Below are positions 1-64,000 of a stretch of DNA of 64,000 nt, one piece after another. The translations under genes were made by a program, and so were the position numbers. Under the pieces are notes generated by a model that saw nothing but the letters and a program-made list of their open reading frames with translations, was not told the DNA's origin and made no database searches. This DNA is from an uncultured bacterium (lineage in GTDB: Bacteria; Oederibacteriota; Oederibacteriia; Oederibacteriales; Oederibacteriaceae): positions 1,952,001-2,016,000 of the forward strand of contig OZ218778.1 of NCBI GenBank assembly GCA_965112635.1, read 5' to 3'. Position 1 is the first letter of the stretch. Every line of letters begins with the position of its first letter.

Positions 1-1
1 C

Positions 2-1273
2 AGCGGCGCCTATCCGAACAATAACTTTATGGTCGGCAACACCAATGCCGGGTCCTGGATCATCCCTACGACCCTGGTGGGGAACGCGGGTAACATCCCG
101 GCCGGCACCTCCGTTATTCTCAACGGCGTCAGTGCCAATGACGGGGCCAATGGTTACGGGGTAAATTTTTATAAAGTCACCGCAAGCTCAGCGATGCAGG
201 CTGTGATGGGATGCTCCATTAGCAGCGGTTATGGAAGCATTGATTGGTTGGACAGCTCTGATAACGCGCCCAATTTTATCCCGTTAGGGAATAACTTCAT
301 CTTTTCTTTTCAAAATGTGACGCCCTCTACTTCCAACTACAAGTATATAACCTCGTTCATGCCCAATCCCGGCACCACCGGCACCCTGACCATAACCAAC
401 ATCAACGGCACTCCCTGCAACGGCCTCGTGAGCTACGATAACAGTTCTCCGTCGGTGTTCACCGGGGTTATTCCGGGCCAGCCCGTGCAAACCTGGTCCC
501 AGACCAGCACGGTTCCCAATGAACCCCTGGTCTGGCAGTTCTACGGCTGCGCAGCCCAGCAACAGTATACAGTGAAATTCAGCGTGACCGGAGGCACAGG
601 AACCTGTGCTTTTGACCCGGATGGTTGTGCTGATGCCAACTGGTTCCCCAACAATGCCTGGCGTATGAGCGGTATGGTGCCGCCTGTCTTGACCAACACG
701 TCTACTTCCACTCCCACCTCGAGTCCGACCCCGGGCCCTACGGGGACTTTCACGGCCACGGCGACCATCACCAACACACCGTCCCAGACCGGGACCAGCA
801 CAAATACCCCCACCATCACCACCACAGCCACCGACACGGTCACAGGGAGTTCCACCCAGACCTCTTCAGCGACCCTGACCCCGTCGCCGACCCTGACCTC
901 TTCTCAAACCGTTACGCCGAGCCTGACCAGCACGCCCTCGGCGACCAGCACGCCGGTGCCGCCTATCTACATCTATCCCAATATCTTTAATCCCGACAAA
1001 GGGGAAAAGGTCAAATTCTGGGGAATACCGGCGGGCAGCAAAGTCGTCATCTATGACCTGAGCACGGAATTTGTCTGGCGCAGCGCCCTGTCCGGCTCCA
1101 ATGACCTGACGATCGTTTGGGACGGACGGAATATGCAGGGTAATTTGGTGGCCCAGGGGATATATTTTTACATCCTGGAGATGTGGGACAGCCCCGCGCA
1201 CAACTTGATCAATAAAAAAACGGGCCATATAGGCGTGCTCCGGGAAGGCGGTTGGAATGACCAAATGCGGTAG
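2..1273 (+). CDS. Secreted Thr-rich-linker protein with T9SS/FlgD-like C-terminal domain (5' partial)
   Basis: Frame is open from position 2. Paralogous to the next gene. Has a T/S/P-rich tract, then YPN...WDGRNMQGNLVAQGIYFY. Confidence 0.8.
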   Translation, partial: SGAYPNNNFMVGNTNAGSWIIPTTLVGNAGNIPAGTSVILNGVSANDGANGYGVNFYKVTASSAMQAVMGCSISSGYGSIDWLDSSDNAPNFIPLGNNFIFSFQNVTPSTSNYKYITSFMPNPGTTGTLTITNINGTPCNGLVSYDNSSPSVFTGVIPGQPVQTWSQTSTVPNEPLVWQFYGCAAQQQYTVKFSVTGGTGTCAFDPDGCADANWFPNNAWRMSGMVPPVLTNTSTSTPTSSPTPGPTGTFTATATITNTPSQTGTSTNTPTITTTATDTVTGSSTQTSSATLTPSPTLTSSQTVTPSLTSTPSATSTPVPPIYIYPNIFNPDKGEKVKFWGIPAGSKVVIYDLSTEFVWRSALSGSNDLTIVWDGRNMQGNLVAQGIYFYILEMWDSPAHNLINKKTGHIGVLREGGWNDQMR

Positions 1274-4211
1274 GGGCCTTGCAGTCTTATGCGCCGTCCT
1301 GTTTTTATTCCTGGGGCGCCATGCCTGGGGCGATAATATCAACCCGTATATTATCTGGCAGCAAGGGCAAAACACCACCGCGGACGTTGCCCTTCTCACG
1401 CTCTTTCCTTTTAATGACGGCACCATTATTCAACTTTACGGCACTAATGTTTCTGACGTGCAGATCGACCAGCCGGGCAATTTACTGGCCGTAGGCAACT
1501 TTCCCCTCGCGGGAACCGGCTTTGGAGGGAGCGGCACGGATGGCCAGCCCTGGGCCCCGATCAACAAGTTCGCCTCAGAATATTTTTACGTCAAAAGCAA
1601 CAGTCCCGTCATCTGGCAGATCGAAGATGACTTGTATAGTTCGTCGTATGGTTGTGATACCTGGCTGACCTCAACGAACGCCACCTGTTCCGGCACCAGG
1701 TTTTTTACCCATTTGGAAGCTGTCATCGACGACCCTGTCAACCCGAATGTAGGGGACAATATCGCCGTGGTCAATAATAACGCCTTTAATGTGACGGTCA
1801 GCCTGGACAAATGGAATGGGGCCGGCTGGACCAATCTTACCGCCGGAAACGTGGTTCAGGCGAACGGCATCTGGATGATCGGCGGCAGTACGATGAATCC
1901 TTTGTATCCGGGCGCCACCGGCACAGTCCTGGCGGATGCGGGAGATTACCGCATCACGGCCACTGGAGGCAATGTTTGTGTTTGGAAAGGGTTCCTGGGA
2001 AATGCATCTAACGTCGACTGCTGGTGTGTGTCCCCGGACATGGGTACCGGCTTAAAATACGGCACCAACCTGATAGGCGTTGATTCCATTCAATACGCTA
2101 ATAACTACAATATCATTCTCAGCGCGCCGGCCGGGGGGCCCGCGGTAAACTACCAGATATTCCAATACGTGCCTACCGGAGGCAATCCAGCCTATCCAGT
2201 CCAAAACTATATGGTCGGCAATACCAATTCCGGCACCTGGATCGTTCCCAACAGGCTGTGGGTTTTTCCGGCAGTTTTGGGCGCCAATGTCGGGGTCATC
2301 CAGCCAGGAACTTCCGTATTCATTAACGGCATCAGTGGAAATAACCGGACGAATTTTGGGGCCTTGGCGAACTTTTATAACATCCAGGCCGACCACCCCA
2401 TCCAAGCCGTGCTGGGAGACAATATATGTTCCCTGTGGGGCGCTACGGATTGGTTCCCCAGTTCGGACCAAAATCTCTTTTTTAGCCCGGATGGGAATGA
2501 CTTTATTGTTTCGTGGTCAGGCGTTCCCTCGCCCAATACCCCCAGGTATATTTCCACGGTTCTGGCCAATCCCGGAACCACGGCCACCCTCACCACCTTT
2601 ACCAACGGCTCGCCTTTGGTAGCCTACAACGGCATTTATGGCCATACCAATAACCCCATGGGGACCATTACAGGCATTCCGGCCACGAACTCCTATGCCC
2701 AGACCAGCACGGTTCCCAATGAGCCCCTGGTCTGGCAAGTCGGCAGGGACGGGACCCAATATATGGAGGAAACTTTTCAATTCACCATAACCAACGGGAC
2801 AGGATGCTGTTTTTTTAGCCCGGAAGGAGAGCCGGCCCCGGTAGGGGCCGTGGTGTATGACAATAATGCCTGGGTCATGTCCGGCATCGCGACAGGGGTC
2901 ACGGCTACCTTTACCTCCACGCCCACCTGCACCGCAACTGCTACCGACACTTCCACTCCGGGGCCGTCCCAGACTTCTACAAACACCCCGACTGTTTCTC
3001 CCACTCCCACCATCACCAATACCTCCACGGATACGGGAACACCCTCGGCTACTTCCACGCCGACGGTTTTGCTCAGCCCGACCAATACGGACACGGTCAC
3101 TGTTTCAGGGACCGCCACTGATACCTCGACTATTACTTTGACCCCCACCGTGACCATTACTTCTTCCCAGACTTTGACCTCTTCCTTGACCTTCACCCCT
3201 TCCAAGTCTTTTACCCAGACCAATACCGCCACCGTGACCGCCACGAGCACGCCGGTGATGACCGACCTGAGGTTGAAGATCTACAATGAAGCCGGGGAGG
3301 TGGTCAAAACTTTCAATGATGTGCTGGTCCTGGGGGCCTTGAGCGGCATCCAGCTCGCCTCGGGGAGCGGCTCGGTTAATTTTGACCCCAGCAGCGGCAT
3401 CTTTGACATCGAGGTCCAGAGCAAGGGGAACGTGTACCATGTGCCGTGGGACGGGAAGAGCGACCTGGGAAATACCGTGGACAGCGGGGGGTACGTGCTC
3501 AAGGGAGAGGTGCCCGGGCAGGATGCGACCATCACCATGCCCGTGACGGTCTTCAAGGCCGGGAATCTCCTGACCATCGGCGTGTATACCCCCAGCGGGG
3601 AACTGGTCAAGCAGTTGTATGAAAGCTACCTGGTCCTGGGCCAGCTCGGCAGCATGAAATTGAGCACCAACGTGCTGACAGTGAACGACAAGAACAAAAA
3701 GACGGTGAGTATTGGCATAGGGGCCGTTTCCGAAACAGGAACCTCCTATCTGGAGGACGACGTTGGATTCCTGGACCTGAACCGCATCTTTTGGGACGGC
3801 ACCAACAGCCTGGGCAGTTTCGTGCAGAGCGGGGAATACCTGGTCAAGATCGAGCAAACCTACAACCACAATCATGACGTGGTGGTGCAAAGCGTGACGG
3901 TGCTGGTTTCCTCGTTCAGCGGGTTCATGGACGCTTCGGTGTATCCCAACCCGTACATCAGCACGCCGGACCAGAAGGTATGGTTCAAGGTCACCCTGCA
4001 GGACAATGCCGACGTCAGAGTGAGGATCTATGACGTGGTCGGGGAACTGGTCAACACCCTCAGCAGTCCGGGGGCGGGCCCCGGTCCGGCCAGCCTGGGG
4101 TGGTACGTGGGAGGGGTGGCGAGTGGGCTTTACATAGGCGTCGTGGAGGCCAAGTCCCTGGTGAGCGGAGAGATCCAGAAAAAACAGCTAAAGATCAGTA
4201 TCGTCAAGTAG
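1257..4211 (+). CDS. Large secreted protein: signal peptide, beta-rich domain, Thr-rich linker, three FlgD-Ig/CTD-like domains
   Basis: Signal peptide ending AWG. Motifs IYNEAGEVVK..WDGKSDLGNTVDSGGY, WDGTNSLGSFVQSGEY and YPNPY..VASGLY..KISIVK. Confidence 0.85.
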   Translation: MTKCGRGLAVLCAVLFLFLGRHAWGDNINPYIIWQQGQNTTADVALLTLFPFNDGTIIQLYGTNVSDVQIDQPGNLLAVGNFPLAGTGFGGSGTDGQPWAPINKFASEYFYVKSNSPVIWQIEDDLYSSSYGCDTWLTSTNATCSGTRFFTHLEAVIDDPVNPNVGDNIAVVNNNAFNVTVSLDKWNGAGWTNLTAGNVVQANGIWMIGGSTMNPLYPGATGTVLADAGDYRITATGGNVCVWKGFLGNASNVDCWCVSPDMGTGLKYGTNLIGVDSIQYANNYNIILSAPAGGPAVNYQIFQYVPTGGNPAYPVQNYMVGNTNSGTWIVPNRLWVFPAVLGANVGVIQPGTSVFINGISGNNRTNFGALANFYNIQADHPIQAVLGDNICSLWGATDWFPSSDQNLFFSPDGNDFIVSWSGVPSPNTPRYISTVLANPGTTATLTTFTNGSPLVAYNGIYGHTNNPMGTITGIPATNSYAQTSTVPNEPLVWQVGRDGTQYMEETFQFTITNGTGCCFFSPEGEPAPVGAVVYDNNAWVMSGIATGVTATFTSTPTCTATATDTSTPGPSQTSTNTPTVSPTPTITNTSTDTGTPSATSTPTVLLSPTNTDTVTVSGTATDTSTITLTPTVTITSSQTLTSSLTFTPSKSFTQTNTATVTATSTPVMTDLRLKIYNEAGEVVKTFNDVLVLGALSGIQLASGSGSVNFDPSSGIFDIEVQSKGNVYHVPWDGKSDLGNTVDSGGYVLKGEVPGQDATITMPVTVFKAGNLLTIGVYTPSGELVKQLYESYLVLGQLGSMKLSTNVLTVNDKNKKTVSIGIGAVSETGTSYLEDDVGFLDLNRIFWDGTNSLGSFVQSGEYLVKIEQTYNHNHDVVVQSVTVLVSSFSGFMDASVYPNPYISTPDQKVWFKVTLQDNADVRVRIYDVVGELVNTLSSPGAGPGPASLGWYVGGVASGLYIGVVEAKSLVSGEIQKKQLKISIVK

Positions 4212-4256
4212 ACCGGCCTCTTTATCCATTAAATCGTCGCGAGGAAAACTAAAAGC

Positions 4257-6143
4257 ATGGCTGTGGTCATCTATCTTTTGATAGCGGTAGCGACCCTGGT
4301 GTACGCCCAACCCGTGGAAGTGTGGACCATCCAGGAACTGGCCGTACTGCTTTTGGCAGGCTGGGGATTTATCCTTGCCCTCAAAGAGCTGGGCAGGAAA
4401 GAGGGTAAGGGCTGGCTCCTGACGCCTCTTGATCCGGGTTTCCTTGTCTTTTTAGTTGTTGTGTTGGCCGCCAGCCTGTTCTCCACGAACCAACAGGAGA
4501 GTTTTTTTTACTTCCGCAGGCTGCTGGGGCTCTGGTTCATTTTTTATACCTCCTTGTTCCTGGGCCAGGAGCCGGGCCGGACCCGGCGGGTCGTCCTGTT
4601 CATGGTCCTTGCCGGCGTTGCGCTGGCTTTTTGGGCCCTGGTGGAAACAGCCCTCCTGAGCATAGCGCACAGGCCCATGGCCAGCCAGACCAACCCCAAT
4701 CATCTGGCCGCTTTTTTGACGATCTGTGTTTTGTTGGCCATCCCGGTCCTTTTAAACCCCGGCGATTTTTTTAAAATCAGTAGCAGGAACCAAAGACTGG
4801 CCAGGCTGTCCGTTCTCCTGGGGCTGACCCTGTTCTTCTGCGTCATCCTGCTGACCCAGTCCCGGGGGGCGGTGTGCGGCTTGGGAGCGGGACTGGCGGT
4901 TTATTGTTCATCCAAAAGGTTCCGCAAGGAGTTCATTGCCGCGAAGCTATATTGGCTGGCTATCCCGGTGGTCTTGGCGGCGGGGTTCATGGCCTGGCCT
5001 CTGGTCAAGCGGGTCTTTATCGACCAGGAGGCTTTGGCTTACAGCAGGGTCCTGTTGTGGAAAAGCGCTTGGCAAATGTTTCTGGCCCATCCCTGGCTGG
5101 GAGCCGGGCCCGGAGCGTTCAGCGACGTCTATCCAAAGTACCGGGACAGCTCTTTGTGGCTGTACGCCACTCCCTTCGCCCACAATGAATACCTGCAAAT
5201 CCTGGCTGAGGCAGGCCTTTTGGGGCTGGCTAGCTTTTTATGGTTGGCGGCTGTTTTGCTCAAAGAAGGGGTCAGCCAGGCTTACGCGGCCCGGCCCGCA
5301 GAGGCCGGCCAGGGCTGGCTGGGCTTGTCCCTGCTCGCCTGCCTGGTTGCCGGCTTTGTCCAGGCTTTGGTCGAGTTCAACTTCCATCCCCTGGCTTTGG
5401 CGGTCAGTTACACGGTCTTGGCCGGCTTGCTGGTCAGCCTGACGCCCAGACGGGGGCCTTTTTTACCTAAGGAAAAGGCGGGCCGGGCTCCCCTGGCCGT
5501 TGTTTTTGTGGTCATATGTTTCAGCTTCGTGACCTTGGCCTGGGCCATAAGCAATTTAGCCTATATGGCGGGCTATTACGATTCCCAAAAACAGAACCCG
5601 GACCAGGCCATCGTCTGGTTTGAAAGGGCCACCCAGTTCTCGCCGATGTTCGCCCAGGCCTATAACAGCCTGGGCAAAGAATACAGCCAGAAGGCCTGGG
5701 ACTTGGAAAAGGGGGTTAAGGCCAATCCCCCTCAAGGTCCAAAGGTTCAAAACCCGGAGGCAGCCGATTATCTGCGTCAAGCCGAGAAAGCGTTGTTCCA
5801 GGCGGTCAGCCTGAACCCCAGCCAATACGAGTATTTCAACAGTTTGGCCGAGTTTTACAGGGACCAGAACAGGCTGGACGAGGCGGTCCTGATGATGGAC
5901 AAAACCATCCGGCTCAACCCCAACCACCCTTTACCCTATTTCGCCAAAGCCAAGTATTTGGAGGGTTTAAATAGGTGGCCTGAGGCCATCCAGACCCTGG
6001 GGCAGGCCAAAGGGGTAGAGCCCAATTTGCCGATGATCTACCAGGAATTGGCCAAGTGCTACCAACATACCCATCAGAAAAAACTGTCCCAAGAAAACCA
6101 GCAAAAAGCCGCGGAATTGACCAAACAACTGAGCCTTCCCTGA
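4257..6143 (+). CDS. O-antigen ligase (Wzy_C/O-oligosaccharyltransferase-like) family protein with C-terminal TPRs
   Basis: Multi-pass membrane protein with NPNHLA, TQSRGA, R..LW..AW.MF..HPWLGAGPG and AHNEYLQ..AE.G motifs; TPR-like C-terminus. Confidence 0.85.
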   Translation: MAVVIYLLIAVATLVYAQPVEVWTIQELAVLLLAGWGFILALKELGRKEGKGWLLTPLDPGFLVFLVVVLAASLFSTNQQESFFYFRRLLGLWFIFYTSLFLGQEPGRTRRVVLFMVLAGVALAFWALVETALLSIAHRPMASQTNPNHLAAFLTICVLLAIPVLLNPGDFFKISSRNQRLARLSVLLGLTLFFCVILLTQSRGAVCGLGAGLAVYCSSKRFRKEFIAAKLYWLAIPVVLAAGFMAWPLVKRVFIDQEALAYSRVLLWKSAWQMFLAHPWLGAGPGAFSDVYPKYRDSSLWLYATPFAHNEYLQILAEAGLLGLASFLWLAAVLLKEGVSQAYAARPAEAGQGWLGLSLLACLVAGFVQALVEFNFHPLALAVSYTVLAGLLVSLTPRRGPFLPKEKAGRAPLAVVFVVICFSFVTLAWAISNLAYMAGYYDSQKQNPDQAIVWFERATQFSPMFAQAYNSLGKEYSQKAWDLEKGVKANPPQGPKVQNPEAADYLRQAEKALFQAVSLNPSQYEYFNSLAEFYRDQNRLDEAVLMMDKTIRLNPNHPLPYFAKAKYLEGLNRWPEAIQTLGQAKGVEPNLPMIYQELAKCYQHTHQKKLSQENQQKAAELTKQLSLP

Positions 6144-6154
6144 ACGAATAGTCC

Positions 6155-6186
6155 GCTGAAAAAGTCCATTTAGGGACTTTTTCAGC
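6155..6186. repeat. 13-bp perfect inverted repeat (possible terminator or IS-end-like palindrome)
   Basis: GCTGAAAAAGTCC-ATTTAG-GGACTTTTTCAGC just downstream of the ligase stop. Confidence 0.7.
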
Positions 6187-6232
6187 TCACTAAGAAGGAT
6201 GCAACTCCTCGATCGCCGGAGGCGTCTCGGAG

Positions 6233-6281
6233 TAGCAGTCTGCTGCATAGTTATGAAATAACACTTTTAAGCAGACTGCTA
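6233..6281. repeat. Short element with 12-bp terminal inverted repeats (MITE-like)
   Basis: TAGCAGTCTGCT ... AGCAGACTGCTA; ends resemble those of the element at 8979-9085. Confidence 0.55.
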
Positions 6282-6410
6282 ATCAAAACAACTCAAAAAA
6301 GAATCAAAAACATCAATTTTTGTTTAAGTTTTGGATAATTTTGGTATATTCATTGCTTTGCTTTATTTGTTGGGTTAGAATTTACCGTTAGTTCATTGAG
6401 GAGGTTAGGG

Positions 6411-6974
6411 ATGGGCGTTACCAATACCACCGAAGTCCGCGGCGGCGACCTCATTATTTTAGACGGCATAGTCTATGAGGTCGTGGAAAGACAGCACGTC
6501 AAGCCGGGCAAAGGCGGGGCTTTTGTCAGACTGAAGATCAGGAACGTCAAGCAGGGCAATGTGATCGACAAGACCATGAACGCCGGGGTCAAGCTGGATA
6601 CCCCGGATGTCGAGCAAAAAGACGTGCAATACCTTTATAATACCGGCAAAGAATTCCATTTCATGGACCAGGCCACCTATGAACAGTTCGCCTTTTCCGA
6701 GGAAACCCTCGGGGATTCCAAAAAATTCCTCAAACCCGACATGTCCCTGCAGGTGATGATGCACGGGGGGGATGTCCTGGGTATCAAACTGCCTATCACC
6801 GTGGAGCTCAAAATCACGGAAACAGGCCCGGATTTCCGGGGTAACACGGCTTCCGGCAGCAACAAGCCGGCCACCCTGGAAACCGGGGCGGTCATCCAGG
6901 TCCCCTTCTTTATCAAGACCGGCGAAATGGTCCGGGTAGACACCCGCACCGGCGGGTATATCGAAAGGGTCTAG
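6411..6974 (+). CDS. efp: Elongation factor P
   Basis: HVKPGKGGAFVR, KPATLETGA and VDTRTG motifs; GAGGAGG RBS before ATG 6411. Confidence 0.97.
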   Translation: MGVTNTTEVRGGDLIILDGIVYEVVERQHVKPGKGGAFVRLKIRNVKQGNVIDKTMNAGVKLDTPDVEQKDVQYLYNTGKEFHFMDQATYEQFAFSEETLGDSKKFLKPDMSLQVMMHGGDVLGIKLPITVELKITETGPDFRGNTASGSNKPATLETGAVIQVPFFIKTGEMVRVDTRTGGYIERV

Positions 6975-7009
6975 ACCCTATCCCACAAGAAAAGCACAGG
7001 AGGCCAACC

Positions 7010-7573
7010 GTGGCTGAAAAGATAGACAAGAACTTGAATGTCAAAGCCATCAAAAAGATCATCGCCATGATGTCCAAGCAGGGCCTGACCGAGCTGGATA
7101 TTGAACAGGAAGGCATCAAGATACACCTCAAAAAAGGGGCGAAAGAAGCGTCGGCCGCGGGGGTGGGCGGCACCATATCCTACATCCCCATCCAGTCCAT
7201 GTCCGCGGCTCCTAGCCAGGCGGCCCCGGCCGCGGCCCCCAGCAGCGTCCCGGCAGCGGAGGCGCCTCCTGCTCCAGCCCCGGCACCCGCTCCAGCGGAA
7301 AAAGAGCTGGCGACCATCACCTCTCCCATGGTAGGCACCTATTACTCCTCTCCCGGGCCCGAGGCTCCCGCCTTTATCAATGTGGGCGACGCGTTGAAAG
7401 TGGGGCAGACCCTGTGCATCATCGAGGCCATGAAGCTGATGAACGAAGTTAAAGCCGAGATATCCGGCAAGCTGGCGCAGATCTTGGTGGAGAACGGCCA
7501 GCCCGTGGAGTTCGGCCAAAAATTGTTCCTGGTCGAGCCGGACAAGGGCGCATCCGAGCCGGTTACCGTCTAA
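7010..7573 (+). CDS. accB: Acetyl-CoA carboxylase biotin carboxyl carrier protein
   Basis: SPMVGTYY and EAMKLMNE biotinylation motif; Ala/Pro linker. Confidence 0.96.
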   Translation: MAEKIDKNLNVKAIKKIIAMMSKQGLTELDIEQEGIKIHLKKGAKEASAAGVGGTISYIPIQSMSAAPSQAAPAAAPSSVPAAEAPPAPAPAPAPAEKELATITSPMVGTYYSSPGPEAPAFINVGDALKVGQTLCIIEAMKLMNEVKAEISGKLAQILVENGQPVEFGQKLFLVEPDKGASEPVTV

Positions 7574-7638
7574 ACGATCACCCAAGCAAAACACTCGTTC
7601 CGCGGGCCAGGCCGGCCTGAGTATCCGAAGGAGGCTGT

Positions 7639-8982
7639 TTGTTCAAGAAAATCCTTATCGCCAATCGGGGAGAGATAGCCCTGCGCATCATCCGGGCGTG
7701 CCGGGAGATGGGCATCAAGACCGTGGCCTTGTATTCCGAGCCGGACCACGACTCCCTGCATGTCCGCAACGCCGACGAAAGCGTGTGCATCGGGCCGGCG
7801 GCGCCCAGCCAGAGCTACCTCAACATCCCCCGCATCATCAGCGCGGCCGAGATCACGGACGCGGAAGCCATCCATCCCGGCTACGGGTTCCTTTCGGAGA
7901 ATCCCCATTTCGCTGAGATATGCGAGTCCTGCAACATCAAATTCATCGGGCCCACGAGTTCGGTCATGCAGCTCCTAGGGGACAAGTCCAGGGCGCGGGA
8001 GACCATGAAAAAAGCCGGTGTCCCCATTTTGCCCGGCAGCGACAGCCTGGTCAAAGACGAAAAAGAGGCCATGAACATCGCCCGGGGCCTGGGCTACCCG
8101 GTCATCATTAAGGCCACCGCAGGCGGAGGGGGCCGGGGCATCCGCATCGCCCACAACTCCATCAGCCTGGCCAACGCTTTTATCACGGCCCAGCGCGAGG
8201 CCGAGGCCGCTTTCGGCAATCCCGGGGTGTATATCGAGAAATACATCGAGCAGCCCCACCATATCGAGGTGCAGATCATGGGCGACCTCTACGGCAACGT
8301 GATCCATCTGGGAGAGAGGGAATGCAGCATTCAGCGCCGGCACCAGAAACTCATCGAGGAGTCGCCTTCGCCTTCCGTGAACCAGGATATCCGGGAGGAC
8401 CTGGGCAAATGGTGCGTGCGCGGAGCCAAGGCCGTGGGTTACACCAACGCGGGGACCCTGGAGTTCCTGATGGACCGGCGGGGCAAATGCTATTTCATGG
8501 AAGTGAACACGAGGATCCAGGTGGAGCACCCGGTGACCGAGGCGGTCATGGGCGTGGACATCGTCAAGGAACAGATCAGGGTCGCGGCAGGCGAAAAGCT
8601 TCTGTTATCCGGCAAGAACGTGCATCCGCGGGGGCATGCCATCGAGTGCCGCATCAACGCGGAGGACCCCGAAAAGGATTTTCTGCCCTGCCCGGGCAAG
8701 ATCATGGAGTACCATGTGCCGGGCGGCCCGGGGGTCAGGGTGGACTCTGCCGCTTATCTCAACTACACCATCCTGCCTTATTACGACTCGCTGGTGGCCA
8801 AGCTCATCTGCCACGGCCGGGACAGGCATGAGGCCCTGATGCGGATGGAAAGGGCCCTGGACGAGTTCTCCATAGGCGGCATCAAGACCACGATCGGTTT
8901 TTTCCGGAGGGTCATGCAGCACGAGCTGTTCCGCCAGGGCGAAACCACAACGGATTTCGTAGAACGGTATTTTTCCTCTTAA
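7639..8982 (+). CDS. accC: Biotin carboxylase
   Basis: [45 protein letters not shown]. Confidence 0.98.
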
Positions 8983-9085
8983 CAGCCTGCTGAATGACTG
9001 TTTTTAGGGTTTTCGCCCTCATGGTGCGCGTCCACATGCTCAAGCATGCGTCAGTGATGACGTGAGGGAGTCAGCAGACTGTTAA
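8979..9085. mobile_element. MITE-like element (107 bp) with 15-bp terminal inverted repeats
   Basis: TTAACAGCCTGCTGA ... TCAGCAGACTGTTAA (14/15 match); the left TTAA overlaps the accC stop codon. Confidence 0.6.
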
Positions 9086-9156
9086 GACCCGGCCCTACCT
9101 GGAGAACCTTGGCTTTTCCGGATGGCCGAGCTTAAAGCCCGGGGAACGGAAACCAT

Positions 9157-10809
9157 ATGCCTTTTCTGCAAACTTCAGCCGTAGTTTTAAAGAAAACCCT
9201 GCTCAATGAGAACGACCTGCTCCTCCACCTTTTCACCCCGGAATCAGGCCTGATCAAGGCGGTCCTCAAAGGCGTCCGCAAGCCCCAGGCCAAGCTCATC
9301 TCGTTTGGAGAGCCTTTTGTGCTGGCCGAGGTCATGCTCGCCCGCCAGCAGGTTTACGGTTTTCACAAGATAACCCAGGTCAGATTGCTCCAGGGATTCC
9401 CCGGCCTCAGGTCCGACCTGGCCCGTATCGGGTACGCCAGCTACATGGCCGAGCTGATCCTGGAAACCCAGGGCGGGGAGGAAAAAAGCCATGCTCTTTT
9501 CCAGGCCGTCCTCAAGGGTTTGGGGGGGCTGGAGTCCGCCCCGGACCCCGAGGCCGTGGCCCTGCTGTGGAGCCTCTGGTACCTGGCGGAGCTGGGCTAC
9601 AGGCCGCATCTGTCCGATTGCGTGGTCTGCCACTCCAAGCTGGAGTTCGGGCCAGAATCCGCCAGGCCCGGCGCCTTTTTTTCCAACAGGCAGGGCGGGG
9701 CCCTTTGCCGGAAGTGTTCCATCCAGCACGAGGGCGTCGAGGTCCGGGATCGCAGGACCTTTGGCCTGGTGGAAGAAGCCGGTTCCGGCGGTTTTTTGAA
9801 GGCCGCGATGACGGGGCCGCAAAAGGGTGAGGTCAGGCAGATAGCCCGTTCGGCCGTGTCCTACCACTGCGGAAGGGAATTGAAGAGCCTTTCTTTCCTC
9901 AAAAAGGTGGGCGTGGGGCTGGCCTTGCTGTTGGCCTGCCTTTTCTCCAGCCAGCTTGTCCAGGGCCAGTCGACCACGGGCCCGGATTCGCTCAAAGCTG
10001 AGATGAGCCCCAGGGCCGTGGCCATGGGCAGCGCCTACAGCGCCGTGGGGGACGATGTCACGGTGGCGTACTGGAACCCGGCCAGCCTGGTCCGGGTGAG
10101 CTACCTGCAGGCGGCTTTTGTCCACCAGCTCCCTTTTTTGGATTCGACCTGCGACTGGGGCGGCATTGCCGTGCCCATGGGCGAGAACTACATCCTGGGC
10201 GGGTCTTTCTTATACATGGCCACGGCGCCCTTCCAGCAGTACGACGACTCGGCCCAGCCCATCGCCACCCTGGAGAACTACGACTGGGTCGCGACGCTCA
10301 GTCTGGCCCAGAAATACGAAGCCTTAGGGATAGGGGTCAGCCTGAAGTACTTCGTGAGCAAGCTGTATGTTTACACGGCCAGCGGCCTGGCCGCGGACAT
10401 GGGACTTATCTACAAGGTGCCCAACACGCAAAAACTGTTTTTCAGCGTCAGCCTGACCAATCTGGGGGCGGGCATCCGTTACCTGGACGAGAGCGATCCC
10501 TTGCCCACCAAGATCAGGCTCGGCTGTTCCTACGGGTTTTGGTCGGATTTTTTCAACCGACATCTTATATCCGCTGAGCTGGAAGCACCCCTGGATCCCG
10601 GGGAACAAAAGCTTTTGGATACCGGCTATGAATGGTGGATCACCCGGACCGTGTCCCTGCGGGGAGGTTACCGCTGGGGCATGAGCGAGGGAGCCTTGAC
10701 CTTTGGCATGGGTTTTGCTGTGGAAGGCTGGAACATGGACTATTCTTTTGTGCCCATCGGACAGGTCGGCAGTGCCCACAAGCTGTCCATCCTGAGAAAC
10801 TGGTTTTAG
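9157..10809 (+). CDS. recO: DNA repair protein RecO fused in frame to a PorV/PorQ-like outer-membrane beta-barrel
   Basis: The first ~250 aa show the RecO OB fold, CVVC/CRKC zinc site and RELKSLSFL end. A signal-like helix follows, then PRAVAMGSAYSAVGDD..AYWNPA and SLRGGY..TFGMGF..DYSFVP. Confidence 0.8.
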   Translation: MPFLQTSAVVLKKTLLNENDLLLHLFTPESGLIKAVLKGVRKPQAKLISFGEPFVLAEVMLARQQVYGFHKITQVRLLQGFPGLRSDLARIGYASYMAELILETQGGEEKSHALFQAVLKGLGGLESAPDPEAVALLWSLWYLAELGYRPHLSDCVVCHSKLEFGPESARPGAFFSNRQGGALCRKCSIQHEGVEVRDRRTFGLVEEAGSGGFLKAAMTGPQKGEVRQIARSAVSYHCGRELKSLSFLKKVGVGLALLLACLFSSQLVQGQSTTGPDSLKAEMSPRAVAMGSAYSAVGDDVTVAYWNPASLVRVSYLQAAFVHQLPFLDSTCDWGGIAVPMGENYILGGSFLYMATAPFQQYDDSAQPIATLENYDWVATLSLAQKYEALGIGVSLKYFVSKLYVYTASGLAADMGLIYKVPNTQKLFFSVSLTNLGAGIRYLDESDPLPTKIRLGCSYGFWSDFFNRHLISAELEAPLDPGEQKLLDTGYEWWITRTVSLRGGYRWGMSEGALTFGMGFAVEGWNMDYSFVPIGQVGSAHKLSILRNWF

Positions 10810-10827
10810 GGGAAGGAGAGCGGGGCC

Positions 10828-11529
10828 ATGCGTAGAACCTATAAAACCAGCCGTAGCGCGGCGACCATCCCGGAGACAGGCATTGTCACGGCCATCCAAT
10901 TCCAAAAGAACAGGCCCAGCCGGTGCTCGGTATTCATTGACGGCAAGTTCAGCGCGGGGCTGGACGCGGCCAAACTGGTGTCCATGGGCATCAAAAAAGG
11001 ACAGGAGCTGACCCGGGAGCAGACCCGGGCCCTGGCCGCGGAGTCGGAATACCAGCGGGCCAAGGACAAGGCCCTGCTGCTGCTCTCCCGGAGAGAACAC
11101 AGCCAGGTAGAGCTGGTCAGGAAATTAAGGAAGCGGCAGGGTGAGTTTAGCGCGGTAACCATCACCAAAGTTATCCAGGAGCTGTCCCAACAGGGCCTGG
11201 TGGACGACCTGAAATTTGCCAAAACCTATGTCAGATACCGTTTGGGCAATAAGTCCATTGGCCTGTTCAAGCTGAGAAATGAGCTGAAAATAAGAGGGGT
11301 CAAGGACGCGGTCATCCTTGAGGCTCTGGAGCCGTATCAAGACGAGGAAGCCCAGGAGGAAAAGGCCGTGGAAGCGGCTTCCAAAAAGTTGAATAAGCTG
11401 ATGGCTAAACCCGGTCCTAAAGTCAGGCAAAAACTGTTCGCTTTTTTGGTCCAGCAGGGATTTGACTATGAAGTCGCGCAGAAAGTTGTAAGAAAATTGT
11501 GCCAGGATGTTCCGCGGACCAACTATTAA
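10828..11529 (+). CDS. recX: RecA regulator RecX
   Basis: LLSRREHS..EL..KL, VDDLKFA and KLFAFLVQQGF motifs; lies upstream of alaS. Confidence 0.9.
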   Translation: MRRTYKTSRSAATIPETGIVTAIQFQKNRPSRCSVFIDGKFSAGLDAAKLVSMGIKKGQELTREQTRALAAESEYQRAKDKALLLLSRREHSQVELVRKLRKRQGEFSAVTITKVIQELSQQGLVDDLKFAKTYVRYRLGNKSIGLFKLRNELKIRGVKDAVILEALEPYQDEEAQEEKAVEAASKKLNKLMAKPGPKVRQKLFAFLVQQGFDYEVAQKVVRKLCQDVPRTNY

Positions 11530-11618
11530 ACAGGGTTTAGGAATAGCGAAAACCACTATAAAGTCCAATAAAAACTTGATAAGCTATCGGGATAGTTCAG
11601 GAGCAAAGGCGGAAATGG

Positions 11619-14294
11619 ATGAAGACAGACGAAATAAGGTCAAATTTTCTTGAGTTTTTCAGGCAAAAAGGGCACAGCATCGTCAAAAGCGATTCCCTGG
11701 TGCCCACCGGAGACCCCACGCTTTTATTCACCAGCGCCGGGATGGTGCAGTTCAAATCCTTTTACCTGGCCGAGGGGGACATCCCTTTTTCCAGGGCCGC
11801 GACCAGCCAAAAATGTTTCCGCAGCTCGGACATTGAGAATGTAGGCAGGACAGCCCGGCACCAGACCTTTTTTGAGATGCTGGGCAACTTTTCCTTTGGC
11901 GATTATTTCAAGGAAGAGGCCATCACCTGGGAATGGGAGCTCTTGACCAAGGTCTTTGACCTGCCCAAGGACGAGCTGTGGGTCAGCTATTTCGAGGAGG
12001 ATAAGGAAACCCGCGATATCTGGAAGAACAAGCTAGGGCTGTCCGAGGACCGCCTGAAACCTTTTGGCCGGGACAACAATTACTGGCCTTCCGGCGACGC
12101 CATCAACAACTGGGTGGGGGCCTGCGGGCCTTGCACGGAGATCTACATCGATTACGGCCCGGAACGCGGATGCGGCAAACCGACCTGCACCGTGGGATGC
12201 GACTGCGACCGCTATGAAGAGATCATGAACATCGTCCTGCCCCAGTTCTTCCACTCCGCCAAGGGCGACCTGTCGCCTTTGCCCAAACGGGGCATAGACA
12301 TGGGGATGGGTCTGGAGCGGCTGGCTTCCATCCTGCAGGGAGTGCCCAATAATTTTGAGATAGACATCATGAGGCCCATCCTGGACGACGCGGCCCAGGC
12401 CGCGGGCGTGGAGTACGGCGGCGATCCCAAGACCGATGTTTCCCTGAAACTCATCACGGACCACGCGCGGGCCGTGAGCTTCCTCATCGGCGACGGGGTG
12501 CTGCCCAGCAATGAGGGCCGGGGCTACGTGCTGCGCCGGCTCATCCGCAGGGCCGTACGGCACGGCCGGTTGCTGAGTTTGGAAAAACCGTTCCTCTATA
12601 AGATGGTGGGTGAAGTGGCCCAGCAGATGAAAGCCCCTTACCCGGAGATCGCCGGCAGGCGGGAGCATATCAGCCAGGTGCTTCTCGGCGAAGAGCAGAG
12701 ATTTTTCCAGACCCTCAAGAACGGCATGGACCTCATCAACGAATTTTTGGCGAACATCAAGGGCAGGGCCAAAGGCGCCAAACCCACGATACCCGGGGAT
12801 GTCGTGTTCAAACTTTATGACACCTGGGGTTTCCCCCTGGAATTGACCCAGGAAATAGCCGCGGAACAAGGCGTGGAAGTGGACAAGGCCGGATTCGATA
12901 AATTTATGGATGAGCAAAGGGTCAGGGCCAAATCAGCCTGGGTGGGCAGCGGAGACGAGGCTATCGCCCCCATCTATGCTTCTCTGGCCAAAAAACTGGG
13001 AGCCACGGATTTTGTGGGCTATGAGGCGGTCAATTCCGCCTCCACCATCCTGGCTTTGGTCCAGGACGGCAGGGAGCTGGGCTCCGCGGATGCGGACACC
13101 AACCTGGAGGTCATCCTGGACAAGACGCCTTTTTACGCCAGCAGCGGGGGACAGGTCGGCGACATCGGAGTGCTGGTCAATGACCAGGCCAAGGTCGAGG
13201 TCCTGGATACCGTCAAAGTGGGCGGCAAGCTGTTCGTGCACAAAGCCAGGCTCATCCGGGGCAGGATCAAGGCCGGAGACCAGGTCCAAGCCGAGATAAA
13301 CCAGAGCCGCAGGCACGCGGTGGCCAGGAACCACACCGGCACCCATCTTTTGCACGCGGCCCTGCGCCATGTGCTGGGCAAGCACGTGGAACAGTCCGGG
13401 TCCCTGGTGGAGCCGGAGAGGCTCAGGTTCGACTTTTCCCATTCCGGGCCCATGACCGAGACCGAACTTAAAAGGGTTGAGGATATCGTCAACGAGAACA
13501 TCCTCAAGAACAAGGAAGTCAAAACCGTGGAGACAAAAGTGGAGGAGGCGAAAAAGCTGGGCGCGCTGGCCTTTTTCGCGGAAAAGTACGGGGACAAGGT
13601 CAGGATGGTCTCCATTGGCCAGGGTTCTCCCAGCGGCGCGATCTCCATGGAGCTTTGCGGAGGCACGCATGTCAAGCGCTCGGGCGATATAGGACTTATA
13701 AAGATCGTTTCGGAGGGCGGGGTGGCTGCCGGAGTGCGGCGCATTGAGGCCCTGACCGGCGAGGGTGCCTACCAATACCTGCGCAAAGAAGAGGAGTCTC
13801 TAAAAGAAGCGGCCGGCCTGCTCAAGTGTTCGCCCCATGACCTGGTCGGAGGCGTGAAGAGATATCTGGAGAGTTACAAGGAGCTGGAAAAGAAACTGCA
13901 GCAGACGCAGGCCAAGCTGTCCGCGGGGCATTCGGACGACCTGACCAGCCAGGTCAAAGAGGTCGAAGGTATCAAATACATAGCCTCCCGGGTGGAGGAC
14001 ATGGGCCCTGAAGCTTTGCGCGACATGGCCGACCAGCTGAAGGTAAAGATAAAATCAGGGGTCATTGTGCTGGCCAGCGTGGGACAGGGTAAGGTCACTT
14101 GGATCGCGGCGGTCACTTCCGACCTGACCAAGAAGGTCAATGCCTCGGACCTGGTCAAAAAGGTTTCGGCTGTTACCGGAGGCGGAGGAGGGGGCAGACC
14201 GGATTTCGCCCAGGCGGGCGGAAAACTGGTGGACAAAGTCCCGGAAGCCCTCCAAAAAGTCCCTGAGTTTATAAAGGTTAACCTTAACGGCTGA
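11619..14294 (+). CDS. alaS: Alanine--tRNA ligase
   Basis: DPTLLFTSAGMVQFK, NHTGTHLLH, ELCGGTHV, GGGGGRPDFAQAGG. Confidence 0.99.
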   Translation: MKTDEIRSNFLEFFRQKGHSIVKSDSLVPTGDPTLLFTSAGMVQFKSFYLAEGDIPFSRAATSQKCFRSSDIENVGRTARHQTFFEMLGNFSFGDYFKEEAITWEWELLTKVFDLPKDELWVSYFEEDKETRDIWKNKLGLSEDRLKPFGRDNNYWPSGDAINNWVGACGPCTEIYIDYGPERGCGKPTCTVGCDCDRYEEIMNIVLPQFFHSAKGDLSPLPKRGIDMGMGLERLASILQGVPNNFEIDIMRPILDDAAQAAGVEYGGDPKTDVSLKLITDHARAVSFLIGDGVLPSNEGRGYVLRRLIRRAVRHGRLLSLEKPFLYKMVGEVAQQMKAPYPEIAGRREHISQVLLGEEQRFFQTLKNGMDLINEFLANIKGRAKGAKPTIPGDVVFKLYDTWGFPLELTQEIAAEQGVEVDKAGFDKFMDEQRVRAKSAWVGSGDEAIAPIYASLAKKLGATDFVGYEAVNSASTILALVQDGRELGSADADTNLEVILDKTPFYASSGGQVGDIGVLVNDQAKVEVLDTVKVGGKLFVHKARLIRGRIKAGDQVQAEINQSRRHAVARNHTGTHLLHAALRHVLGKHVEQSGSLVEPERLRFDFSHSGPMTETELKRVEDIVNENILKNKEVKTVETKVEEAKKLGALAFFAEKYGDKVRMVSIGQGSPSGAISMELCGGTHVKRSGDIGLIKIVSEGGVAAGVRRIEALTGEGAYQYLRKEEESLKEAAGLLKCSPHDLVGGVKRYLESYKELEKKLQQTQAKLSAGHSDDLTSQVKEVEGIKYIASRVEDMGPEALRDMADQLKVKIKSGVIVLASVGQGKVTWIAAVTSDLTKKVNASDLVKKVSAVTGGGGGGRPDFAQAGGKLVDKVPEALQKVPEFIKVNLNG

Positions 14295-14358
14295 ATTTCC
14301 TCCCTGGGCGCCAGCAAACAAGAACTCAATAAAAAAGGCGGAAGGTGAAATAGTTTTT

Positions 14359-16095
14359 ATGGCCAAATTAAATAAGCAAACAAACCAGAAAGATTTCCCT
14401 GAGTTTTGCCAGCGATTTTGGGGAGAGTTGGAGCGGGAAATTTCAGGGGAGCGCATCAAGGCCGAGATAACCGAGCTTTTCCAGCTGGCCAAATGGTTTT
14501 CGGCAGATAAGCTCAGGGAGTTGCACAAGAAATTAGCCAAGAGCATGGAACAAGCGGGCATGAAAGACGTGGAAATCCTACATCTGCCTGCTGACGGCAA
14601 GACCACAGGCGGAGGATGGGCCGCGCCCTATGTCTGGGAAATCAAAGAGGCGACCTTGGATATTGTTTCTCCGTCCGTAGCCGAGTCCCGGCTGGCCTGC
14701 TATTCCGAGGCGCCCACCTGTTTGATGGCCTGGAGCGGTTCCACCCCCAAGGGCGGAGTGACCGCGGAAGTGGTCCCTGTAGGGAAAAATCCTTTAGCCT
14801 TTCGCGGCACGGTCAAAGGCAAAATGGTCCTGGTGGACAAGATGCCCTACCTGGCTCCGCACATCGGCACCTGGGCTTTACATCATGGGGTGGTCGGTAT
14901 CCTTTCGGACCACGTGGCCTTGATGGGTTTGAGGACAAGCAAAGAAGTCCAAGATGATTCCATGTGGTACAACCGGGCCATGCCTTTTTGGGGCGGGAAG
15001 CATCATTTGTTCGGGATCGCCATGGCGCCCAGACAGGGAAAGAAATTAAGAGCCCTTTTGCGGCACAACCAAAAGGTCATTCTCCACGCCATGGTGGACA
15101 CGAAAATGTACGAGGGGACCTCGCCCTTGGTAACAGGCATCCTGCCAGGCCGGACCAAACAAGAAGTCCTCATTACCGCCCATTCAGACGAGCCGGGTGC
15201 CAATGACAACCTGTCAGGCTGCCTGGCTGCTGTTGAGATAGTCAGGGCGCTTAACCGGTTGGTTAAAAAAGGCAGGCTGGAACCCTTGCGGCGCACGATC
15301 AGGCTGGTTTTCACCAATGAGGTCCGGGGGATGCAGGTCCTGGTCAACCAAAAACAAGGCTGGCCTTGGCGTAACCCCAAAGCGGGTATTAACCTGGACA
15401 TGGTCGGCGGTGACCATGTGGCCAACCGCACAGCCATGCATTACGGCCCTGTAACGCCGGTCACAGCCAGCTACGCCGAAGTTTTGCTGGGAAAGATCAT
15501 GGAAAAAGGGGAGGAGTACGCTCCCCAGCACGGCTGCCGGGGTTGGAACTACAAAGTTGCCTTTGGGTTTGAGAACGACAATATTCTGGCGGACTATAAA
15601 TATGGAACTCCTTTTACCTATATGGGCCAACCCGGGGACCGATATTACAACCTGGAAACCGACAATCCCGACCATGTTTCCAGCGCGACTTTAAAACTTA
15701 ACAGCCTCATCGCCGGTACCTGGGCGGGGGTCATGGCCAATGCGGGGGCTGAGGAGATGACCTGGCTGGCCGACCAAATTTTATTCGGTAAAATAAGGGA
15801 AATGTGGGACGACCGCAAGCCCACGGCCTTTATAAAAAAGCGCAACCAATGGGTCAGGTCGTTGCGCTGGGAATCCCTGAGCCATTTTTTGTGGTCCATT
15901 GATTGGACCAAAGAAAAGGGTCAGGAGGGGAAAGACGGCTTGCTCCTGCCGGCCAAATTAGAAATGGAGCTCCTCAAGAGAAAACCAAAACTTCCGCAAA
16001 GGACTAAAGATATCCAGATCAAACTTACTCCGTCCAAGGCTAAATACAGCCATAAACTTGACCAGATGGTCCCGGAAAAGTTGTTCCATGGCTGA
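14359..16095 (+). CDS. M28 family (DUF4910-like) zinc aminopeptidase with PA domain; C-terminus apparently split off
   Basis: AHSDEPGANDNLSG, NEVRG and INLDMVG zinc-ligand motifs. Confidence 0.75.
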   Translation: MAKLNKQTNQKDFPEFCQRFWGELEREISGERIKAEITELFQLAKWFSADKLRELHKKLAKSMEQAGMKDVEILHLPADGKTTGGGWAAPYVWEIKEATLDIVSPSVAESRLACYSEAPTCLMAWSGSTPKGGVTAEVVPVGKNPLAFRGTVKGKMVLVDKMPYLAPHIGTWALHHGVVGILSDHVALMGLRTSKEVQDDSMWYNRAMPFWGGKHHLFGIAMAPRQGKKLRALLRHNQKVILHAMVDTKMYEGTSPLVTGILPGRTKQEVLITAHSDEPGANDNLSGCLAAVEIVRALNRLVKKGRLEPLRRTIRLVFTNEVRGMQVLVNQKQGWPWRNPKAGINLDMVGGDHVANRTAMHYGPVTPVTASYAEVLLGKIMEKGEEYAPQHGCRGWNYKVAFGFENDNILADYKYGTPFTYMGQPGDRYYNLETDNPDHVSSATLKLNSLIAGTWAGVMANAGAEEMTWLADQILFGKIREMWDDRKPTAFIKKRNQWVRSLRWESLSHFLWSIDWTKEKGQEGKDGLLLPAKLEMELLKRKPKLPQRTKDIQIKLTPSKAKYSHKLDQMVPEKLFHG

Positions 16096-17173
16096 CTTCG
16101 GAGTAGAGTGCTTGCCGCAAAAAGATTACGAGCTGATGACCCGGCTATCCAGGGATATGGTGTCGTGGGGCGCCAACCACTGGCTGCAGTCAGCCCTGTT
16201 CCTGTCCAACGGCGGACGCACTTTGAAAGAGATAGGGGAACTGGTGGAACTGTCCGGGGTCAAAGAGATGTGGGCAAAATTTGAGGACCCGGGCTGTAAT
16301 TTTCCCTGGGACAAGGCCGCGGATATTTTCAGGCTTTTGGCCAGACAAAATCCTGCCCTGGTGCGGTTCCGAAAGATAATAGAAAAACGGGATGTGGTCC
16401 ATGCCCTGAGAAAAGCCGGGGTCAAGCCCGGGATGGTCTTGATGGCCCATGTGTCCCTCAAACAGTTCGGTTATCTAAGGGGCGGCAGCAACGCGATGAT
16501 CGGGGCGCTCCTGGATTCGGTAGGCGAGAAGGGGACCCTGGCCTTGGCCGCCCATTCCCTGCGCAGCCAGACCATGGGGCAGATCCCTTATGACCCTAAA
16601 ATGTCGCCTTCCAAGGTTGGGGCTGTTTCCGAGGCTTTTTTGAAAATCCCAAGTGTGGTCCGGAGTCTGCATCCCACTCACTCCGTGGCGGTCAAAGGAC
16701 CCCGGGTCCTGGAACTCGTGGCCGGGCATGACCATTGGGTGGCGCCTTTGGCCAGCGACGGGTTCTGGGGGCATTTTGCCGCCTTGGACGGGCAGGTCGC
16801 TTTATTAGCGCCCACGGGTTCGGTCACCCTCATCCACGGCGCCGAGTTGTGGAGCGGCATCCCCTTGCCGGGCTATACCACCCAGATCGCCACAGCCCAA
16901 GGCGCCAAGACCGTCACGGTGCCGTCCCTGCCGTGGCACCTGGAGAACGAGGACCCCATTTTTGAGGAGTTAAAAAAGCGCGGTTTGCTGAAAAGCGCGC
17001 CCTTGGGGGAGAGCACTGTTTATCTTTTCAGCGCCAGGGACATTCTCAAGGTGGCCATCCCGATGATGAAGGAAAACCCTTTGTTTTTACTGCCGAAACA
17101 ATGCGGTTGTTCGTTTTGTTCTTTTGTAAAGTCCGGGGTGCAAGCAAAAAAAGGCTTTTTTGTCCATAAATAA
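16088..17173 (+). CDS. AAC(3)-family N-acetyltransferase preceded by a probable peptidase C-terminal HTH segment
   Basis: GVKPGMVLMAHVSLKQFG, GTL, RSLHPTHSVAVKG and TLIHGAE motifs; ATG 16088 overlaps the upstream TGA. Confidence 0.75.
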   Translation: MADFGVECLPQKDYELMTRLSRDMVSWGANHWLQSALFLSNGGRTLKEIGELVELSGVKEMWAKFEDPGCNFPWDKAADIFRLLARQNPALVRFRKIIEKRDVVHALRKAGVKPGMVLMAHVSLKQFGYLRGGSNAMIGALLDSVGEKGTLALAAHSLRSQTMGQIPYDPKMSPSKVGAVSEAFLKIPSVVRSLHPTHSVAVKGPRVLELVAGHDHWVAPLASDGFWGHFAALDGQVALLAPTGSVTLIHGAELWSGIPLPGYTTQIATAQGAKTVTVPSLPWHLENEDPIFEELKKRGLLKSAPLGESTVYLFSARDILKVAIPMMKENPLFLLPKQCGCSFCSFVKSGVQAKKGFFVHK

Positions 17174-17287
17174 ATGCAGGATCGTCCTTGAAATCAGGTC
17201 GTATCCTGAAAAATGTTGTTCACCCAACGGGTTTTTTAACTTAATATATAGCTAACAAAATATAGTAGATGATCCGGAGTTTATGGG

Positions 17288-18838
17288 ATGAAAAAGAAAG
17301 TAAATGGGAAGGTATTCCTCGTAGGAAGCGGAACGGGAAACCGCACCCAAGCGATCGCTAAAGCCAAGGCCTGTTTGAAGAAAGCGGATTGGGTGCTCTA
17401 TGACCACGTGGTGAATTCCCAACTCCTGGATTACTGCAGCAAAAAGACCAAATTTAAGTTCATCGGCAAGAAGAACGGCCAGCTCACCCTCACTCAGAAA
17501 CAAATCAACCAATTCCTGGTATCCAAAGCCTTGGACGGCTCCAAACTGGTCTGTTTGAAAGGCAGCGGCCCTTTTGTGCTCAAGTCCAGAAAGGGTGAAG
17601 CCGCCGCTTTGTCCAAGGCCGGGATCAGCTTTAAGATGATCCCAGCCCTGGCGCTGGGTTCCGAACTGGCTGGCAAGGCCAAAGACGCCGCCGCCCAATC
17701 GAAAGACGCAGCCAGATCCAGGGACAAGGAAGCTCTGAAGAGCCTGGCCAAAGCCAAGAGCGCCGCATCCGCCCCGGTAAAATTTAAAGAGACTATCGCC
17801 TATCTGAGAAAGGAAGACCACCTGCCCCAAATGGTCCACCATTTACTCAGCCAGGGTTTTTCGGAGCACGGACCGATCACGCTCGTCCACAGCAGTACCA
17901 AGGCCGTCCCCAAAACGATCACGGGCAACCTGACCAATATCGTGGAGCTGGCCAAAGCCCAGATGATCAAAACCCCGGCTATCCTGATCGCCGGCGAGAC
18001 CGAAAAGCTCAAAGACAAGCTCAGCTGGTTCGAGAACAAGCCGCTTTACGGTAAGACCATCATCGTAAACCGCACCAGGGAACAGGGCAGCGACCTGGTC
18101 AACCTTCTTATGCAAGAAGGGGCTTGCGTGCTGGAGAACCCCCTCATCAAAATCGCCCCGCCCCAGAGCTTCAACTCCCTGGACGCGGCCATCAAGGAGC
18201 TCCACCGTTACCACTGGATCGTCTTTACCAGCGCCAACGGAGTGAGATATTTCATGTCCAGGCTGAGGGCATCCCGCAAGGATGTCCATGACCTGAAAAA
18301 GATCAAGGTCGCCGCGGTGGGGCCCATCACCAGGGACTGTCTGGAGTCCAAGGGCGTCCAGGTGCACGTGATGGCCAAGGAGTACTCCGCCGAAGAGGTT
18401 GAGCCGGTGCTGGGCAGGCTGAAAGAAAAAAGAATACTGATCCCCAGGGCCCACGTGGCCCGCGACATCCTTCCCCTGACCCTGAAAAAGAGCGGTGCCA
18501 TTGTGGACGTAGTCGAGACCTACCAGTCCATCTGTGACGAAAAAGACTGCAAGCATATCAAGGATTCCCTCAGGGAGAAAAAGGTACACTTGGTGGCATT
18601 CACCAACTCCGCGACCGTGGACCAATTCATGAAGATATTTAAGCCGAACGAGCTTAAATCCTTGCTGGGCAACGTGGTCATTGCGGCGATCGGTCCCATT
18701 ACCGTCCAATCCTTGTTCAACTACGGGTTGCGCTGCTCGGTCACGGCCAAAGAATACACCGTTTCGGCACTCACCAGGCATATCATCGATTACTTCCAAA
18801 AGGCAGCCGCGCCAAAGCCAAAAAGGAAAAGTAGGTAG
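17288..18838 (+). CDS. hemD: Uroporphyrinogen-III synthase fused to a degenerate CobA methyltransferase domain
   Basis: WFENKPLYGK..NRTREQ, FTSANGV and AAIGPIT (HemD). The N-terminal CobA-like part lacks the GPGDP and GGDP motifs. Confidence 0.8.
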   Translation: MKKKVNGKVFLVGSGTGNRTQAIAKAKACLKKADWVLYDHVVNSQLLDYCSKKTKFKFIGKKNGQLTLTQKQINQFLVSKALDGSKLVCLKGSGPFVLKSRKGEAAALSKAGISFKMIPALALGSELAGKAKDAAAQSKDAARSRDKEALKSLAKAKSAASAPVKFKETIAYLRKEDHLPQMVHHLLSQGFSEHGPITLVHSSTKAVPKTITGNLTNIVELAKAQMIKTPAILIAGETEKLKDKLSWFENKPLYGKTIIVNRTREQGSDLVNLLMQEGACVLENPLIKIAPPQSFNSLDAAIKELHRYHWIVFTSANGVRYFMSRLRASRKDVHDLKKIKVAAVGPITRDCLESKGVQVHVMAKEYSAEEVEPVLGRLKEKRILIPRAHVARDILPLTLKKSGAIVDVVETYQSICDEKDCKHIKDSLREKKVHLVAFTNSATVDQFMKIFKPNELKSLLGNVVIAAIGPITVQSLFNYGLRCSVTAKEYTVSALTRHIIDYFQKAAAPKPKRKSR

Positions 18839-18889
18839 AGTGCCTGGCCGTTCTCCCGCCGCGGCGATCTTTCGCCAAGAAGGAAAGTC

Positions 18890-19939
18890 ATGAAAAAAAA
18901 GAGCCTGTTTTATCTGTTGTTGTTAGGACTGTGCCTGGGGACGGCTTTTTTTGTTTCCTTGACCGTGGGACCTGTCCAAGTTCCCTTTACGGCCTGCTGC
19001 CAGATCCTGGTTTCCGCTATTTCCCATGGGCCTTCCGCCGCACCGGAACTTCCCCAGGAATGGGCTGATATCGTCCTTAAAATAAGGCTTCCCCGCCTGC
19101 TGCTGGGCCTGCTGGTGGGGGCTTGCCTGGGGACCGCGGGGGCGGTCTACCAGAGCCTGCTGGGCAATCCCCTGGCGGACCCGTACACGCTGGGGATCTC
19201 TTCGGGAGCGGCGCTGGGCGCCACCATCGCCTTTTTCCTGGGCGGGCTGGTGCAGTCTGAACTGCTGAAGTTCCTGCTGTTCGGGCCCTATACCGTCCCG
19301 CTCTGGGCTTTTGCCGGCGCGCTGTTGACCTTGTTCCTTCTTTACCTCCTGGCCAGGGTGTCCGGCAAACTTCCGGCCGTGACGCTGCTGCTGGCCGGGG
19401 TCATGGTCAGCGCGTTCTTTTCCGCCCTCATCCTGCTGCTGGTATGTCTAGGCAACCGGCAGATGGAGGAGATCTTTTTTTGGCTTATCGGCAGCCTGAG
19501 CACCGTGGACTTCTCCCTTTTAAAAGTGGCCTGGGTCTACAGCCTCCTGTGTTTCATCCTCATTTACGCCTGCGCTAAGGACCTCAACGCCCTGTCCCTG
19601 GGCGAAGAAAAAGCCGTGCACCTGGGCGTGGCCGTGGAAAAGGTCAAGACTTTCCTGTTCGTGGTCGTTTCGTTGATGGTCGGGGCGTGCGTTTCATTGA
19701 GCGGCCTCATCGGTTTTGTAGGCCTGCTGGTGCCGCACGCCTTGAGAGTGCTGGTCGGGGCAGACCACAGGGTCTTGCTGCCGGCTTGCGCCTTGGGCGG
19801 GGGTTTTTTCCTGATCTGCGCTGATACCCTGGCCAGGACCATGACCGCTCCCACCGAACTGCCCGTGGGCGTCATGACCGCCTTGCTGGGGGCGCCGTTT
19901 TTCCTCTATCTATTGAGGAAGAGCCGCAAGCTCCATTGA
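18890..19939 (+). CDS. FecCD/BtuC-family ABC transporter permease
   Basis: IRLPR, NPLADPYTLGISSGA, GFVGLLVPH, ELPVG. Confidence 0.93.
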   Translation: MKKKSLFYLLLLGLCLGTAFFVSLTVGPVQVPFTACCQILVSAISHGPSAAPELPQEWADIVLKIRLPRLLLGLLVGACLGTAGAVYQSLLGNPLADPYTLGISSGAALGATIAFFLGGLVQSELLKFLLFGPYTVPLWAFAGALLTLFLLYLLARVSGKLPAVTLLLAGVMVSAFFSALILLLVCLGNRQMEEIFFWLIGSLSTVDFSLLKVAWVYSLLCFILIYACAKDLNALSLGEEKAVHLGVAVEKVKTFLFVVVSLMVGACVSLSGLIGFVGLLVPHALRVLVGADHRVLLPACALGGGFFLICADTLARTMTAPTELPVGVMTALLGAPFFLYLLRKSRKLH

Positions 19940-19970
19940 GCCTAGGGAAGGGAACGGAGGGCGAGGGCTG

Positions 19971-20786
19971 ATGCAGGAAAGGAAAACATATTTAAAAGGC
20001 AGGCCGATCCTCAAGGTCAAGGGTTTATGCGCCGGTTATTTTAACCATCCTGTCCTCAAGGACATCAGCTTTGACCTCAAACAGGGAGAATGGCTGGGGG
20101 TCATCGGACCCAACGGCGCCGGCAAGACGACCCTGCTCAAGAGCCTGTGCCGGGTGATCGTCCCTGAGGCCGGTTCCGTGTGGTACCTTGGCCGGGAAAT
20201 CCGGGATTGGCCGACCCGGGAACTGGCGCGCCATATCGCGATCCTTTCCGCCGAGGATACCATGAGGTTCCCCTTCACGGTCAGGGAAGTGGTCATGATG
20301 GGCCGCAGCCCCTACTGGTCCCGTTTCGGGTGGGAAAGCAGGGATGACCAGCGGATCGTGGATAAAAGTCTTGCCCTGTCCGATACCACGGAGTTGCAGG
20401 ACAAGACCTTTTTTGACCTTTCCTCAGGGGAAAAAAGACGGGTGATGATCAGCCAGGCTCTGGCCCAGGAACCCCAACTCCTATTCCTGGACGAGCCTAA
20501 CGCCTTTCTAGACCTCAAACACCAAGTCCAGTTGTTCAGCCTTTTAAAACAACTGCATCAGACCCAAAAATTGACCCTTTTAATGACCCTTCACGACCTG
20601 AACCTGGCCGCTGAATTCTGTTCCCGGCTGATCCTTTTAAAACAGGGTGAAATTGTTACTGCGGGCAGGCCCCAGGATGTTCTGACCATGGCTAATTTAA
20701 GACAGGTTTACGGGGTTCAGGCAAAGGTCTGGAAAAACCCCGTAACCCGGACCCCCTGGATTTTTCCCGTCAGTGTAGTTAAATAG
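19971..20786 (+). CDS. Iron-chelate/cobalamin ABC transporter ATP-binding protein
   Basis: GPNGAGKTT, LSSGE, LDEP, HDLNLAA. Confidence 0.93.
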   Translation: MQERKTYLKGRPILKVKGLCAGYFNHPVLKDISFDLKQGEWLGVIGPNGAGKTTLLKSLCRVIVPEAGSVWYLGREIRDWPTRELARHIAILSAEDTMRFPFTVREVVMMGRSPYWSRFGWESRDDQRIVDKSLALSDTTELQDKTFFDLSSGEKRRVMISQALAQEPQLLFLDEPNAFLDLKHQVQLFSLLKQLHQTQKLTLLMTLHDLNLAAEFCSRLILLKQGEIVTAGRPQDVLTMANLRQVYGVQAKVWKNPVTRTPWIFPVSVVK

Positions 20787-20814
20787 ACAGTGAAGTTTTC
20801 CTTTTAAGGAGGAT

Positions 20815-21681
20815 TTGACCGTGTTGCTTAAGCGCAGAGTTTTGATCGCCACAGCCATTCTGTTCATAGGGTGCCTGGCCACCCTTTCCTGGGCTGAGGA
20901 TACCCTTTTAGATAGGCTGACCTCGCCAGATTTCAGGTCCAGACAGCGCGCTCTGGGAGAACTCCGTGCTCTGGATCAAAAAGACAGACAACCCCTGATT
21001 CCAGGACTCATCCAGGTCCTCAAAGAAGGGGACAAGAACAGCCGGGAGGGCGCGGGCGATGCCCTCGCGGCCATTGGCGCTCCCGTTGTGCCCCAGCTTT
21101 TAAAAGCCTTGAACTCCGGCGATACGGCCCAGTGCAAGCTGGTCATCAAGACCCTGGGCGACATGGGACAGGACGGCCAGGCCGCGGTCCCTAAGTTGGT
21201 GCGCTTGTATAACAGGAGCACGGATAAGGAGACGCGTTATTTCATAGTGGCCGCCTGGGGAGGCATCGGGCCGTGGGCCAGCGAAGCCTTTTCTGTGATC
21301 CGGGACGCCTTGAACAGCGACGATGCGACCATGCGGCAGATCGCCACCCATACCCTCGGACAGATGGGCGTGAACGGGGCAGAGGCATTGCCGGACCTGG
21401 TCAGGGCCATGGCGGAGGACCAGGATTACAGCCTGAGGCTCAGCGCCGTCAAAGCCGTGGGGAACATGGGACGCAGGGCCGCGGGGTCGGTGGGCGTCCT
21501 CACCCATATTGTCAAGAACGACGATGATAAATTGGAGATCAAGGACGCGGCTTATTATTCCCTGAAAAATATCGGCACTCCCGAGGCTTTGGACGCTTCT
21601 GAATGGTACAGACGCGAGGTCATCAAAGACACCCATATGCCCGACGCTTTTAAAAAAGTTCTCAATGCGAATGATGAATAA
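20815..21681 (+). CDS. Secreted HEAT-repeat (PBS lyase-like) protein
   Basis: Signal peptide followed by repeated 'R..A..ALG.IG..AVP.L' helices; exact start uncertain. Confidence 0.8.
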   Translation: MTVLLKRRVLIATAILFIGCLATLSWAEDTLLDRLTSPDFRSRQRALGELRALDQKDRQPLIPGLIQVLKEGDKNSREGAGDALAAIGAPVVPQLLKALNSGDTAQCKLVIKTLGDMGQDGQAAVPKLVRLYNRSTDKETRYFIVAAWGGIGPWASEAFSVIRDALNSDDATMRQIATHTLGQMGVNGAEALPDLVRAMAEDQDYSLRLSAVKAVGNMGRRAAGSVGVLTHIVKNDDDKLEIKDAAYYSLKNIGTPEALDASEWYRREVIKDTHMPDAFKKVLNANDE

Positions 21682-23419
21682 GCACAGCCAAAGCATTCTA
21701 TGGGCCTCCGGTTTTTTGCTTTTGTTCCTCTTGTCCTTCCCGTTTTCCAGCCAGGGCCAGGAGCTTTGGCCCAGCGATGAAGCCAGTATAGACCTGAAAC
21801 ACCAGGAAAACGCCGGCGAATTCCTGCAAACCGTCCCCGGAGTTTTGGAACAAGGTTTGGGGACCCTGCAAAGCCCTTTTCTTGCCGCGATGCGGGGAGC
21901 CTCCAGCCGGCAAAGCCTTTACCTTTTCGAAGGAACACCCCTCAACTCGCCGCTGACCGGGACCGTTGACCTTTCCACGGTGTCCGTCCATGGCGTAGGA
22001 GGCATCACGGCAGAAAGTGTCCCGGTTATCCAGGTACAAGCTTCGCCCGGAGGGGCCTTTGAACTGTCGGCCAAAAAACCCCACGATTTGTTTTCCTTTG
22101 GGGATTCCTTTTTCGTCCAGGATTATAAGGGTCTGGGTTTTAATGTCCATCAGGGCGTTAACCTGGATTTTCTGCAGTACAACCTGCAATACAGCCGTTT
22201 TACCTCGGACGGGTGGACGGCTAACAGTAGTGTAAGCCGCAGCCAGGGCAACGGTTATTTTGGGTATGATTTTGATCCTGAACATAATCTGTCTTTTTGT
22301 TTCGACCATTTTGAGGACACCAAGGGGGACCCCGGACCTTCGGGTCAATTCCAGGGCGTCTATCCCTGCCGGCAAAATACGGACAGGGCTGATCGTATGG
22401 TCCTGGACTACCGCGCAGCGGTCACCAGTGTTTGGGGTGCCGATTTCAAGGGTTTTATGAACACAAACCAGAACCAGGATAGCAACCTCGGGTCGGTCTT
22501 GCTGGATTCCAGGGACAGCCTCAGCGGAGTCATCTGGCAGAATCAGTTCAACCTTAACAGGAACTGGGAAATAGAAGCAGGGGCCAATCTCCAACAGGGG
22601 TGGGGCCACTCGACCTTGCTGAACACCGACCAGCAGCAGACCGCGGGCGATTATTCTCTGGGGAGCCGGATCGTATGGCAGGATAACTGGACCCTGAAAG
22701 CAGAGGCCTCCAACACTTTGACTGATGCCAGGCGGCTGGGCATGGAAAATTTCAGCGGTTTGGTCCAATGGGGAAGCGAAAATGGGATCAGGACGTGGTT
22801 CAGTGCCGGAAGAACGCTGCGGCCACCTACTTTGCTGGAACTTTACGGGTCCGGCACAGGCAACTCCCAACTTTTACCCGAGGAGGCGGCAAACGCGGAA
22901 TCCGGCTTGGAAGTGCAGTCAGGCGATTGGGCCTTTCAGCCGGTCCTGTTTGGCACCCAGGTCACCGATTACATCAACCAGGGGCCCGCGGGCGTTTATG
23001 ACAACCTCGGGCAGGAGCAGTGGTACGGGTTGGAGTTCCAGGCGATATGGAAACCCAATCCACAGATCCTGGTCGCCGGCCACGAGATGTGGCTTAAGGC
23101 GCAGTCCAAGAGGCCGGAGCAGACGGATTGGACGGATTTGCCCTATAAGCCCCAGGCCAGCGGAGCAGCCAACCTGTCCGTCATCCTGGAAGGCGCGGCG
23201 CTGACCCTGGAGGAACAATACGTTGGTTCCCGGCAGTCGGAAACCAACCAAGGTTTGGACAATTACGGACTGACAAACCTGTACCTTGATTATTACGGCG
23301 AACAATGGGGATTTTTCCTGAACGTATTTAACCTGATGGATTTGAGGAGTTACCAGATAAGCCAGGGATATGACGGAGAGCCGAGGGTTTATAAGGGGGG
23401 CGTTACCTGGAAATTTTAA
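21665..23419 (+). CDS. TonB-dependent receptor (BtuB-like, short)
   Basis: Plug LQTVPGV..MRGASS; R.PTLLELY, N.QLLPE, NVFNL, terminal W-K-F; exact start uncertain. Confidence 0.8.
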   Translation: MRMMNKHSQSILWASGFLLLFLLSFPFSSQGQELWPSDEASIDLKHQENAGEFLQTVPGVLEQGLGTLQSPFLAAMRGASSRQSLYLFEGTPLNSPLTGTVDLSTVSVHGVGGITAESVPVIQVQASPGGAFELSAKKPHDLFSFGDSFFVQDYKGLGFNVHQGVNLDFLQYNLQYSRFTSDGWTANSSVSRSQGNGYFGYDFDPEHNLSFCFDHFEDTKGDPGPSGQFQGVYPCRQNTDRADRMVLDYRAAVTSVWGADFKGFMNTNQNQDSNLGSVLLDSRDSLSGVIWQNQFNLNRNWEIEAGANLQQGWGHSTLLNTDQQQTAGDYSLGSRIVWQDNWTLKAEASNTLTDARRLGMENFSGLVQWGSENGIRTWFSAGRTLRPPTLLELYGSGTGNSQLLPEEAANAESGLEVQSGDWAFQPVLFGTQVTDYINQGPAGVYDNLGQEQWYGLEFQAIWKPNPQILVAGHEMWLKAQSKRPEQTDWTDLPYKPQASGAANLSVILEGAALTLEEQYVGSRQSETNQGLDNYGLTNLYLDYYGEQWGFFLNVFNLMDLRSYQISQGYDGEPRVYKGGVTWKF

Positions 23420-23425
23420 AGGCGC

Positions 23426-24268
23426 TTATAAGCCGATCTCCAGGCCAGCATATGCCATTTCCACGGCCATGGAAGAGCCCGCATTCACGACAGCCTGCCT
23501 AGCTTCCGCCAGTAGAGCGTCCACAGCCTGGTCGCCCCGATCCTGATTGATATGCCACAAGACCAGTTTTTTTACTTTGGCCTGGAGCCCCAGCTTGACC
23601 GTGTCCAGGAAAATCGAATGGCCGAACCCTTTGGAAAAAGCGTTGTATTCTTTTTCCGTGTATTCCGCGTCGTGAATCAGCACATCCGCGTCCTGGACGA
23701 ACTTGGCATAATCATTAAAACTCTTACCGTCGGGATGCTTGAGGGTGAGCTCGTTATCCGGCAGAAAAGCAACGCTTTTGCCGCCTTCTTGGATGAGATA
23801 TCCGAATCCCCCGTTGGGATGGCTCAGGGGGATGGTCTTAACTTTTAGGCCGGCGAAGGACATGGTCTTTGAACAAACTTTATCAAAGTTGAGTTTTGCG
23901 CCGACCTGCTGGAGCTGGACAGGGAAATGGGGCGGATGCATCAGATATTGGAGCGCAGTTTTGAGACTTTTTTGGGCAGCGGTCCAGCCGTGCAGGGAGA
24001 TGACCGTATCTTTACGGAAAAGGGGTTTAAAGAAAGGAAAACCCATGATGTGGTCCCAGTGGGCATGGCTCAAAAGCATATGGAATTCTTTGCGGCCATC
24101 CTGAAGAACTTTGTTCCCCATACGGCGTAATCCCGTGCCAGCGTCCAGGATCACGGTTTGCCCGTCACGGGTAACCAATTCAATGCAAGTGGTATCCCCG
24201 CCGTATCTTGCGTATTCAGGGCCGCTCACCGGAATGGAACCGCGGCAACCCCATACGTGAAGATTCAT
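23426..24268 (-). CDS. MBL-fold metallo-hydrolase
   Basis: WGCRGSIP, LDAGTG, SHAHWDHIMGFPFF, LIHDAEY, GHS. Confidence 0.92.
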   Translation of the reverse strand: MNLHVWGCRGSIPVSGPEYARYGGDTTCIELVTRDGQTVILDAGTGLRRMGNKVLQDGRKEFHMLLSHAHWDHIMGFPFFKPLFRKDTVISLHGWTAAQKSLKTALQYLMHPPHFPVQLQQVGAKLNFDKVCSKTMSFAGLKVKTIPLSHPNGGFGYLIQEGGKSVAFLPDNELTLKHPDGKSFNDYAKFVQDADVLIHDAEYTEKEYNAFSKGFGHSIFLDTVKLGLQAKVKKLVLWHINQDRGDQAVDALLAEARQAVVNAGSSMAVEMAYAGLEIGL

Positions 24269-24441
24269 CCCTATCCTCCACTTTCACCAGTTTTTACTAA
24301 GCAGGAAACTAATTCAGTCTATAGCCTATTTTATATAGGGTCAAGGAAAGAAAATGTGTTTATGGCCACAAAAAAGCTGAAAAACCGTAAGTTTATAGGG
24401 GCCAGAGGAGGTTTTTGACCAATAAATTTCCTTTATTATAG

Positions 24442-24469
24442 GGAACTTTTTTTATATTTGGTTGTCTAA
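24442..24469 (+). promoter_or_regulatory. ECF (sigmaE/AlgU-type) promoter
   Basis: GGAACTT-N15-GTCTAA (GAACTT-N16-TCTAA) about 60 bp upstream of the SGNH gene pair; same motif at 50984. Confidence 0.65.
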
Positions 24470-24528
24470 CAAGTTAGAAGAAAAGCGGGTATAATTACCT
24501 CAATATTTAAAATTTTTTAAGGGAGGTA

Positions 24529-25578
24529 ATGATGAAATTGTTCAATATAAAGCGACTTGTTTGCTTAGCTGTGACACTGCTATTATGTTGCAATGTGATG
24601 TCACTATTTGCCCAAGTACCCAATATCAGCCGGGAAACCTGGTCCTGGGTGAACGAATGCCAGGCCAGGAGTGCGATTTACAAGAAAAACCATGGCGGCA
24701 ATTCTACCGGTATCGTCTGCCATTTTGGGGATTCCATCACCTACGCCAGCCCTTACTCAAGCTGGGCTAGAAACGGTGAAGGACAAACGCCGGAAGATGT
24801 CGCTGTCCTCAAGTGGATGCATGTGGGAGGACACCAAGGACCGACCGACCCGGGGCCCACTATCACGAATAAAATGCCGGATGATTGCGCGGCCGTCAAG
24901 GCAGCCTGGGGGCAGGACGGGTGGTGGCTGGCTTATGTGGACATGAGCTACAACGGTTCTTATACGGCGAGGAGCGGCATCAACACCGAACAGTTTTTAG
25001 ACGGGGGCCACGACCTGCCTCCCGTGAATGACATGATGAACTGCTATGACCCGGAGATTGCGGTCGTGATGCTGGGTACTAATGATGGGGGCCAAAAGAT
25101 TTCCGCGTCCAATACGCAGAATTATTTGGACACGATCGTCACGCAAATGCTCTATCCTGGCGGGAATACTTCGGGCTCGCAAAGAGGGTGTATTCCCATC
25201 CTGACCACTCTGTCCCCGAGCGCTAATTTTGACGTCACCCCTTATAACGCGGCCATCGTGTCTGTGGCGACAAAGTATAACCTGCCCTTGATCGATTTTT
25301 ACAGTGAAGTCCAACTCAGGCAGCCGGGCACGCCGACATCGGGAGCCTGGCTGGGCACCCTGATCAACCCCCTGCCGGATGGAACCCATCCCACCGCGTC
25401 CGGCGGCAACTTCACGGCATCCAGCAATCCTTATACTGATAACTACGCGGCTCTGGCGCAGGTGGGATATTTGCTCCGCTGTTTCATAACAGTCAAGAAA
25501 ATTGAAGATGTCAAATCCAAATGCATTGATGCCGCGAATGGCGGCAATACGGCTCCGGCGCCTAATCCAGGGCAGTAA
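24529..25578 (+). CDS. Secreted SGNH/GDSL hydrolase
   Basis: Signal peptide; FGDSIT, LGTND and DGTHP catalytic blocks. Confidence 0.82.
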   Translation: MMKLFNIKRLVCLAVTLLLCCNVMSLFAQVPNISRETWSWVNECQARSAIYKKNHGGNSTGIVCHFGDSITYASPYSSWARNGEGQTPEDVAVLKWMHVGGHQGPTDPGPTITNKMPDDCAAVKAAWGQDGWWLAYVDMSYNGSYTARSGINTEQFLDGGHDLPPVNDMMNCYDPEIAVVMLGTNDGGQKISASNTQNYLDTIVTQMLYPGGNTSGSQRGCIPILTTLSPSANFDVTPYNAAIVSVATKYNLPLIDFYSEVQLRQPGTPTSGAWLGTLINPLPDGTHPTASGGNFTASSNPYTDNYAALAQVGYLLRCFITVKKIEDVKSKCIDAANGGNTAPAPNPGQ

Positions 25579-25597
25579 TTTATAGAAAGGAAGGGTC

Positions 25598-27472
25598 ATG
25601 AAAAACAAAATTAGTCATGTTTTATTGATGACTATTTTGTTGTTTGCCTGTGGCAAGGGCCTGGCTTTTGGAGCTGGCCTAGGATACCCGCCAGCCAGTG
25701 TGATGGACGTTGAAAACTGGCAATGGATCTGCCACTGCCAAACCCTGCATACTGCCTATAAAGCGGCCTATGGAGACACCGGTATTGTGTGTCATTTTGG
25801 GGATTCCATCACCTACGCCAACCAGTATGGTGTTTGGGCCGACAGGTCCGGAGGACCCGGTTTTACGGCGGCTGACACTTTGGTCACGCAATGGATGCAT
25901 GTGGGCGGGCCGGGTGACCCGAATCCAGTGAGTCCTTATTCATTGCCCGCTAATTGTGCAACGATCACAGGTTGGTGGCAAAAGGATGGGTTTAGTTTGC
26001 AACGCGTGGATATGACCTACGACGGGTCATACACGGCGATGAGCGGTATTACAACGGACCAATATTTAAATGGGACAGATAACCTTCCCGTGCCCAGTGC
26101 GATGATAAATTGCTTTAACCCTGAAATAATCGTAATTCTGCTGGGGACCAATGACGCGAAAACCGCGGTTCCAGTAGCGACAATGCAAGCCAATTTGAAT
26201 TCTATCGTCCAGGAGTGCATGGCCAAAAATGGCATCCCCATCCTGACCACTCTGCCTCCGAGCTGCGCGGGATTTGACGTAACGAATTACAACACGGCGA
26301 TCATGACCGTAGCGCAGAATAACCAAATACCGGTGATCGGGTTTAACCAGGCTATCATGTTTGAACAGCCCGGGGGGACAGAGACTGCAGGTCCTTGGTC
26401 ATCGACTTTGATAAGTGCTGATTGTATCCATCCAAGCGGCACAGATGCCAGTAGCGACCCGACGGCGAACAATTACGCGGACCTACAGCAAGGAGGATAT
26501 CTATTACGGACGTGGCTGACTATAAAGAAGATCGAGGAGGTGTACGCGAATTGCGTGACCGGGACCGGCTCCTGTGGCACGAACACAGCCACCTTTACCA
26601 TCACAAATACATCGACTCCCATGCCCACATCGACTGCAACCGTGACGGCTTCTCCAACAGGGACTCGGACAGGGACCGCGACGGGGACGAGCACTGCAAC
26701 CCCTCTAGGAACTTCGACGAACACAGCCACCGCCACGCAGACAGCAACGGGGACGAATACGGCAACGCCTATTGGAACCTCCACTTATACTCTCACCTCC
26801 AGCCAGACAGGAACTGTAACCCAGACCCTCACGGAAACGCTGACCTCAACGCAGACTTTGACTTCTTCGCAGACCCTGACGCCATCCCTGACCCTGACCA
26901 GTTCGATGACCAGCACGAGTTCAACTACCTCGACGGAGACCTTGACCCCTTCCCAGACCCTTACGCCATCGCAGACTTTGACCCCTTCCCAAACCTTTAC
27001 CAATACGGCCACAGCCACTGTCACGACGACCCAGACCATAACCTTTACCTTTACCCAGACCCTTACTTCTTCTCAGACCTTGACCTCTTCCCAAACCACT
27101 ACGGGTTCGCCTACCCTAACCCAGACCATTACTCTGACCTGCAGCAACACACCCACGCCCTATGGGCCGGTCAATATCACCAGGATAGTGCCCTATCCCA
27201 ACCCCTATAGCGGCAACGGGTACATTTCCTTCTATTACGTACTGTCCACGGGAGGAATAGATTCGGTGGTCATCAAGGTTTACACGACCTGCATGAGATT
27301 GGTCAAAGAGTTCGACAATTGCCCTGAAAATTGCGGCCAGAACATCGTTTCATGGGACTCCAGGGACCATTTTGGGTCTAGCTTGGCCAACGGCCTTTAT
27401 TACTTCACTATCGAAGCTAAGCGGGAGCATGAAAGCATCAGAAAAATCGGCAAGCTCTCGGTGCTGAGGTAA
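25598..27472 (+). CDS. Secreted SGNH/GDSL hydrolase with Thr-rich linker and T9SS/FlgD-like CTD
   Basis: FGDSIT, LGTND and DCIHP blocks; QTLTPS repeats; YPNPY..WDSRD..LANGLY..KLSVLR. Confidence 0.85.
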   Translation: MKNKISHVLLMTILLFACGKGLAFGAGLGYPPASVMDVENWQWICHCQTLHTAYKAAYGDTGIVCHFGDSITYANQYGVWADRSGGPGFTAADTLVTQWMHVGGPGDPNPVSPYSLPANCATITGWWQKDGFSLQRVDMTYDGSYTAMSGITTDQYLNGTDNLPVPSAMINCFNPEIIVILLGTNDAKTAVPVATMQANLNSIVQECMAKNGIPILTTLPPSCAGFDVTNYNTAIMTVAQNNQIPVIGFNQAIMFEQPGGTETAGPWSSTLISADCIHPSGTDASSDPTANNYADLQQGGYLLRTWLTIKKIEEVYANCVTGTGSCGTNTATFTITNTSTPMPTSTATVTASPTGTRTGTATGTSTATPLGTSTNTATATQTATGTNTATPIGTSTYTLTSSQTGTVTQTLTETLTSTQTLTSSQTLTPSLTLTSSMTSTSSTTSTETLTPSQTLTPSQTLTPSQTFTNTATATVTTTQTITFTFTQTLTSSQTLTSSQTTTGSPTLTQTITLTCSNTPTPYGPVNITRIVPYPNPYSGNGYISFYYVLSTGGIDSVVIKVYTTCMRLVKEFDNCPENCGQNIVSWDSRDHFGSSLANGLYYFTIEAKREHESIRKIGKLSVLR

Positions 27473-27644
27473 CTGGTCAGTACATCCAACCGGATATATT
27501 TTTCAATCCAACTAATTCCTTTATAAGCCCGATTACGCCCTCTAGTTTTGTTTGACTTTAGAAAACACCAATGATAAAAGTTAGCCATTAATCGGTGAGA
27601 TGTTTTTTGTTTGAATTACGACATTTTGAAAAAGGAATAAAAAA

Positions 27645-28451
27645 GTGGGTTACAAAGCAAAGCTATATACTGCCATTATTTTGGGGGTACTGGGAGCGTT
27701 ATTAAGTTATCTTTACCTTTCCTACAAAGAGAATGAATTGCTTTCCAGGGCCCAATCCGTCAAGGTTTTGGTGGCCAAAAGATATATTCCTGCGTTTACC
27801 CGTCTTGACCCATCCATGCTTGAATTTAAAAGCATACCTGCAGATTATTTAGAGCCAGGCGTCGTGATGAAACCTGAAGACATTGTAGGCCAGGTGGCTT
27901 TGGCCCCCGTTATGGCCTCTGAGCAGATTCTTGCGACTAAATTCACCCGTACCGCCCTTTCTTTGGCCAGCATCGTTCCTGAAGGTAAAAGAGCTGTGAC
28001 CATCGGCGTTGATGCCGTCAAAGGAGTGGCTGGCCTAATCAGCCCCGGTGATTTTGTGGATATCGTAGCGACAATGGAAGTGACGGAAGGCAACGCGGTT
28101 AAATTGATGTCCACTGTTCTTTTGCAGAATATTAGAGTGTTGGCGGTTGGAAAAACTTTCAAGGAAAAAAGCGCCGAAGAGGAAACTGCCGCCGCGGACG
28201 GGGATGCCTCGGCCGTGACCTTGGCCCTGTCACCCCAGGAAGCTGAACTAGTTTCTTTTACTGAAGAAAAAGGGAAGATCAAGCTTGTCTTGCGGGGAAG
28301 CGGGGACAATGAGGATGTCAAAATCCCAGTTGTACAATCTTCGGCCATTGTCAATAAAATGGAGGCGCCCAAAGGTGAAGGGAGGGCAATGGAACTCTAC
28401 CGCGGGGGTGAGAGGACCAATATTCGTCTTAGGAAGGATAGTTTAAAATAA
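27645..28451 (+). CDS. cpaB: Flp pilus assembly protein CpaB (RcpC)
   Basis: N-terminal TM, SAF domain, GKRAVTI..GVAGLISPGDFVDI, LLQNIRVLAVG. Confidence 0.9.
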   Translation: MGYKAKLYTAIILGVLGALLSYLYLSYKENELLSRAQSVKVLVAKRYIPAFTRLDPSMLEFKSIPADYLEPGVVMKPEDIVGQVALAPVMASEQILATKFTRTALSLASIVPEGKRAVTIGVDAVKGVAGLISPGDFVDIVATMEVTEGNAVKLMSTVLLQNIRVLAVGKTFKEKSAEEETAAADGDASAVTLALSPQEAELVSFTEEKGKIKLVLRGSGDNEDVKIPVVQSSAIVNKMEAPKGEGRAMELYRGGERTNIRLRKDSLK

Positions 28452-29461
28452 TGAGAAAGTGTTCGCTCATAAATTTTGCCGTTCTATGGATAATTACATT
28501 TTTAGGCACGGGTAGTGGTCTGTGGGCCGACGAGACAGTTCAGCTGTCGATAGGCGAATCAAAGGTCATCTCCGTGAACTCCCCGCAAAAGGTGGCGGTG
28601 GGGGATTCCAAGATCGCTGATGTCCAGGTGCTTTCAGAAAAAGAGATCTTGTTGAGCGCCAAGGGCGCCGGCGTCACCAATCTGATCGTGTGGAACTCGG
28701 AAGGCAAGAAAGAAACAACGGAAATCACCGTAGTGACCTCCTCCCTGGAAAAAGTCATGGTGGAGATTGACGTGCAGGTGTTGGAGATAAACCGGAGCCA
28801 GGTCCAGGATCTTGGAATAGATTGGCCGACTGTTATACAAGGGAGCGGGCTTAATAGTGCTGGCATACCCTCAACTCCTTTAGCTATCCAGGAGCAGTCC
28901 AATCCTCCGCTTTTTAATTGGGGAACTTTCCAGCGGGGCAACGTGACCGCTTTGTTGGATGCGCTGGTCACCAAGGGTTATGCCAAAGTTTTGGCCAAGC
29001 CCAAGCTGCTGGCTGTCAGTGGGACCCAGGCTAGTTTTCTAGCCGGTGGAGAGGTCCCAATCGTCAACCAGGACTCCCAGGGTCATACTTCTGTGACTTG
29101 GAAACAGTACGGGGTTACTCTGGACATCGAACCCAATGCAGATACCCTTGGTAACGTCAACGCCCTGGTTCGGGCTGAAGTATCCAACCTTGATTCTGCC
29201 AATGCCGTGCGGCTTCCCAACGGGACCTATATGCCAGCCATCAGAACCCGCTGGGCTAAAACCAATGTTTTTGTCAAAAAGGGCGGGACCCTTATCATGG
29301 CCGGCCTGATTCAAGAACAGGAAATCTATAACACGGTTGGGGTACCGATCCTGAGCGAAATTCCCTTGTTAGGAGAGCTTTTTAAGACCCACCATGTCGA
29401 GCACCCTGAAACAGAACTGGTCATTTTTGTAACCCCCTCCATTGTGGGACAAAAATCATAA
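28451..29461 (+). CDS. Tad-type secretin (CpaC/RcpA-like)
   Basis: VAVGDSKIADV..G.TNLIVW N-domain; AKVLAKPKL..SG..ASFLAGGEVP, VPILSEIPLLGELF, ELVIFVTP. Confidence 0.9.
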   Translation: MRKCSLINFAVLWIITFLGTGSGLWADETVQLSIGESKVISVNSPQKVAVGDSKIADVQVLSEKEILLSAKGAGVTNLIVWNSEGKKETTEITVVTSSLEKVMVEIDVQVLEINRSQVQDLGIDWPTVIQGSGLNSAGIPSTPLAIQEQSNPPLFNWGTFQRGNVTALLDALVTKGYAKVLAKPKLLAVSGTQASFLAGGEVPIVNQDSQGHTSVTWKQYGVTLDIEPNADTLGNVNALVRAEVSNLDSANAVRLPNGTYMPAIRTRWAKTNVFVKKGGTLIMAGLIQEQEIYNTVGVPILSEIPLLGELFKTHHVEHPETELVIFVTPSIVGQKS

Positions 29462-29597
29462 CCATTTAGAAGGAAAAGTGGTAATATGAAACCCCCCAGA
29501 ATAGAATTAGCCTGTTTTTTTATCCCTAGTCTGAGGAGGCCGTTAGCCGGTTTTCGTTACCCTAAATGAGTTTGATTTTTTTCCGAAAGGGTTCTTT

Positions 29598-30602
29598 ATG
29601 TCAGAAATTCGTAAAAATATCGCGACTAAAGATTGGGTGGTCGTGCCCAGGGAACATCTGCAGCCTCCACAGGATTTTATCCAAAAGAAAGCAAGAAAGA
29701 GTTTGGTCAATCCCCAGGATTGCCCGTTCTGCCCGGGAAATGAGAGCCGCACATTACCAGAAACCCTGGCTTACCGGGCGATGGGCACTATACCGAATGA
29801 AAAAGGCTGGTGGATCCGGGTCATCCCCCATATGAATCCGCTGTTGAATTCGATGGGCGAGCTGAAACGGGAAGAGACGGCTGATATTTTTATTCAGTAT
29901 TCGGGTGTAGGTCATCATGAGAATGTCATTGAGAGCCCCAACCACAACGAGATGTTAGGTTTCATGGACGCGCGGCAGACCGAAGAGGTGTTCCTGGCCT
30001 ACAGGGAGAGGTATTTAAGCCTTAGCCGTGACAGCAGGGTCAAAATGGTTACCTTTTTCAAAAACCATGGCCCTTTGGCTGGCGGAAGCATAGAGCATTC
30101 ACACAGCCATATCGTGGCCATGCCCATGGTTCCGAACAGCACCAGGCATCACTTGGAAGAAGCCAGGAGATATTATGATGATCATGGGACCTGCGGTTAT
30201 TGCGACTCTGTGGAGGCTCAGTTGCGATATAAAGAGACCATCGTTTTAGAAAGCGAAGGGTTTGTCGCTTTTGAGCCTTTTGCCTCCATGTATCCTTTCG
30301 AGACCTGGATCGTACCCCGTGAGCACAAAGCTTCTTTTGGACAGGCCAAGACCGACGAAATCAAACACTTTGCCCATGTGGTCAACGAAGTGCTAAGGAA
30401 GATCCAGGCCGCCTTGTCCTATCCAGATTATAACTATTGCATTTTTACAGCGCCGGTGGATGAGCAGAACGCAGCACATTTTCACTGGCATATGCAGATC
30501 TTCCCCCGTTTTGAGACCGTGCCCTGGGGCGGCCTGGGCATTGGCATCAATGTCAACAAGGTATTACCAGAACACGCCGCTAAATTTTTCAGGGAAGTTT
30601 AA
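29598..30602 (+). CDS. galT: Galactose-1-phosphate uridylyltransferase-like (GalT/HIT) protein
   Basis: CPFCPGNE, IESPNH, FKNHG..AGGSIEHSHSH, PFETWI.P, FHWH. Confidence 0.8.
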   Translation: MSEIRKNIATKDWVVVPREHLQPPQDFIQKKARKSLVNPQDCPFCPGNESRTLPETLAYRAMGTIPNEKGWWIRVIPHMNPLLNSMGELKREETADIFIQYSGVGHHENVIESPNHNEMLGFMDARQTEEVFLAYRERYLSLSRDSRVKMVTFFKNHGPLAGGSIEHSHSHIVAMPMVPNSTRHHLEEARRYYDDHGTCGYCDSVEAQLRYKETIVLESEGFVAFEPFASMYPFETWIVPREHKASFGQAKTDEIKHFAHVVNEVLRKIQAALSYPDYNYCIFTAPVDEQNAAHFHWHMQIFPRFETVPWGGLGIGINVNKVLPEHAAKFFREV

Positions 30603-30617
30603 AAAACAATCAATCCA

Positions 30618-32588
30618 ATGAAACCTCTGAATATAAGCCATGTCCATGTCTTCCTCAGACAGGATGAGGTTACGCCAGTTTCGCTAGGAGAGTTTTACTC
30701 CCTTTACTGCAGCCGTAACCAGAACAAGAAAGTCTTGTTCATCAAGGAACACCCACAACTATCAGTCCTAACTTGTAAGGGAGGGCAGCATAGGGTTTTG
30801 TCCCAGATGCCCGCCTCTTTCCCTGAATGGAACCTGCAGTTGTTAAAGGGGTATTTCGAAAAGCACGAGGATAATTTAGACCTAGCAGTGGTTTTCCAGG
30901 ACAAGGCCAGCCAATCTCAGTTCTTGTGTGACATTGCCAGAATTTTGAAATTCCTCCAAGAGGCCTATCAGGTTATTGTTTTGGAAACGGTCTTGACCCA
31001 GGATAAATGGCAGAAAGAACTGTTATGCTGTGCGGATAAAGTCACCCCGGTGCTTACCCGCAAGGATGGTGGCAGTGATGACCACAAGTTATGGCCAAGG
31101 TCAGCAAAAAGCATTGTCCTGGGAAACGACGAGATCGTGGATGGAAAGAATCAATTGGTTCTCCCTAAAGGAGTTGATCAGACCTTGGTCCGTTTTGCGC
31201 ACCAGGAGATTACGAACGACCCCTTGTTGCAACATATTGTTGGTTTTTTGACAGTGGAAGAACAAAATCTTATTTCCGGAACTGGTGCGGCCAAACCGGA
31301 GGTTAGTTTCCCCCGTCTTACTGAGATGAAAAATCAGGTACACACTGAGTTGCTACAAAGGATGAAAGTGCGGCATTTGGATTGGGAATTAGTCCAATCT
31401 CCGAGCCGAGCCCAGGAGTTTAGAGATCAACTTATTAAGGTGATCGACGAGATCCTGGCGGAAGAAAAAAGTCAGGCGCTGGCTGGTGAGAAAGAGAACC
31501 TTAAAAAAGAATTGATCGACGATGTCTTAGGGCTTGGACCTTTGGAAGATATGCTGGCGGACGATGAAATTACAGAAATCATGGTCAATAGTAAGGATCA
31601 GATTTATGTGGAGAAAGAGGGCGCTCTTTATTTGACCCCCAAGAGGTTCCTGTCGGACGATCAGCTTCGGGCTGTCATTGAGAAGATCGTGACTCCCCTG
31701 GGCCGCCGCATAGACGAAAGCACTCCTACGGTAGATGCCAGGCTTAAGGACGGTTCGCGGGTCAACGCCGTTATTCCGCCGCTGGCTTTGAAGGGTCCCT
31801 GTTTAACCATCCGGAAATTCTCCAAAAACAAATTGACCGATAAGGATTTGATCAGGTTTGGGTCTTTGTCCCAGGCAGCGGCTGATTTTCTCAGGCTTTG
31901 CGTGTTTAACCGCAGGAACATTGTGATCTCAGGCGGGACGGGTTCCGGGAAAACCACCCTGCTCAATGTTTTGTCAGGGTTTATTCCAGAAAATGAGAGG
32001 ATTGTGACCATTGAGGACTCTGCTGAATTGAGGTTGTCACAAGAGCATGTGGTGTCTTTGGAAACCAGGCCTCCCAATATCGAGGGGAAGGGAATGGTCA
32101 CTATCAGAGATCTGGTCCGAAATTCTTTGCGTATGAGACCAGACAGGATAGTGGTGGGAGAATGCCGTGGAGGCGAAACCCTGGATATGCTTCAGGCCAT
32201 GAACACTGGCCATGACGGATCTCTTACAACGGCTCATGCCAACTCGCCGCGGGATTGCTTGTCCAGGTTGGAGACTATGGTTTTGATGGCTGGCATGGAC
32301 CTGCCAATCCGGGCCATCCGGGAACAGGTTGTAGGTGCAGTCCACTTCATTGTCCAGCAGTCCAGAATGGCAGATGGCAGCAGGAAGATCACTCACATCA
32401 CCGAGATAAGCGGTTTGGAGGGTGACAAGATCACTCTGCAGGATATTTTTATTTTTAACCAGAAAGGTTTTGATAGCTCAGGAAAAGTAGTGGGAGTACT
32501 CAAGCCCACCGGATTGATACCTAAATTTGTTGAGGAGCTTGGGAAAAAAGGTATTACTGTGGAAAGGAATATCTTTCAGGAAGGTTGA
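30618..32588 (+). CDS. cpaF: TadA/CpaF pilus ATPase with ~230-aa N-terminal extension
   Basis: GLGPLE.., ISGGTGSGKTT, TIEDSAEL, LRMRPDRIVVGECRG, MNTGHDGS. Confidence 0.9.
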   Translation: MKPLNISHVHVFLRQDEVTPVSLGEFYSLYCSRNQNKKVLFIKEHPQLSVLTCKGGQHRVLSQMPASFPEWNLQLLKGYFEKHEDNLDLAVVFQDKASQSQFLCDIARILKFLQEAYQVIVLETVLTQDKWQKELLCCADKVTPVLTRKDGGSDDHKLWPRSAKSIVLGNDEIVDGKNQLVLPKGVDQTLVRFAHQEITNDPLLQHIVGFLTVEEQNLISGTGAAKPEVSFPRLTEMKNQVHTELLQRMKVRHLDWELVQSPSRAQEFRDQLIKVIDEILAEEKSQALAGEKENLKKELIDDVLGLGPLEDMLADDEITEIMVNSKDQIYVEKEGALYLTPKRFLSDDQLRAVIEKIVTPLGRRIDESTPTVDARLKDGSRVNAVIPPLALKGPCLTIRKFSKNKLTDKDLIRFGSLSQAAADFLRLCVFNRRNIVISGGTGSGKTTLLNVLSGFIPENERIVTIEDSAELRLSQEHVVSLETRPPNIEGKGMVTIRDLVRNSLRMRPDRIVVGECRGGETLDMLQAMNTGHDGSLTTAHANSPRDCLSRLETMVLMAGMDLPIRAIREQVVGAVHFIVQQSRMADGSRKITHITEISGLEGDKITLQDIFIFNQKGFDSSGKVVGVLKPTGLIPKFVEELGKKGITVERNIFQEG

Positions 32589-32601
32589 GAAGGGCAGCGG
32601 A

Positions 32602-32895
32602 ATGAAAAAATGTCATGCGTGCGGGGCGGCGTGGGAGGCTAAGGCGCTGCAACCAGGCAGGGAAGAGACCTGTCTCAAGTGCGGAGCCGATCTGCACTGC
32701 TGTCTCAACTGCCGGTTCTACAGGCCCCGGATGCCCCAGCAGTGCGCCAGTCCGACCACGGACAATGTACAAGACAAGAATAAGAAAAATTTCTGTGATG
32801 AATTCGAGTTTTCAGTAACAAAAGTTGAGAGAATGAAGCATCTCCCCGAACGTAAGGAATTCAAAAAGAAATGGGATGACTTGTTCAAAGCATGA
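32602..32895 (+). CDS. Small Cys-rich (zinc-finger-like) conserved hypothetical protein
   Basis: CHAC, CLKC, CCLNC and NFCDEF; ATG at 32602. Confidence 0.7.
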   Translation: MKKCHACGAAWEAKALQPGREETCLKCGADLHCCLNCRFYRPRMPQQCASPTTDNVQDKNKKNFCDEFEFSVTKVERMKHLPERKEFKKKWDDLFKA

Positions 32896-32954
32896 CCATT
32901 TCTTAAATCCTGGGCATAAGTAATCCTTTGAAATAATAGGGGACCCAAATTATT

Positions 32955-34193
32955 TTAGGTTATTTGTTCAGCAACGGTCTCGTGTAGAACTTCTTCAATG
33001 GTAGTCAGGCCCTGTTTCCAGGCATTCAGGGCGGAGACCCTCAGAGATTGTATCCCCAGCGCCCTCGTTTTTGCTTTGATCTCGTTGAGATTAGCCTTGG
33101 CAAAAATAAGTTCCCGCAGTTCGTGGGTGATGGGCATAACTTCAAAAACTGCAAACCTTCCTTTATACCCTGTGCCAAAGCAAACAGGACATCCGGCTCC
33201 CTTGTATATAGTGTGACCTTCAATATCTTTGGGGGTTAAATTCAGTGAAACTAGCTCCTCAGGGCTTACATCAATAGGTTTTTTGCACTTTTCGCAGTTA
33301 CGCCTTAAAAGTCTCTGGGATATACACATGAGAACAGCCGAGCCCACATAAACATTGTCAATGCCCATATCCATGAGGCGTGCGATTGTGGAGGGCGCGT
33401 CGTTGGTATGCAAAGTGGAGAGGACCAAATGGCCTGTCAGCGCGGCTTTAACGGCAATATCAGCGGTCTCATTGTCGCGGATTTCTCCGACAAGCATGAC
33501 GTTCGGGTCCTGTCGGAGAAAGGCTCGCAGGACATTGGGAAAGGTCAGGTCAGCCTTAGGATTGACCTGGATTTGGATGATATCAGGTAGGCGGTATTCC
33601 ACGGGGTCTTCCACGGTCAGGATGTTTTTGGTCGGAGTTGTGATGGCGTTCAAGGCGGCGTAAAGGGTCGTGGTTTTGCCGCAGGCAGTAGGGCCGGTTA
33701 CCAGGACCATGCCGTAAGGTTTATGGATTTCCTTGTTCAAAGCCTCAAGCTGCTTTTCATCCAGGCCGATCTTATTGAGATCCAGGCTGATGCTCTCCTG
33801 GTCAATGATACGCATGACTAGGTTCTCGCCCCACAGGGAGGGTAGGGTGGAAACACGAAGGTCAATGATACGGCCATCCACCTCCAGTTTGAGGCGGCCG
33901 TCCTGGGGGTGGCGCCGTTCTAAAATATTCATGGTTGCCATGATCTTAAAGCGGGAGATTAGGGACTTTTTAAAACGCAGGGGTGGAGGGGGGAACTCGA
34001 TCATTTTCCCGTCAATACGGAACCGGAGAACCAGGTTTTTTTCAAAGCAGTTCAGGTGGATATCGCTGGCTCTTTTCCTCACAGCATCGCGGATCATATA
34101 GTTGGCCAAGCCGATGACCGGTGCCGAATCTATTTCTTCAACTTCGCCTTCTTCTGCTTCTTCGGGCTTAGCTTTCTCATCAATTATTTCCAT
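32955..34193 (-). CDS. PilB/GspE-family ATPase lacking N-terminal domains
   Basis: ASDIH, GPTACGKTT, EDPVEY, LRQDP, TGHLVLSTLHTND; tetracysteine site. Confidence 0.9.
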   Translation of the reverse strand: MEIIDEKAKPEEAEEGEVEEIDSAPVIGLANYMIRDAVRKRASDIHLNCFEKNLVLRFRIDGKMIEFPPPPLRFKKSLISRFKIMATMNILERRHPQDGRLKLEVDGRIIDLRVSTLPSLWGENLVMRIIDQESISLDLNKIGLDEKQLEALNKEIHKPYGMVLVTGPTACGKTTTLYAALNAITTPTKNILTVEDPVEYRLPDIIQIQVNPKADLTFPNVLRAFLRQDPNVMLVGEIRDNETADIAVKAALTGHLVLSTLHTNDAPSTIARLMDMGIDNVYVGSAVLMCISQRLLRRNCEKCKKPIDVSPEELVSLNLTPKDIEGHTIYKGAGCPVCFGTGYKGRFAVFEVMPITHELRELIFAKANLNEIKAKTRALGIQSLRVSALNAWKQGLTTIEEVLHETVAEQIT

Positions 34194-36632
34194 TTAGTCT
34201 CCTTCTGTGGTTACCCGGATGATCTCTTCTATGGTGGTCATTCCGGCTTTCCATTTTTCAATGGCGAGCTGTCTTAATGTTTTTAGGCCCTGTTCAGCGG
34301 CTTTTTGCCGTATTTCCAACAAAGTAGCACGCTTAAAAATAAGATTGGAAATTTCAGGCGTGATACGCATGATTTCATAAAGTGCAACCCGGCCTTTATA
34401 TCCGGTATTGTTGCAAGCCGGGCATCCTTTTCCTTTTTGGAGGGTTAAGCCTTCGATTGACTGGGAGGTCAATTGGATTTTTCTTAGGTCCTCTTCCTGA
34501 ATGGTCACCGGTTCCTTGCACTTAAGGCAATTGCGTCTCACCAGGCGCTGGGCGACTACCAGGATCAGGGAGGCCCCCACATAAATGGGATCCACGCCCA
34601 TATCGATCAAGCGGGCGATAGTGGAAGGCGCGTCATTGGTATGGACCGTACTAAAAACCAAATGGCCGGTAAGGGCCGCTTTGAACGCTGTTTCAGCGGT
34701 TTCCAAATCACGCATCTCACCGACCATCATGATATTGGGGTCCTGGCGCATCATGGAACGCAGGGCATCGGCAAAATCAAAGTCTATCTCATGGTTGATC
34801 TGGACCTGGATAACGCCCTGGAGCTGATACTCCACGGGGTCTTCAATGGTCATGATGTTGACCGAAGGGTTGTTCAGGGTGTTGAGTGCAGAATATAACG
34901 TAGTGGTCTTGCCGCTGCCAGTTGGCCCGGTCATCAGGATAATGCCAAAGGGACTTTTGATGGCCTTGAGAAAAATATCAAGTTCATGCGGTTCAAAACC
35001 GGCTTTTCCCAGGTCTAGGTTGAGACTTTCCCGGTCCAGGATACGCATGACGATATTTTCTCCATAGATGGAGGGGAGGAGCGAAACGCGCAGGTCAATG
35101 ATTTTGTTCTGGACCTTGATCTTGATGCGGCCGTCCTGGGCTTTGCGGCGTTCCATAATGTCCATCTTGGACATGTTTTTAATACGGTTGATGATGGCGC
35201 GCCTGTATTTCCAGGGCAATGGGGGTTCGGTTTGTAAAATTCCGTCAATGCGGTACCTCAGAACTACCTTTTTCTCGTAATAATTGACGTGGATATCACT
35301 GGCCCGCTTGGCTACCGCATTGCTGATGATAGCGTTGCAAAGGTTGATGACCGGGGCGTCAATGATAACATCACCTTCCAGTTCCTCATTCGTTTCCTTG
35401 AGGATACGGAGGTTGTCTTCTTCGCTATCCGATATGATCTTTTGCAGTTTGTCTTCCAGGGAGGCCAGTGATTCTCTTTGATGGGAGACCGAAATTTCAG
35501 AAGGCGTGGTGTCGTCCAGATTTTCAACCGTATTTTCTTTGGACATCTGCAAAAGGATGTTCTCGGCGCTCTTAGCCAGTTCTTCGTCCGGTTCCTGTTG
35601 CTTGGCCTGTTCTTCAGTATGGCGTGCAGCTTTGGGTGCGGTAGCGGCACGCCCATAGTGTTTTTCCAGGGCCCCTTTCATAGCCGTGGGAGTTGTCATC
35701 ATAAAGGTCAATTTGCCGCGGCCATGAAGGATAGACCATTGCTGTTCAAAGTCGTGCAAGGCGGAATCCGACCAGTCCGCCAGGGAAAAAGTCCAGCCGT
35801 CCTCATTTTTCTCAATGGGAATGATCTGGTATTGCAGGGCCGTCTTCTTGGGTATTGCGTCCACACATTCCGAGGCGATCTCGATCTGGCTGATGTCCAC
35901 ATAGCCCGTTCCGTGTTGGATGGCCAGAAAATGTGATAAGGATTCTTCGGAAATGTAATTTAGTTCAATAAGGCAATTACCCAATCTTTCGCCAGTTTGG
36001 CGTTGTTTTTCGAGCGCTTTTTCAAGTTGTTCCTCGGTGATCACATTTTCTTCGAGCAAAATTTGACCCAGAGCGGAGATCTTAGCGCTGGGCGCTGAGA
36101 TATTCACGATAGAGGCGGCGTCAGGGGCACTATTCTTTTCCGCAGTTTCGGTTTTTTCTTCTTTTGTGGCAGGTTTTTCCTCTTCTTTTTGAGTTTTTAG
36201 TTTTTCTATCACCGTATTGATGGCGGTTGGAGTTGCCATTGCAAAGACTATATTATGGATACCCTGGTAGTTCAGGATCTTCTCCAAATCCAATAAGCGG
36301 GCATCGGTGGGATCGAACACAGCCAAGGTAAGATTTTCGTTGTCCCAGCTGACCGGTACAGCCTTGAAATTGACGGCGGTTTTTTTAGAGGTGATATTCA
36401 ATGCGTCAGGATTGACCGAAAGAGAATCAGGTTCAATGTATTCCTTGTTGTAGTGGAAAGCCAGGAGGCGGGATAGCGCTTCTTCTGAGGCGAGATTTAA
36501 TTTTACAAGGGTGGCATAGAGGGACTCTCCGCTTTTCTGAGAAGCCTCCTTGGCCTCGTTGAGCTGGAGATCATCCACGATTTGTTCTTCAACCAGCAAT
36601 TCACCCATTGTATTTGCATCCAGCATTAACAA
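34194..36632 (-). CDS. PilB/GspE-family ATPase with two N-terminal MshEN/T2SSE_N modules
   Basis: ALGQILLEENVITEEQLEKALEKQRQTGERLG, GPTGSGKTT, TGHLVFSTVHTND. Confidence 0.9.
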   Translation of the reverse strand: MLMLDANTMGELLVEEQIVDDLQLNEAKEASQKSGESLYATLVKLNLASEEALSRLLAFHYNKEYIEPDSLSVNPDALNITSKKTAVNFKAVPVSWDNENLTLAVFDPTDARLLDLEKILNYQGIHNIVFAMATPTAINTVIEKLKTQKEEEKPATKEEKTETAEKNSAPDAASIVNISAPSAKISALGQILLEENVITEEQLEKALEKQRQTGERLGNCLIELNYISEESLSHFLAIQHGTGYVDISQIEIASECVDAIPKKTALQYQIIPIEKNEDGWTFSLADWSDSALHDFEQQWSILHGRGKLTFMMTTPTAMKGALEKHYGRAATAPKAARHTEEQAKQQEPDEELAKSAENILLQMSKENTVENLDDTTPSEISVSHQRESLASLEDKLQKIISDSEEDNLRILKETNEELEGDVIIDAPVINLCNAIISNAVAKRASDIHVNYYEKKVVLRYRIDGILQTEPPLPWKYRRAIINRIKNMSKMDIMERRKAQDGRIKIKVQNKIIDLRVSLLPSIYGENIVMRILDRESLNLDLGKAGFEPHELDIFLKAIKSPFGIILMTGPTGSGKTTTLYSALNTLNNPSVNIMTIEDPVEYQLQGVIQVQINHEIDFDFADALRSMMRQDPNIMMVGEMRDLETAETAFKAALTGHLVFSTVHTNDAPSTIARLIDMGVDPIYVGASLILVVAQRLVRRNCLKCKEPVTIQEEDLRKIQLTSQSIEGLTLQKGKGCPACNNTGYKGRVALYEIMRITPEISNLIFKRATLLEIRQKAAEQGLKTLRQLAIEKWKAGMTTIEEIIRVTTEGD

Positions 36633-36789
36633 CCCCGTTCTTTCGAGAAGTTTTTATTATTATAGCAGACCAAAGTATCCAACTGACAGTGATGGGAAGT
36701 TTGTGGGGGCCAGGGGCTTTTTATAGCAAGAAAGATGACCATGTGTTATATTTAACTTTGTAAATCGATGACATCCGGGAGGTTAAAAA

Positions 36790-37341
36790 ATGGGAAAAGT
36801 TAAGCAGTTTCTCCAACGATTTTCAAAAGAATGGACCAAAGTGATGTTTGCGCCTTTCCCCTTTTTTGAGGGCGTTGAGGCTGCTAGCTATCTCTATCCG
36901 CTCCTTTTTGCTACTACCTCTTTTGTTATCGCATGGTTTTTACATAGTTTGGTCTCCTTGAGCGGGGGTTTACTGACCGGCCATCTTGGTTTTTATGCTT
37001 TTAGTTCCGTAATCATTTATGGGGTATTTTGCGTTCTTGGAGCAGGTCTGACTTTTTTTGTTGCTTTTCTCCAGTGGGGCACAGCTAAGCTGCTGGATTG
37101 CCATATTGATACTGAACTGGCCTATGCCGTTGTGGCCTATAGCGTGGCTCCTGTAGCCCTGAGATTTGTTCCTGTCCTTGGTGTGTTCCTGCCTATCTAT
37201 GGGCTGGCTTTGAATTTTATAGGAATCAGGGCCGCCTATCAGCTTAGCATTCCTAAGTCCTTACTTATCCTGTTTTTACCCGTCATAATTGGATTAACCT
37301 TTGGCTGGTTGTTTTTAAGGTCGCCCCTGGGCGGTTTTTAG
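36790..37341 (+). CDS. Yip1-family membrane protein
   Basis: About five TM helices; VVAYSVAP..L.FVP motif; coupled to tadB. Confidence 0.6.
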   Translation: MGKVKQFLQRFSKEWTKVMFAPFPFFEGVEAASYLYPLLFATTSFVIAWFLHSLVSLSGGLLTGHLGFYAFSSVIIYGVFCVLGAGLTFFVAFLQWGTAKLLDCHIDTELAYAVVAYSVAPVALRFVPVLGVFLPIYGLALNFIGIRAAYQLSIPKSLLILFLPVIIGLTFGWLFLRSPLGGF

Positions 37342-38210
37342 TGTCTTGGGTTTTTAAGGTTTTTTTATCACTTTTTTCCCTGGCAACCATATATTTTCTT
37401 TCCATTGTATTTCTCGATAGTGGGCTCATCTGGTTTCAGAACATACTGAATAGTTTTCGTTCAAAATATGTTGCCAGAACCGAGCTGATCATGGATGAGC
37501 TTTTTATGACCTATGAAGCCCACCGTTTGATAGTCCTCAACGCCGCGTGTACCCTTGTTTTTTTCGTTTTACTTCTGGTTTTGGCGGGGAACGTTTTGGC
37601 GGGAGTGACTGGCGCTATTTTTGGTTTTGCCCTTCCCCAATTGGTATTGAAAAAAATAAAACGCGACAGGATGAAAAAATTTGACCAGCAACTGGTCCGG
37701 GCAGCCGAAAGCATGGCCGGCGCTCTCAAGGCAGGCCATTCCTTTTTGCAGGCCCTGACCCTAGTCGCTGAAGAAATGGCCCCGCCCATCAAGGACGAAT
37801 TCAAGTTGTTCTTAAAAGAGAACCGGCTTGGGCTGTCCCTTGACGACAGCCTGAGACGAATGGCCGGTAGAGTGAAAAGCCCCGACCTGGAAATCCTGGT
37901 GACGGCGATACTGGTCAGCCGCCAGACAGGAGCAAATTTGGCGGAGATCCTCGTGGAAATCGCTGCATCGCTTCGGGATAGGTATAAACTCCAGGGCCAA
38001 GTCAAGGCGCTCACGGCGCAAGCCAGGCTGTCAGGGTTGGTGGTCGGACTTTTACCGATTTTGATGGGGATTGTCATTTATTTGGTGGATCCTGATTTGA
38101 TACATCCCCTTTTTAGCACTGTCATAGGCAAGGCGGTTTTGGGGATCAGCGTGGTCATGGAATTTTTAGGTTGGCTCTGGATCATGAGGCTGCTTGCCGT
38201 TGATTTTTAG
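37341..38210 (+). CDS. tadB: Tad pilus platform protein TadB (T2SSF family)
   Basis: FDQQL..A...MAGALKAGHS, QTGANLAEIL, VKALTAQARLSG. Confidence 0.9.
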   Translation: MSWVFKVFLSLFSLATIYFLSIVFLDSGLIWFQNILNSFRSKYVARTELIMDELFMTYEAHRLIVLNAACTLVFFVLLLVLAGNVLAGVTGAIFGFALPQLVLKKIKRDRMKKFDQQLVRAAESMAGALKAGHSFLQALTLVAEEMAPPIKDEFKLFLKENRLGLSLDDSLRRMAGRVKSPDLEILVTAILVSRQTGANLAEILVEIAASLRDRYKLQGQVKALTAQARLSGLVVGLLPILMGIVIYLVDPDLIHPLFSTVIGKAVLGISVVMEFLGWLWIMRLLAVDF

Positions 38211-38212
38211 AC

Positions 38213-39118
38213 TTGAGGGTGGAGGCTGAGTTGAAAGTTGTTTTGGCTTTATGGATAGGGGCGGCGGTTTTTTCCGTTTTCCTGCTGTTCATAAAAGGAT
38301 TTGGAGATATTTTAGCCAATTTGGTGGAGCTTAGAAAAAAATTCCTGGCCAAGCCGGAGCGGCCGGACCCCGCAGCTTTAAAGGGGGACGTAAAGAAAGT
38401 CCTTCAATGGGGCGCGATTTTGCACTCCAGGATCCGGCTTACGCGATATCGCGATTTTACGGGCAGGAAAATCTTCCTGGCAGGGCTTGATCAGCTTATA
38501 GGTTTTGAAGAGTTCTTGTTCCTCAAAGAGATCGCGGTTTTGTTGGTCTTCGTCCTGTCATGGTTGATCGCAGGGGACATCGTCGGGATTTGGGTGTGCT
38601 TGCTGGCCGGATTTGGATCTTTTTGGCTGCCGGATCTATGGCTGAACGAAAAAGTCATGACAAGAAAACGGGCCTTATTGAAGGCGCTTCCAAATGGTTT
38701 GGACCTATTGACCGCTTGTGTGGAGGCGGGATTAGGGTTTGATGCGGCATTATCCATCGTGGCCGAGACCGATCCCAAGAGCCGTTTGGGAGAGGAGATT
38801 TTGCAGACCCTTCAGGAGATTAAGCTGGGCAAAACACGGAAAGACGCCTTGAAAGCCATGGCGGATCGCGTCGACCTACAGGAATTCACCTCTTTGGTCC
38901 AGTCCTTATTACAGGCAGACCGATTAGGAACAAGTATGGGCGGTATTTTGAGGATGCAGTCCGAAGAGTTACGATTAAAAAGGAGGCAAAGAGCAGAAAA
39001 GCTGGCCCTGGAAGCGCCGGTCAAGCTTTTGTTCCCTTTATTGCTGTGTATTTTCCCGGTGGTTTTCCTTATTATTTTCACGCCGGTCGTTCTACAGTTG
39101 ATGGAAAGTTTTAAGTAA
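38213..39118 (+). CDS. tadC: Tad pilus platform protein TadC
   Basis: LPNGLDLL..CVEAGLGFDAAL, QRAEKLA..APVKLLFPL..CIFP. Confidence 0.9.
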   Translation: MRVEAELKVVLALWIGAAVFSVFLLFIKGFGDILANLVELRKKFLAKPERPDPAALKGDVKKVLQWGAILHSRIRLTRYRDFTGRKIFLAGLDQLIGFEEFLFLKEIAVLLVFVLSWLIAGDIVGIWVCLLAGFGSFWLPDLWLNEKVMTRKRALLKALPNGLDLLTACVEAGLGFDAALSIVAETDPKSRLGEEILQTLQEIKLGKTRKDALKAMADRVDLQEFTSLVQSLLQADRLGTSMGGILRMQSEELRLKRRQRAEKLALEAPVKLLFPLLLCIFPVVFLIIFTPVVLQLMESFK

Positions 39119-39190
39119 TGAAATATTAAAATATATTCAACTTGCAAAGGTTCAATGCTAAAATTGTTTTCCTAAAATTCAAATTAAGGT

Positions 39191-39265
39191 TCCCCGGTAG
39201 CTCAATGGCGGAGCATCCGGCTGTTAACCGGAGGGTTGCTGGTTCGAGCCCAGCCCGGGGAGCCA
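39191..39265 (+). tRNA. tRNA-Asn (GTT)
   Basis: Acceptor stem TCCCCGG/CCGGGGA, anticodon arm TCCGG-CTGTTAA-CCGGA, GGTTCGAG T-loop, encoded CCA. Confidence 0.97.
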
Positions 39266-39383
39266 GTTTTATCCTTCTGTGGTCTTCTCCATTATAAAAC
39301 CGCCTGTTTATTCCTTGTGCTTGCGAAACTGATTACCAGCGGTAGAATATTACTCAACGAATGCAAGAAAGCAGGTCGGGATA

Positions 39384-39842
39384 ATGAAAAAGATGATTTT
39401 GGAGCAGAGGGGTTTTACGCTTATCGAGCTTATGATCGTTGTTGCCATTATAGGTATTCTTGCGGCCATAGCGATCCCTAAATTTACTTCAATGTTGGAA
39501 AAATCTCGGGAGGGGGCCACCAAGGGGAACTTGGGAGCCATCCGGTCGGCGATAGCGATTTATTATGGGGACAGGGAGGGAGTCTGGCCAACTACTATTA
39601 ACCATATGACGTGGGGGAGTTATTTGATGTCGTCGTATTTAGATTCACTACCGCCTGTTGTGGCTACTTATTCCACAGACAATGTGCACGATCCGGCTGG
39701 AAATGACGTGACCTATCTTTGGACCCCTGGACTGGCTCCGCCTTCCACCGGCAGGGGTTGGGGATATGATAAATGGTTTGGTCTGATGTACGTGAACAGC
39801 ACTATGATCGATTCGAAGGGTGTTCCTTATAGCTCTTATTAA
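39384..39842 (+). CDS. Type IV pilin / T2SS pseudopilin (GspG-like)
   Basis: RG|FTLIELMIVVAIIGILAAIAIP prepilin motif. Confidence 0.92.
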   Translation: MKKMILEQRGFTLIELMIVVAIIGILAAIAIPKFTSMLEKSREGATKGNLGAIRSAIAIYYGDREGVWPTTINHMTWGSYLMSSYLDSLPPVVATYSTDNVHDPAGNDVTYLWTPGLAPPSTGRGWGYDKWFGLMYVNSTMIDSKGVPYSSY

Positions 39843-39909
39843 GAATAAATCAAACCTTTGGTTTGCCTCTAAACAGATTTCAAAATTAGGATCCAGAATT
39901 ACTCGCTAA

Positions 39910-41067
39910 TTATCGGAGAAAAAATTGTTCGATCTTAGACCAGTATTGTTTAAAGCTGTCAGCATGAGCTGCGAACTGAGCGATAAAAGTGGCAATGGGC
40001 ACCGAGATAGTGGTGATGAATCTAGATATGGAATGGACGTCAAGCGGCCAAACCGGCATCTGTTCAGCCAGCTGATATAGGAAGTTCAATGATTGTATTT
40101 TGAGAGCGTTGTCTTTGGAATACTTCCTCGTCCCTAAATCTGCAGCGAAAACCTCGTGGGTCCTCTGAAATTCCTGGTGAAGCCTGAGGAGAAGCTTTTC
40201 TTTTTCGGATGACATCTGTTTGTGGGTTTTTGAAAGACCAAAAGCCAAGATTAAAAAGCTCGCAAGGATAAATAAAATAAAAGTTCCAACAAATAATATG
40301 TTTTTCAGCGAGTCTGGCTCAAAGATGGCGACTAAAGAAAGAAATAAGAGCACGATTCCGAGGAAGTAATTGAGAGCAACCGAAAGGCTTCCCATGACTT
40401 TCAGGCCACCGCATTTATCCGGATGCATAGGTTGAAAGTTCAATTTTAGGGAGGATACCTTCCTTAAGAGCCAGAGTGTGACGCCGCATTTGAAGGGGAT
40501 TAATATGACCATGTAATAGTTACAGACGACAAATATCCTGAAATAGAAAGAAGTGACCCCTCCGTTGATACCAAACCATGCTGTCTTGTAGCTGACAAGA
40601 ATATAGGCGTTGATCAATAATGAGGTTAGAAATGCCAGGACGACCACCGTTTTGTTTTCATAAAGTCTCTGCGCCTTATGGGCGATCTCTTCGACGCGAT
40701 CAGGGGTTGTTTTGAGGGCATTGTCCAGCATTAAGGTAGAAATAAACCGGTCGATCTTTGAATAAAGATTTAATAGAGCTGCGGCTCCCAAGGGTGTGAT
40801 TAGACCGATATTAATTAGGGCTAGAAAATCGCGGGACATCGCAGGGGAGTAAGACTTATCAAAAAGAAGCCCGGTCATGCCTCCCAGGAGAATTGTTACA
40901 AGAAGAGAGCAAGTGAAATAGCCTCCCAGGATCAATGTTGGGTTTTTAGTAAAAAGATGCGTCAGGGTCCAAAAAATAATGTCATTCTTGCTGGAAATCA
41001 AACGGTACCGGTCTTGTTCGTGTCTACGTATCATAATGTTATTTACTTTCCTTTTATTTTCTTTCAA
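39910..41067 (-). CDS. Hypothetical multi-pass membrane protein
   Basis: 385-aa ORF with several hydrophobic helices and HPDKCGGL / P.WP motifs. Confidence 0.7.
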   Translation of the reverse strand: MKENKRKVNNIMIRRHEQDRYRLISSKNDIIFWTLTHLFTKNPTLILGGYFTCSLLVTILLGGMTGLLFDKSYSPAMSRDFLALINIGLITPLGAAALLNLYSKIDRFISTLMLDNALKTTPDRVEEIAHKAQRLYENKTVVVLAFLTSLLINAYILVSYKTAWFGINGGVTSFYFRIFVVCNYYMVILIPFKCGVTLWLLRKVSSLKLNFQPMHPDKCGGLKVMGSLSVALNYFLGIVLLFLSLVAIFEPDSLKNILFVGTFILFILASFLILAFGLSKTHKQMSSEKEKLLLRLHQEFQRTHEVFAADLGTRKYSKDNALKIQSLNFLYQLAEQMPVWPLDVHSISRFITTISVPIATFIAQFAAHADSFKQYWSKIEQFFLR

Positions 41068-41389
41068 TAATTGTCCTGAAGATACAAGATAAAAACTCTC
41101 TTTTTGATTGAAGTTTTATTTACTACTTATTGTAAGCGGTCAGTTTTCATCATCTTCTATATCTTACCAGCAAAAGGTATAATCTAAACATGCAGAACGA
41201 TTTGGTCAAGAGGGAATCCAGAACGTCTTCAAATATAATTTGTTAACGACCAACACCCGACTTCTTGCAGTGTCCTTTGTTGCCGCTTTAATTTTTGCTT
41301 ATGTTGCCAGAGGTTTGAGCAAGATATTTTACAAGAAGAAAACCGTTTGAACCGCTTGAGATGACACGTTATTTGTCAGGGGAGTTTGT

Positions 41390-42280
41390 GTGATTAAGGG
41401 ATTCTCATTTATTGCAATGGCAGCGGTCCTATGGGGGGGCATCGCAGTTATTTTCAACCTAGTAGCCAGGAAAAATATCAATATCTACGCATTTTATGGC
41501 TTCAGTTTATTTTTTGGGATATTATGTTCGTCGTTTTTTGTCCATTGGGGCATCCTCTTCAAGGGTCCTGTGGATAGATTAGTCCCTTTAGTGCTTTTAA
41601 ACTCCTTTAGTGGCGTTCTTACTATGGTTGCCACCCTATTATTAATCGTTGCCATGGGTCAGGGCCATAGCTCTCTTGTCTGGACCATCACCCAGTCGGC
41701 CATTGTGGTCCAATTTGTTTATTCGACTCTTTTCTGGAATGAAAGCCTCAGTTTGAATCAGCTGTTGGGGTTGGCAGCCATATTCCTCAATTTTGTGTTT
41801 ATTTCCGCTGGCCGAAGCGAGCGGGACGGCCAAAACGGCAGGGGATTCAGTGGAAATCAACTTATCCTTGTGTTATCTAGTTTTATTTTGAACGGCATAG
41901 CCCAGATCATGTTCATTGCCCCGTCACATTGGATAAATTGGCAGGACACCACGGGAGCGCGGGTCCTGTTATTTTACATGGTGCCTGGGATTCTAATGGT
42001 TTGGAGTGTGGTCCGCTCGGGGCGAAAGATTGATAAGGCCGGAGTTGGTCTTGGTTTTCTGATGGCAGTCCTCAGCGTCGCGGGAATGCTTTTATTGTCT
42101 GCTGCACTCAACATTTTTGCCCTGCTAAGGATTTCGAAGATCGTTTACCCTATTACGACCGCCGGGAGTATCGTGCTTTTCGCCTTTTATTCTTTCTTGT
42201 TCCTTGGAGAATCTTTTAATTTGAGAAAATGGTCAGGGATTATCTTGGGGATCCTAGGGATTATATTGATAAGTGTTTGA
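41390..42280 (+). CDS. DMT/EamA-like transporter
   Basis: About ten TM helices in two repeats; C-terminal FLGE....KW.GI.LG motif. Confidence 0.75.
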   Translation: MIKGFSFIAMAAVLWGGIAVIFNLVARKNINIYAFYGFSLFFGILCSSFFVHWGILFKGPVDRLVPLVLLNSFSGVLTMVATLLLIVAMGQGHSSLVWTITQSAIVVQFVYSTLFWNESLSLNQLLGLAAIFLNFVFISAGRSERDGQNGRGFSGNQLILVLSSFILNGIAQIMFIAPSHWINWQDTTGARVLLFYMVPGILMVWSVVRSGRKIDKAGVGLGFLMAVLSVAGMLLLSAALNIFALLRISKIVYPITTAGSIVLFAFYSFLFLGESFNLRKWSGIILGILGIILISV

Positions 42281-42295
42281 AGCCCGCCTTCTAAA

Positions 42296-42721
42296 TTAAA
42301 GGTATGAAATTTTTCTCTTCTTGTCTCTTTCCTGAGGTTTGTCCCGGCGGGCAGTTGGTTCCGAGGGTATCGTGAACTTTTGTTTTTGACTGCTCAGCTC
42401 TTTTAGTTTGTCAACAAGGTATTTATTGCCAGGCTTGGCTTTGAGGTTCCTCTTGTATTCCTGAATGGCTTTTTCCAATGAAGGCAGATCATCGTATGTT
42501 TCTTTCGCTGGCTGCGTTTCTTTTGGTTTAATTTGTTCCCCGGGCTTTTGTTGAGCCATAGCGTTATCTATGAGCACAATGATTTTTCTGAGGAAGGTGT
42601 TGCGGGGATCCAATTCCAAGGCGTGTCTGTAGCTATTTTTGTATTTTCGCAGTTCTTCAAGCGATAATTCGTTGGTCAGGATTTTTTTTACAAGGTTTTC
42701 GCTCAATGAACCAAATTCCAT
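42296..42721 (-). CDS. Small helical hypothetical protein (TPR-like)
   Basis: Last gene of the minus-strand operon; two related ALELDPRN / NLKAKPGN segments. Confidence 0.65.
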   Translation of the reverse strand: MEFGSLSENLVKKILTNELSLEELRKYKNSYRHALELDPRNTFLRKIIVLIDNAMAQQKPGEQIKPKETQPAKETYDDLPSLEKAIQEYKRNLKAKPGNKYLVDKLKELSSQKQKFTIPSEPTARRDKPQERDKKRKISYL

Positions 42722-42733
42722 CGATTATTTCCT

Positions 42734-43684
42734 TTAGGTAGGACCTATTTTTTTGAAATATTTTACCAAGGTCAGGCGGTTTTCCTTACCAGGGGCGGTA
42801 AAGTGCTCCACCTCGTCTACCAGTCTCTTGATCAAGGCCCGGCCACGGCCCCTGTCTTTGTAAGCTTGAGTAGAGTCGTCCTCTATCTGGGTATATTCAT
42901 ATGGTTTGCCGTGGTCGATTAAGGTCAAGGAAAACCTGTCAGCATCGATTGTGATCTCCATTTTAATGTTTTGGCTCTTCTCCCAATTCAGGGAATGTTC
43001 CATAACATTATTAACGGCCTCGTCTACAGCCAACTCAAAATCGTTGGTAAAGTCCTGAGAGAACCCTGCCTGCAAAGAAAGCAAGCCAATGAACTGCCGT
43101 ATCGTAGGGATGAGCCGTAACTCACAGGGGAATGTAAGGTCTAGTTTTTGTTTTTTGTCTTCCAGGTCCGACTTTTTGAAAGCGCTGATCTTGCCCTTAG
43201 GATCGATATAGGAAATGTTAAAGCAGTTACCGCAGGTATAAAGATCGCTGGAAGCGGCTACAATAACGGATCCACATGTGGGGCAGGCGATCTGCAGGGG
43301 AAAAGCAACTTGTTCCAGGTCTTGTTGTTTAGACTGGAGCAGGGAGTTTTTAGCGGCTGCGATGTCGGGCAAGATTTCGATGACTTTAGGAAGCCCCATC
43401 ATTTCAAGAACTTTCATGATCTTGGGAGGAACCGCGGCAAATTTAAGATCTCCGTCGATCTGAAGCAGGTCGTCAACTTTTTCCATAAATAAGCCGATCC
43501 CGGCGCTGCTGATATAGTCAAGCTTGGAAAAGTCTACGATGATTAGCTTGTTGTTCTTTTGGATAAGGGTTTGAAGGCTGGCCCTGAAATCCACCGAGGT
43601 ATTGCTGTCCAGAGATCCTGAAATCGCAACGACCGTGACGCCCTGAATATCTTTTTCTGTGACTGCAAATTTGAAGTCCGGCAT
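42734..43684 (-). CDS. STAS anti-anti-sigma + zinc ribbon + RsbW-like anti-sigma kinase fusion
   Basis: LDYISSAGIG (phospho-Ser motif), CPTC..CGNC, ELAVDEAVNNVMEH, D.G, GRGR. Confidence 0.88.
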   Translation of the reverse strand: MPDFKFAVTEKDIQGVTVVAISGSLDSNTSVDFRASLQTLIQKNNKLIIVDFSKLDYISSAGIGLFMEKVDDLLQIDGDLKFAAVPPKIMKVLEMMGLPKVIEILPDIAAAKNSLLQSKQQDLEQVAFPLQIACPTCGSVIVAASSDLYTCGNCFNISYIDPKGKISAFKKSDLEDKKQKLDLTFPCELRLIPTIRQFIGLLSLQAGFSQDFTNDFELAVDEAVNNVMEHSLNWEKSQNIKMEITIDADRFSLTLIDHGKPYEYTQIEDDSTQAYKDRGRGRALIKRLVDEVEHFTAPGKENRLTLVKYFKKIGPT

Positions 43685-43692
43685 TTTATTCC

Positions 43693-45195
43693 TTATTTGT
43701 CCTGTTTTTTCAGCGCCAGCAAGGTGATGTCGTCTGCAGGCTCCACGATTCCGCTGAATTCAGTGACCCGCTGGCATATCTTGTTTACCACATCCCCCGC
43801 GGGCAATTTCAGGGATTCCAAAAGACAGCTGTTAATTCTTTCGATGCCAAATTGTTCTCCCGAAGAGTTGGTCGCCTCATTGACACCGTCGGTGTAAATC
43901 ACCACGATGTCGCCGGTTTCGAGCATTACGGTTTGGTCCTTCAAATACTGTTCGAATTTGGACCCAGCTGCGATCCCCAAGGCTACACCGTTGGATGGGA
44001 TCACTTCTACCTGGCGTGTGGAAGAGCGTGCCACCAGCAGAGGTAAATGGCCGGCGTTTGCGCATCTCAACACCCTAGTTTCTAAATCTAAAATAGCATA
44101 AAACATCGTCACAAACATGCCTTTTTTCATATTCTCACGGAAAAGAACGTTGGTTTGGGAAAGGACTCTGGAGGGGGAAGGGTTGCCTTGAACCTGTGAA
44201 CGGAGAAGACTTCGGGTCATGACCATACCTAGGGAGCCGGGGATTCCTTTGCCGGACACATCGGCCACTACGATACCGAGCAACCTGTCATTGAGCTGGA
44301 AATAGTCGAAATAATCGCCACCGATCTCCTTGGCTGGTGAATAATAGGACCGCAGTTCAAAACCCGGCAGGTCAGGGATTGTTTTGGGGAGCAGAAAGTC
44401 CTGAATCTCATGGGCGATCTGCAGCTCTTTCTTGAACTTTTCTTTTTCGATCTGTTCGAGCTGGGCCTGCTTAAGACGGCCGGTCATGTCATTGAAAGCA
44501 TAAGCTAGTTCTCCCAGTTCATCCTTGCTGGAAATATCAATTTTATGTTCAAAATTTCCAGTGGCCAAGAATGAAACGCCGGCGCTCAGATTCTTGAGGG
44601 GGTTCAGTAACCACCTCACTAACAAAGAGGAGCTCAGGATGCCCAACACGAGGGCTATAAGGGTGATGTAGAGTATAAGCTGTGCCACATGGGCTACGGC
44701 CAATTTGATCTCGTGGTCTGAAAACCCGATCCTAACCAAACCTATTTTTTTAGTTTTAACGACCATGGGCATGGATATGTCATAGCCGCTTTCGCCGTCC
44801 AGGTTCTTGAAGGGTTGGACGAGCAACGAATCCGCTGACAAAGCCTGCAGGGTCAAAGGGTCTGTGAATTTTTTATTTTTGGCCACCGTGTGGTCGGAGT
44901 GCGAGATTACTTCTCCCTCGGAGTTAAGGACCATGGCATAAAGGATGGATTTCTCCTGCATGAGCCTGTCCAGGGAAACGCCGAGTAAAAGTTCGTCGCC
45001 AGTCAGAAGATTTTCCGTACTATTCGAAGCTAGGTTGGCGACAAGCGCCTGGCCTTTTTTAACCATTTCATTGACCAATGGTTTTTTGACCTGTTGGAGG
45101 GTAATCCAGGCAACCAAGCTCATTATGATGACGATCAAGGCGCCGACAAAAAGTCCGAATTTTACTTTAAGACTCAAGCCTCTTTTTGGGTTCAA
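43693..45195 (-). CDS. Membrane sensor PP2C phosphatase (Cache-HAMP-SpoIIE/RsbU)
   Basis: Two TMs; HAMP DELGELA..FN; GGDYFD, ADVSGKG, YTDGV.E, DDITL. Confidence 0.92.
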   Translation of the reverse strand: MNPKRGLSLKVKFGLFVGALIVIIMSLVAWITLQQVKKPLVNEMVKKGQALVANLASNSTENLLTGDELLLGVSLDRLMQEKSILYAMVLNSEGEVISHSDHTVAKNKKFTDPLTLQALSADSLLVQPFKNLDGESGYDISMPMVVKTKKIGLVRIGFSDHEIKLAVAHVAQLILYITLIALVLGILSSSLLVRWLLNPLKNLSAGVSFLATGNFEHKIDISSKDELGELAYAFNDMTGRLKQAQLEQIEKEKFKKELQIAHEIQDFLLPKTIPDLPGFELRSYYSPAKEIGGDYFDYFQLNDRLLGIVVADVSGKGIPGSLGMVMTRSLLRSQVQGNPSPSRVLSQTNVLFRENMKKGMFVTMFYAILDLETRVLRCANAGHLPLLVARSSTRQVEVIPSNGVALGIAAGSKFEQYLKDQTVMLETGDIVVIYTDGVNEATNSSGEQFGIERINSCLLESLKLPAGDVVNKICQRVTEFSGIVEPADDITLLALKKQDK

Positions 45196-45234
45196 AACCT
45201 TCTCCTTAACTCACCGCATTCTATATTTAATGGG

Positions 45235-47166
45235 CTATTGGGACTCAATAAGGATCTCAACCCGGCGGTTTTGAGCCCGGCCCTCCTCATTACTGTTGGA
45301 AGCCAAGGGCTTTTTCTCGCCAAACCCTTTGATGATCATGCGTTCCGGGGCGATCTTGCCCTTTTCGATCAGATAATAGTATACGCTTTTAGCCCTGGCC
45401 TCGGAAAGCTCAAGGTTGTTCTTATAGGCTGAGGTCGACGCTGGCGGGACATTGTCGGTATATCCTTCGATCCGGATTTTTACTTGGGGGTATTCAGAAA
45501 GCAATGAAGCGATCTTGTCAAGACTGCCGAAGGCGCCGCTTTTCAGGTCGGTTTTTCCGGAGTCAAAAAGCATTTTTTCAGAAAGGGTCAGCCGGCTTCC
45601 TTCCTTGTCCTGTTTGACCTGGATGTTGTTGAGAGCGCCGGATTGGATCGAAGCAAAGATCGTTTCTTCGACCTCCGCAATCCTGCCCGCCTCATCCGTA
45701 ATTTTGGCTTTTATATTATTAGGGCCTTCTTTCAGGTTCATAAAGGCGCTGAAAGTGCGGGTCTGGGGGTTTAGGGATGCTTTGATGGAGCCGGGGTCCA
45801 GGACGATGCTTTCTATATTGGATTTATTGTAGGTGCCCTGGATGGTCTGCATCCCAACCCCCGACTCTTCCGGAGCTTTTGTAAAGGCAAGGGCTGGCAC
45901 CAGGGTGTCCACTTTGATGGATGCTACCGTCTCGTTGGAGCGGCCTTGGCTATCTTCGGCCGTAAGGCGAATATGGTAGTAATCGTTCAAGTTGACCAAA
46001 CTTTTGGGGTCCCAAATCACCGAAAGCGAGCCGTCGGCGTTGCTGGTCATGGTAAGTCCCTTGGTCATCCATAGGTCAGGCAAGTTCAAAGAGCTGTAGG
46101 AGACTTCCACTTTACCCATGGCCACGCTGCTGGAAACGAACCCGGTGATCATTAACGGTTGGTCAACATTGGTCACAAAACGGGTGGGCAGGGTGAGCTC
46201 CACTTGGGGAATTTCCTTGTCCAGCCGAGCTAGCCCGTTGTCCGTGCCGAACCAGACGTAATTACCCTGAATGGCGATAGCCGTTACCGAACCATCCACC
46301 AGGCCGTCCTCCACCGAGTAAGATCTCCAGGAATGATCATGGGTGTCGTACCTGCTGACACCGTCAAAAGTACCTGCCCAGAGATAGCGCCCGTCATGGG
46401 CCAGTGCCTGTAAAAAGTCGTCCTTGAGGCCGTCCTTATTTTGGTACATGGTCCACATGGTTGTGGCACGGTCAAAGACCCGCAAGCCACCCCCATTGGT
46501 GCCGGACCAGATGCGGTCGCCTTCGATGCTGAGAACAATGTTGGTGTACATGAGGGATTCGGAGTTAAAGAGGGTCCAGCGGTCCCGCTGAGGCAAATAA
46601 CGATTGATGTTCGCCCCGACGGTCCCGACCAGTATTTCCTCTCCATCCGAAGCGATGGCTTTGATAAAGCTGTTGGAAAGCCCGTCCTGGTCAGTGAAGG
46701 TTCGCCATTTATTCTGAGAGTATTTAAACAGCGAGATGCCCTTGGGAGTGCCCACCCACAGGTCTCCCTTGGCCAGACATAAAGCCGTGACCACCGGATC
46801 GGCAAGTCCGTCTTGGGTCCCGTAGGAGCGGAACGAGCCATTTTGTTTGTCGTAAACCCAAAGGCCCTGTTCCGTGCCACACCAAATCTTATCCGGGCCG
46901 GTCAGCAGGCAGGTGATTGCCGCAGACCCGGGGCCCCCGTTTTTACCCATGGGGGTAAATTTTTGAGAATCTGGGTCAAAGACACAAAGGCCGGCACCAG
47001 TCCCGATCCACAATTTGGACCCGTCCACAGCCAGAGCCTTGACGCTGTTATTCACCAGGCCTTCTTTGGTCGTAAAAGTAGTGAAAGGGCCGGCGGCTAG
47101 ACTGGCAGGGACCAGTCCCAGCCATAAGAGGGAAAAGCATTTTGTGTACCATGTTAGTTTGGACAT
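45235..47166 (-). CDS. Secreted beta-propeller (two-component regulator propeller-like) + Ig-like + OmpA domain protein
   Basis: Repeated 'DGL..N.V.A.A.D...W.GT..GL'; LFDSGK, IEGYTD, LSEARA, NRRVEI; AAGGAG RBS before ATG 47166. Confidence 0.88.
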   Translation of the reverse strand: MSKLTWYTKCFSLLWLGLVPASLAAGPFTTFTTKEGLVNNSVKALAVDGSKLWIGTGAGLCVFDPDSQKFTPMGKNGGPGSAAITCLLTGPDKIWCGTEQGLWVYDKQNGSFRSYGTQDGLADPVVTALCLAKGDLWVGTPKGISLFKYSQNKWRTFTDQDGLSNSFIKAIASDGEEILVGTVGANINRYLPQRDRWTLFNSESLMYTNIVLSIEGDRIWSGTNGGGLRVFDRATTMWTMYQNKDGLKDDFLQALAHDGRYLWAGTFDGVSRYDTHDHSWRSYSVEDGLVDGSVTAIAIQGNYVWFGTDNGLARLDKEIPQVELTLPTRFVTNVDQPLMITGFVSSSVAMGKVEVSYSSLNLPDLWMTKGLTMTSNADGSLSVIWDPKSLVNLNDYYHIRLTAEDSQGRSNETVASIKVDTLVPALAFTKAPEESGVGMQTIQGTYNKSNIESIVLDPGSIKASLNPQTRTFSAFMNLKEGPNNIKAKITDEAGRIAEVEETIFASIQSGALNNIQVKQDKEGSRLTLSEKMLFDSGKTDLKSGAFGSLDKIASLLSEYPQVKIRIEGYTDNVPPASTSAYKNNLELSEARAKSVYYYLIEKGKIAPERMIIKGFGEKKPLASNSNEEGRAQNRRVEILIESQ

Positions 47167-47213
47167 AATAACTCCTTTCCTTACCCCTGTTGAAAACATT
47201 GTGGTCGCACCGT

Positions 47214-49148
47214 TCATCCTGGTGAAACGCCCATTACTTTCAGATTTTTAATCTTGTTCTGTACCCTTTTTAAGAAAAGAGCCGCCTTTTGATTGTCCGG
47301 GTCAAGGCTGCAGCTTTTACGCCAGCTGGCTTCGGCCTCTTCCAGTTTATTCTCCCTGTAATAGTAAATCCCCAGGCCGACGGTGGCTTTGACCAGGTAT
47401 TGCTTGATGAGATTGTTCATGGGGTCGTATTGGAGGGCTTCCTCCCATTCCTTGACCGCGTCCGCGTAATTACTTTCGTTGTAAAAGTTAATGCCTTTAA
47501 GATAATGGCTTTGCACTTTGTCATTGTAGTCAGTTTGGGTCTTGACCAAGGCGAGCCGGGCCTCTTCCATGGTGGGGTCCGCGTCCAAGGCGTGCTGAAA
47601 ATTGTCTATGGCATTTTGCATTTCTTTTTTGGCCAGGAATTCGTTGGCCTTGTCAAAGAACTGTTGAGCGATCTTCCGGACCAACTCTTTGGCCTCGGCG
47701 TTATTGGGGTCTATTTCCAAGGCCTGGTGAAGAGGATCCAGGCTCTCTGTCCACTTTCCTTGGTCGAACAAGTCCTTGCCTGTTTTAAAGACTTTGTCTC
47801 CATAGTCTTTCTTTTGCTGGGACTCTTTCATCTTGTCCCTGGCTTTGGCGATGCGTTCCGAGGTGTCCGAATATCCCGGATAATGGTCCAAAACTTTGCT
47901 CCAGAGGTCGCAGGCTTTGAGGTAATCTCCTTGCGCATTGGCGTCAAGGCCCTGTTTAAAAAGATCGTAAACTTTCTGGTTGGCTTCCGCCATCATTTTG
48001 CTGGCTTTATCTTCGTCCGGTTGGAGGTCCAGGATGGCCTGCCAGGCGTTGATGGCTTTTTTGTAGTTTTCGTCCCGGTAGCTGGTATCGGCCTCCTGGT
48101 AGTGTTTTTGGATCAGGTCAGAGCGTTCCTGGGAGGCTTTTTCAATGGATTTTTTAGCCACATTATCACTAGGGTCCAGATGGAGAACGTCGTTCCAGCG
48201 GTCAATGGCCTGACGGAATTTGCCTTCCTGATAAAATTTGGAGGCTTCAGCGTGGTATTGGGTAACGAGTTTTTGTAAAGCGGGGGAGAGCTCGGCTGGT
48301 CCGGCCCCGGCCTGTCCAAGGCCGAGACAAACCGTGAAAAGGTGCATTGAGTTTAAAATGCTGTGGTGGACATAGGCATAGGACCAATCGCCGTGATTGA
48401 AATTTTTCAAGGTGAGTCCCGCGGAAATGAACTGGTTATCGGGATAATTAGCTGCGCCGACCCCCAAGGCCAAACTGCCGAGATCGAACTCCAGGCCGCC
48501 TGTGGGGCAGAAGTTCGAATTCAACAGTAAGCCATCGAATGCCCCTGTCACTTTGCTGCTCAGCCAGGAAAAACTTAAACCAAGTCTTTCGTAGGCCGGA
48601 ACCGGTTGGGTGCCATTGAAAAAGGTGTAAGAAGTATTCAAATTATGAACTGTCAAGGACAACCTCTGGCAATTCAACAGGGCCGGGGTTGGGGGTATCA
48701 CCCATAAGACGCTGGCATTGATGGCGGTCCCGGACGGACCTGTCTGATCGCTAGAATTTTGAACGAGCTGGACCGTGCTGCCGATGGATAATGAAGGGAA
48801 AAGTTTGAGAGAAAGGGCGGCGGCGTAAATCTGGGTGTCGGCCAGGAAAGGGCCCGCGGCAAAGCCTATTTCATCGGTCAGCTTGGTGGCAAACTGGCCA
48901 AAATTATAGGAATTGGAATTCATTCCTAAATAGGAGTAGGATAATTCTCCTTCTTCCAAAAAGGAAAGGGCGGCTGGATCATAAAACAGCGCTGTGCCGC
49001 CTTCCGGGAGAGCGCCTCCTGCCCCGCCTAAAGCTATGGACCGGGCTCCCTCGCCGAGGGGGAAGTAGTAAGCTCTAGCGCCTCCAGGAAAAATGGTTAA
49101 GAAAATGATGAGTGCTATAAAGATCAGTTTTAATCGGTGTGTAGGCAA
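47214..49148 (-). CDS. PorV/FadL-like barrel fused to multiple TPRs
   Basis: Signal peptide; GARSIALGGAG..ALFYDPAAL barrel N-motif; DWSYAY..H; about seven TPR-like repeats. Confidence 0.75.
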   Translation of the reverse strand: MPTHRLKLIFIALIIFLTIFPGGARAYYFPLGEGARSIALGGAGGALPEGGTALFYDPAALSFLEEGELSYSYLGMNSNSYNFGQFATKLTDEIGFAAGPFLADTQIYAAALSLKLFPSLSIGSTVQLVQNSSDQTGPSGTAINASVLWVIPPTPALLNCQRLSLTVHNLNTSYTFFNGTQPVPAYERLGLSFSWLSSKVTGAFDGLLLNSNFCPTGGLEFDLGSLALGVGAANYPDNQFISAGLTLKNFNHGDWSYAYVHHSILNSMHLFTVCLGLGQAGAGPAELSPALQKLVTQYHAEASKFYQEGKFRQAIDRWNDVLHLDPSDNVAKKSIEKASQERSDLIQKHYQEADTSYRDENYKKAINAWQAILDLQPDEDKASKMMAEANQKVYDLFKQGLDANAQGDYLKACDLWSKVLDHYPGYSDTSERIAKARDKMKESQQKKDYGDKVFKTGKDLFDQGKWTESLDPLHQALEIDPNNAEAKELVRKIAQQFFDKANEFLAKKEMQNAIDNFQHALDADPTMEEARLALVKTQTDYNDKVQSHYLKGINFYNESNYADAVKEWEEALQYDPMNNLIKQYLVKATVGLGIYYYRENKLEEAEASWRKSCSLDPDNQKAALFLKRVQNKIKNLKVMGVSPG

Positions 49149-49235
49149 GCTGGTTCTCCAACATCCTTCCCGGGTTAGTCTATAAAATTCATAATAATTT
49201 TACCCCAGTAGGGTTTGTTCTACAAACCATAACTG

Positions 49236-49277
49236 AAAAAAAAGGGGGAGGCGAAATATCGCCTCCCCCTTTTTTTT
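49236..49277. terminator. Rho-independent terminator (bidirectional shape)
   Basis: A8-GGGGGAGGCGA-AATA-TCGCCTCCCCC-T8 downstream of the minus-strand gene ending at 49295. Confidence 0.9.
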
Positions 49278-49294
49278 GTTTCAGAATCGGTCGG

Positions 49295-49624
49295 TTACTT
49301 AGCTGCGCCAGCTTTTCTCATCATCTTTTTAAGCGCTTTCTGGTCCGCCCTTAATTTCTTTTCGGCTGCTTTCTGGGCTGCTTTGTCTGCTTTCTGCTGG
49401 GTTTTATCCTGGGCAATGGCCGCTTTATCTTTGGCCTTCTTGTCCGCTTTGAGTTTGTCTCCGTCTGCTTTTACTGCAGCTTTAGCTTGATCCACAGCCT
49501 GCTTGTCTGCGTCAACGGTCGCCTGAGAGATCGGTGCAACCGCAGCTGTCTGAGCAACCAATAAAGAAGCCCCGCTCAAAACAAACACCATAACCACTAA
49601 AACCAAAATTTTAGTCATTTTCAT
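49295..49624 (-). CDS. Small secreted Lys/Ala-rich coiled-coil protein
   Basis: Signal peptide, KAD repeats, GAGGTG RBS, strong terminator. Confidence 0.8.
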   Translation of the reverse strand: MKMTKILVLVVMVFVLSGASLLVAQTAAVAPISQATVDADKQAVDQAKAAVKADGDKLKADKKAKDKAAIAQDKTQQKADKAAQKAAEKKLRADQKALKKMMRKAGAAK

Positions 49625-49818
49625 TTTCTATTCACCTCTTTTCTTTAGTTAATTTTGAATATCAAGATGTAGACCCTAATAGGTTCAACATTCTACTATA
49701 AATAACAATCTAAGGGTGAGAAAAATTTCATTAGGAAAGGGAGTATTTATAGCGCATTTTTAAGGGAAAAGTGAGATAATTATTTTAATTAGAGTTTGTA
49801 ATTGTTTTGGGAGGGGCA

Positions 49819-50481
49819 TTGAAGCGATCAGGCGTATTCCTGCTGTTATTGGTATCAATATTTTTAATGGCTAGCTGCGCTCACCGGGTCTTGGTCAGTC
49901 CTGTAGTGGATTTCAGCCAATATCAACGCATGGCTGTGCTGCCTTTTGACAGCAATACGACCTTTTCCAATGCCGGGAGCGAATTGGCGGACGGAATCGT
50001 GGTCCAGCTCATTCAGAATGCTCCGGCCGTGACCGTCGTGGAAAGGGCCAAGATCGACCAGGTCTTGCAGGAACAAAATTTGGCCGCCAGCGGTATTTTG
50101 GACCCATCAACGACGGTCAAGTTGCACCAGCTTTTAGGTATCAACCTGCTTCTGACCGGTAACTTCAAGGTCGCCATCGGCGATACCGTAGCGCCTTTGA
50201 GCTATTCCAACGGCGCCAGCGGTTCGCTGACGCCCCAGGACATCTATACGACCCGGCTGGTCAAAGGCACGGCGGTGGCGAGACTGATCGACGTGACCAC
50301 GGGCAAAGTGATATGGGCTAAACAGTTCGAAGCCGACACGTCCACCTATGCCATTTCTTCGAGCGGGCAACTGGTTGCCAGCGGCACCCGGACGGACGGG
50401 GAACTGGTGGATGACGTGGCCAACACTATAGCGCTTCATATAGCACAATGCTTTTGGGAACACGAAGAATATCAGTGGTAA
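49819..50481 (+). CDS. CsgG/HfaB-like lipoprotein
   Basis: Lipobox LMASC; AVLPF, VVER..IDQVLQEQ, ARLIDVTTGKVIW; TTG start after GGAGG. Confidence 0.8.
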   Translation: MKRSGVFLLLLVSIFLMASCAHRVLVSPVVDFSQYQRMAVLPFDSNTTFSNAGSELADGIVVQLIQNAPAVTVVERAKIDQVLQEQNLAASGILDPSTTVKLHQLLGINLLLTGNFKVAIGDTVAPLSYSNGASGSLTPQDIYTTRLVKGTAVARLIDVTTGKVIWAKQFEADTSTYAISSSGQLVASGTRTDGELVDDVANTIALHIAQCFWEHEEYQW

Positions 50482-50495
50482 AGGAGGTAAGGGAC

Positions 50496-50933
50496 ATGAA
50501 AAAGATATTATTCATCGCATTCCTGGTTGTTTTGGGAGCGACTTTTTACGCTGAAGCCCTTGAAATTTACCACTGGAACGAAGTCGACCAAGGTTTTGTA
50601 AGGGCTAAAGCGGAGAACAAAATGGTCGCTATCGACTTTTATTCCCCCAATGAAGGCTGGCAGAAGAAAATGGATGACCCTGCACGCAATGAGGTCAGGC
50701 AGCTTTTACAGGACCATTTTATTTTCATGAAAATCAATGTTTATGGTGAAAATATCGTGAGCTTCAAAGGACGCAAAGTCCTGGAAAGAGACCTGGCCCA
50801 GGAATTCATGGTGTCGGTCTATCCCACCCTTGTTTTTATGGACGCTGACGCCCATCCGCTTACCTATCTGCAGGGCTATGTCGCGCCTCCGGACATGCTG
50901 GCAGTGTTAAAGTACCTGCTTAAGATAAAATAA
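50496..50933 (+). CDS. Secreted thioredoxin-fold (SoxW-like) protein lacking CxxC
   Basis: AKAENK...IDFYSPNEGWQKKMD, YPTLVF, GY; GGAGG RBS. Confidence 0.75.
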   Translation: MKKILFIAFLVVLGATFYAEALEIYHWNEVDQGFVRAKAENKMVAIDFYSPNEGWQKKMDDPARNEVRQLLQDHFIFMKINVYGENIVSFKGRKVLERDLAQEFMVSVYPTLVFMDADAHPLTYLQGYVAPPDMLAVLKYLLKIK

Positions 50934-50983
50934 GTTTTCCCGCTAGAAAGCGCGCTATCCGTTCTGAAAAAGCAGATATTTGA

Positions 50984-51011
50984 GGAACTTTCTTTGCCTT
51001 TTATTGTCTAA
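50984..51011 (+). promoter_or_regulatory. ECF (sigmaE/AlgU-type) promoter
   Basis: GGAACTT-N15-GTCTAA, same spacing as the site at 24442. Confidence 0.65.
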
Positions 51012-51097
51012 TATTAGGGTAATGGTATATAAAAACCTTAAAAACATGCTATTTGCTGGGTCCTTTTGGGGATTTTGCAGAAGTAATGGAATAAGAG

Positions 51098-53349
51098 TTG
51101 ATTCGTGGCTATACTAAAAAAATAGGCTTTAATTTTAAAGAAAGGTTGGTACTCAGAGTGGGGGTAAACCGTTTGAAATTCACGGTATCCTTCATATTTT
51201 TATTCCTATTGATCTTTTTCGCTGTTCCTCTGCTTCAGGCGGATACAGTCGTAGTCAACAACTTATTAGCTTTACAAGCCGCCGTTTCTGCTTGCAGCGT
51301 AATAAGGCCTCCTGGCGGCAGGGTGATCATCATTCAGCCAGGGACCTATTCCCAAACCGACGAGGTCAACGTTACCATGACGCCAGGCACAGCAGACACG
51401 ATCGACCGTCTTACGATCACCGGTTCCACTGGCAATTACAATGACACGGTCCTGCAGGGTATGGGGATCGATAACACAAATCAAAATTTCAACTTCTGGG
51501 TCCACGATGCCCCCAATGTGACGATCATGAACATGACCCTTAAGAACACCTACTATTCCGCGATCCAGATCGAATTGAACTCCCAAAATTTTGAGGCGCT
51601 CAATGTGAAAATGCTCGATAACGGCGAGTGCGGTTTCAAGATAGCCAGTTCAACAGGGATCCTTGACCCTGTCACTCAGCCCAACTATCCTGATTTTGGG
51701 CTGGTGGAGAACTGCTGGATCGGTTTTTCGTCGACCGGACATCGCACTGTTGTAGAAGGTTTTGACAATGTCGCGGCGCAGGGGTGGGTGGTGGCCCATA
51801 ACACTTTTGTCAATGTTCAAGGGCCCCCGGGCCAGGGTGTCGTGGGTTATGGCTGTTTTGACAAGGGAGGTTCTATCAATTGCACGATTGACAGCAACTT
51901 ATTTCTGGATTGTGACATTGGGGCTTCTTTCGGGGGGGCAGCACGGGTACGCAATTTTTCCGCAACGGGACCTATCCTGTGGAGAACATAGGCGGCATCA
52001 TCAAGAACAATATCATCTGGGACCCTAACGATACCAATGCTGACACGGGGATTTATATCAACTGCGCCCAGAATTCCAAGGTTGAAAATAATACCGTGTG
52101 GAACCAGGCCGCTTGTTACACTGCCTCTCTCACCCCTTACGCCAATTCCATCGAGTTTCGCTTTGTCACCTGCACCGGATGCGTGTGCTACAACAATATA
52201 TGCCAAGGGGCTATCGTGAAGCGGGATGGTGCTGTGTGGGCGGCCCAAACCAATAACCAGCAGCAGTACATGAATTTTCCTCCCTTTCCCTTTGTCAACG
52301 CTGGGGGAGGCGATTTCCGTCTTCTCGCAGGCTCCTCGCCAGTGGATGCCGGTTTGTCCCTGCCTGCGGATGTTCCTGTCGACATAACAGGTACCGCAAG
52401 GCCCCAGGGGTGCTGCTGGGATATCGGTGCCTGGGAATTGATCCAGGGCACTTCAACTTTCACGCGGACTTCCACGCCCACCTATACAGGGACCGCCACC
52501 GCTACGCCGACCCGGACCGCGACCATAAGCCAGACGGCCACCCAGACGTTGACCCCGGCGGCAAGCTTTACCTGGACCGCCACGGCGACCCTGACGCTGA
52601 CCTCGTCGCAGACCCTTACCCCCAGCCAGACTTTTACCATTACCACCACCTCCACCCAAACCGTGACGCCGTCGCAGACCCTGACGCCCAGCCAGACCTT
52701 GACGCCCAGTCAGACTTTGACCTCCAGCCAGACCTTCACCATTACCAGCACCTCCACCCAGACCGGCACCTCGACCCTGACCCTGACCTCCAGCCAGACT
52801 CCGACCTCGAGCCAGACACCCACTGTCACGACCACCGCGACCCAAACCCAAACCCCCAGCCAGACGGCAACAGCTTCTCAAACAGCCACCATTACGCAGA
52901 CATTCACGGTCACCACCACGTTTACCGCGACCCTCACGGGGAGCCAGACCTTTACCGGTACCCAAACCGCCACCGCAACGCAGACTGTTACCCCTTCAAT
53001 GACCTTTACGCCTTCCCTGACTTTTACCAACACGCCGACTTTTATTACCACCCCGCCTACCTTGGGCAACAGCTTTATATATCCTTCGCCAGTCAACGGA
53101 AACAATGCCACGATCGTGTATTTCATGTCAGGGCCCGGGACCGTCAAGATACGAGTGTATAACGAGGCGGCACAGCTGGTGGCGACCTTAGAGGAGAATA
53201 AGCAGGGGGGCCCACAAGCGAGCCTTTTGGATGTGAGTAATTATGTGTCCGGAGTCTATCTCTATTTGATCAACATGAGGTACAACTCATCGGTGACCTA
53301 TACGGGTAACAACAAGGTGGGGCCAAAAAAATTCATAGTGCTGAAATAG
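51098..53349 (+). pseudogene. Secreted beta-helix protein with Thr-rich linker and CTD, frameshifted at a G7 tract (51932-51938)
   Basis: ORFs 51098-51991 and 51979-53349 join as SFGGGSTGTQFFRNGTYPVENIGG if one G is added. Contains DFRLLAGS..DIGAWE and KKFIVLK. True start probably slightly downstream. Confidence 0.75.
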
Positions 53350-53543
53350 TTTCCAGTCTTCCCGCCTGACTTTCCCGCATTTCCCCCTTTTTGTTTTACT
53401 TAAATTTAACTTAACCAGCTCGCTACAGATGGAGGTGAGTGCTATATCCAAAAAAATGAGGATTTGTGAAGGAATAGGCATTATAATTCTGGAAGAGTAA
53501 AGTCCTGTTGTAGCAGGGCCTTGTTGAATAAAGGAGGATTTAA

Positions 53544-54536
53544 ATGAACAAAGCAAAAGTTTTGATGTGTCCAGAAAAGGGCAAGGTAGAACTGCAGGAT
53601 ATCGAGATCCCTCAGCCGGACAAGGAAGAGATACAGGTCAGGGTCCACGCTTCCCTGATCAGTCCGGGGACAGAAAGGGCGTTCGCGCTGGGTCTGGCCA
53701 ACGCGGTGACGGATTTTCCCTGGCCTCCGGGGTATTGCACGGCTGGAGTGGTGGAGGCCGTGGGAACGGACATCAAACGCTTTAAAGTCGGGGACAGAGT
53801 GGTCGCCGCTATGATCGGGCACCGTTCCCTGGGTAACGCCTGGGAACCCCAGGTGATCCCTGTCGCCGAGGGCGTTCCCTTTGACAAGGCGGTGTTCATG
53901 CCTTTGGGGGTCGTGGCCCTGCAGGGTGTCCGCAAGGCCAGGATAGAGGTCGGCGAGGGAGTTTTGGTGCAGGGCCTGGGCATCATCGGCCAGCTGGCTT
54001 TGCAATACAGCCAACTCAACGGCGGCTTGCCGGTCGTGGGCCTGGACAGAGTGGAGAACAGACTTCAGATCGCCTCAAAGTGCGGGGCGGACGCGGTCTT
54101 TAACGGCGCGGACAAAAAGTGGAAGGACAAGCTGATGGAAATGACCGGAGGAGAGGGGCCACAGGTGCTCATCGAATCCACGGGCGTGCCCGAGGCAGTG
54201 GCGGACGCTTTCCAGACCGTCCGCAAGTTCGGCCGGGTGGTGATGCTGGGAAGCACCAGGGGCGACAGCACCATCAACTTTTACCGGGACGTGCACAAAA
54301 AGGCCCTGACCATTTATGGGGCGCATATTTCCGCCAATGCTTCCAGCGAATCCAGGCCGGGATATTGGACCTGGCTGGACGATGCCGCCTGCTTCATGCG
54401 GACCTTAAAGGCGGGCAAGCTGAAAATCGACCCCCTGACCACGGAAAAGATCTCGTGGAAAAAAGCGGAGGAGACCTACCGTAGCATGCTCAAGGGCAAC
54501 ACCGACATGGTGGGCACGGTCATTAACTGGGAATGA
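53544..54536 (+). CDS. Zinc-binding (MDR) alcohol dehydrogenase family protein
   Basis: SLISPGTE, PGY..AGVV, GLGIIG Rossmann motif. Confidence 0.88.
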   Translation: MNKAKVLMCPEKGKVELQDIEIPQPDKEEIQVRVHASLISPGTERAFALGLANAVTDFPWPPGYCTAGVVEAVGTDIKRFKVGDRVVAAMIGHRSLGNAWEPQVIPVAEGVPFDKAVFMPLGVVALQGVRKARIEVGEGVLVQGLGIIGQLALQYSQLNGGLPVVGLDRVENRLQIASKCGADAVFNGADKKWKDKLMEMTGGEGPQVLIESTGVPEAVADAFQTVRKFGRVVMLGSTRGDSTINFYRDVHKKALTIYGAHISANASSESRPGYWTWLDDAACFMRTLKAGKLKIDPLTTEKISWKKAEETYRSMLKGNTDMVGTVINWE

Positions 54537-56545
54537 AAAAGGAGAGAGAATTGAGCGTCATCTATCAGGAAGATTTCAGGGGTTGGGCTCCGGGCTTTTT
54601 GCCCCTCAACCCAAATTACAAAGCCCTGGGCGAATACCACTGCTTTGAATATCCAGACCTCAAAGGGTGGATGTGCCCGACCAACCACTGGAGCTGGGGC
54701 AACTGGGGAGCGCGTTTTTGGAAGGTCGTCAAGAACAAGAACAAAGCCTGCCTGACCCAGACCATCGACAGCCTGTACGACAACATGATCCTCATCAAAT
54801 ACGATGTGGATGCGCGGCATTGCGCCTATGAGGCCGTGGTCACTCCTGCCTCCCGGAAGATCGTGGAGATCGGCCTGGTGTTCAGGTACCGGGACAGTTT
54901 CACCTATTACGCGTTCATCCTTGATTACCATTTGGCCAAGCTGGTCAAAAGAGAAGAGAACCGCTGGGTGGTCCTGGGAGCAACGGCTTTTGAGGCGAAA
55001 AAGAATAAAAGTTACCGTTTGAAAATAGCGGACAGCGGGCCGGCCATCACCTGTTCCATCAATGGAAAACCGCTCATCTATGTCAAAGACCAGCCTGACC
55101 TTTTCAGCGGCAAGACCGGACTTATCGCTAATTTCCCGGCCAGTTTTACGGGCGTGAGCCTGGCCCAAGGGGCCAAGGCCGGCCAATCTGTTAAAAGCTG
55201 GGACATCATGCGGAACAAGTTCAAAAAAGAATATCCCCAACCGGTGCTGTGGCGGGAATTCAGCACCAAAGGGTATGGGACAGGCAAAAATTTCAGGTTC
55301 GGCGACCTGGACAACGACGGCCAGATGGAGATCGTCATCCCCCAGGTCCAATATATTTCCAACAGCAAAACAACCACCACGGCCGTGGGGTGCGTCACGG
55401 CCATTGATTTGAGAGGCAATGTCCTGTGGCAGCACGGCAAGCCTTCCAACTCCTCGGAGATCATTGCCAGCGACGTGCCCTGCCAGGTCTATGACATTGA
55501 CGGCGACGGCTGGCCTGAGGTTTTGTGCGCCATGGATTTTGAGCTGCTCATCATGGACGGCAGGACCGGCAGGATAAAACAGAGGATGCCCACCCCCAGG
55601 CCCATACCCCGCACCAAGACGGAAAAAGAACTGCTCTACGATTACGGAAGCCCCAGCGGGGAGGAGTTCCCCAGGATCGTGCCTCTGGGGCTGCTGGTCT
55701 GCAATGTTTCCGGCAAAAAGCGGGCCTCCGACATCCTGCTCAAGGACTACTACCACAACATCTGGATCTACGACAACAAGCTCAGGTTCCTCTGGCACCA
55801 CCTGTGCAACATCGGGCATACCCCGGCTTTTTACCCCTTGGGCAAGGACCGCAAGGACTGGGTGGTCGCCGGGTTTTCCATCCTGGACCCCACGGGCAAA
55901 TGCGTGCAGAGCTTTGACATGGCCGAGCATTGCGACGCGGTCACGGTGGGGAAGTTCAACGACTTTTCCGGCGAGCCCACCATCGCCATGGTCGCCGGAG
56001 GCGGCGGGTTTTCCCTGTTCGACCGCAAAGGCAATTTCAAGACCAACATGATGGGGCACGCCCAGCACCTCAACATCGCCAACTACAGGCCGGAACTGCC
56101 GGGCCTGGAGTACTGTGTCGTGACCTTCCATGACAACCCCGGGGTCATCTATATGTGGGACACCACGGGCAAACTTCTATGGAAAAAAGAGATGCTCATC
56201 GCCGGATGCACGGGCGAGCCGGTCAACTGGGACGGGTCGGGCGAGGAGCTTATTTTCTACTCCGGCCATCCGGAATACGGCGGCTTGCTCAACGGCTTTG
56301 GCGACAGGGTGGTGAGCTTCCCCAGGGACGGGCATCCTTACCTGTGCGGGGTCAACCTGGACCTGACCGCAGACAAGAGGGACGAGATCCTTTTGTGGGA
56401 CCTGGACAGGGTGAGCATCTACACCCAGGACAGGCCTTTTCAGGGGAAATCCATTTACGAGCCTGTCCGCAAGCCCGGCCTGCATAACTTTTCCAACTAC
56501 AACGCCATCGTGTCCATGCCGCGCTTCGTCAAGCCAAGAGCATAA
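54533..56545 (+). CDS. Beta-sandwich + FG-GAP/rhamnogalacturonan-lyase(PL11)-like propeller protein
   Basis: GDLDNDGQME, YDIDGDG.PEV, GHAQH...ANYRPELPGLE, DLTADKRDE, SNY. Confidence 0.65.
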   Translation: MKKERELSVIYQEDFRGWAPGFLPLNPNYKALGEYHCFEYPDLKGWMCPTNHWSWGNWGARFWKVVKNKNKACLTQTIDSLYDNMILIKYDVDARHCAYEAVVTPASRKIVEIGLVFRYRDSFTYYAFILDYHLAKLVKREENRWVVLGATAFEAKKNKSYRLKIADSGPAITCSINGKPLIYVKDQPDLFSGKTGLIANFPASFTGVSLAQGAKAGQSVKSWDIMRNKFKKEYPQPVLWREFSTKGYGTGKNFRFGDLDNDGQMEIVIPQVQYISNSKTTTTAVGCVTAIDLRGNVLWQHGKPSNSSEIIASDVPCQVYDIDGDGWPEVLCAMDFELLIMDGRTGRIKQRMPTPRPIPRTKTEKELLYDYGSPSGEEFPRIVPLGLLVCNVSGKKRASDILLKDYYHNIWIYDNKLRFLWHHLCNIGHTPAFYPLGKDRKDWVVAGFSILDPTGKCVQSFDMAEHCDAVTVGKFNDFSGEPTIAMVAGGGGFSLFDRKGNFKTNMMGHAQHLNIANYRPELPGLEYCVVTFHDNPGVIYMWDTTGKLLWKKEMLIAGCTGEPVNWDGSGEELIFYSGHPEYGGLLNGFGDRVVSFPRDGHPYLCGVNLDLTADKRDEILLWDLDRVSIYTQDRPFQGKSIYEPVRKPGLHNFSNYNAIVSMPRFVKPRA

Positions 56546-56609
56546 TTCCCGGAGCGATGACACAGCCCTAAACGGGTATTCCTGTGTCTAGCCTGGTGCT
56601 GTGCTCAGG

Positions 56610-56704
56610 GAACCCCCTTTTTTCCTTCTATATATATCAATCTGGATAATGGGTCGCAGGGCTCCATCAAGATCGGGCCCAAGAAGTTCATCGTGCTCCA
56701 TTAA
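56610..56704 (+). pseudogene. Orphan 3' remnant of a CTD-bearing gene
   Basis: Translates ...IYINLDNGSQGSIKIGPKKFIVLH*, compared with ...YLINMRYNSS..NKVGPKKFIVLK* at 53349; left boundary approximate. Confidence 0.6.
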
Positions 56705-56888
56705 CCCCGTCCTCAAAAGCTGGCGATTTCCAGATAAGACAATCCCCCCGGAATACCCCCACAATGCCCTCAATGCTGGGTTAAGTCCCTGCCGGACTGC
56801 TCTGGCTGGTCTGGTTGGTTTAACCGCAACAATCCCGCCTTCAGCGAGGCCTCTTTAAAATACCTCTGGATTCCGGCTAACCGCCAAC

Positions 56889-57212
56889 TGTCCGTAAAAC
56901 TGTCCGTAAAAAGTGTCCGCAAAGAATGTCCGCAAAGAACTGTCCGTAAAAACCTGCTATAAAACAATACTGTTATTAAATAACAATATTCAAGTGTCCG
57001 TAAAAACTGTCCATAAAACTGTCCGCAAAAGTGTCCGCAAAGAATGTCCGTAAAAAGTGTCCGCAAAGAATGTCCGCAAAGAACTGTCCGTAAAAACCTG
57101 CTATAAAACAATACTGTTATTAAATAACAATATTCAAGTGTCCGTAAAAACTGTCCATAAAACTGTCCGCAAAAGTGTCCGCAAAGAATGTCCGTAAAAA
57201 GTGTCCGCAAAA
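56889..57212 (+). repeat. Iteron-like array: 19 TGTCC(G/A)YAAA units at 12-14 bp spacing in a 144-bp higher-order tandem repeat
   Basis: Blocks of 5, 8 and 6 units separated by an identical AT-rich segment containing TGTTATT-A-AATAACA; period starts 56901, 57045, 57189. Confidence 0.92.
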
Positions 57213-57221
57213 GGCCAGGGT

Positions 57222-57239
57222 GTTGGTATAATGACCAAC
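57222..57239 (+). promoter_or_regulatory. Extended -10 promoter inside an inverted-repeat operator
   Basis: GTTGGT-ATAATG-ACCAAC contains TG-G-TATAAT; the -10 ends 9 nt before ATG 57242. Confidence 0.6.
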
Positions 57240-57241
57240 CT

Positions 57242-58219
57242 ATGCTGGACGCTTTAAAATCTCTCAGGACCCCAAAAAAGGACACTCAGGGTATCTTTGG
57301 CCTGCTGGCCTGGATATTCGGCGGGGTCTTCTTTTGCCATGTGATTTACCGCCTGTTTATCACCCCTGTGGACGGCTATCTGACCACCCACCAAAAATGG
57401 GTCCATGTCAGCCTGGGAAGCAACCCCTACTTCCTGACCGACCTGGGCCAATCCTGCGTTCCCTTTGTTATCTACATCATCTTCCTGTATCTCTACCTGT
57501 TCCTGCAGGAAGCCCGCTGCTGGGTGCTTTACCGGGCTCTCCAGGACGACCCGGCCCTGAGTATAGGTCAGATGACCTCTTTTCGCGGTCTAAAAGCCTG
57601 GTTCTACCTGTGGCTCGTCTGCCACTGGATGGCCATCCTAGGGGTCTACCGCATCTATACCACGGACGATAACCGGGTCTTTTTTCTCGATCTGACGGTG
57701 TGGTTCTGTTTGTGGGCATTCCTGGTCCAGTGGGCCAGCCAGAGCATCCTCAACCATCTGAGGGAAGTCAGGGACAGCGTGGCCCCCCAGTCTCTCCAAA
57801 AGGTCAGGGAGTCTTTTGGCAGCCTTTTCAAGGATGTCTGGTTCAGCGTGTGGGCTGACTCCATGCTCAAGCCGGAGCCGAAATTCAGGGAGCCTGATCC
57901 AGCGGTATCGCCGCTAGGCGGGCAGACCAGGGTCATCGATGTGGAGGCCGGGCCTGTCCAGGAAAAACCCCAGCCTGAGCCAGCGCCTGATAAGCCGGTG
58001 CAGGAAACCAGGACAGGGCCGGTCAAACAGCAGATATTGGACTGGGCCATCAAAAAGGTTGATTGGTTCAGCCCCAGGGAGCTGGAGGAGGATTTAAAGA
58101 TAAAATCCAAGACACGGCAACGCTATACCAACGAGCTCGTGGGCGAGAACCGTCTGGAAAAGGACGGCTCCGGCCCGCGCAACACAAAGTTCCGGGCGAA
58201 AAGAGGTTCTTTGAAATGA
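57242..58219 (+). CDS. Membrane protein (about 4 TM) with Pro-rich linker and C-terminal winged-helix-like domain
   Basis: Hydrophobic segments, then QQILDW....WFSPRELEEDLKIKSKTRQRYTNELVGENRLEKDGSGPRNTKF. Confidence 0.7.
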   Translation: MLDALKSLRTPKKDTQGIFGLLAWIFGGVFFCHVIYRLFITPVDGYLTTHQKWVHVSLGSNPYFLTDLGQSCVPFVIYIIFLYLYLFLQEARCWVLYRALQDDPALSIGQMTSFRGLKAWFYLWLVCHWMAILGVYRIYTTDDNRVFFLDLTVWFCLWAFLVQWASQSILNHLREVRDSVAPQSLQKVRESFGSLFKDVWFSVWADSMLKPEPKFREPDPAVSPLGGQTRVIDVEAGPVQEKPQPEPAPDKPVQETRTGPVKQQILDWAIKKVDWFSPRELEEDLKIKSKTRQRYTNELVGENRLEKDGSGPRNTKFRAKRGSLK

Positions 58220-59634
58220 AACGAGCAGGGCTCCTCTGTTTCTGCCTTGTCCTTGGTCTGGCTGTCCTGGCCAAGTCCCAGGACACCGACACCCTGACCC
58301 TGGGGAAGGGCGAAAGCAAAACTTACACGGTGGGCGACCCTTCCGGCTGTTTCGTCGACAACACCAGCATCCTGTCCCTGCAGACCATTGGAGACAACCA
58401 GATCAAGGTCACGGCCCTGCAACCAGGCCAATGCACCCTGACCCTGCCGGGCAAAGGAGGAAGGAACAGGTACATCGAGGTAGCGGTGTCAGAAACAGTT
58501 CCAAGTTCAAAGTTAAATGTTCCAAGTTCTGACTTGAAACTTGGAACTCGAAACTCGGAACTTGCTCCTAATCCTGACTTGAAACTAGGAACTTCAAATT
58601 CTAATAGGAATCGTGGTTCTAACAGGAGCAATAACGGCGTCAGGGCCAGGGTAAAAGTCGCCGGCGTCAGTCTGTCCACCAACCTGGGACTGGCCAACAG
58701 TGCCCCCACGCCTGAGCCCACGCCGGACCGGACCATGATCCAATACAATGTCAAACTGGTGCAGGTGAGCGAAAGCAACGCCCGCCAGCTGGGCATAGAC
58801 TGGGCCAACACCCTGCAGGGCCCCAATGCCGGCGGTGACACGCCTTTGCATGTGAGCGAACAGGCCAACCCTCCCTTGCTCAACTGGGGCTCGTTCCAGC
58901 GGGGCAGTACGGATGTGAAGCTGGACGCCCTGGTGACCCAGGGCTTTGCCAAGGTTTTGGCCGAACCCATGGTGCTGGTGGAAAACAACTCGACCTCGGA
59001 CAACGGCAACGGAGGACAGCTTCCCCTGGTCAGCGCGGCCCCCTTGTCCAGCAACTCCATCAACCTGAAACAGTACGGCACGACCCTGACCATCGGGAGC
59101 CAGCTTGTCGGGGACGGCAAAGTGGAGACCAAATACAATATCGAGCAGTCCCTGCCTGACAGCACCTACAGCGTGAGCCAGTCCAACGGGGCATCCGCTC
59201 CGGCCCTGCGCAACGGATACGCCCGGGGCCAGGTGTGCTCCAAGCTGGGCGATACCGTGTTCCTGGACAGCCTGGTGCAGGTCCAGCAGATGAAAACCAC
59301 CAGCAAAGTGCCGGTCCTGGGAGACCTGTGGCTCATCGGCGGGATATTCACCAATACCAGCACCCAGGATACCCGCGACTATATCCTCATCTTTATGACC
59401 CCGGACCTGTACGCTACCAGGGCCAAAGCCGGGCAGGAAAAATACTTCCCGGAGCAGGAGGGGAATAAAAGCCTTGACCCAGCCAGGAATGACTGGGACA
59501 GGGAACCCGGCCAGCCCGCGGTTCTGGGCGAAGGACAGCGCAGGATTTTTGGCGTCCTAAATTTGATGCTCGGCATCCCCGATTACTCGCTCCTTTTCCC
59601 CGATCCCGGCAACGCCAACAAAGATGAACAATAA
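58216..59634 (+). CDS. Second Tad-like secretin (paralog of 28451-29461)
   Basis: ATGA overlap with the upstream gene; signal peptide; EQANPPLLNWGSFQRG..LDALVTQGFAKVLAEP, KVPVLGDL, ILIFMTP. Confidence 0.85.
   Translation: MKRAGLLCFCLVLGLAVLAKSQDTDTLTLGKGESKTYTVGDPSGCFVDNTSILSLQTIGDNQIKVTALQPGQCTLTLPGKGGRNRYIEVAVSETVPSSKLNVPSSDLKLGTRNSELAPNPDLKLGTSNSNRNRGSNRSNNGVRARVKVAGVSLSTNLGLANSAPTPEPTPDRTMIQYNVKLVQVSESNARQLGIDWANTLQGPNAGGDTPLHVSEQANPPLLNWGSFQRGSTDVKLDALVTQGFAKVLAEPMVLVENNSTSDNGNGGQLPLVSAAPLSSNSINLKQYGTTLTIGSQLVGDGKVETKYNIEQSLPDSTYSVSQSNGASAPALRNGYARGQVCSKLGDTVFLDSLVQVQQMKTTSKVPVLGDLWLIGGIFTNTSTQDTRDYILIFMTPDLYATRAKAGQEKYFPEQEGNKSLDPARNDWDREPGQPAVLGEGQRRIFGVLNLMLGIPDYSLLFPDPGNANKDEQ
58498..58594. 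repeat. Inverted tandem heptamer array inside the secretin CDS
   Basis: GTTCCAA GTTCAAA GTTAAAT GTTCCAA GTTCTGA C TTGAAAC TTGGAAC TCGAAAC TCGGAAC, plus a downstream partial copy. Confidence 0.8.
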
Positions 59635-59800
59635 TGCGTCAAACTCTCTTGTAATAATGCGTTTCCGCTCAAGAGAGTTTGTGCAGAACTAGCTGTTCTA
59701 CATCTCCACACTGGCGTTGGCGGATCGCAACAGCCTTGCGAGCCTGACAATCGTCCCGCTCTCCTTCGGTGTTTCGTCAATCGCCGTAACGCCGAAAGAG
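59635..59800. other. Non-coding cluster of four hairpins
   Basis: CAAACTCTCTTG/CAAGAGAGTTTG, AGAAC/GTTCT, TCGCAA/TTGCGA, TTCGGTGTT/AACGCCGAA. Confidence 0.55.
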
Positions 59801-59891
59801 AAATAGATTGCCAAAAAGCGGGAAAGGTTTGACATAGGGGGACAGGGGGAGGAAAATCAGGATAATGATGGAATTAATTAAAAAAAAGAGG

Positions 59892-61261
59892 GGGTCATCT
59901 CCCAAGTGAGTGGGTAAATTCTGGTCATTTTAGTTAAACTCAGGGAGCATACAGGTCAGGACTTTTAACCTGAGATACTCTTCGTCCCTTAACCCATATG
60001 TCCTTCTCTGAATCACACGAATCTTGTTGTTCAACCCTTCCACAAAACCCAGTGAGACTTTGTTATCGGGATTGAAGTAGGCCACAATACCCTCCCAATG
60101 GCGCTCGACCAGTCGGGCAAAATCCTCGAATGGTTTGAGACGCTGCCACTTCAGCGAGGCCGTCCAGTTGTCGAAAAACTTTCTAGCTGAAGCTTCGTAG
60201 CTGTAGTCCCAAAGCTGTGTAAAGGACTCTTTGAGCATGTAGGCAGTATTGAGTCGCTTGTTGGCGGCCAGCAAGGCCTTGAGAGCCCTCTTTCCATCCA
60301 GCGAAAGGTTCTCGTGATTGGAAAGCAGGTTGTACTTCTGGCCTTTGATGAAACGCCGCCCTCTACCTGAGACTCTGGCATACTCGCTCTTGCGTATCTT
60401 GTCCAAGGCCTCATTGAGCTGGCGTTGGACATGAAAATGGTCGTAGAGAATGGCGGCGTTGGTGTGCGTCCATGTAGCACTCTCAAAGGCTGGCCACATG
60501 TCCATCACCGCAAGTCGGATTTTTGCGCACCTGCTTGGTCCAATCTCCTCAAAAAAGAGTTCCATACTCTCCTCGGAACGGTCTATCCCGCCAAACCAGA
60601 TAGGCCTCTTTTTCTCCAGGTCACTGACCACGATCCGATAGGTATGCCCCTTACGGATAGAGATTTCGTCAATACCGATGACCTCGGGCTTGGGCTTTCC
60701 GGCTCTGCGGAGTTTTTCCTGCATATACTGCTTCTCAAGCTCTTTGACGGTCTTCCAATCCAGCCTTAACTCTTTGGCTACGGCCTGGATCGTCGAAGTA
60801 CTGCAACGATTGCCCACATAGTAGCCAAAGCGCTTGGTGTAGAAGGGATTATCCGCTAGAAAGGCGAACTTCTCTTGCTTCACCATGCCACAACTCTTGC
60901 ACAAGACCCGCCGGACTTCCAACTCCAGGAAGACCCGATAATCACCGCAGGAGAGGTCTCGCACCCTCCTGATCCTTCGGTCATAAAAACTGCGGTGCTC
61001 CAGGCCGCAGGTCGGGCAGACTGTTTTTTTTGAAGTCTCTTCAGCCGGATGATACGGGCTTTGGGGTCTCCAAAAACTCCAAATACTTCTGTCTCCGGCG
61101 TGAAACCCTTAAACCGGTATGCGTCTGTAAGCCGTCTGTGTTTTTTCATCCACCTAGAAAACACCAAAAGCTACAGCCTTGCAAGTCCTAAAACCCTTGC
61201 TACACTTACCTTAATTCATCTTTCTGGCTAACTTTTTACCCACTCGGGAAGGAGAAGAGCC
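59892..61261 (-). mobile_element. ISL3-family insertion sequence, complete (1370 bp)
   Basis: Imperfect 27-bp IRs GGGTCATCTCCCAAGTGAGTGGGTAAA / GGCTCTTCTCCTTCCCGAGTGGGTAAA; 8-bp target duplication AAAAGAGG at 59884-59891 and 61262-61269. Confidence 0.95.
59930..61167 (-). CDS. ISL3 transposase encoded by two ORFs joined by a -1 frameshift at an A8 run (61024-61031)
   Basis: IGIDEIS, MDMW, YDHFHV and VEGLNNKI motifs; the -1 frame gives the zinc finger KTVCPTCG..VRDLSCG..CKSCG. Confidence 0.88.
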
Positions 61262-61280
61262 AAAAGAGGTAGGGGGCACT

Positions 61281-62978
61281 ATGGAATGCAATAAGTGTGG
61301 TAAACAGATATCAGGAATTAGTTATTTCTTTAGTGCTCCTGGGGAATTATGGGAAAAATGTAGGAAGTGCGGCAAGGGCTTTTGTAAACATTGTATAAGC
61401 GTAGATAGTGAAGGTAAATATTTCTGTAATGAATGTAAAGGGATAGTCAAAATGAATGGAACTATTGAAAAAGCTAATAAGAAAATAAATCTAGCACCAC
61501 TAGGATTATTGATTCTGTTCCTAGTCATTCCGGTTGTTGCATTTATTGCCTCTTATGCAATTCAAGGGCAGCTAGATACAAATTTTCGGACCGCATTACT
61601 CAAGGATTATCCGGAGCGATCTACTGAAATATCTACATTAACGGCATCTTCTGCTTGTAGTAATCAGAAGTTTAGGGCTGCTGCGGGAGATTTTTGTGAA
61701 TTAAATGACATAATAAATTTGATGAGGCTATGCGCCATTTTTACTGCTGTTTTAGGTATCGGGCTTCTTATTATCATTAAAATTGCTGGGTTGATTACAC
61801 GTGGCAGCCGAAGATTTCTATTACTTATTTTTAAACCAGGATTACACATAACCATGTTAGCGCTGAGTTTGCTAATGATATTGAATGCTTCTTTAGGTAT
61901 TTTCGCAATATATTATGGTGAATCTGTTTTCTTAGGAAGGGTTCATGTATTTGTTATAGTTGGTTTAGGACTTGGGGCGCTGTTTGGTGTTATATCAATG
62001 TTTAAGGCGCAATTAAGTACAACCAAAAGAGCTTCGGTATTTGTTCTTGGAAAAAAACTAGAACCAGAACATCAACCGAAAATATGGGAATTTGTTAACG
62101 AACAATCAAGGCAAATGGGTGCAGAACGACCGCAGGCAATAGTTGCTGGATTAGAACCAAATTTTTATGTTACCGAAGCGGATGTTATCTGTTTGGATGG
62201 CACAATAAAAGGTAGAACAATGTATGTCTCTATGCCTCTTTGCCGTATTCTCAATGTCGAAGAAATAAAAGCAGTCCTTGATCATGAGTTAGCCCACTAC
62301 AAAGGACTTGATACTAAGTTTAGTAAAAAGTTTTATCCAATATATCGTGGGGCAACACAAGGACTTGTCAATATATCTTCAGGTTATTCAGACCATGGGG
62401 CAGCAGGTCAAATAGTATTAATGCCAGCAATGCTAACCCTGGCTTATTTTCTAAATTCTTTTTCTGTCGCAGAAAATAAAATTAGCAGAGAAAGAGAACT
62501 GGCCGCTGATAGTGAAGCGGCAAAGCATGAAGGATCTCAAAGAATAGCTACGGCTCTTGTTAAAATTCAGACATTTTCAACTATCTGGAATGTTGTGCAA
62601 CAATTAATGTGTAAATCAATTGGAGAAGGTAAAATGATAATAAATGCCAGTGAATTTTATTCAACAATAGTTCAGGACAGAGATAAAGAAAACCCTTCTA
62701 TCAATGTTTTAGAAGAAGGACCAGCCCACCCAACAGATAGTCACCCTCCACTTAATCAACGTTTTGAAAATTTAAATTTAACGTTAAATGATGTTATGAA
62801 AGATGTTGAAAATACAGCGCCGCGTAAACCCGCCATAGGTTTATTTGATAATGTTGAGACGCTAGAAAAAGAACTAACAGAAGCCGAACATATGTGGATG
62901 GTACGAACTGGTAGAGCGCAAGCCCCAGTAGAAAATCCAAATAAAGAGGAAACGGAAAATAAAATCCCCGCAAAATAA
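61281..62978 (+). CDS. M48 (HtpX/Ste24-like) membrane zinc metalloprotease with N-terminal Cys-rich zinc finger
   Basis: HELAH, RERELAAD and SHPP motifs; N-terminal CxxC clusters; AT-rich. Confidence 0.85.
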   Translation: MECNKCGKQISGISYFFSAPGELWEKCRKCGKGFCKHCISVDSEGKYFCNECKGIVKMNGTIEKANKKINLAPLGLLILFLVIPVVAFIASYAIQGQLDTNFRTALLKDYPERSTEISTLTASSACSNQKFRAAAGDFCELNDIINLMRLCAIFTAVLGIGLLIIIKIAGLITRGSRRFLLLIFKPGLHITMLALSLLMILNASLGIFAIYYGESVFLGRVHVFVIVGLGLGALFGVISMFKAQLSTTKRASVFVLGKKLEPEHQPKIWEFVNEQSRQMGAERPQAIVAGLEPNFYVTEADVICLDGTIKGRTMYVSMPLCRILNVEEIKAVLDHELAHYKGLDTKFSKKFYPIYRGATQGLVNISSGYSDHGAAGQIVLMPAMLTLAYFLNSFSVAENKISRERELAADSEAAKHEGSQRIATALVKIQTFSTIWNVVQQLMCKSIGEGKMIINASEFYSTIVQDRDKENPSINVLEEGPAHPTDSHPPLNQRFENLNLTLNDVMKDVENTAPRKPAIGLFDNVETLEKELTEAEHMWMVRTGRAQAPVENPNKEETENKIPAK

Positions 62979-63025
62979 ATAAGTATTTTATTAATGGAAC
63001 AGAATAGTGAATGGGATAATCAAAT

Positions 63026-63934
63026 ATGATAAAAACAGATAAATACGCCCAATTGATTGAACAACTTGAGCGAGCTAGTGCATTATTAGCAGATGCTCAA
63101 AGACAACTATACGACTATAATGAAGTTATTAAAGAATACATAAATCAAAAATCTTATTCATGGAAAGATCAAATCCTTTTTGAGTATGTAGCAACAACCA
63201 TGCAGGGCAAAAAACCTGTTTGGGTGGAATTAACTGAAAAAGTCAAAACCCCAATAAATCTATTTTTGGAATTATATGAAATAATTATGAGGCATTATTA
63301 TTACAATGAACTTTTGCAGTTTTCCGAAAAAAAATCTAAATTGCTAATGCTATTTCAGAATCTTTCAAAGGCATATACTGAACTTAATTTAGATCATATA
63401 AAAGTACTAAACGACCAGTTAGGATTGTTTGGGGGTGAAATAAAAACCCGTTTAGATTGGCTAGAGGCGAATAATAGGACAGACCCTTCAAATATTTTAC
63501 CTACAGTTTTTATTTCTAAGGGGTTTTCCGAAGAGGAAAATAAATTAAATGAATTTTTTGAAGGTTATATTGAGGCTTTAAAAATAGTGTGCATTTCGGG
63601 AGAGCCCTATGATTCCTCATCAATACCTGAAAAAATCCGAAAGAGAATAGATTCTTCAGATGCTCTTATAGCAATTATACAAAAACGATATTCTTCTCAA
63701 TCTGGAACATCTGGAGCTGGTTCTGCTTGGGTAATAAGAGAAATAGAATACTCATTAGGGAAAATAAAACCAGTTATAATATTAGCTGAAAAAGGTGTTG
63801 AGACTGCCGGATTTGAGTTTGAAAAAGAAATAATATATTTTGATTTGAAGGATCAACCATTAACAACATCGTCTATAAAGAAATTGCTCCAAGCTTTAAC
63901 AAAATATGGGCTTACTGGAAAGACTACAGAGTAA
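63026..63934 (+). CDS. Helical N-terminal domain + TIR-like nucleotide-binding domain protein
   Basis: VFISKGF, I.K.IDSSD.LIAII, SAWVIREIEY...K.KPVIIL; AT-rich. Confidence 0.7.
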   Translation: MIKTDKYAQLIEQLERASALLADAQRQLYDYNEVIKEYINQKSYSWKDQILFEYVATTMQGKKPVWVELTEKVKTPINLFLELYEIIMRHYYYNELLQFSEKKSKLLMLFQNLSKAYTELNLDHIKVLNDQLGLFGGEIKTRLDWLEANNRTDPSNILPTVFISKGFSEEENKLNEFFEGYIEALKIVCISGEPYDSSSIPEKIRKRIDSSDALIAIIQKRYSSQSGTSGAGSAWVIREIEYSLGKIKPVIILAEKGVETAGFEFEKEIIYFDLKDQPLTTSSIKKLLQALTKYGLTGKTTE

Positions 63935-64000
63935 ATTGGTTCAATCTAGCCCCCCATCCTCATTTCCACAATTTATCCGCCTGAAATCTTTCAAGAGATG

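Follow-up and report, generated by a model that had tools for sequence, protein, structure and literature searches.

Two genes and an upstream array of direct repeats together form a translationally coupled cassette in the 64,000-nucleotide stretch of DNA analysed here (hereafter the window), which derives from an uncultured bacterium of the family Oederibacteriaceae. Gene A (57242..58219, + strand) encodes a protein of 325 amino acids with four transmembrane (TM) segments, a juxtamembrane segment, a Pro-rich linker and a C-terminal domain predicted to fold as a winged helix-turn-helix (wHTH). Gene B (58216..59634, + strand) encodes a CpaC/RcpA-type secretin of 472 amino acids, and the two reading frames overlap in an ATGA at 58216-58219. 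A cluster of hairpins follows gene B. A preliminary description of this DNA had drawn much the same picture, and its repeat array, near-leaderless start, 4-TM protein, ATGA overlap, Tad-related secretin and hairpin cluster are all borne out below, as is its C-terminal wHTH at the level of a predicted fold.

Repeat array and promoter

The array consists of 17 exact copies of TGTCCGYAAA, all on the + strand between 56889 and 57211, and two copies with one mismatch (TGTCCATAAA) at 57008 and 57152. Shuffled sequence would be expected to contain 0.17 copies, and 17 were reached in none of 100 shuffles. The repeats have a period of 12-14 bp and are grouped. Repeat cluster A (56889..56950, + strand) contains five direct copies with this period, and is followed by an AT-rich spacer (56951..56994) that holds a palindrome, AATACTGTTATT/AATAACAATATT, at 56966-56990 with arms of 12 nt that are 92% complementary, as well as TGCTATAAA, a second extended -10-like site. 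Cluster B1 (56995..57094, + strand) contains eight copies, seven exact and the TGTCCATAAA variant at 57008; a second AT-rich spacer (57095..57138), which duplicates the first and has its palindrome at 57110-57134, separates it from cluster B2 (57139..57211, + strand; five exact copies and the variant at 57152). A 144-bp unit is present in tandem in 2.2 copies, and sequence comparison identifies cluster B1 as the product of this tandem duplication; the unit is missing from a second copy of the locus in the same genome (L003, see below) and from one peat-metagenome contig.

The last B2 repeat overlies the -35 position of the gene A promoter, which has an extended -10 element (TGGTATAAT, 57224-57232) and no -35 element, and the ATG at 57242 lies 9 nt past the -10. 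An operator-like palindrome had been reported over this element; it is present (GTTGGT-ATAATG-ACCAAC, 57222..57239, + strand), but may be a chance occurrence because it is not conserved in the 83%-identical paralog L002.

Gene A protein and its paralogs

Four Kyte-Doolittle peaks mark the TM segments of gene A at about residues 17-40, 68-90, 117-138 and 146-166. The protein can thus be divided into an N-in 4-TM domain (approximately amino acids 17-166), the juxtamembrane segment (171-215), the Pro-rich linker (216-259, about 45 residues) and the C-terminal domain (260-325; 66 residues, nucleotides 58019-58216). Counts of Lys and Arg residues (four in the N-terminal tail, one in loop 1, three to five in loop 2 and one in loop 3) fit an N-in/C-in topology under the positive-inside rule, and so agree with the cytoplasmic location that the preliminary description required of the putative wHTH. 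On this hydropathy-based topology, the periplasmic loops would comprise only about 30 and 7 residues.

An AlphaFold2 model of amino acids 260-325 (pLDDT 85.9) has the element order H-b-H-H-b-b, which is the canonical wHTH topology. The Foldseek comparison suggested in the preliminary description returned only winged helices as top matches in the PDB, namely MarR, Zalpha, DsrD and ArsR (TMq 0.77-0.85), with E-values of 2.8e-3 at best, as expected for a domain of only 66 residues. All weak Pfam matches to gene A are likewise to wHTH families, FtsK_gamma not among them, and a profile of the gene A family matches the wHTH repeats (tandem HTH_24/MarR-type) of the proteins P0005, P0007 and P0008 with E-values between 8e-8 and 1e-4. 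Membership of the MarR family itself does not follow, as the domain has 66 amino acids against about 140 in the full MarR fold with its flanking dimerisation helices; the superposition covers the wHTH core only, and the MarR_2 match stays below the cut-off, its best value being 0.0017 in one paralog. Gene A matches no Pfam (E<0.01), NCBIfam or PADLOC family and no PHROG, and searching PDB sequences with the family profile gave no significant match (best AdcR, of the MarR family, E 0.81). The full-length AlphaFold2 model is poor (pLDDT 55.6); VIA-align searches with it returned generic helical bundles only (Z<=9.4, below the meaningful level for helical proteins), and the scores from ESM Atlas, at 0.77-0.78, were too low to be of use.

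The source genome contains five copies of gene A, at the window locus and at loci L002, L003, L004 and L005, of which four are sequence-distinct; L003 is a truncated duplicate of the window copy, has 10 repeats, and shares with it a 930-bp stretch at 99-100% identity. All four distinct copies have the same layout, in which repeats, an AT-rich spacer (an equivalent one also divides the L004 and L005 repeats) and further repeats precede an invariant TGRTATAAT and an ATG 7-9 nt on. The repeat itself differs from copy to copy, being TGTCCGYAAA in the window, CTGGCGGATAAA at L002, GTGACACTAGT at L004 and ATTGGCGYRAGA at L005, and by genome-wide count each motif clusters only upstream of its own gene A copy. 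TGTCCGYAAA has 27 of its 40 occurrences within two arrays, ATTGGCGYRAGA lies upstream of its own gene in four of four cases and TGACACTAGT in five of six, and two of the ten TGGCGGATAAA occurrences, adjacent to each other, are at L002. No motif cluster precedes any other gene in the genome, and hence no regulon is visible. The earlier proposal that the protein binds its own upstream array thus gains comparative support from a private repeat set at each of four paralogs, although this co-variation of repeat and wHTH comes from four related copies in one genome that are not independent lineages.

Between the window and L002 copies of gene A, change is greatest in the wHTH (65% identical, dN 0.21); identity is 87% over the TM region and complete in periplasmic loop 1, and residues 171-215 are 100% identical despite a dS of 0.56. 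The whole-gene dN/dS of 0.23 against this paralog indicates purifying selection, and therefore a real, constrained gene. Three copies are intact, and a secretin gene lies downstream in two of the three, one of these secretins being degenerate (L002). L005 has an intact gene A without a secretin, followed some 290 bp on by a partial LolA-like ORF; for these two reasons the downstream cargo is not constant. All copies adjoin IS elements or defence islands, and the gene upstream of the L004 paralog carries a Por_Secre_tail.

Database searches indicate that the gene A family is new and lineage-restricted. It was found in none of 40 phylum relatives, and a word-indexed search of 5.8 billion clusters matched gene A only to itself. 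Among 1.84 billion representative proteins, a profile search gave seven matches at E<=1e-3: three own-genome paralogs, three to the wHTH only, and one 115-aa fragment (hhalign 96.8%). Gene A pattern searches yielded 41 stretches in genome_contigs and 129 in metagenome_contigs, with none confirmed in either set. The array pattern was found in at least 121 stretches of metagenome_contigs; 84 of 120 such loci were translated and searched with the family HMM, which gave a best E of 0.028 and no relative, the other 36 or so being about 620 bp each. One dense metagenome match (L125) proved to be an unrelated tandem repeat with no match to the source genome. The preliminary description had named the absence of the gene pairing and array from other genomes as a refuting test, and that absence is what was found: within the source genome, L002 is a further locus where secretin and array occur together, but no other genome searched has them.

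Origin and surroundings of the secretin gene

Gene B has a signal-peptide-like N-terminus, a T2SS-T3SS_pil_N domain (PF13629; amino acids 25-90, E 1.6e-5, 25 bits against a cut-off of 23), a low-complexity linker (amino acids 95-170), a Secretin domain (PF00263; residues 238-398, E 1e-20, 74.4 bits against a cut-off of 27.5) and a C-terminal tail of 55-60 amino acids. Its best match anywhere is the CpaC of the same genome, the Tad secretin at 28451 (36% identical, E 7e-49), whereas matches outside the source genome are 23-31% identical. A quick tree places the two cassette secretins as a clade inside the CpaC group of the phylum, with a very long branch for gene B (2.74 substitutions per site); the secretin phylogeny thus falls on the host side of the choice between host and mobile clades that had been left to it. 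In its pil_N and Secretin domains gene B resembles RcpA/CpaC, but unlike them it lies outside the tad operon, of which the RcpC, CpaC and T2SSE ATPase genes are found about 25 kb away at 27645-32588; its neighbours are gene A and a defence island, and its long branch, linker insert and tail also set it apart. The L002 secretin has no Pfam Secretin match and a core dN/dS of 0.85; its N-domain is 87% identical to that of gene B and its core 34%, and from the promoter to the secretin N-domain the two loci form one continuous stretch of 86-87% nucleotide identity. By sequence, both secretins derive from the phylum's own Tad secretin, and gene B is a fast-diverging duplicate of it. PADLOC assigned neither gene A nor gene B to a defence family.

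Within the gene B linker, TRF detected an in-frame palindrome of 7-bp repeats (AGTTCAA/ACTTGAA; 58497..58564) with a terminator-like 11-bp stem on the - strand, and metagenome contigs break exactly at its positions 58497, 58529, 58531 and 58564. Four peat/sediment metagenome contig sets cover the stretch in short low-depth pieces only.

Upstream, the duplicated unit includes a segment (56582..56880, + strand) that is 100% identical to genome positions 1451592-1451900, where the L003 copy starts. Two TAACCGC(C)AAC boxes lie in this segment, along with remnants of T9SS-type C-terminal-sorting-domain genes, whose 3' ends survive in decayed form at about 56600-56750. Positions 56621-56727 match four to five other places in the genome at 83-85%, the alignment being one of ...KKFIVLH (stop) gene ends; a MITE was ruled out here, since what is conserved is the coding sequence at the 3' end of T9SS-type cargo genes. 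A joint in one sequencing run that goes back from 59840 to 56582 could resemble a circular junction but is not interpreted as one, since the same end-like element and cassette start occur linearly at L003.

On the other side, the 3' end of gene B (59451..59639, + strand, from about residue 412) is duplicated some 7.9 kb downstream, with an 86% copy at genome positions 2019531-2019719 and a shorter one at 2020418-2020513. This has the look of an attachment site duplicated by a low-GC defence island: GC content is 0.53-0.61 in the cassette, like the upstream host genes, and 0.32-0.38 in the island past 61200. The strain variant P0011 is identical to gene B at 415 of 416 residues and ends at residue 417. 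These sequences indicate that the island integrated into the 3' end of gene B and that the C-terminal tail was created at the island junction.

The hairpin cluster (59641..59800, + strand; first stem CAAACTCTCTTG/CAAGAGAGTTTG) lies in a region, 59630-59800, with a minimum free energy of -56.9 kcal/mol (z -3.95; 0 of 200 shuffles as good). It includes short elements found again downstream of the L002 secretin and at further island borders, and 59712-59746, 59759-59804 and 59800-59860 are repeated elsewhere in the genome. Rfam gave nothing relevant for 52000-64000, and no tRNA lies near the cassette, the sole one in the window being tRNA-Asn at 39191.

Candidate functions of the cassette

Private arrays, a shared layout and a fast-changing wHTH point to cis-acting membrane-tethered autoregulators. 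We propose, at a probability of about one half, that gene A is a membrane-integrated one-component regulator of its own operon and that the secretin, which arose by duplication of the phylum's Tad secretin and is diverging fast, is its regulated cargo. The four N-terminal TM helices would anchor the protein in the inner membrane with both ends cytoplasmic, and the flexible Pro-rich linker would bear a small MarR/Zalpha-like winged helix. Copies of this domain would occupy the direct repeats head-to-tail, each with a 7-bp core and A-rich spacer at a period of 12-13 bp, as far as the -35 position of gene A's own extended -10 promoter, from which a leaderless mRNA would be made. Since the promoter has no -35 element, array occupancy would set transcription of the gene A-secretin operon in cis; here we infer the DNA binding and the sign of regulation along with the topology and the signal. 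Each paralog would have its own repeat and a matching winged helix, which would preclude cross-talk between copies. The likely input is the TM domain with its invariant juxtamembrane helix, and the signal sensed may be the state of the membrane or envelope, perhaps the load of co-translated secretin. Counting against autoregulation are the variable cargo, the lack of a regulon, which is unusual for a regulator, and the 19 sites, far beyond the need of a simple operator, an excess that is due to the recent 144-bp duplication absent from the L003 copy.

In ToxR, CadC and TcpP, a cytoplasmic-side winged helix is tethered to the inner membrane, with input and output in one polypeptide, and they act at promoters through direct repeats near -35. 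BcrR of Enterococcus faecalis, a membrane-bound bacitracin sensor and regulator of an adjacent operon, combines an N-terminal XRE-type HTH that binds inverted repeats with four C-terminal TM helices. Gene A shares with the former a winged helix predicted to be membrane-tethered on the cytoplasmic side, and with BcrR the joining of an HTH and four TM helices in one protein. Unlike ToxR and CadC, its wHTH is C-terminal and MarR/Zalpha-like rather than an N-terminal OmpR-type Trans_reg_C (no Pfam match at E<0.01), it has four TM helices and no periplasmic sensor domain in place of a single TM and a sensor, and its only visible target is its own operon with a private array of up to 19 sites; unlike BcrR, its HTH is C-terminal and its array a long one of direct repeats, and it has no detected homology to any of these proteins. 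The analogy suggests a variant of the ToxR/CadC/BcrR type with reversed domain order. Membrane-integrated one-component regulators that contact DNA from their place in the membrane form a recognised class (CadC, PMC6320335 and PMC7888679; ToxR, PMC7496328; see also PMC5430869).

The same parts also allow a structural role, in which gene A holds its own locus at the inner membrane so that the secretin is made and inserted there, or acts as an inner-membrane partner docked beneath the secretin and involved in DNA handling or pore assembly, with autoregulation as a by-product. FtsK, SpoIIIE and Streptomyces TraB have four TM helices, a long linker, a motor and a gamma winged helix that reads KOPS, SRS or clt 8-mers, and gene A, with its 4-TM anchor, Pro-rich linker and C-terminal winged helix as a putative reader of oriented short repeats, would correspond to the two ends of such proteins. 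The ATGA coupling implies co-production with the secretin, the arrays are strictly cis, private and numerous in sites (19) with no other targets, and loop 1 and the juxtamembrane segment are identical in the two secretin-linked paralogs, where the secretin N-domain is also far better kept than the core. However, the FtsK_SpoIIIE motor is absent (Pfam, NCBIfam), only the linker of about 45 residues lies between TM region and wHTH, and gene A therefore cannot pump DNA; the cassette has no motor, ATPase or platform gene, the periplasmic loops are very short, L005 is an intact copy that has no secretin, decay is under way in the core of the L002 secretin, and the continuous 86-87% block at the 5' side is more simply a younger duplication or gene conversion. 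We consider this role unlikely, and slightly more so in its specific form close to the preliminary proposal, a motorless FtsK/TraB-like design in which gene A and its paralogs each pin their own locus, through the private array, under a dedicated Tad-derived secretin, and either position the synthesis and insertion of the pore or hand a defined DNA segment to an envelope channel. The arrangement also recalls the type II plasmid centromere parC/ParR, where two direct-repeat blocks surround an autoregulatory par promoter: here an AT-rich promoter-like spacer upstream of the presumed binder gene has a cluster of 10-13 bp direct repeats on either side, strictly in cis. Unlike ParR, the candidate binder is a membrane-anchored wHTH and not a soluble RHH dimer, the operon of gene A and secretin has no ParM/ParA NTPase, and the locus is chromosomal with host-like composition.

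It is rather unlikely that the repeats serve another factor, such as an OmpR/PhoB-type response regulator, or promoter architecture only (phased A-tracts, an UP-like or bending element), with the gene A wHTH binding something else or a protein. At this promoter, which lacks a -35 element, a 7-bp core with an A-rich spacer does cover the -35 position, a layout used by response-regulator activators; we take CTGTCCGTAAAA to resemble a pho-box half-site, and A-rich direct-repeat arrays occur elsewhere without gene A, for instance seven to nine copies of TTGTCATAAA at genome positions 2488290-2488445. A shared host factor would, however, need no four different motifs, yet each paralog has a different repeat; those of L004 (GTGACACTAGT, partly inverted) and L005 are not A-tract-like, and the wHTH is the fastest-changing part of gene A. 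Highly improbable, in our view, is descent from a mobile element, be it filamentous-phage-like (as considered earlier) or of another kind, of which the cassette would be a remnant or satellite with a pIV-like exit pore, the element's DNA-binding protein and an array serving as origin or packaging site. The match of gene B to PHROG 1012 (M13 pIV; 4.6e-15), the IS elements or defence islands beside every copy, the duplication at L003 and the origin-like appearance of repeats and AT-rich spacer would speak for it, but the PHROG match is one that secretins give in general (the TIGR models for PilQ, GspD and HofQ have comparable scores), the cassette secretins lie within the phylum's CpaC clade and are closest to the own-genome CpaC, cassette GC is host-like, and the flanking duplication of the gene B 3' end makes the cassette the target of the island and not its cargo. 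Gene A has no PHROG match, and no phage genes were noted; the ORFs scanned, which extend about 7 kb upstream and 12 kb downstream, include no Zot, Rep, integrase or relaxase, in keeping with the earlier report of no Zot/pI ATPase or relaxase. An inovirus module (Zot/pI ATPase, replication initiator, coat genes) was likewise absent among ORFs from 49807 to 63934 and on to genome position 2021886, in a scan that was systematic from about 110 amino acids upwards, so that small coat genes are possible.

To our knowledge, membrane-tethered transcription factors are few and almost all of the ToxR/CadC type, and they make one ask how a protein fixed in the membrane locates its target on the chromosome. 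If the autoregulator reading is correct, the gene A family would be a natural, minimal and strictly cis solution, with the protein translated from a leaderless mRNA right next to the many sites of its own array. A Tad secretin would have been duplicated, put under such control and then left to diverge or decay; separately, the 3' end of its gene appears to have been used as a defence-island integration site. The four paralogs, each with a re-tuned repeat and recognition domain, would then be ready-made orthogonal pairs of membrane-anchored DNA-binding protein and site, and the family a compact system for the co-evolution of a winged helix with its sites.

A lineage-restricted membrane protein with a predicted winged helix

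Gene A (window positions 57242–58219) encodes a protein of 325 amino acids that has no family match in Pfam, NCBIfam, PHROGs or PADLOC. Hydropathy delineates four transmembrane (TM) segments (residues ∼17–40, 68–90, 117–138 and 146–166), and the lysine and arginine counts (four in the N-terminal tail, one in loop 1, three to five in loop 2 and one in loop 3) fit an N-in/C-in topology. An amphipathic-looking segment (residues 171–215) follows TM4, and a proline-rich linker (216–259) leads from there to a C-terminal domain of 66 residues. The preliminary description took this domain to be winged-helix-like (wHTH), and the predictions bear this out. Modelled alone, with its two paralogs, the domain reaches a pLDDT of 85.9 with the order H1-b-H2-H3-b-b, and its best Foldseek matches in the PDB are the winged helices of MarR, Zalpha, ST1889, DsrD and ArsR (TMq 0.77–0.85, rmsd 1.2–3.0 Å), with weak E-values (best 2.8e-3), which is normal for a domain of this size. 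Two further lines of evidence independently agree: the gene A family profile matches tandem HTH_24/HTH_11/MarR repeat proteins (P0005, 7.8e-8; P0007, 6.1e-5; P0008, 1.1e-4), and the weak Pfam matches of the domain are all to wHTH families. The full-length model is poor (pLDDT 55.6), and its TM bundle matches generic helical proteins only.

The source genome, a single contig of 2.88 Mb and 51% GC, contains five copies of gene A. L002 (genome coordinates, on the whole contig, 2136685–2137668) is 83% identical to the window copy and shows ATGA-type coupling to a secretin-like open reading frame (ORF) of 348 amino acids. L003 (genome 1452108–1452518), which is interrupted by an IS110-family element, duplicates the window sequence from position 56582 through codon 137 at 99–100% identity. 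In L004 (genome 492213–493070, minus strand; 28% identical) the winged-helix sequence is broken by an IS3-type element, itself carrying an IS256-type transposase, and L005 (genome 2814442–2815416, minus strand; 27% identical) is intact. The nearest genomes available for comparison are related to the source genome at phylum level only, and the family was found in none of 40 phylum relatives; no member was confirmed among 41 candidate stretches from genome contigs or 129 from metagenome contigs. Among 1.84 billion representatives, a single 115-amino-acid fragment, on a 658-bp contig, could be aligned with the TM part of gene A (hhalign 96.8%; identity 24%). Gene A is a new, lineage-restricted protein family.

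Upstream repeats and promoter

Between the stop codon of an FG-GAP/RGL11-like gene (56545) and the gene A ATG (57242) lies a non-coding stretch with a direct-repeat array at its core. The word TGTCCGYAAA occurs 17 times exactly, always on the plus strand, against 0.17 expected (17 was reached in none of 100 shuffles), and two further copies carry one mismatch (57008 and 57152). The repeats form three clusters, at 56889–56950 (five copies), 56995–57094 (eight) and 57139–57211 (six), separated by two identical AT-rich spacers of 44 bp, each with a palindrome AATACTGTTATT/AATAACAATATT. A 144-bp tandem duplication (2.2 units, 98–99% identity) is the source of the middle cluster and one spacer; L003 has the one-unit form, with 10 exact repeats. 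An extended −10 element, TGGTATAAT, is found at 57224–57232, 15 nt after the end of the last repeat, and no −35 element is recognisable upstream of it. The ATG follows 9 nt after the extended −10, so that a gene A transcript with practically no leader is expected. The 6+6+6 palindrome reported earlier across the −10 is present (57222–57239) and is missing in the closest paralog, L002.

The four sequence-distinct gene A copies share a common upstream grammar with different repeat words. Upstream of L002 are four CTGG(C/Y)(C/G)G-A-rich direct repeats with a period of 12–13 bp, preceded by inverted copies; L004 has two clusters, each of one inverted and two tandem GTGACACTAGT, and L005 has ATTGGCGYRAGA in two pairs, with an AT-rich spacer between in both cases. 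TG(G/A)TATAAT is invariant in all four, with the ATG 7–9 nt further on. Genome-wide, each motif clusters at its own gene only: 27 of 40 TGTCCGYAAA sites fall within the two arrays of this word, all four ATTGGCGYRAGA sites at L005, five of six TGACACTAGT sites at L004, and two of ten TGGCGGATAAA sites, the sole adjacent pair, at L002. Between the window and L002 genes (overall dN/dS 0.23), residues 171–215 are 100% identical despite a dS of 0.56, and divergence is strongest in the winged helix (65% identity, dN 0.21), where it affects the recognition helix and the wing. This is the pattern expected if the repeats of each copy are read by the winged helix of that copy, as judged from four related copies in one genome.

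Further sequence features were observed around these arrays. The segment 56600–56750 contains the decayed 3′ termini of genes whose products carry a C-terminal sorting domain of T9SS type (...KKFIVLH*), and related copies occur at four to five further genomic sites. An intact T9SS-type cargo gene still lies directly upstream of L004, so such a gene was probably the ancestral neighbour of the cassette formed by gene A and the secretin. A second A-rich direct-repeat array (genome 2488290–2488445; about 2290–2445 of the stretch L162) has 7–9 copies of TTGTCATAAA mixed with CCCCTTGTCAAATAAGG. It occupies an intergenic gap of 700 bp that borders another defence-like island, and no ORF resembling gene A adjoins it; the array may have been orphaned or may serve a different binding protein. 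About seven copies of CTAAACAAG, with a period of roughly 25–27 bp, form an iteron-like-looking array in an AT-rich intergenic region near the contig end (genome 2870150–2870350; about 3150–3350 of the stretch L163).

The secretin and the adjoining island

Gene A overlaps by ATGA, as described, with the secretin gene (58216–59634), whose product of 472 amino acids has a signal-peptide-like N-terminus followed by pil_N and Secretin domains. Its proposed paralogy to the Tad secretin of the same genome (CpaC, 28451–29461) holds, at 36% identity (E 7e-49). Matches outside the source genome reach 23–31% identity at best, except for a strain variant of 417 amino acids (P0011), carried on a 22-kb contig, that is identical at 415 of 416 positions up to residue 416. 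Of the 40 phylum relatives searched, 39 have an ortholog of Tad CpaC itself, with 41–57% identity in those matches for which loci are listed. A quick maximum-likelihood tree (31 rows, after removal of rows with internal stops or short matches) joins the window and L002 secretins, both of deviant composition, in a clade (SH-aLRT 100) whose branch measures 2.74 substitutions per site. The clade falls among the phylum CpaC sequences, which here form an unresolved polytomy. On this placement the secretin is a rapidly evolving descendant of the Tad secretin native to this lineage and not an import. Within its known family, the protein is new and divergent.

The window and L002 cassettes share 86–87% nucleotide identity in one continuous block from promoter to end of the secretin N-domain (57209–58488), as if a more recent duplication or gene conversion had been superimposed on older 3′ portions that are diverged. 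The coding region for the secretin linker contains an in-frame palindrome made up of 7-bp repeats (AGTTCAA/ACTTGAA; 58497–58564), and metagenome contigs of other contexts break exactly at its edges.

Downstream of the cassette follow a degenerate ISL3 transposase, an M48 peptidase, a TIR protein, AbiV, an XRE-AAA pair and an IS110 element. GC content is 0.53–0.61 in the cassette, like the upstream host genes, and 0.32–0.38 from 61200 on. The final ∼190 bp of the secretin coding sequence and about 35 bp beyond recur as a direct repeat (86% identity) about 7.9 kb downstream, with a third, shorter copy 0.9 kb further on (with the downstream element, window 59451–59860 and genome 2019531–2019762 and 2020418–2020558; stretch L010, 8461–8900 and 9380–9620). 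The low-GC block of about 7.9 kb between the repeats holds the ISL3 transposase, M48 peptidase, TIR, AbiV and XRE-AAA genes, and P0011 diverges from the window secretin, and ends, exactly at the start of the repeat, near residue 412–416. On the simplest reading, a defence island would have inserted at the 3′ end of this gene with an attachment-site-like duplication, the cassette being its target and not part of it. The remaining gene A copies also adjoin IS or restriction-modification regions.

The ISL3-family transposase (59930–61167, minus strand) is apparently split into a 344-amino-acid ORF with a GTG start and DDE domain and a separate, overlapping 95-amino-acid ORF upstream; at DNA level, the source genome yielded no further copy of the element. 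The low-GC genes at 61281–63934 encode a Zn-ribbon/TM/M48-peptidase protein (565 amino acids) and a DUF4062-TIR protein (302 amino acids); they look like a defence pair, and no PADLOC model matched them. A promoter-like element (TTGACA-17-GAAAAT) at 59800–59860 is 85–90% identical to sites at genome 1451470, 2496134, 861172 and 2020525, and one of these copies precedes the cassette copy of L003 by about 60 bp.

A candidate membrane-integrated autoregulator

The best-supported reading, to which we give a probability of about 0.5, is that gene A encodes a membrane-integrated one-component autoregulator. The protein would be inserted co-translationally from its leaderless mRNA beside its own gene, and its linker-borne winged helices would occupy the direct repeats, which extend as far as the −35 position of a promoter lacking a −35 element. 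Occupancy would then set operon transcription, by activation (response-regulator-like) or repression (parC-like), with input from the TM domain and the invariant juxtamembrane helix.

The preliminary description had proposed that the protein tethers DNA beside a dedicated pore. The pairing of gene A and secretin does recur at L002; there, however, much of the secretin domain is gone from the secretin-like ORF, which has no Pfam Secretin match and a core dN/dS of 0.85 against the window copy (0.25 over the first 92 residues). The intact L005 has no secretin; beyond a gap of ∼290 bp it is followed by a partial LolA_like ORF and a small protein with a glycine zipper. Neither locus agrees with an invariable unit of wHTH protein and secretin. 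A primarily structural role for gene A, as tether or secretin partner, seems rather unlikely. That the repeats, each kind clustered at its own gene A copy, are read by another factor is likewise improbable. The suggested phage-like or mobile remnant fares far worse and is very improbable: the secretins fall inside the phylum CpaC group, GC content is host-like, the cassette appears as the target of the island, and, as first noticed for Zot and relaxase, no Zot, Rep, integrase or relaxase was found among the scanned ORFs (systematically, those of about 110 amino acids and up).

For the autoregulator, the functionally nearest systems are the membrane-bound regulators ToxR/CadC/TcpP and BcrR; in architecture gene A recalls the end regions of FtsK/SpoIIIE/TraB with the motor missing, and its cis array is similar to that of parC/ParR, yet it lacks the defining features of each. 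A keyword search of the open-access literature returned ToxR/CadC-type systems only, none with this architecture, which is not proof of its being undescribed. Gene A is a new variant on the theme of the membrane-tethered regulator.
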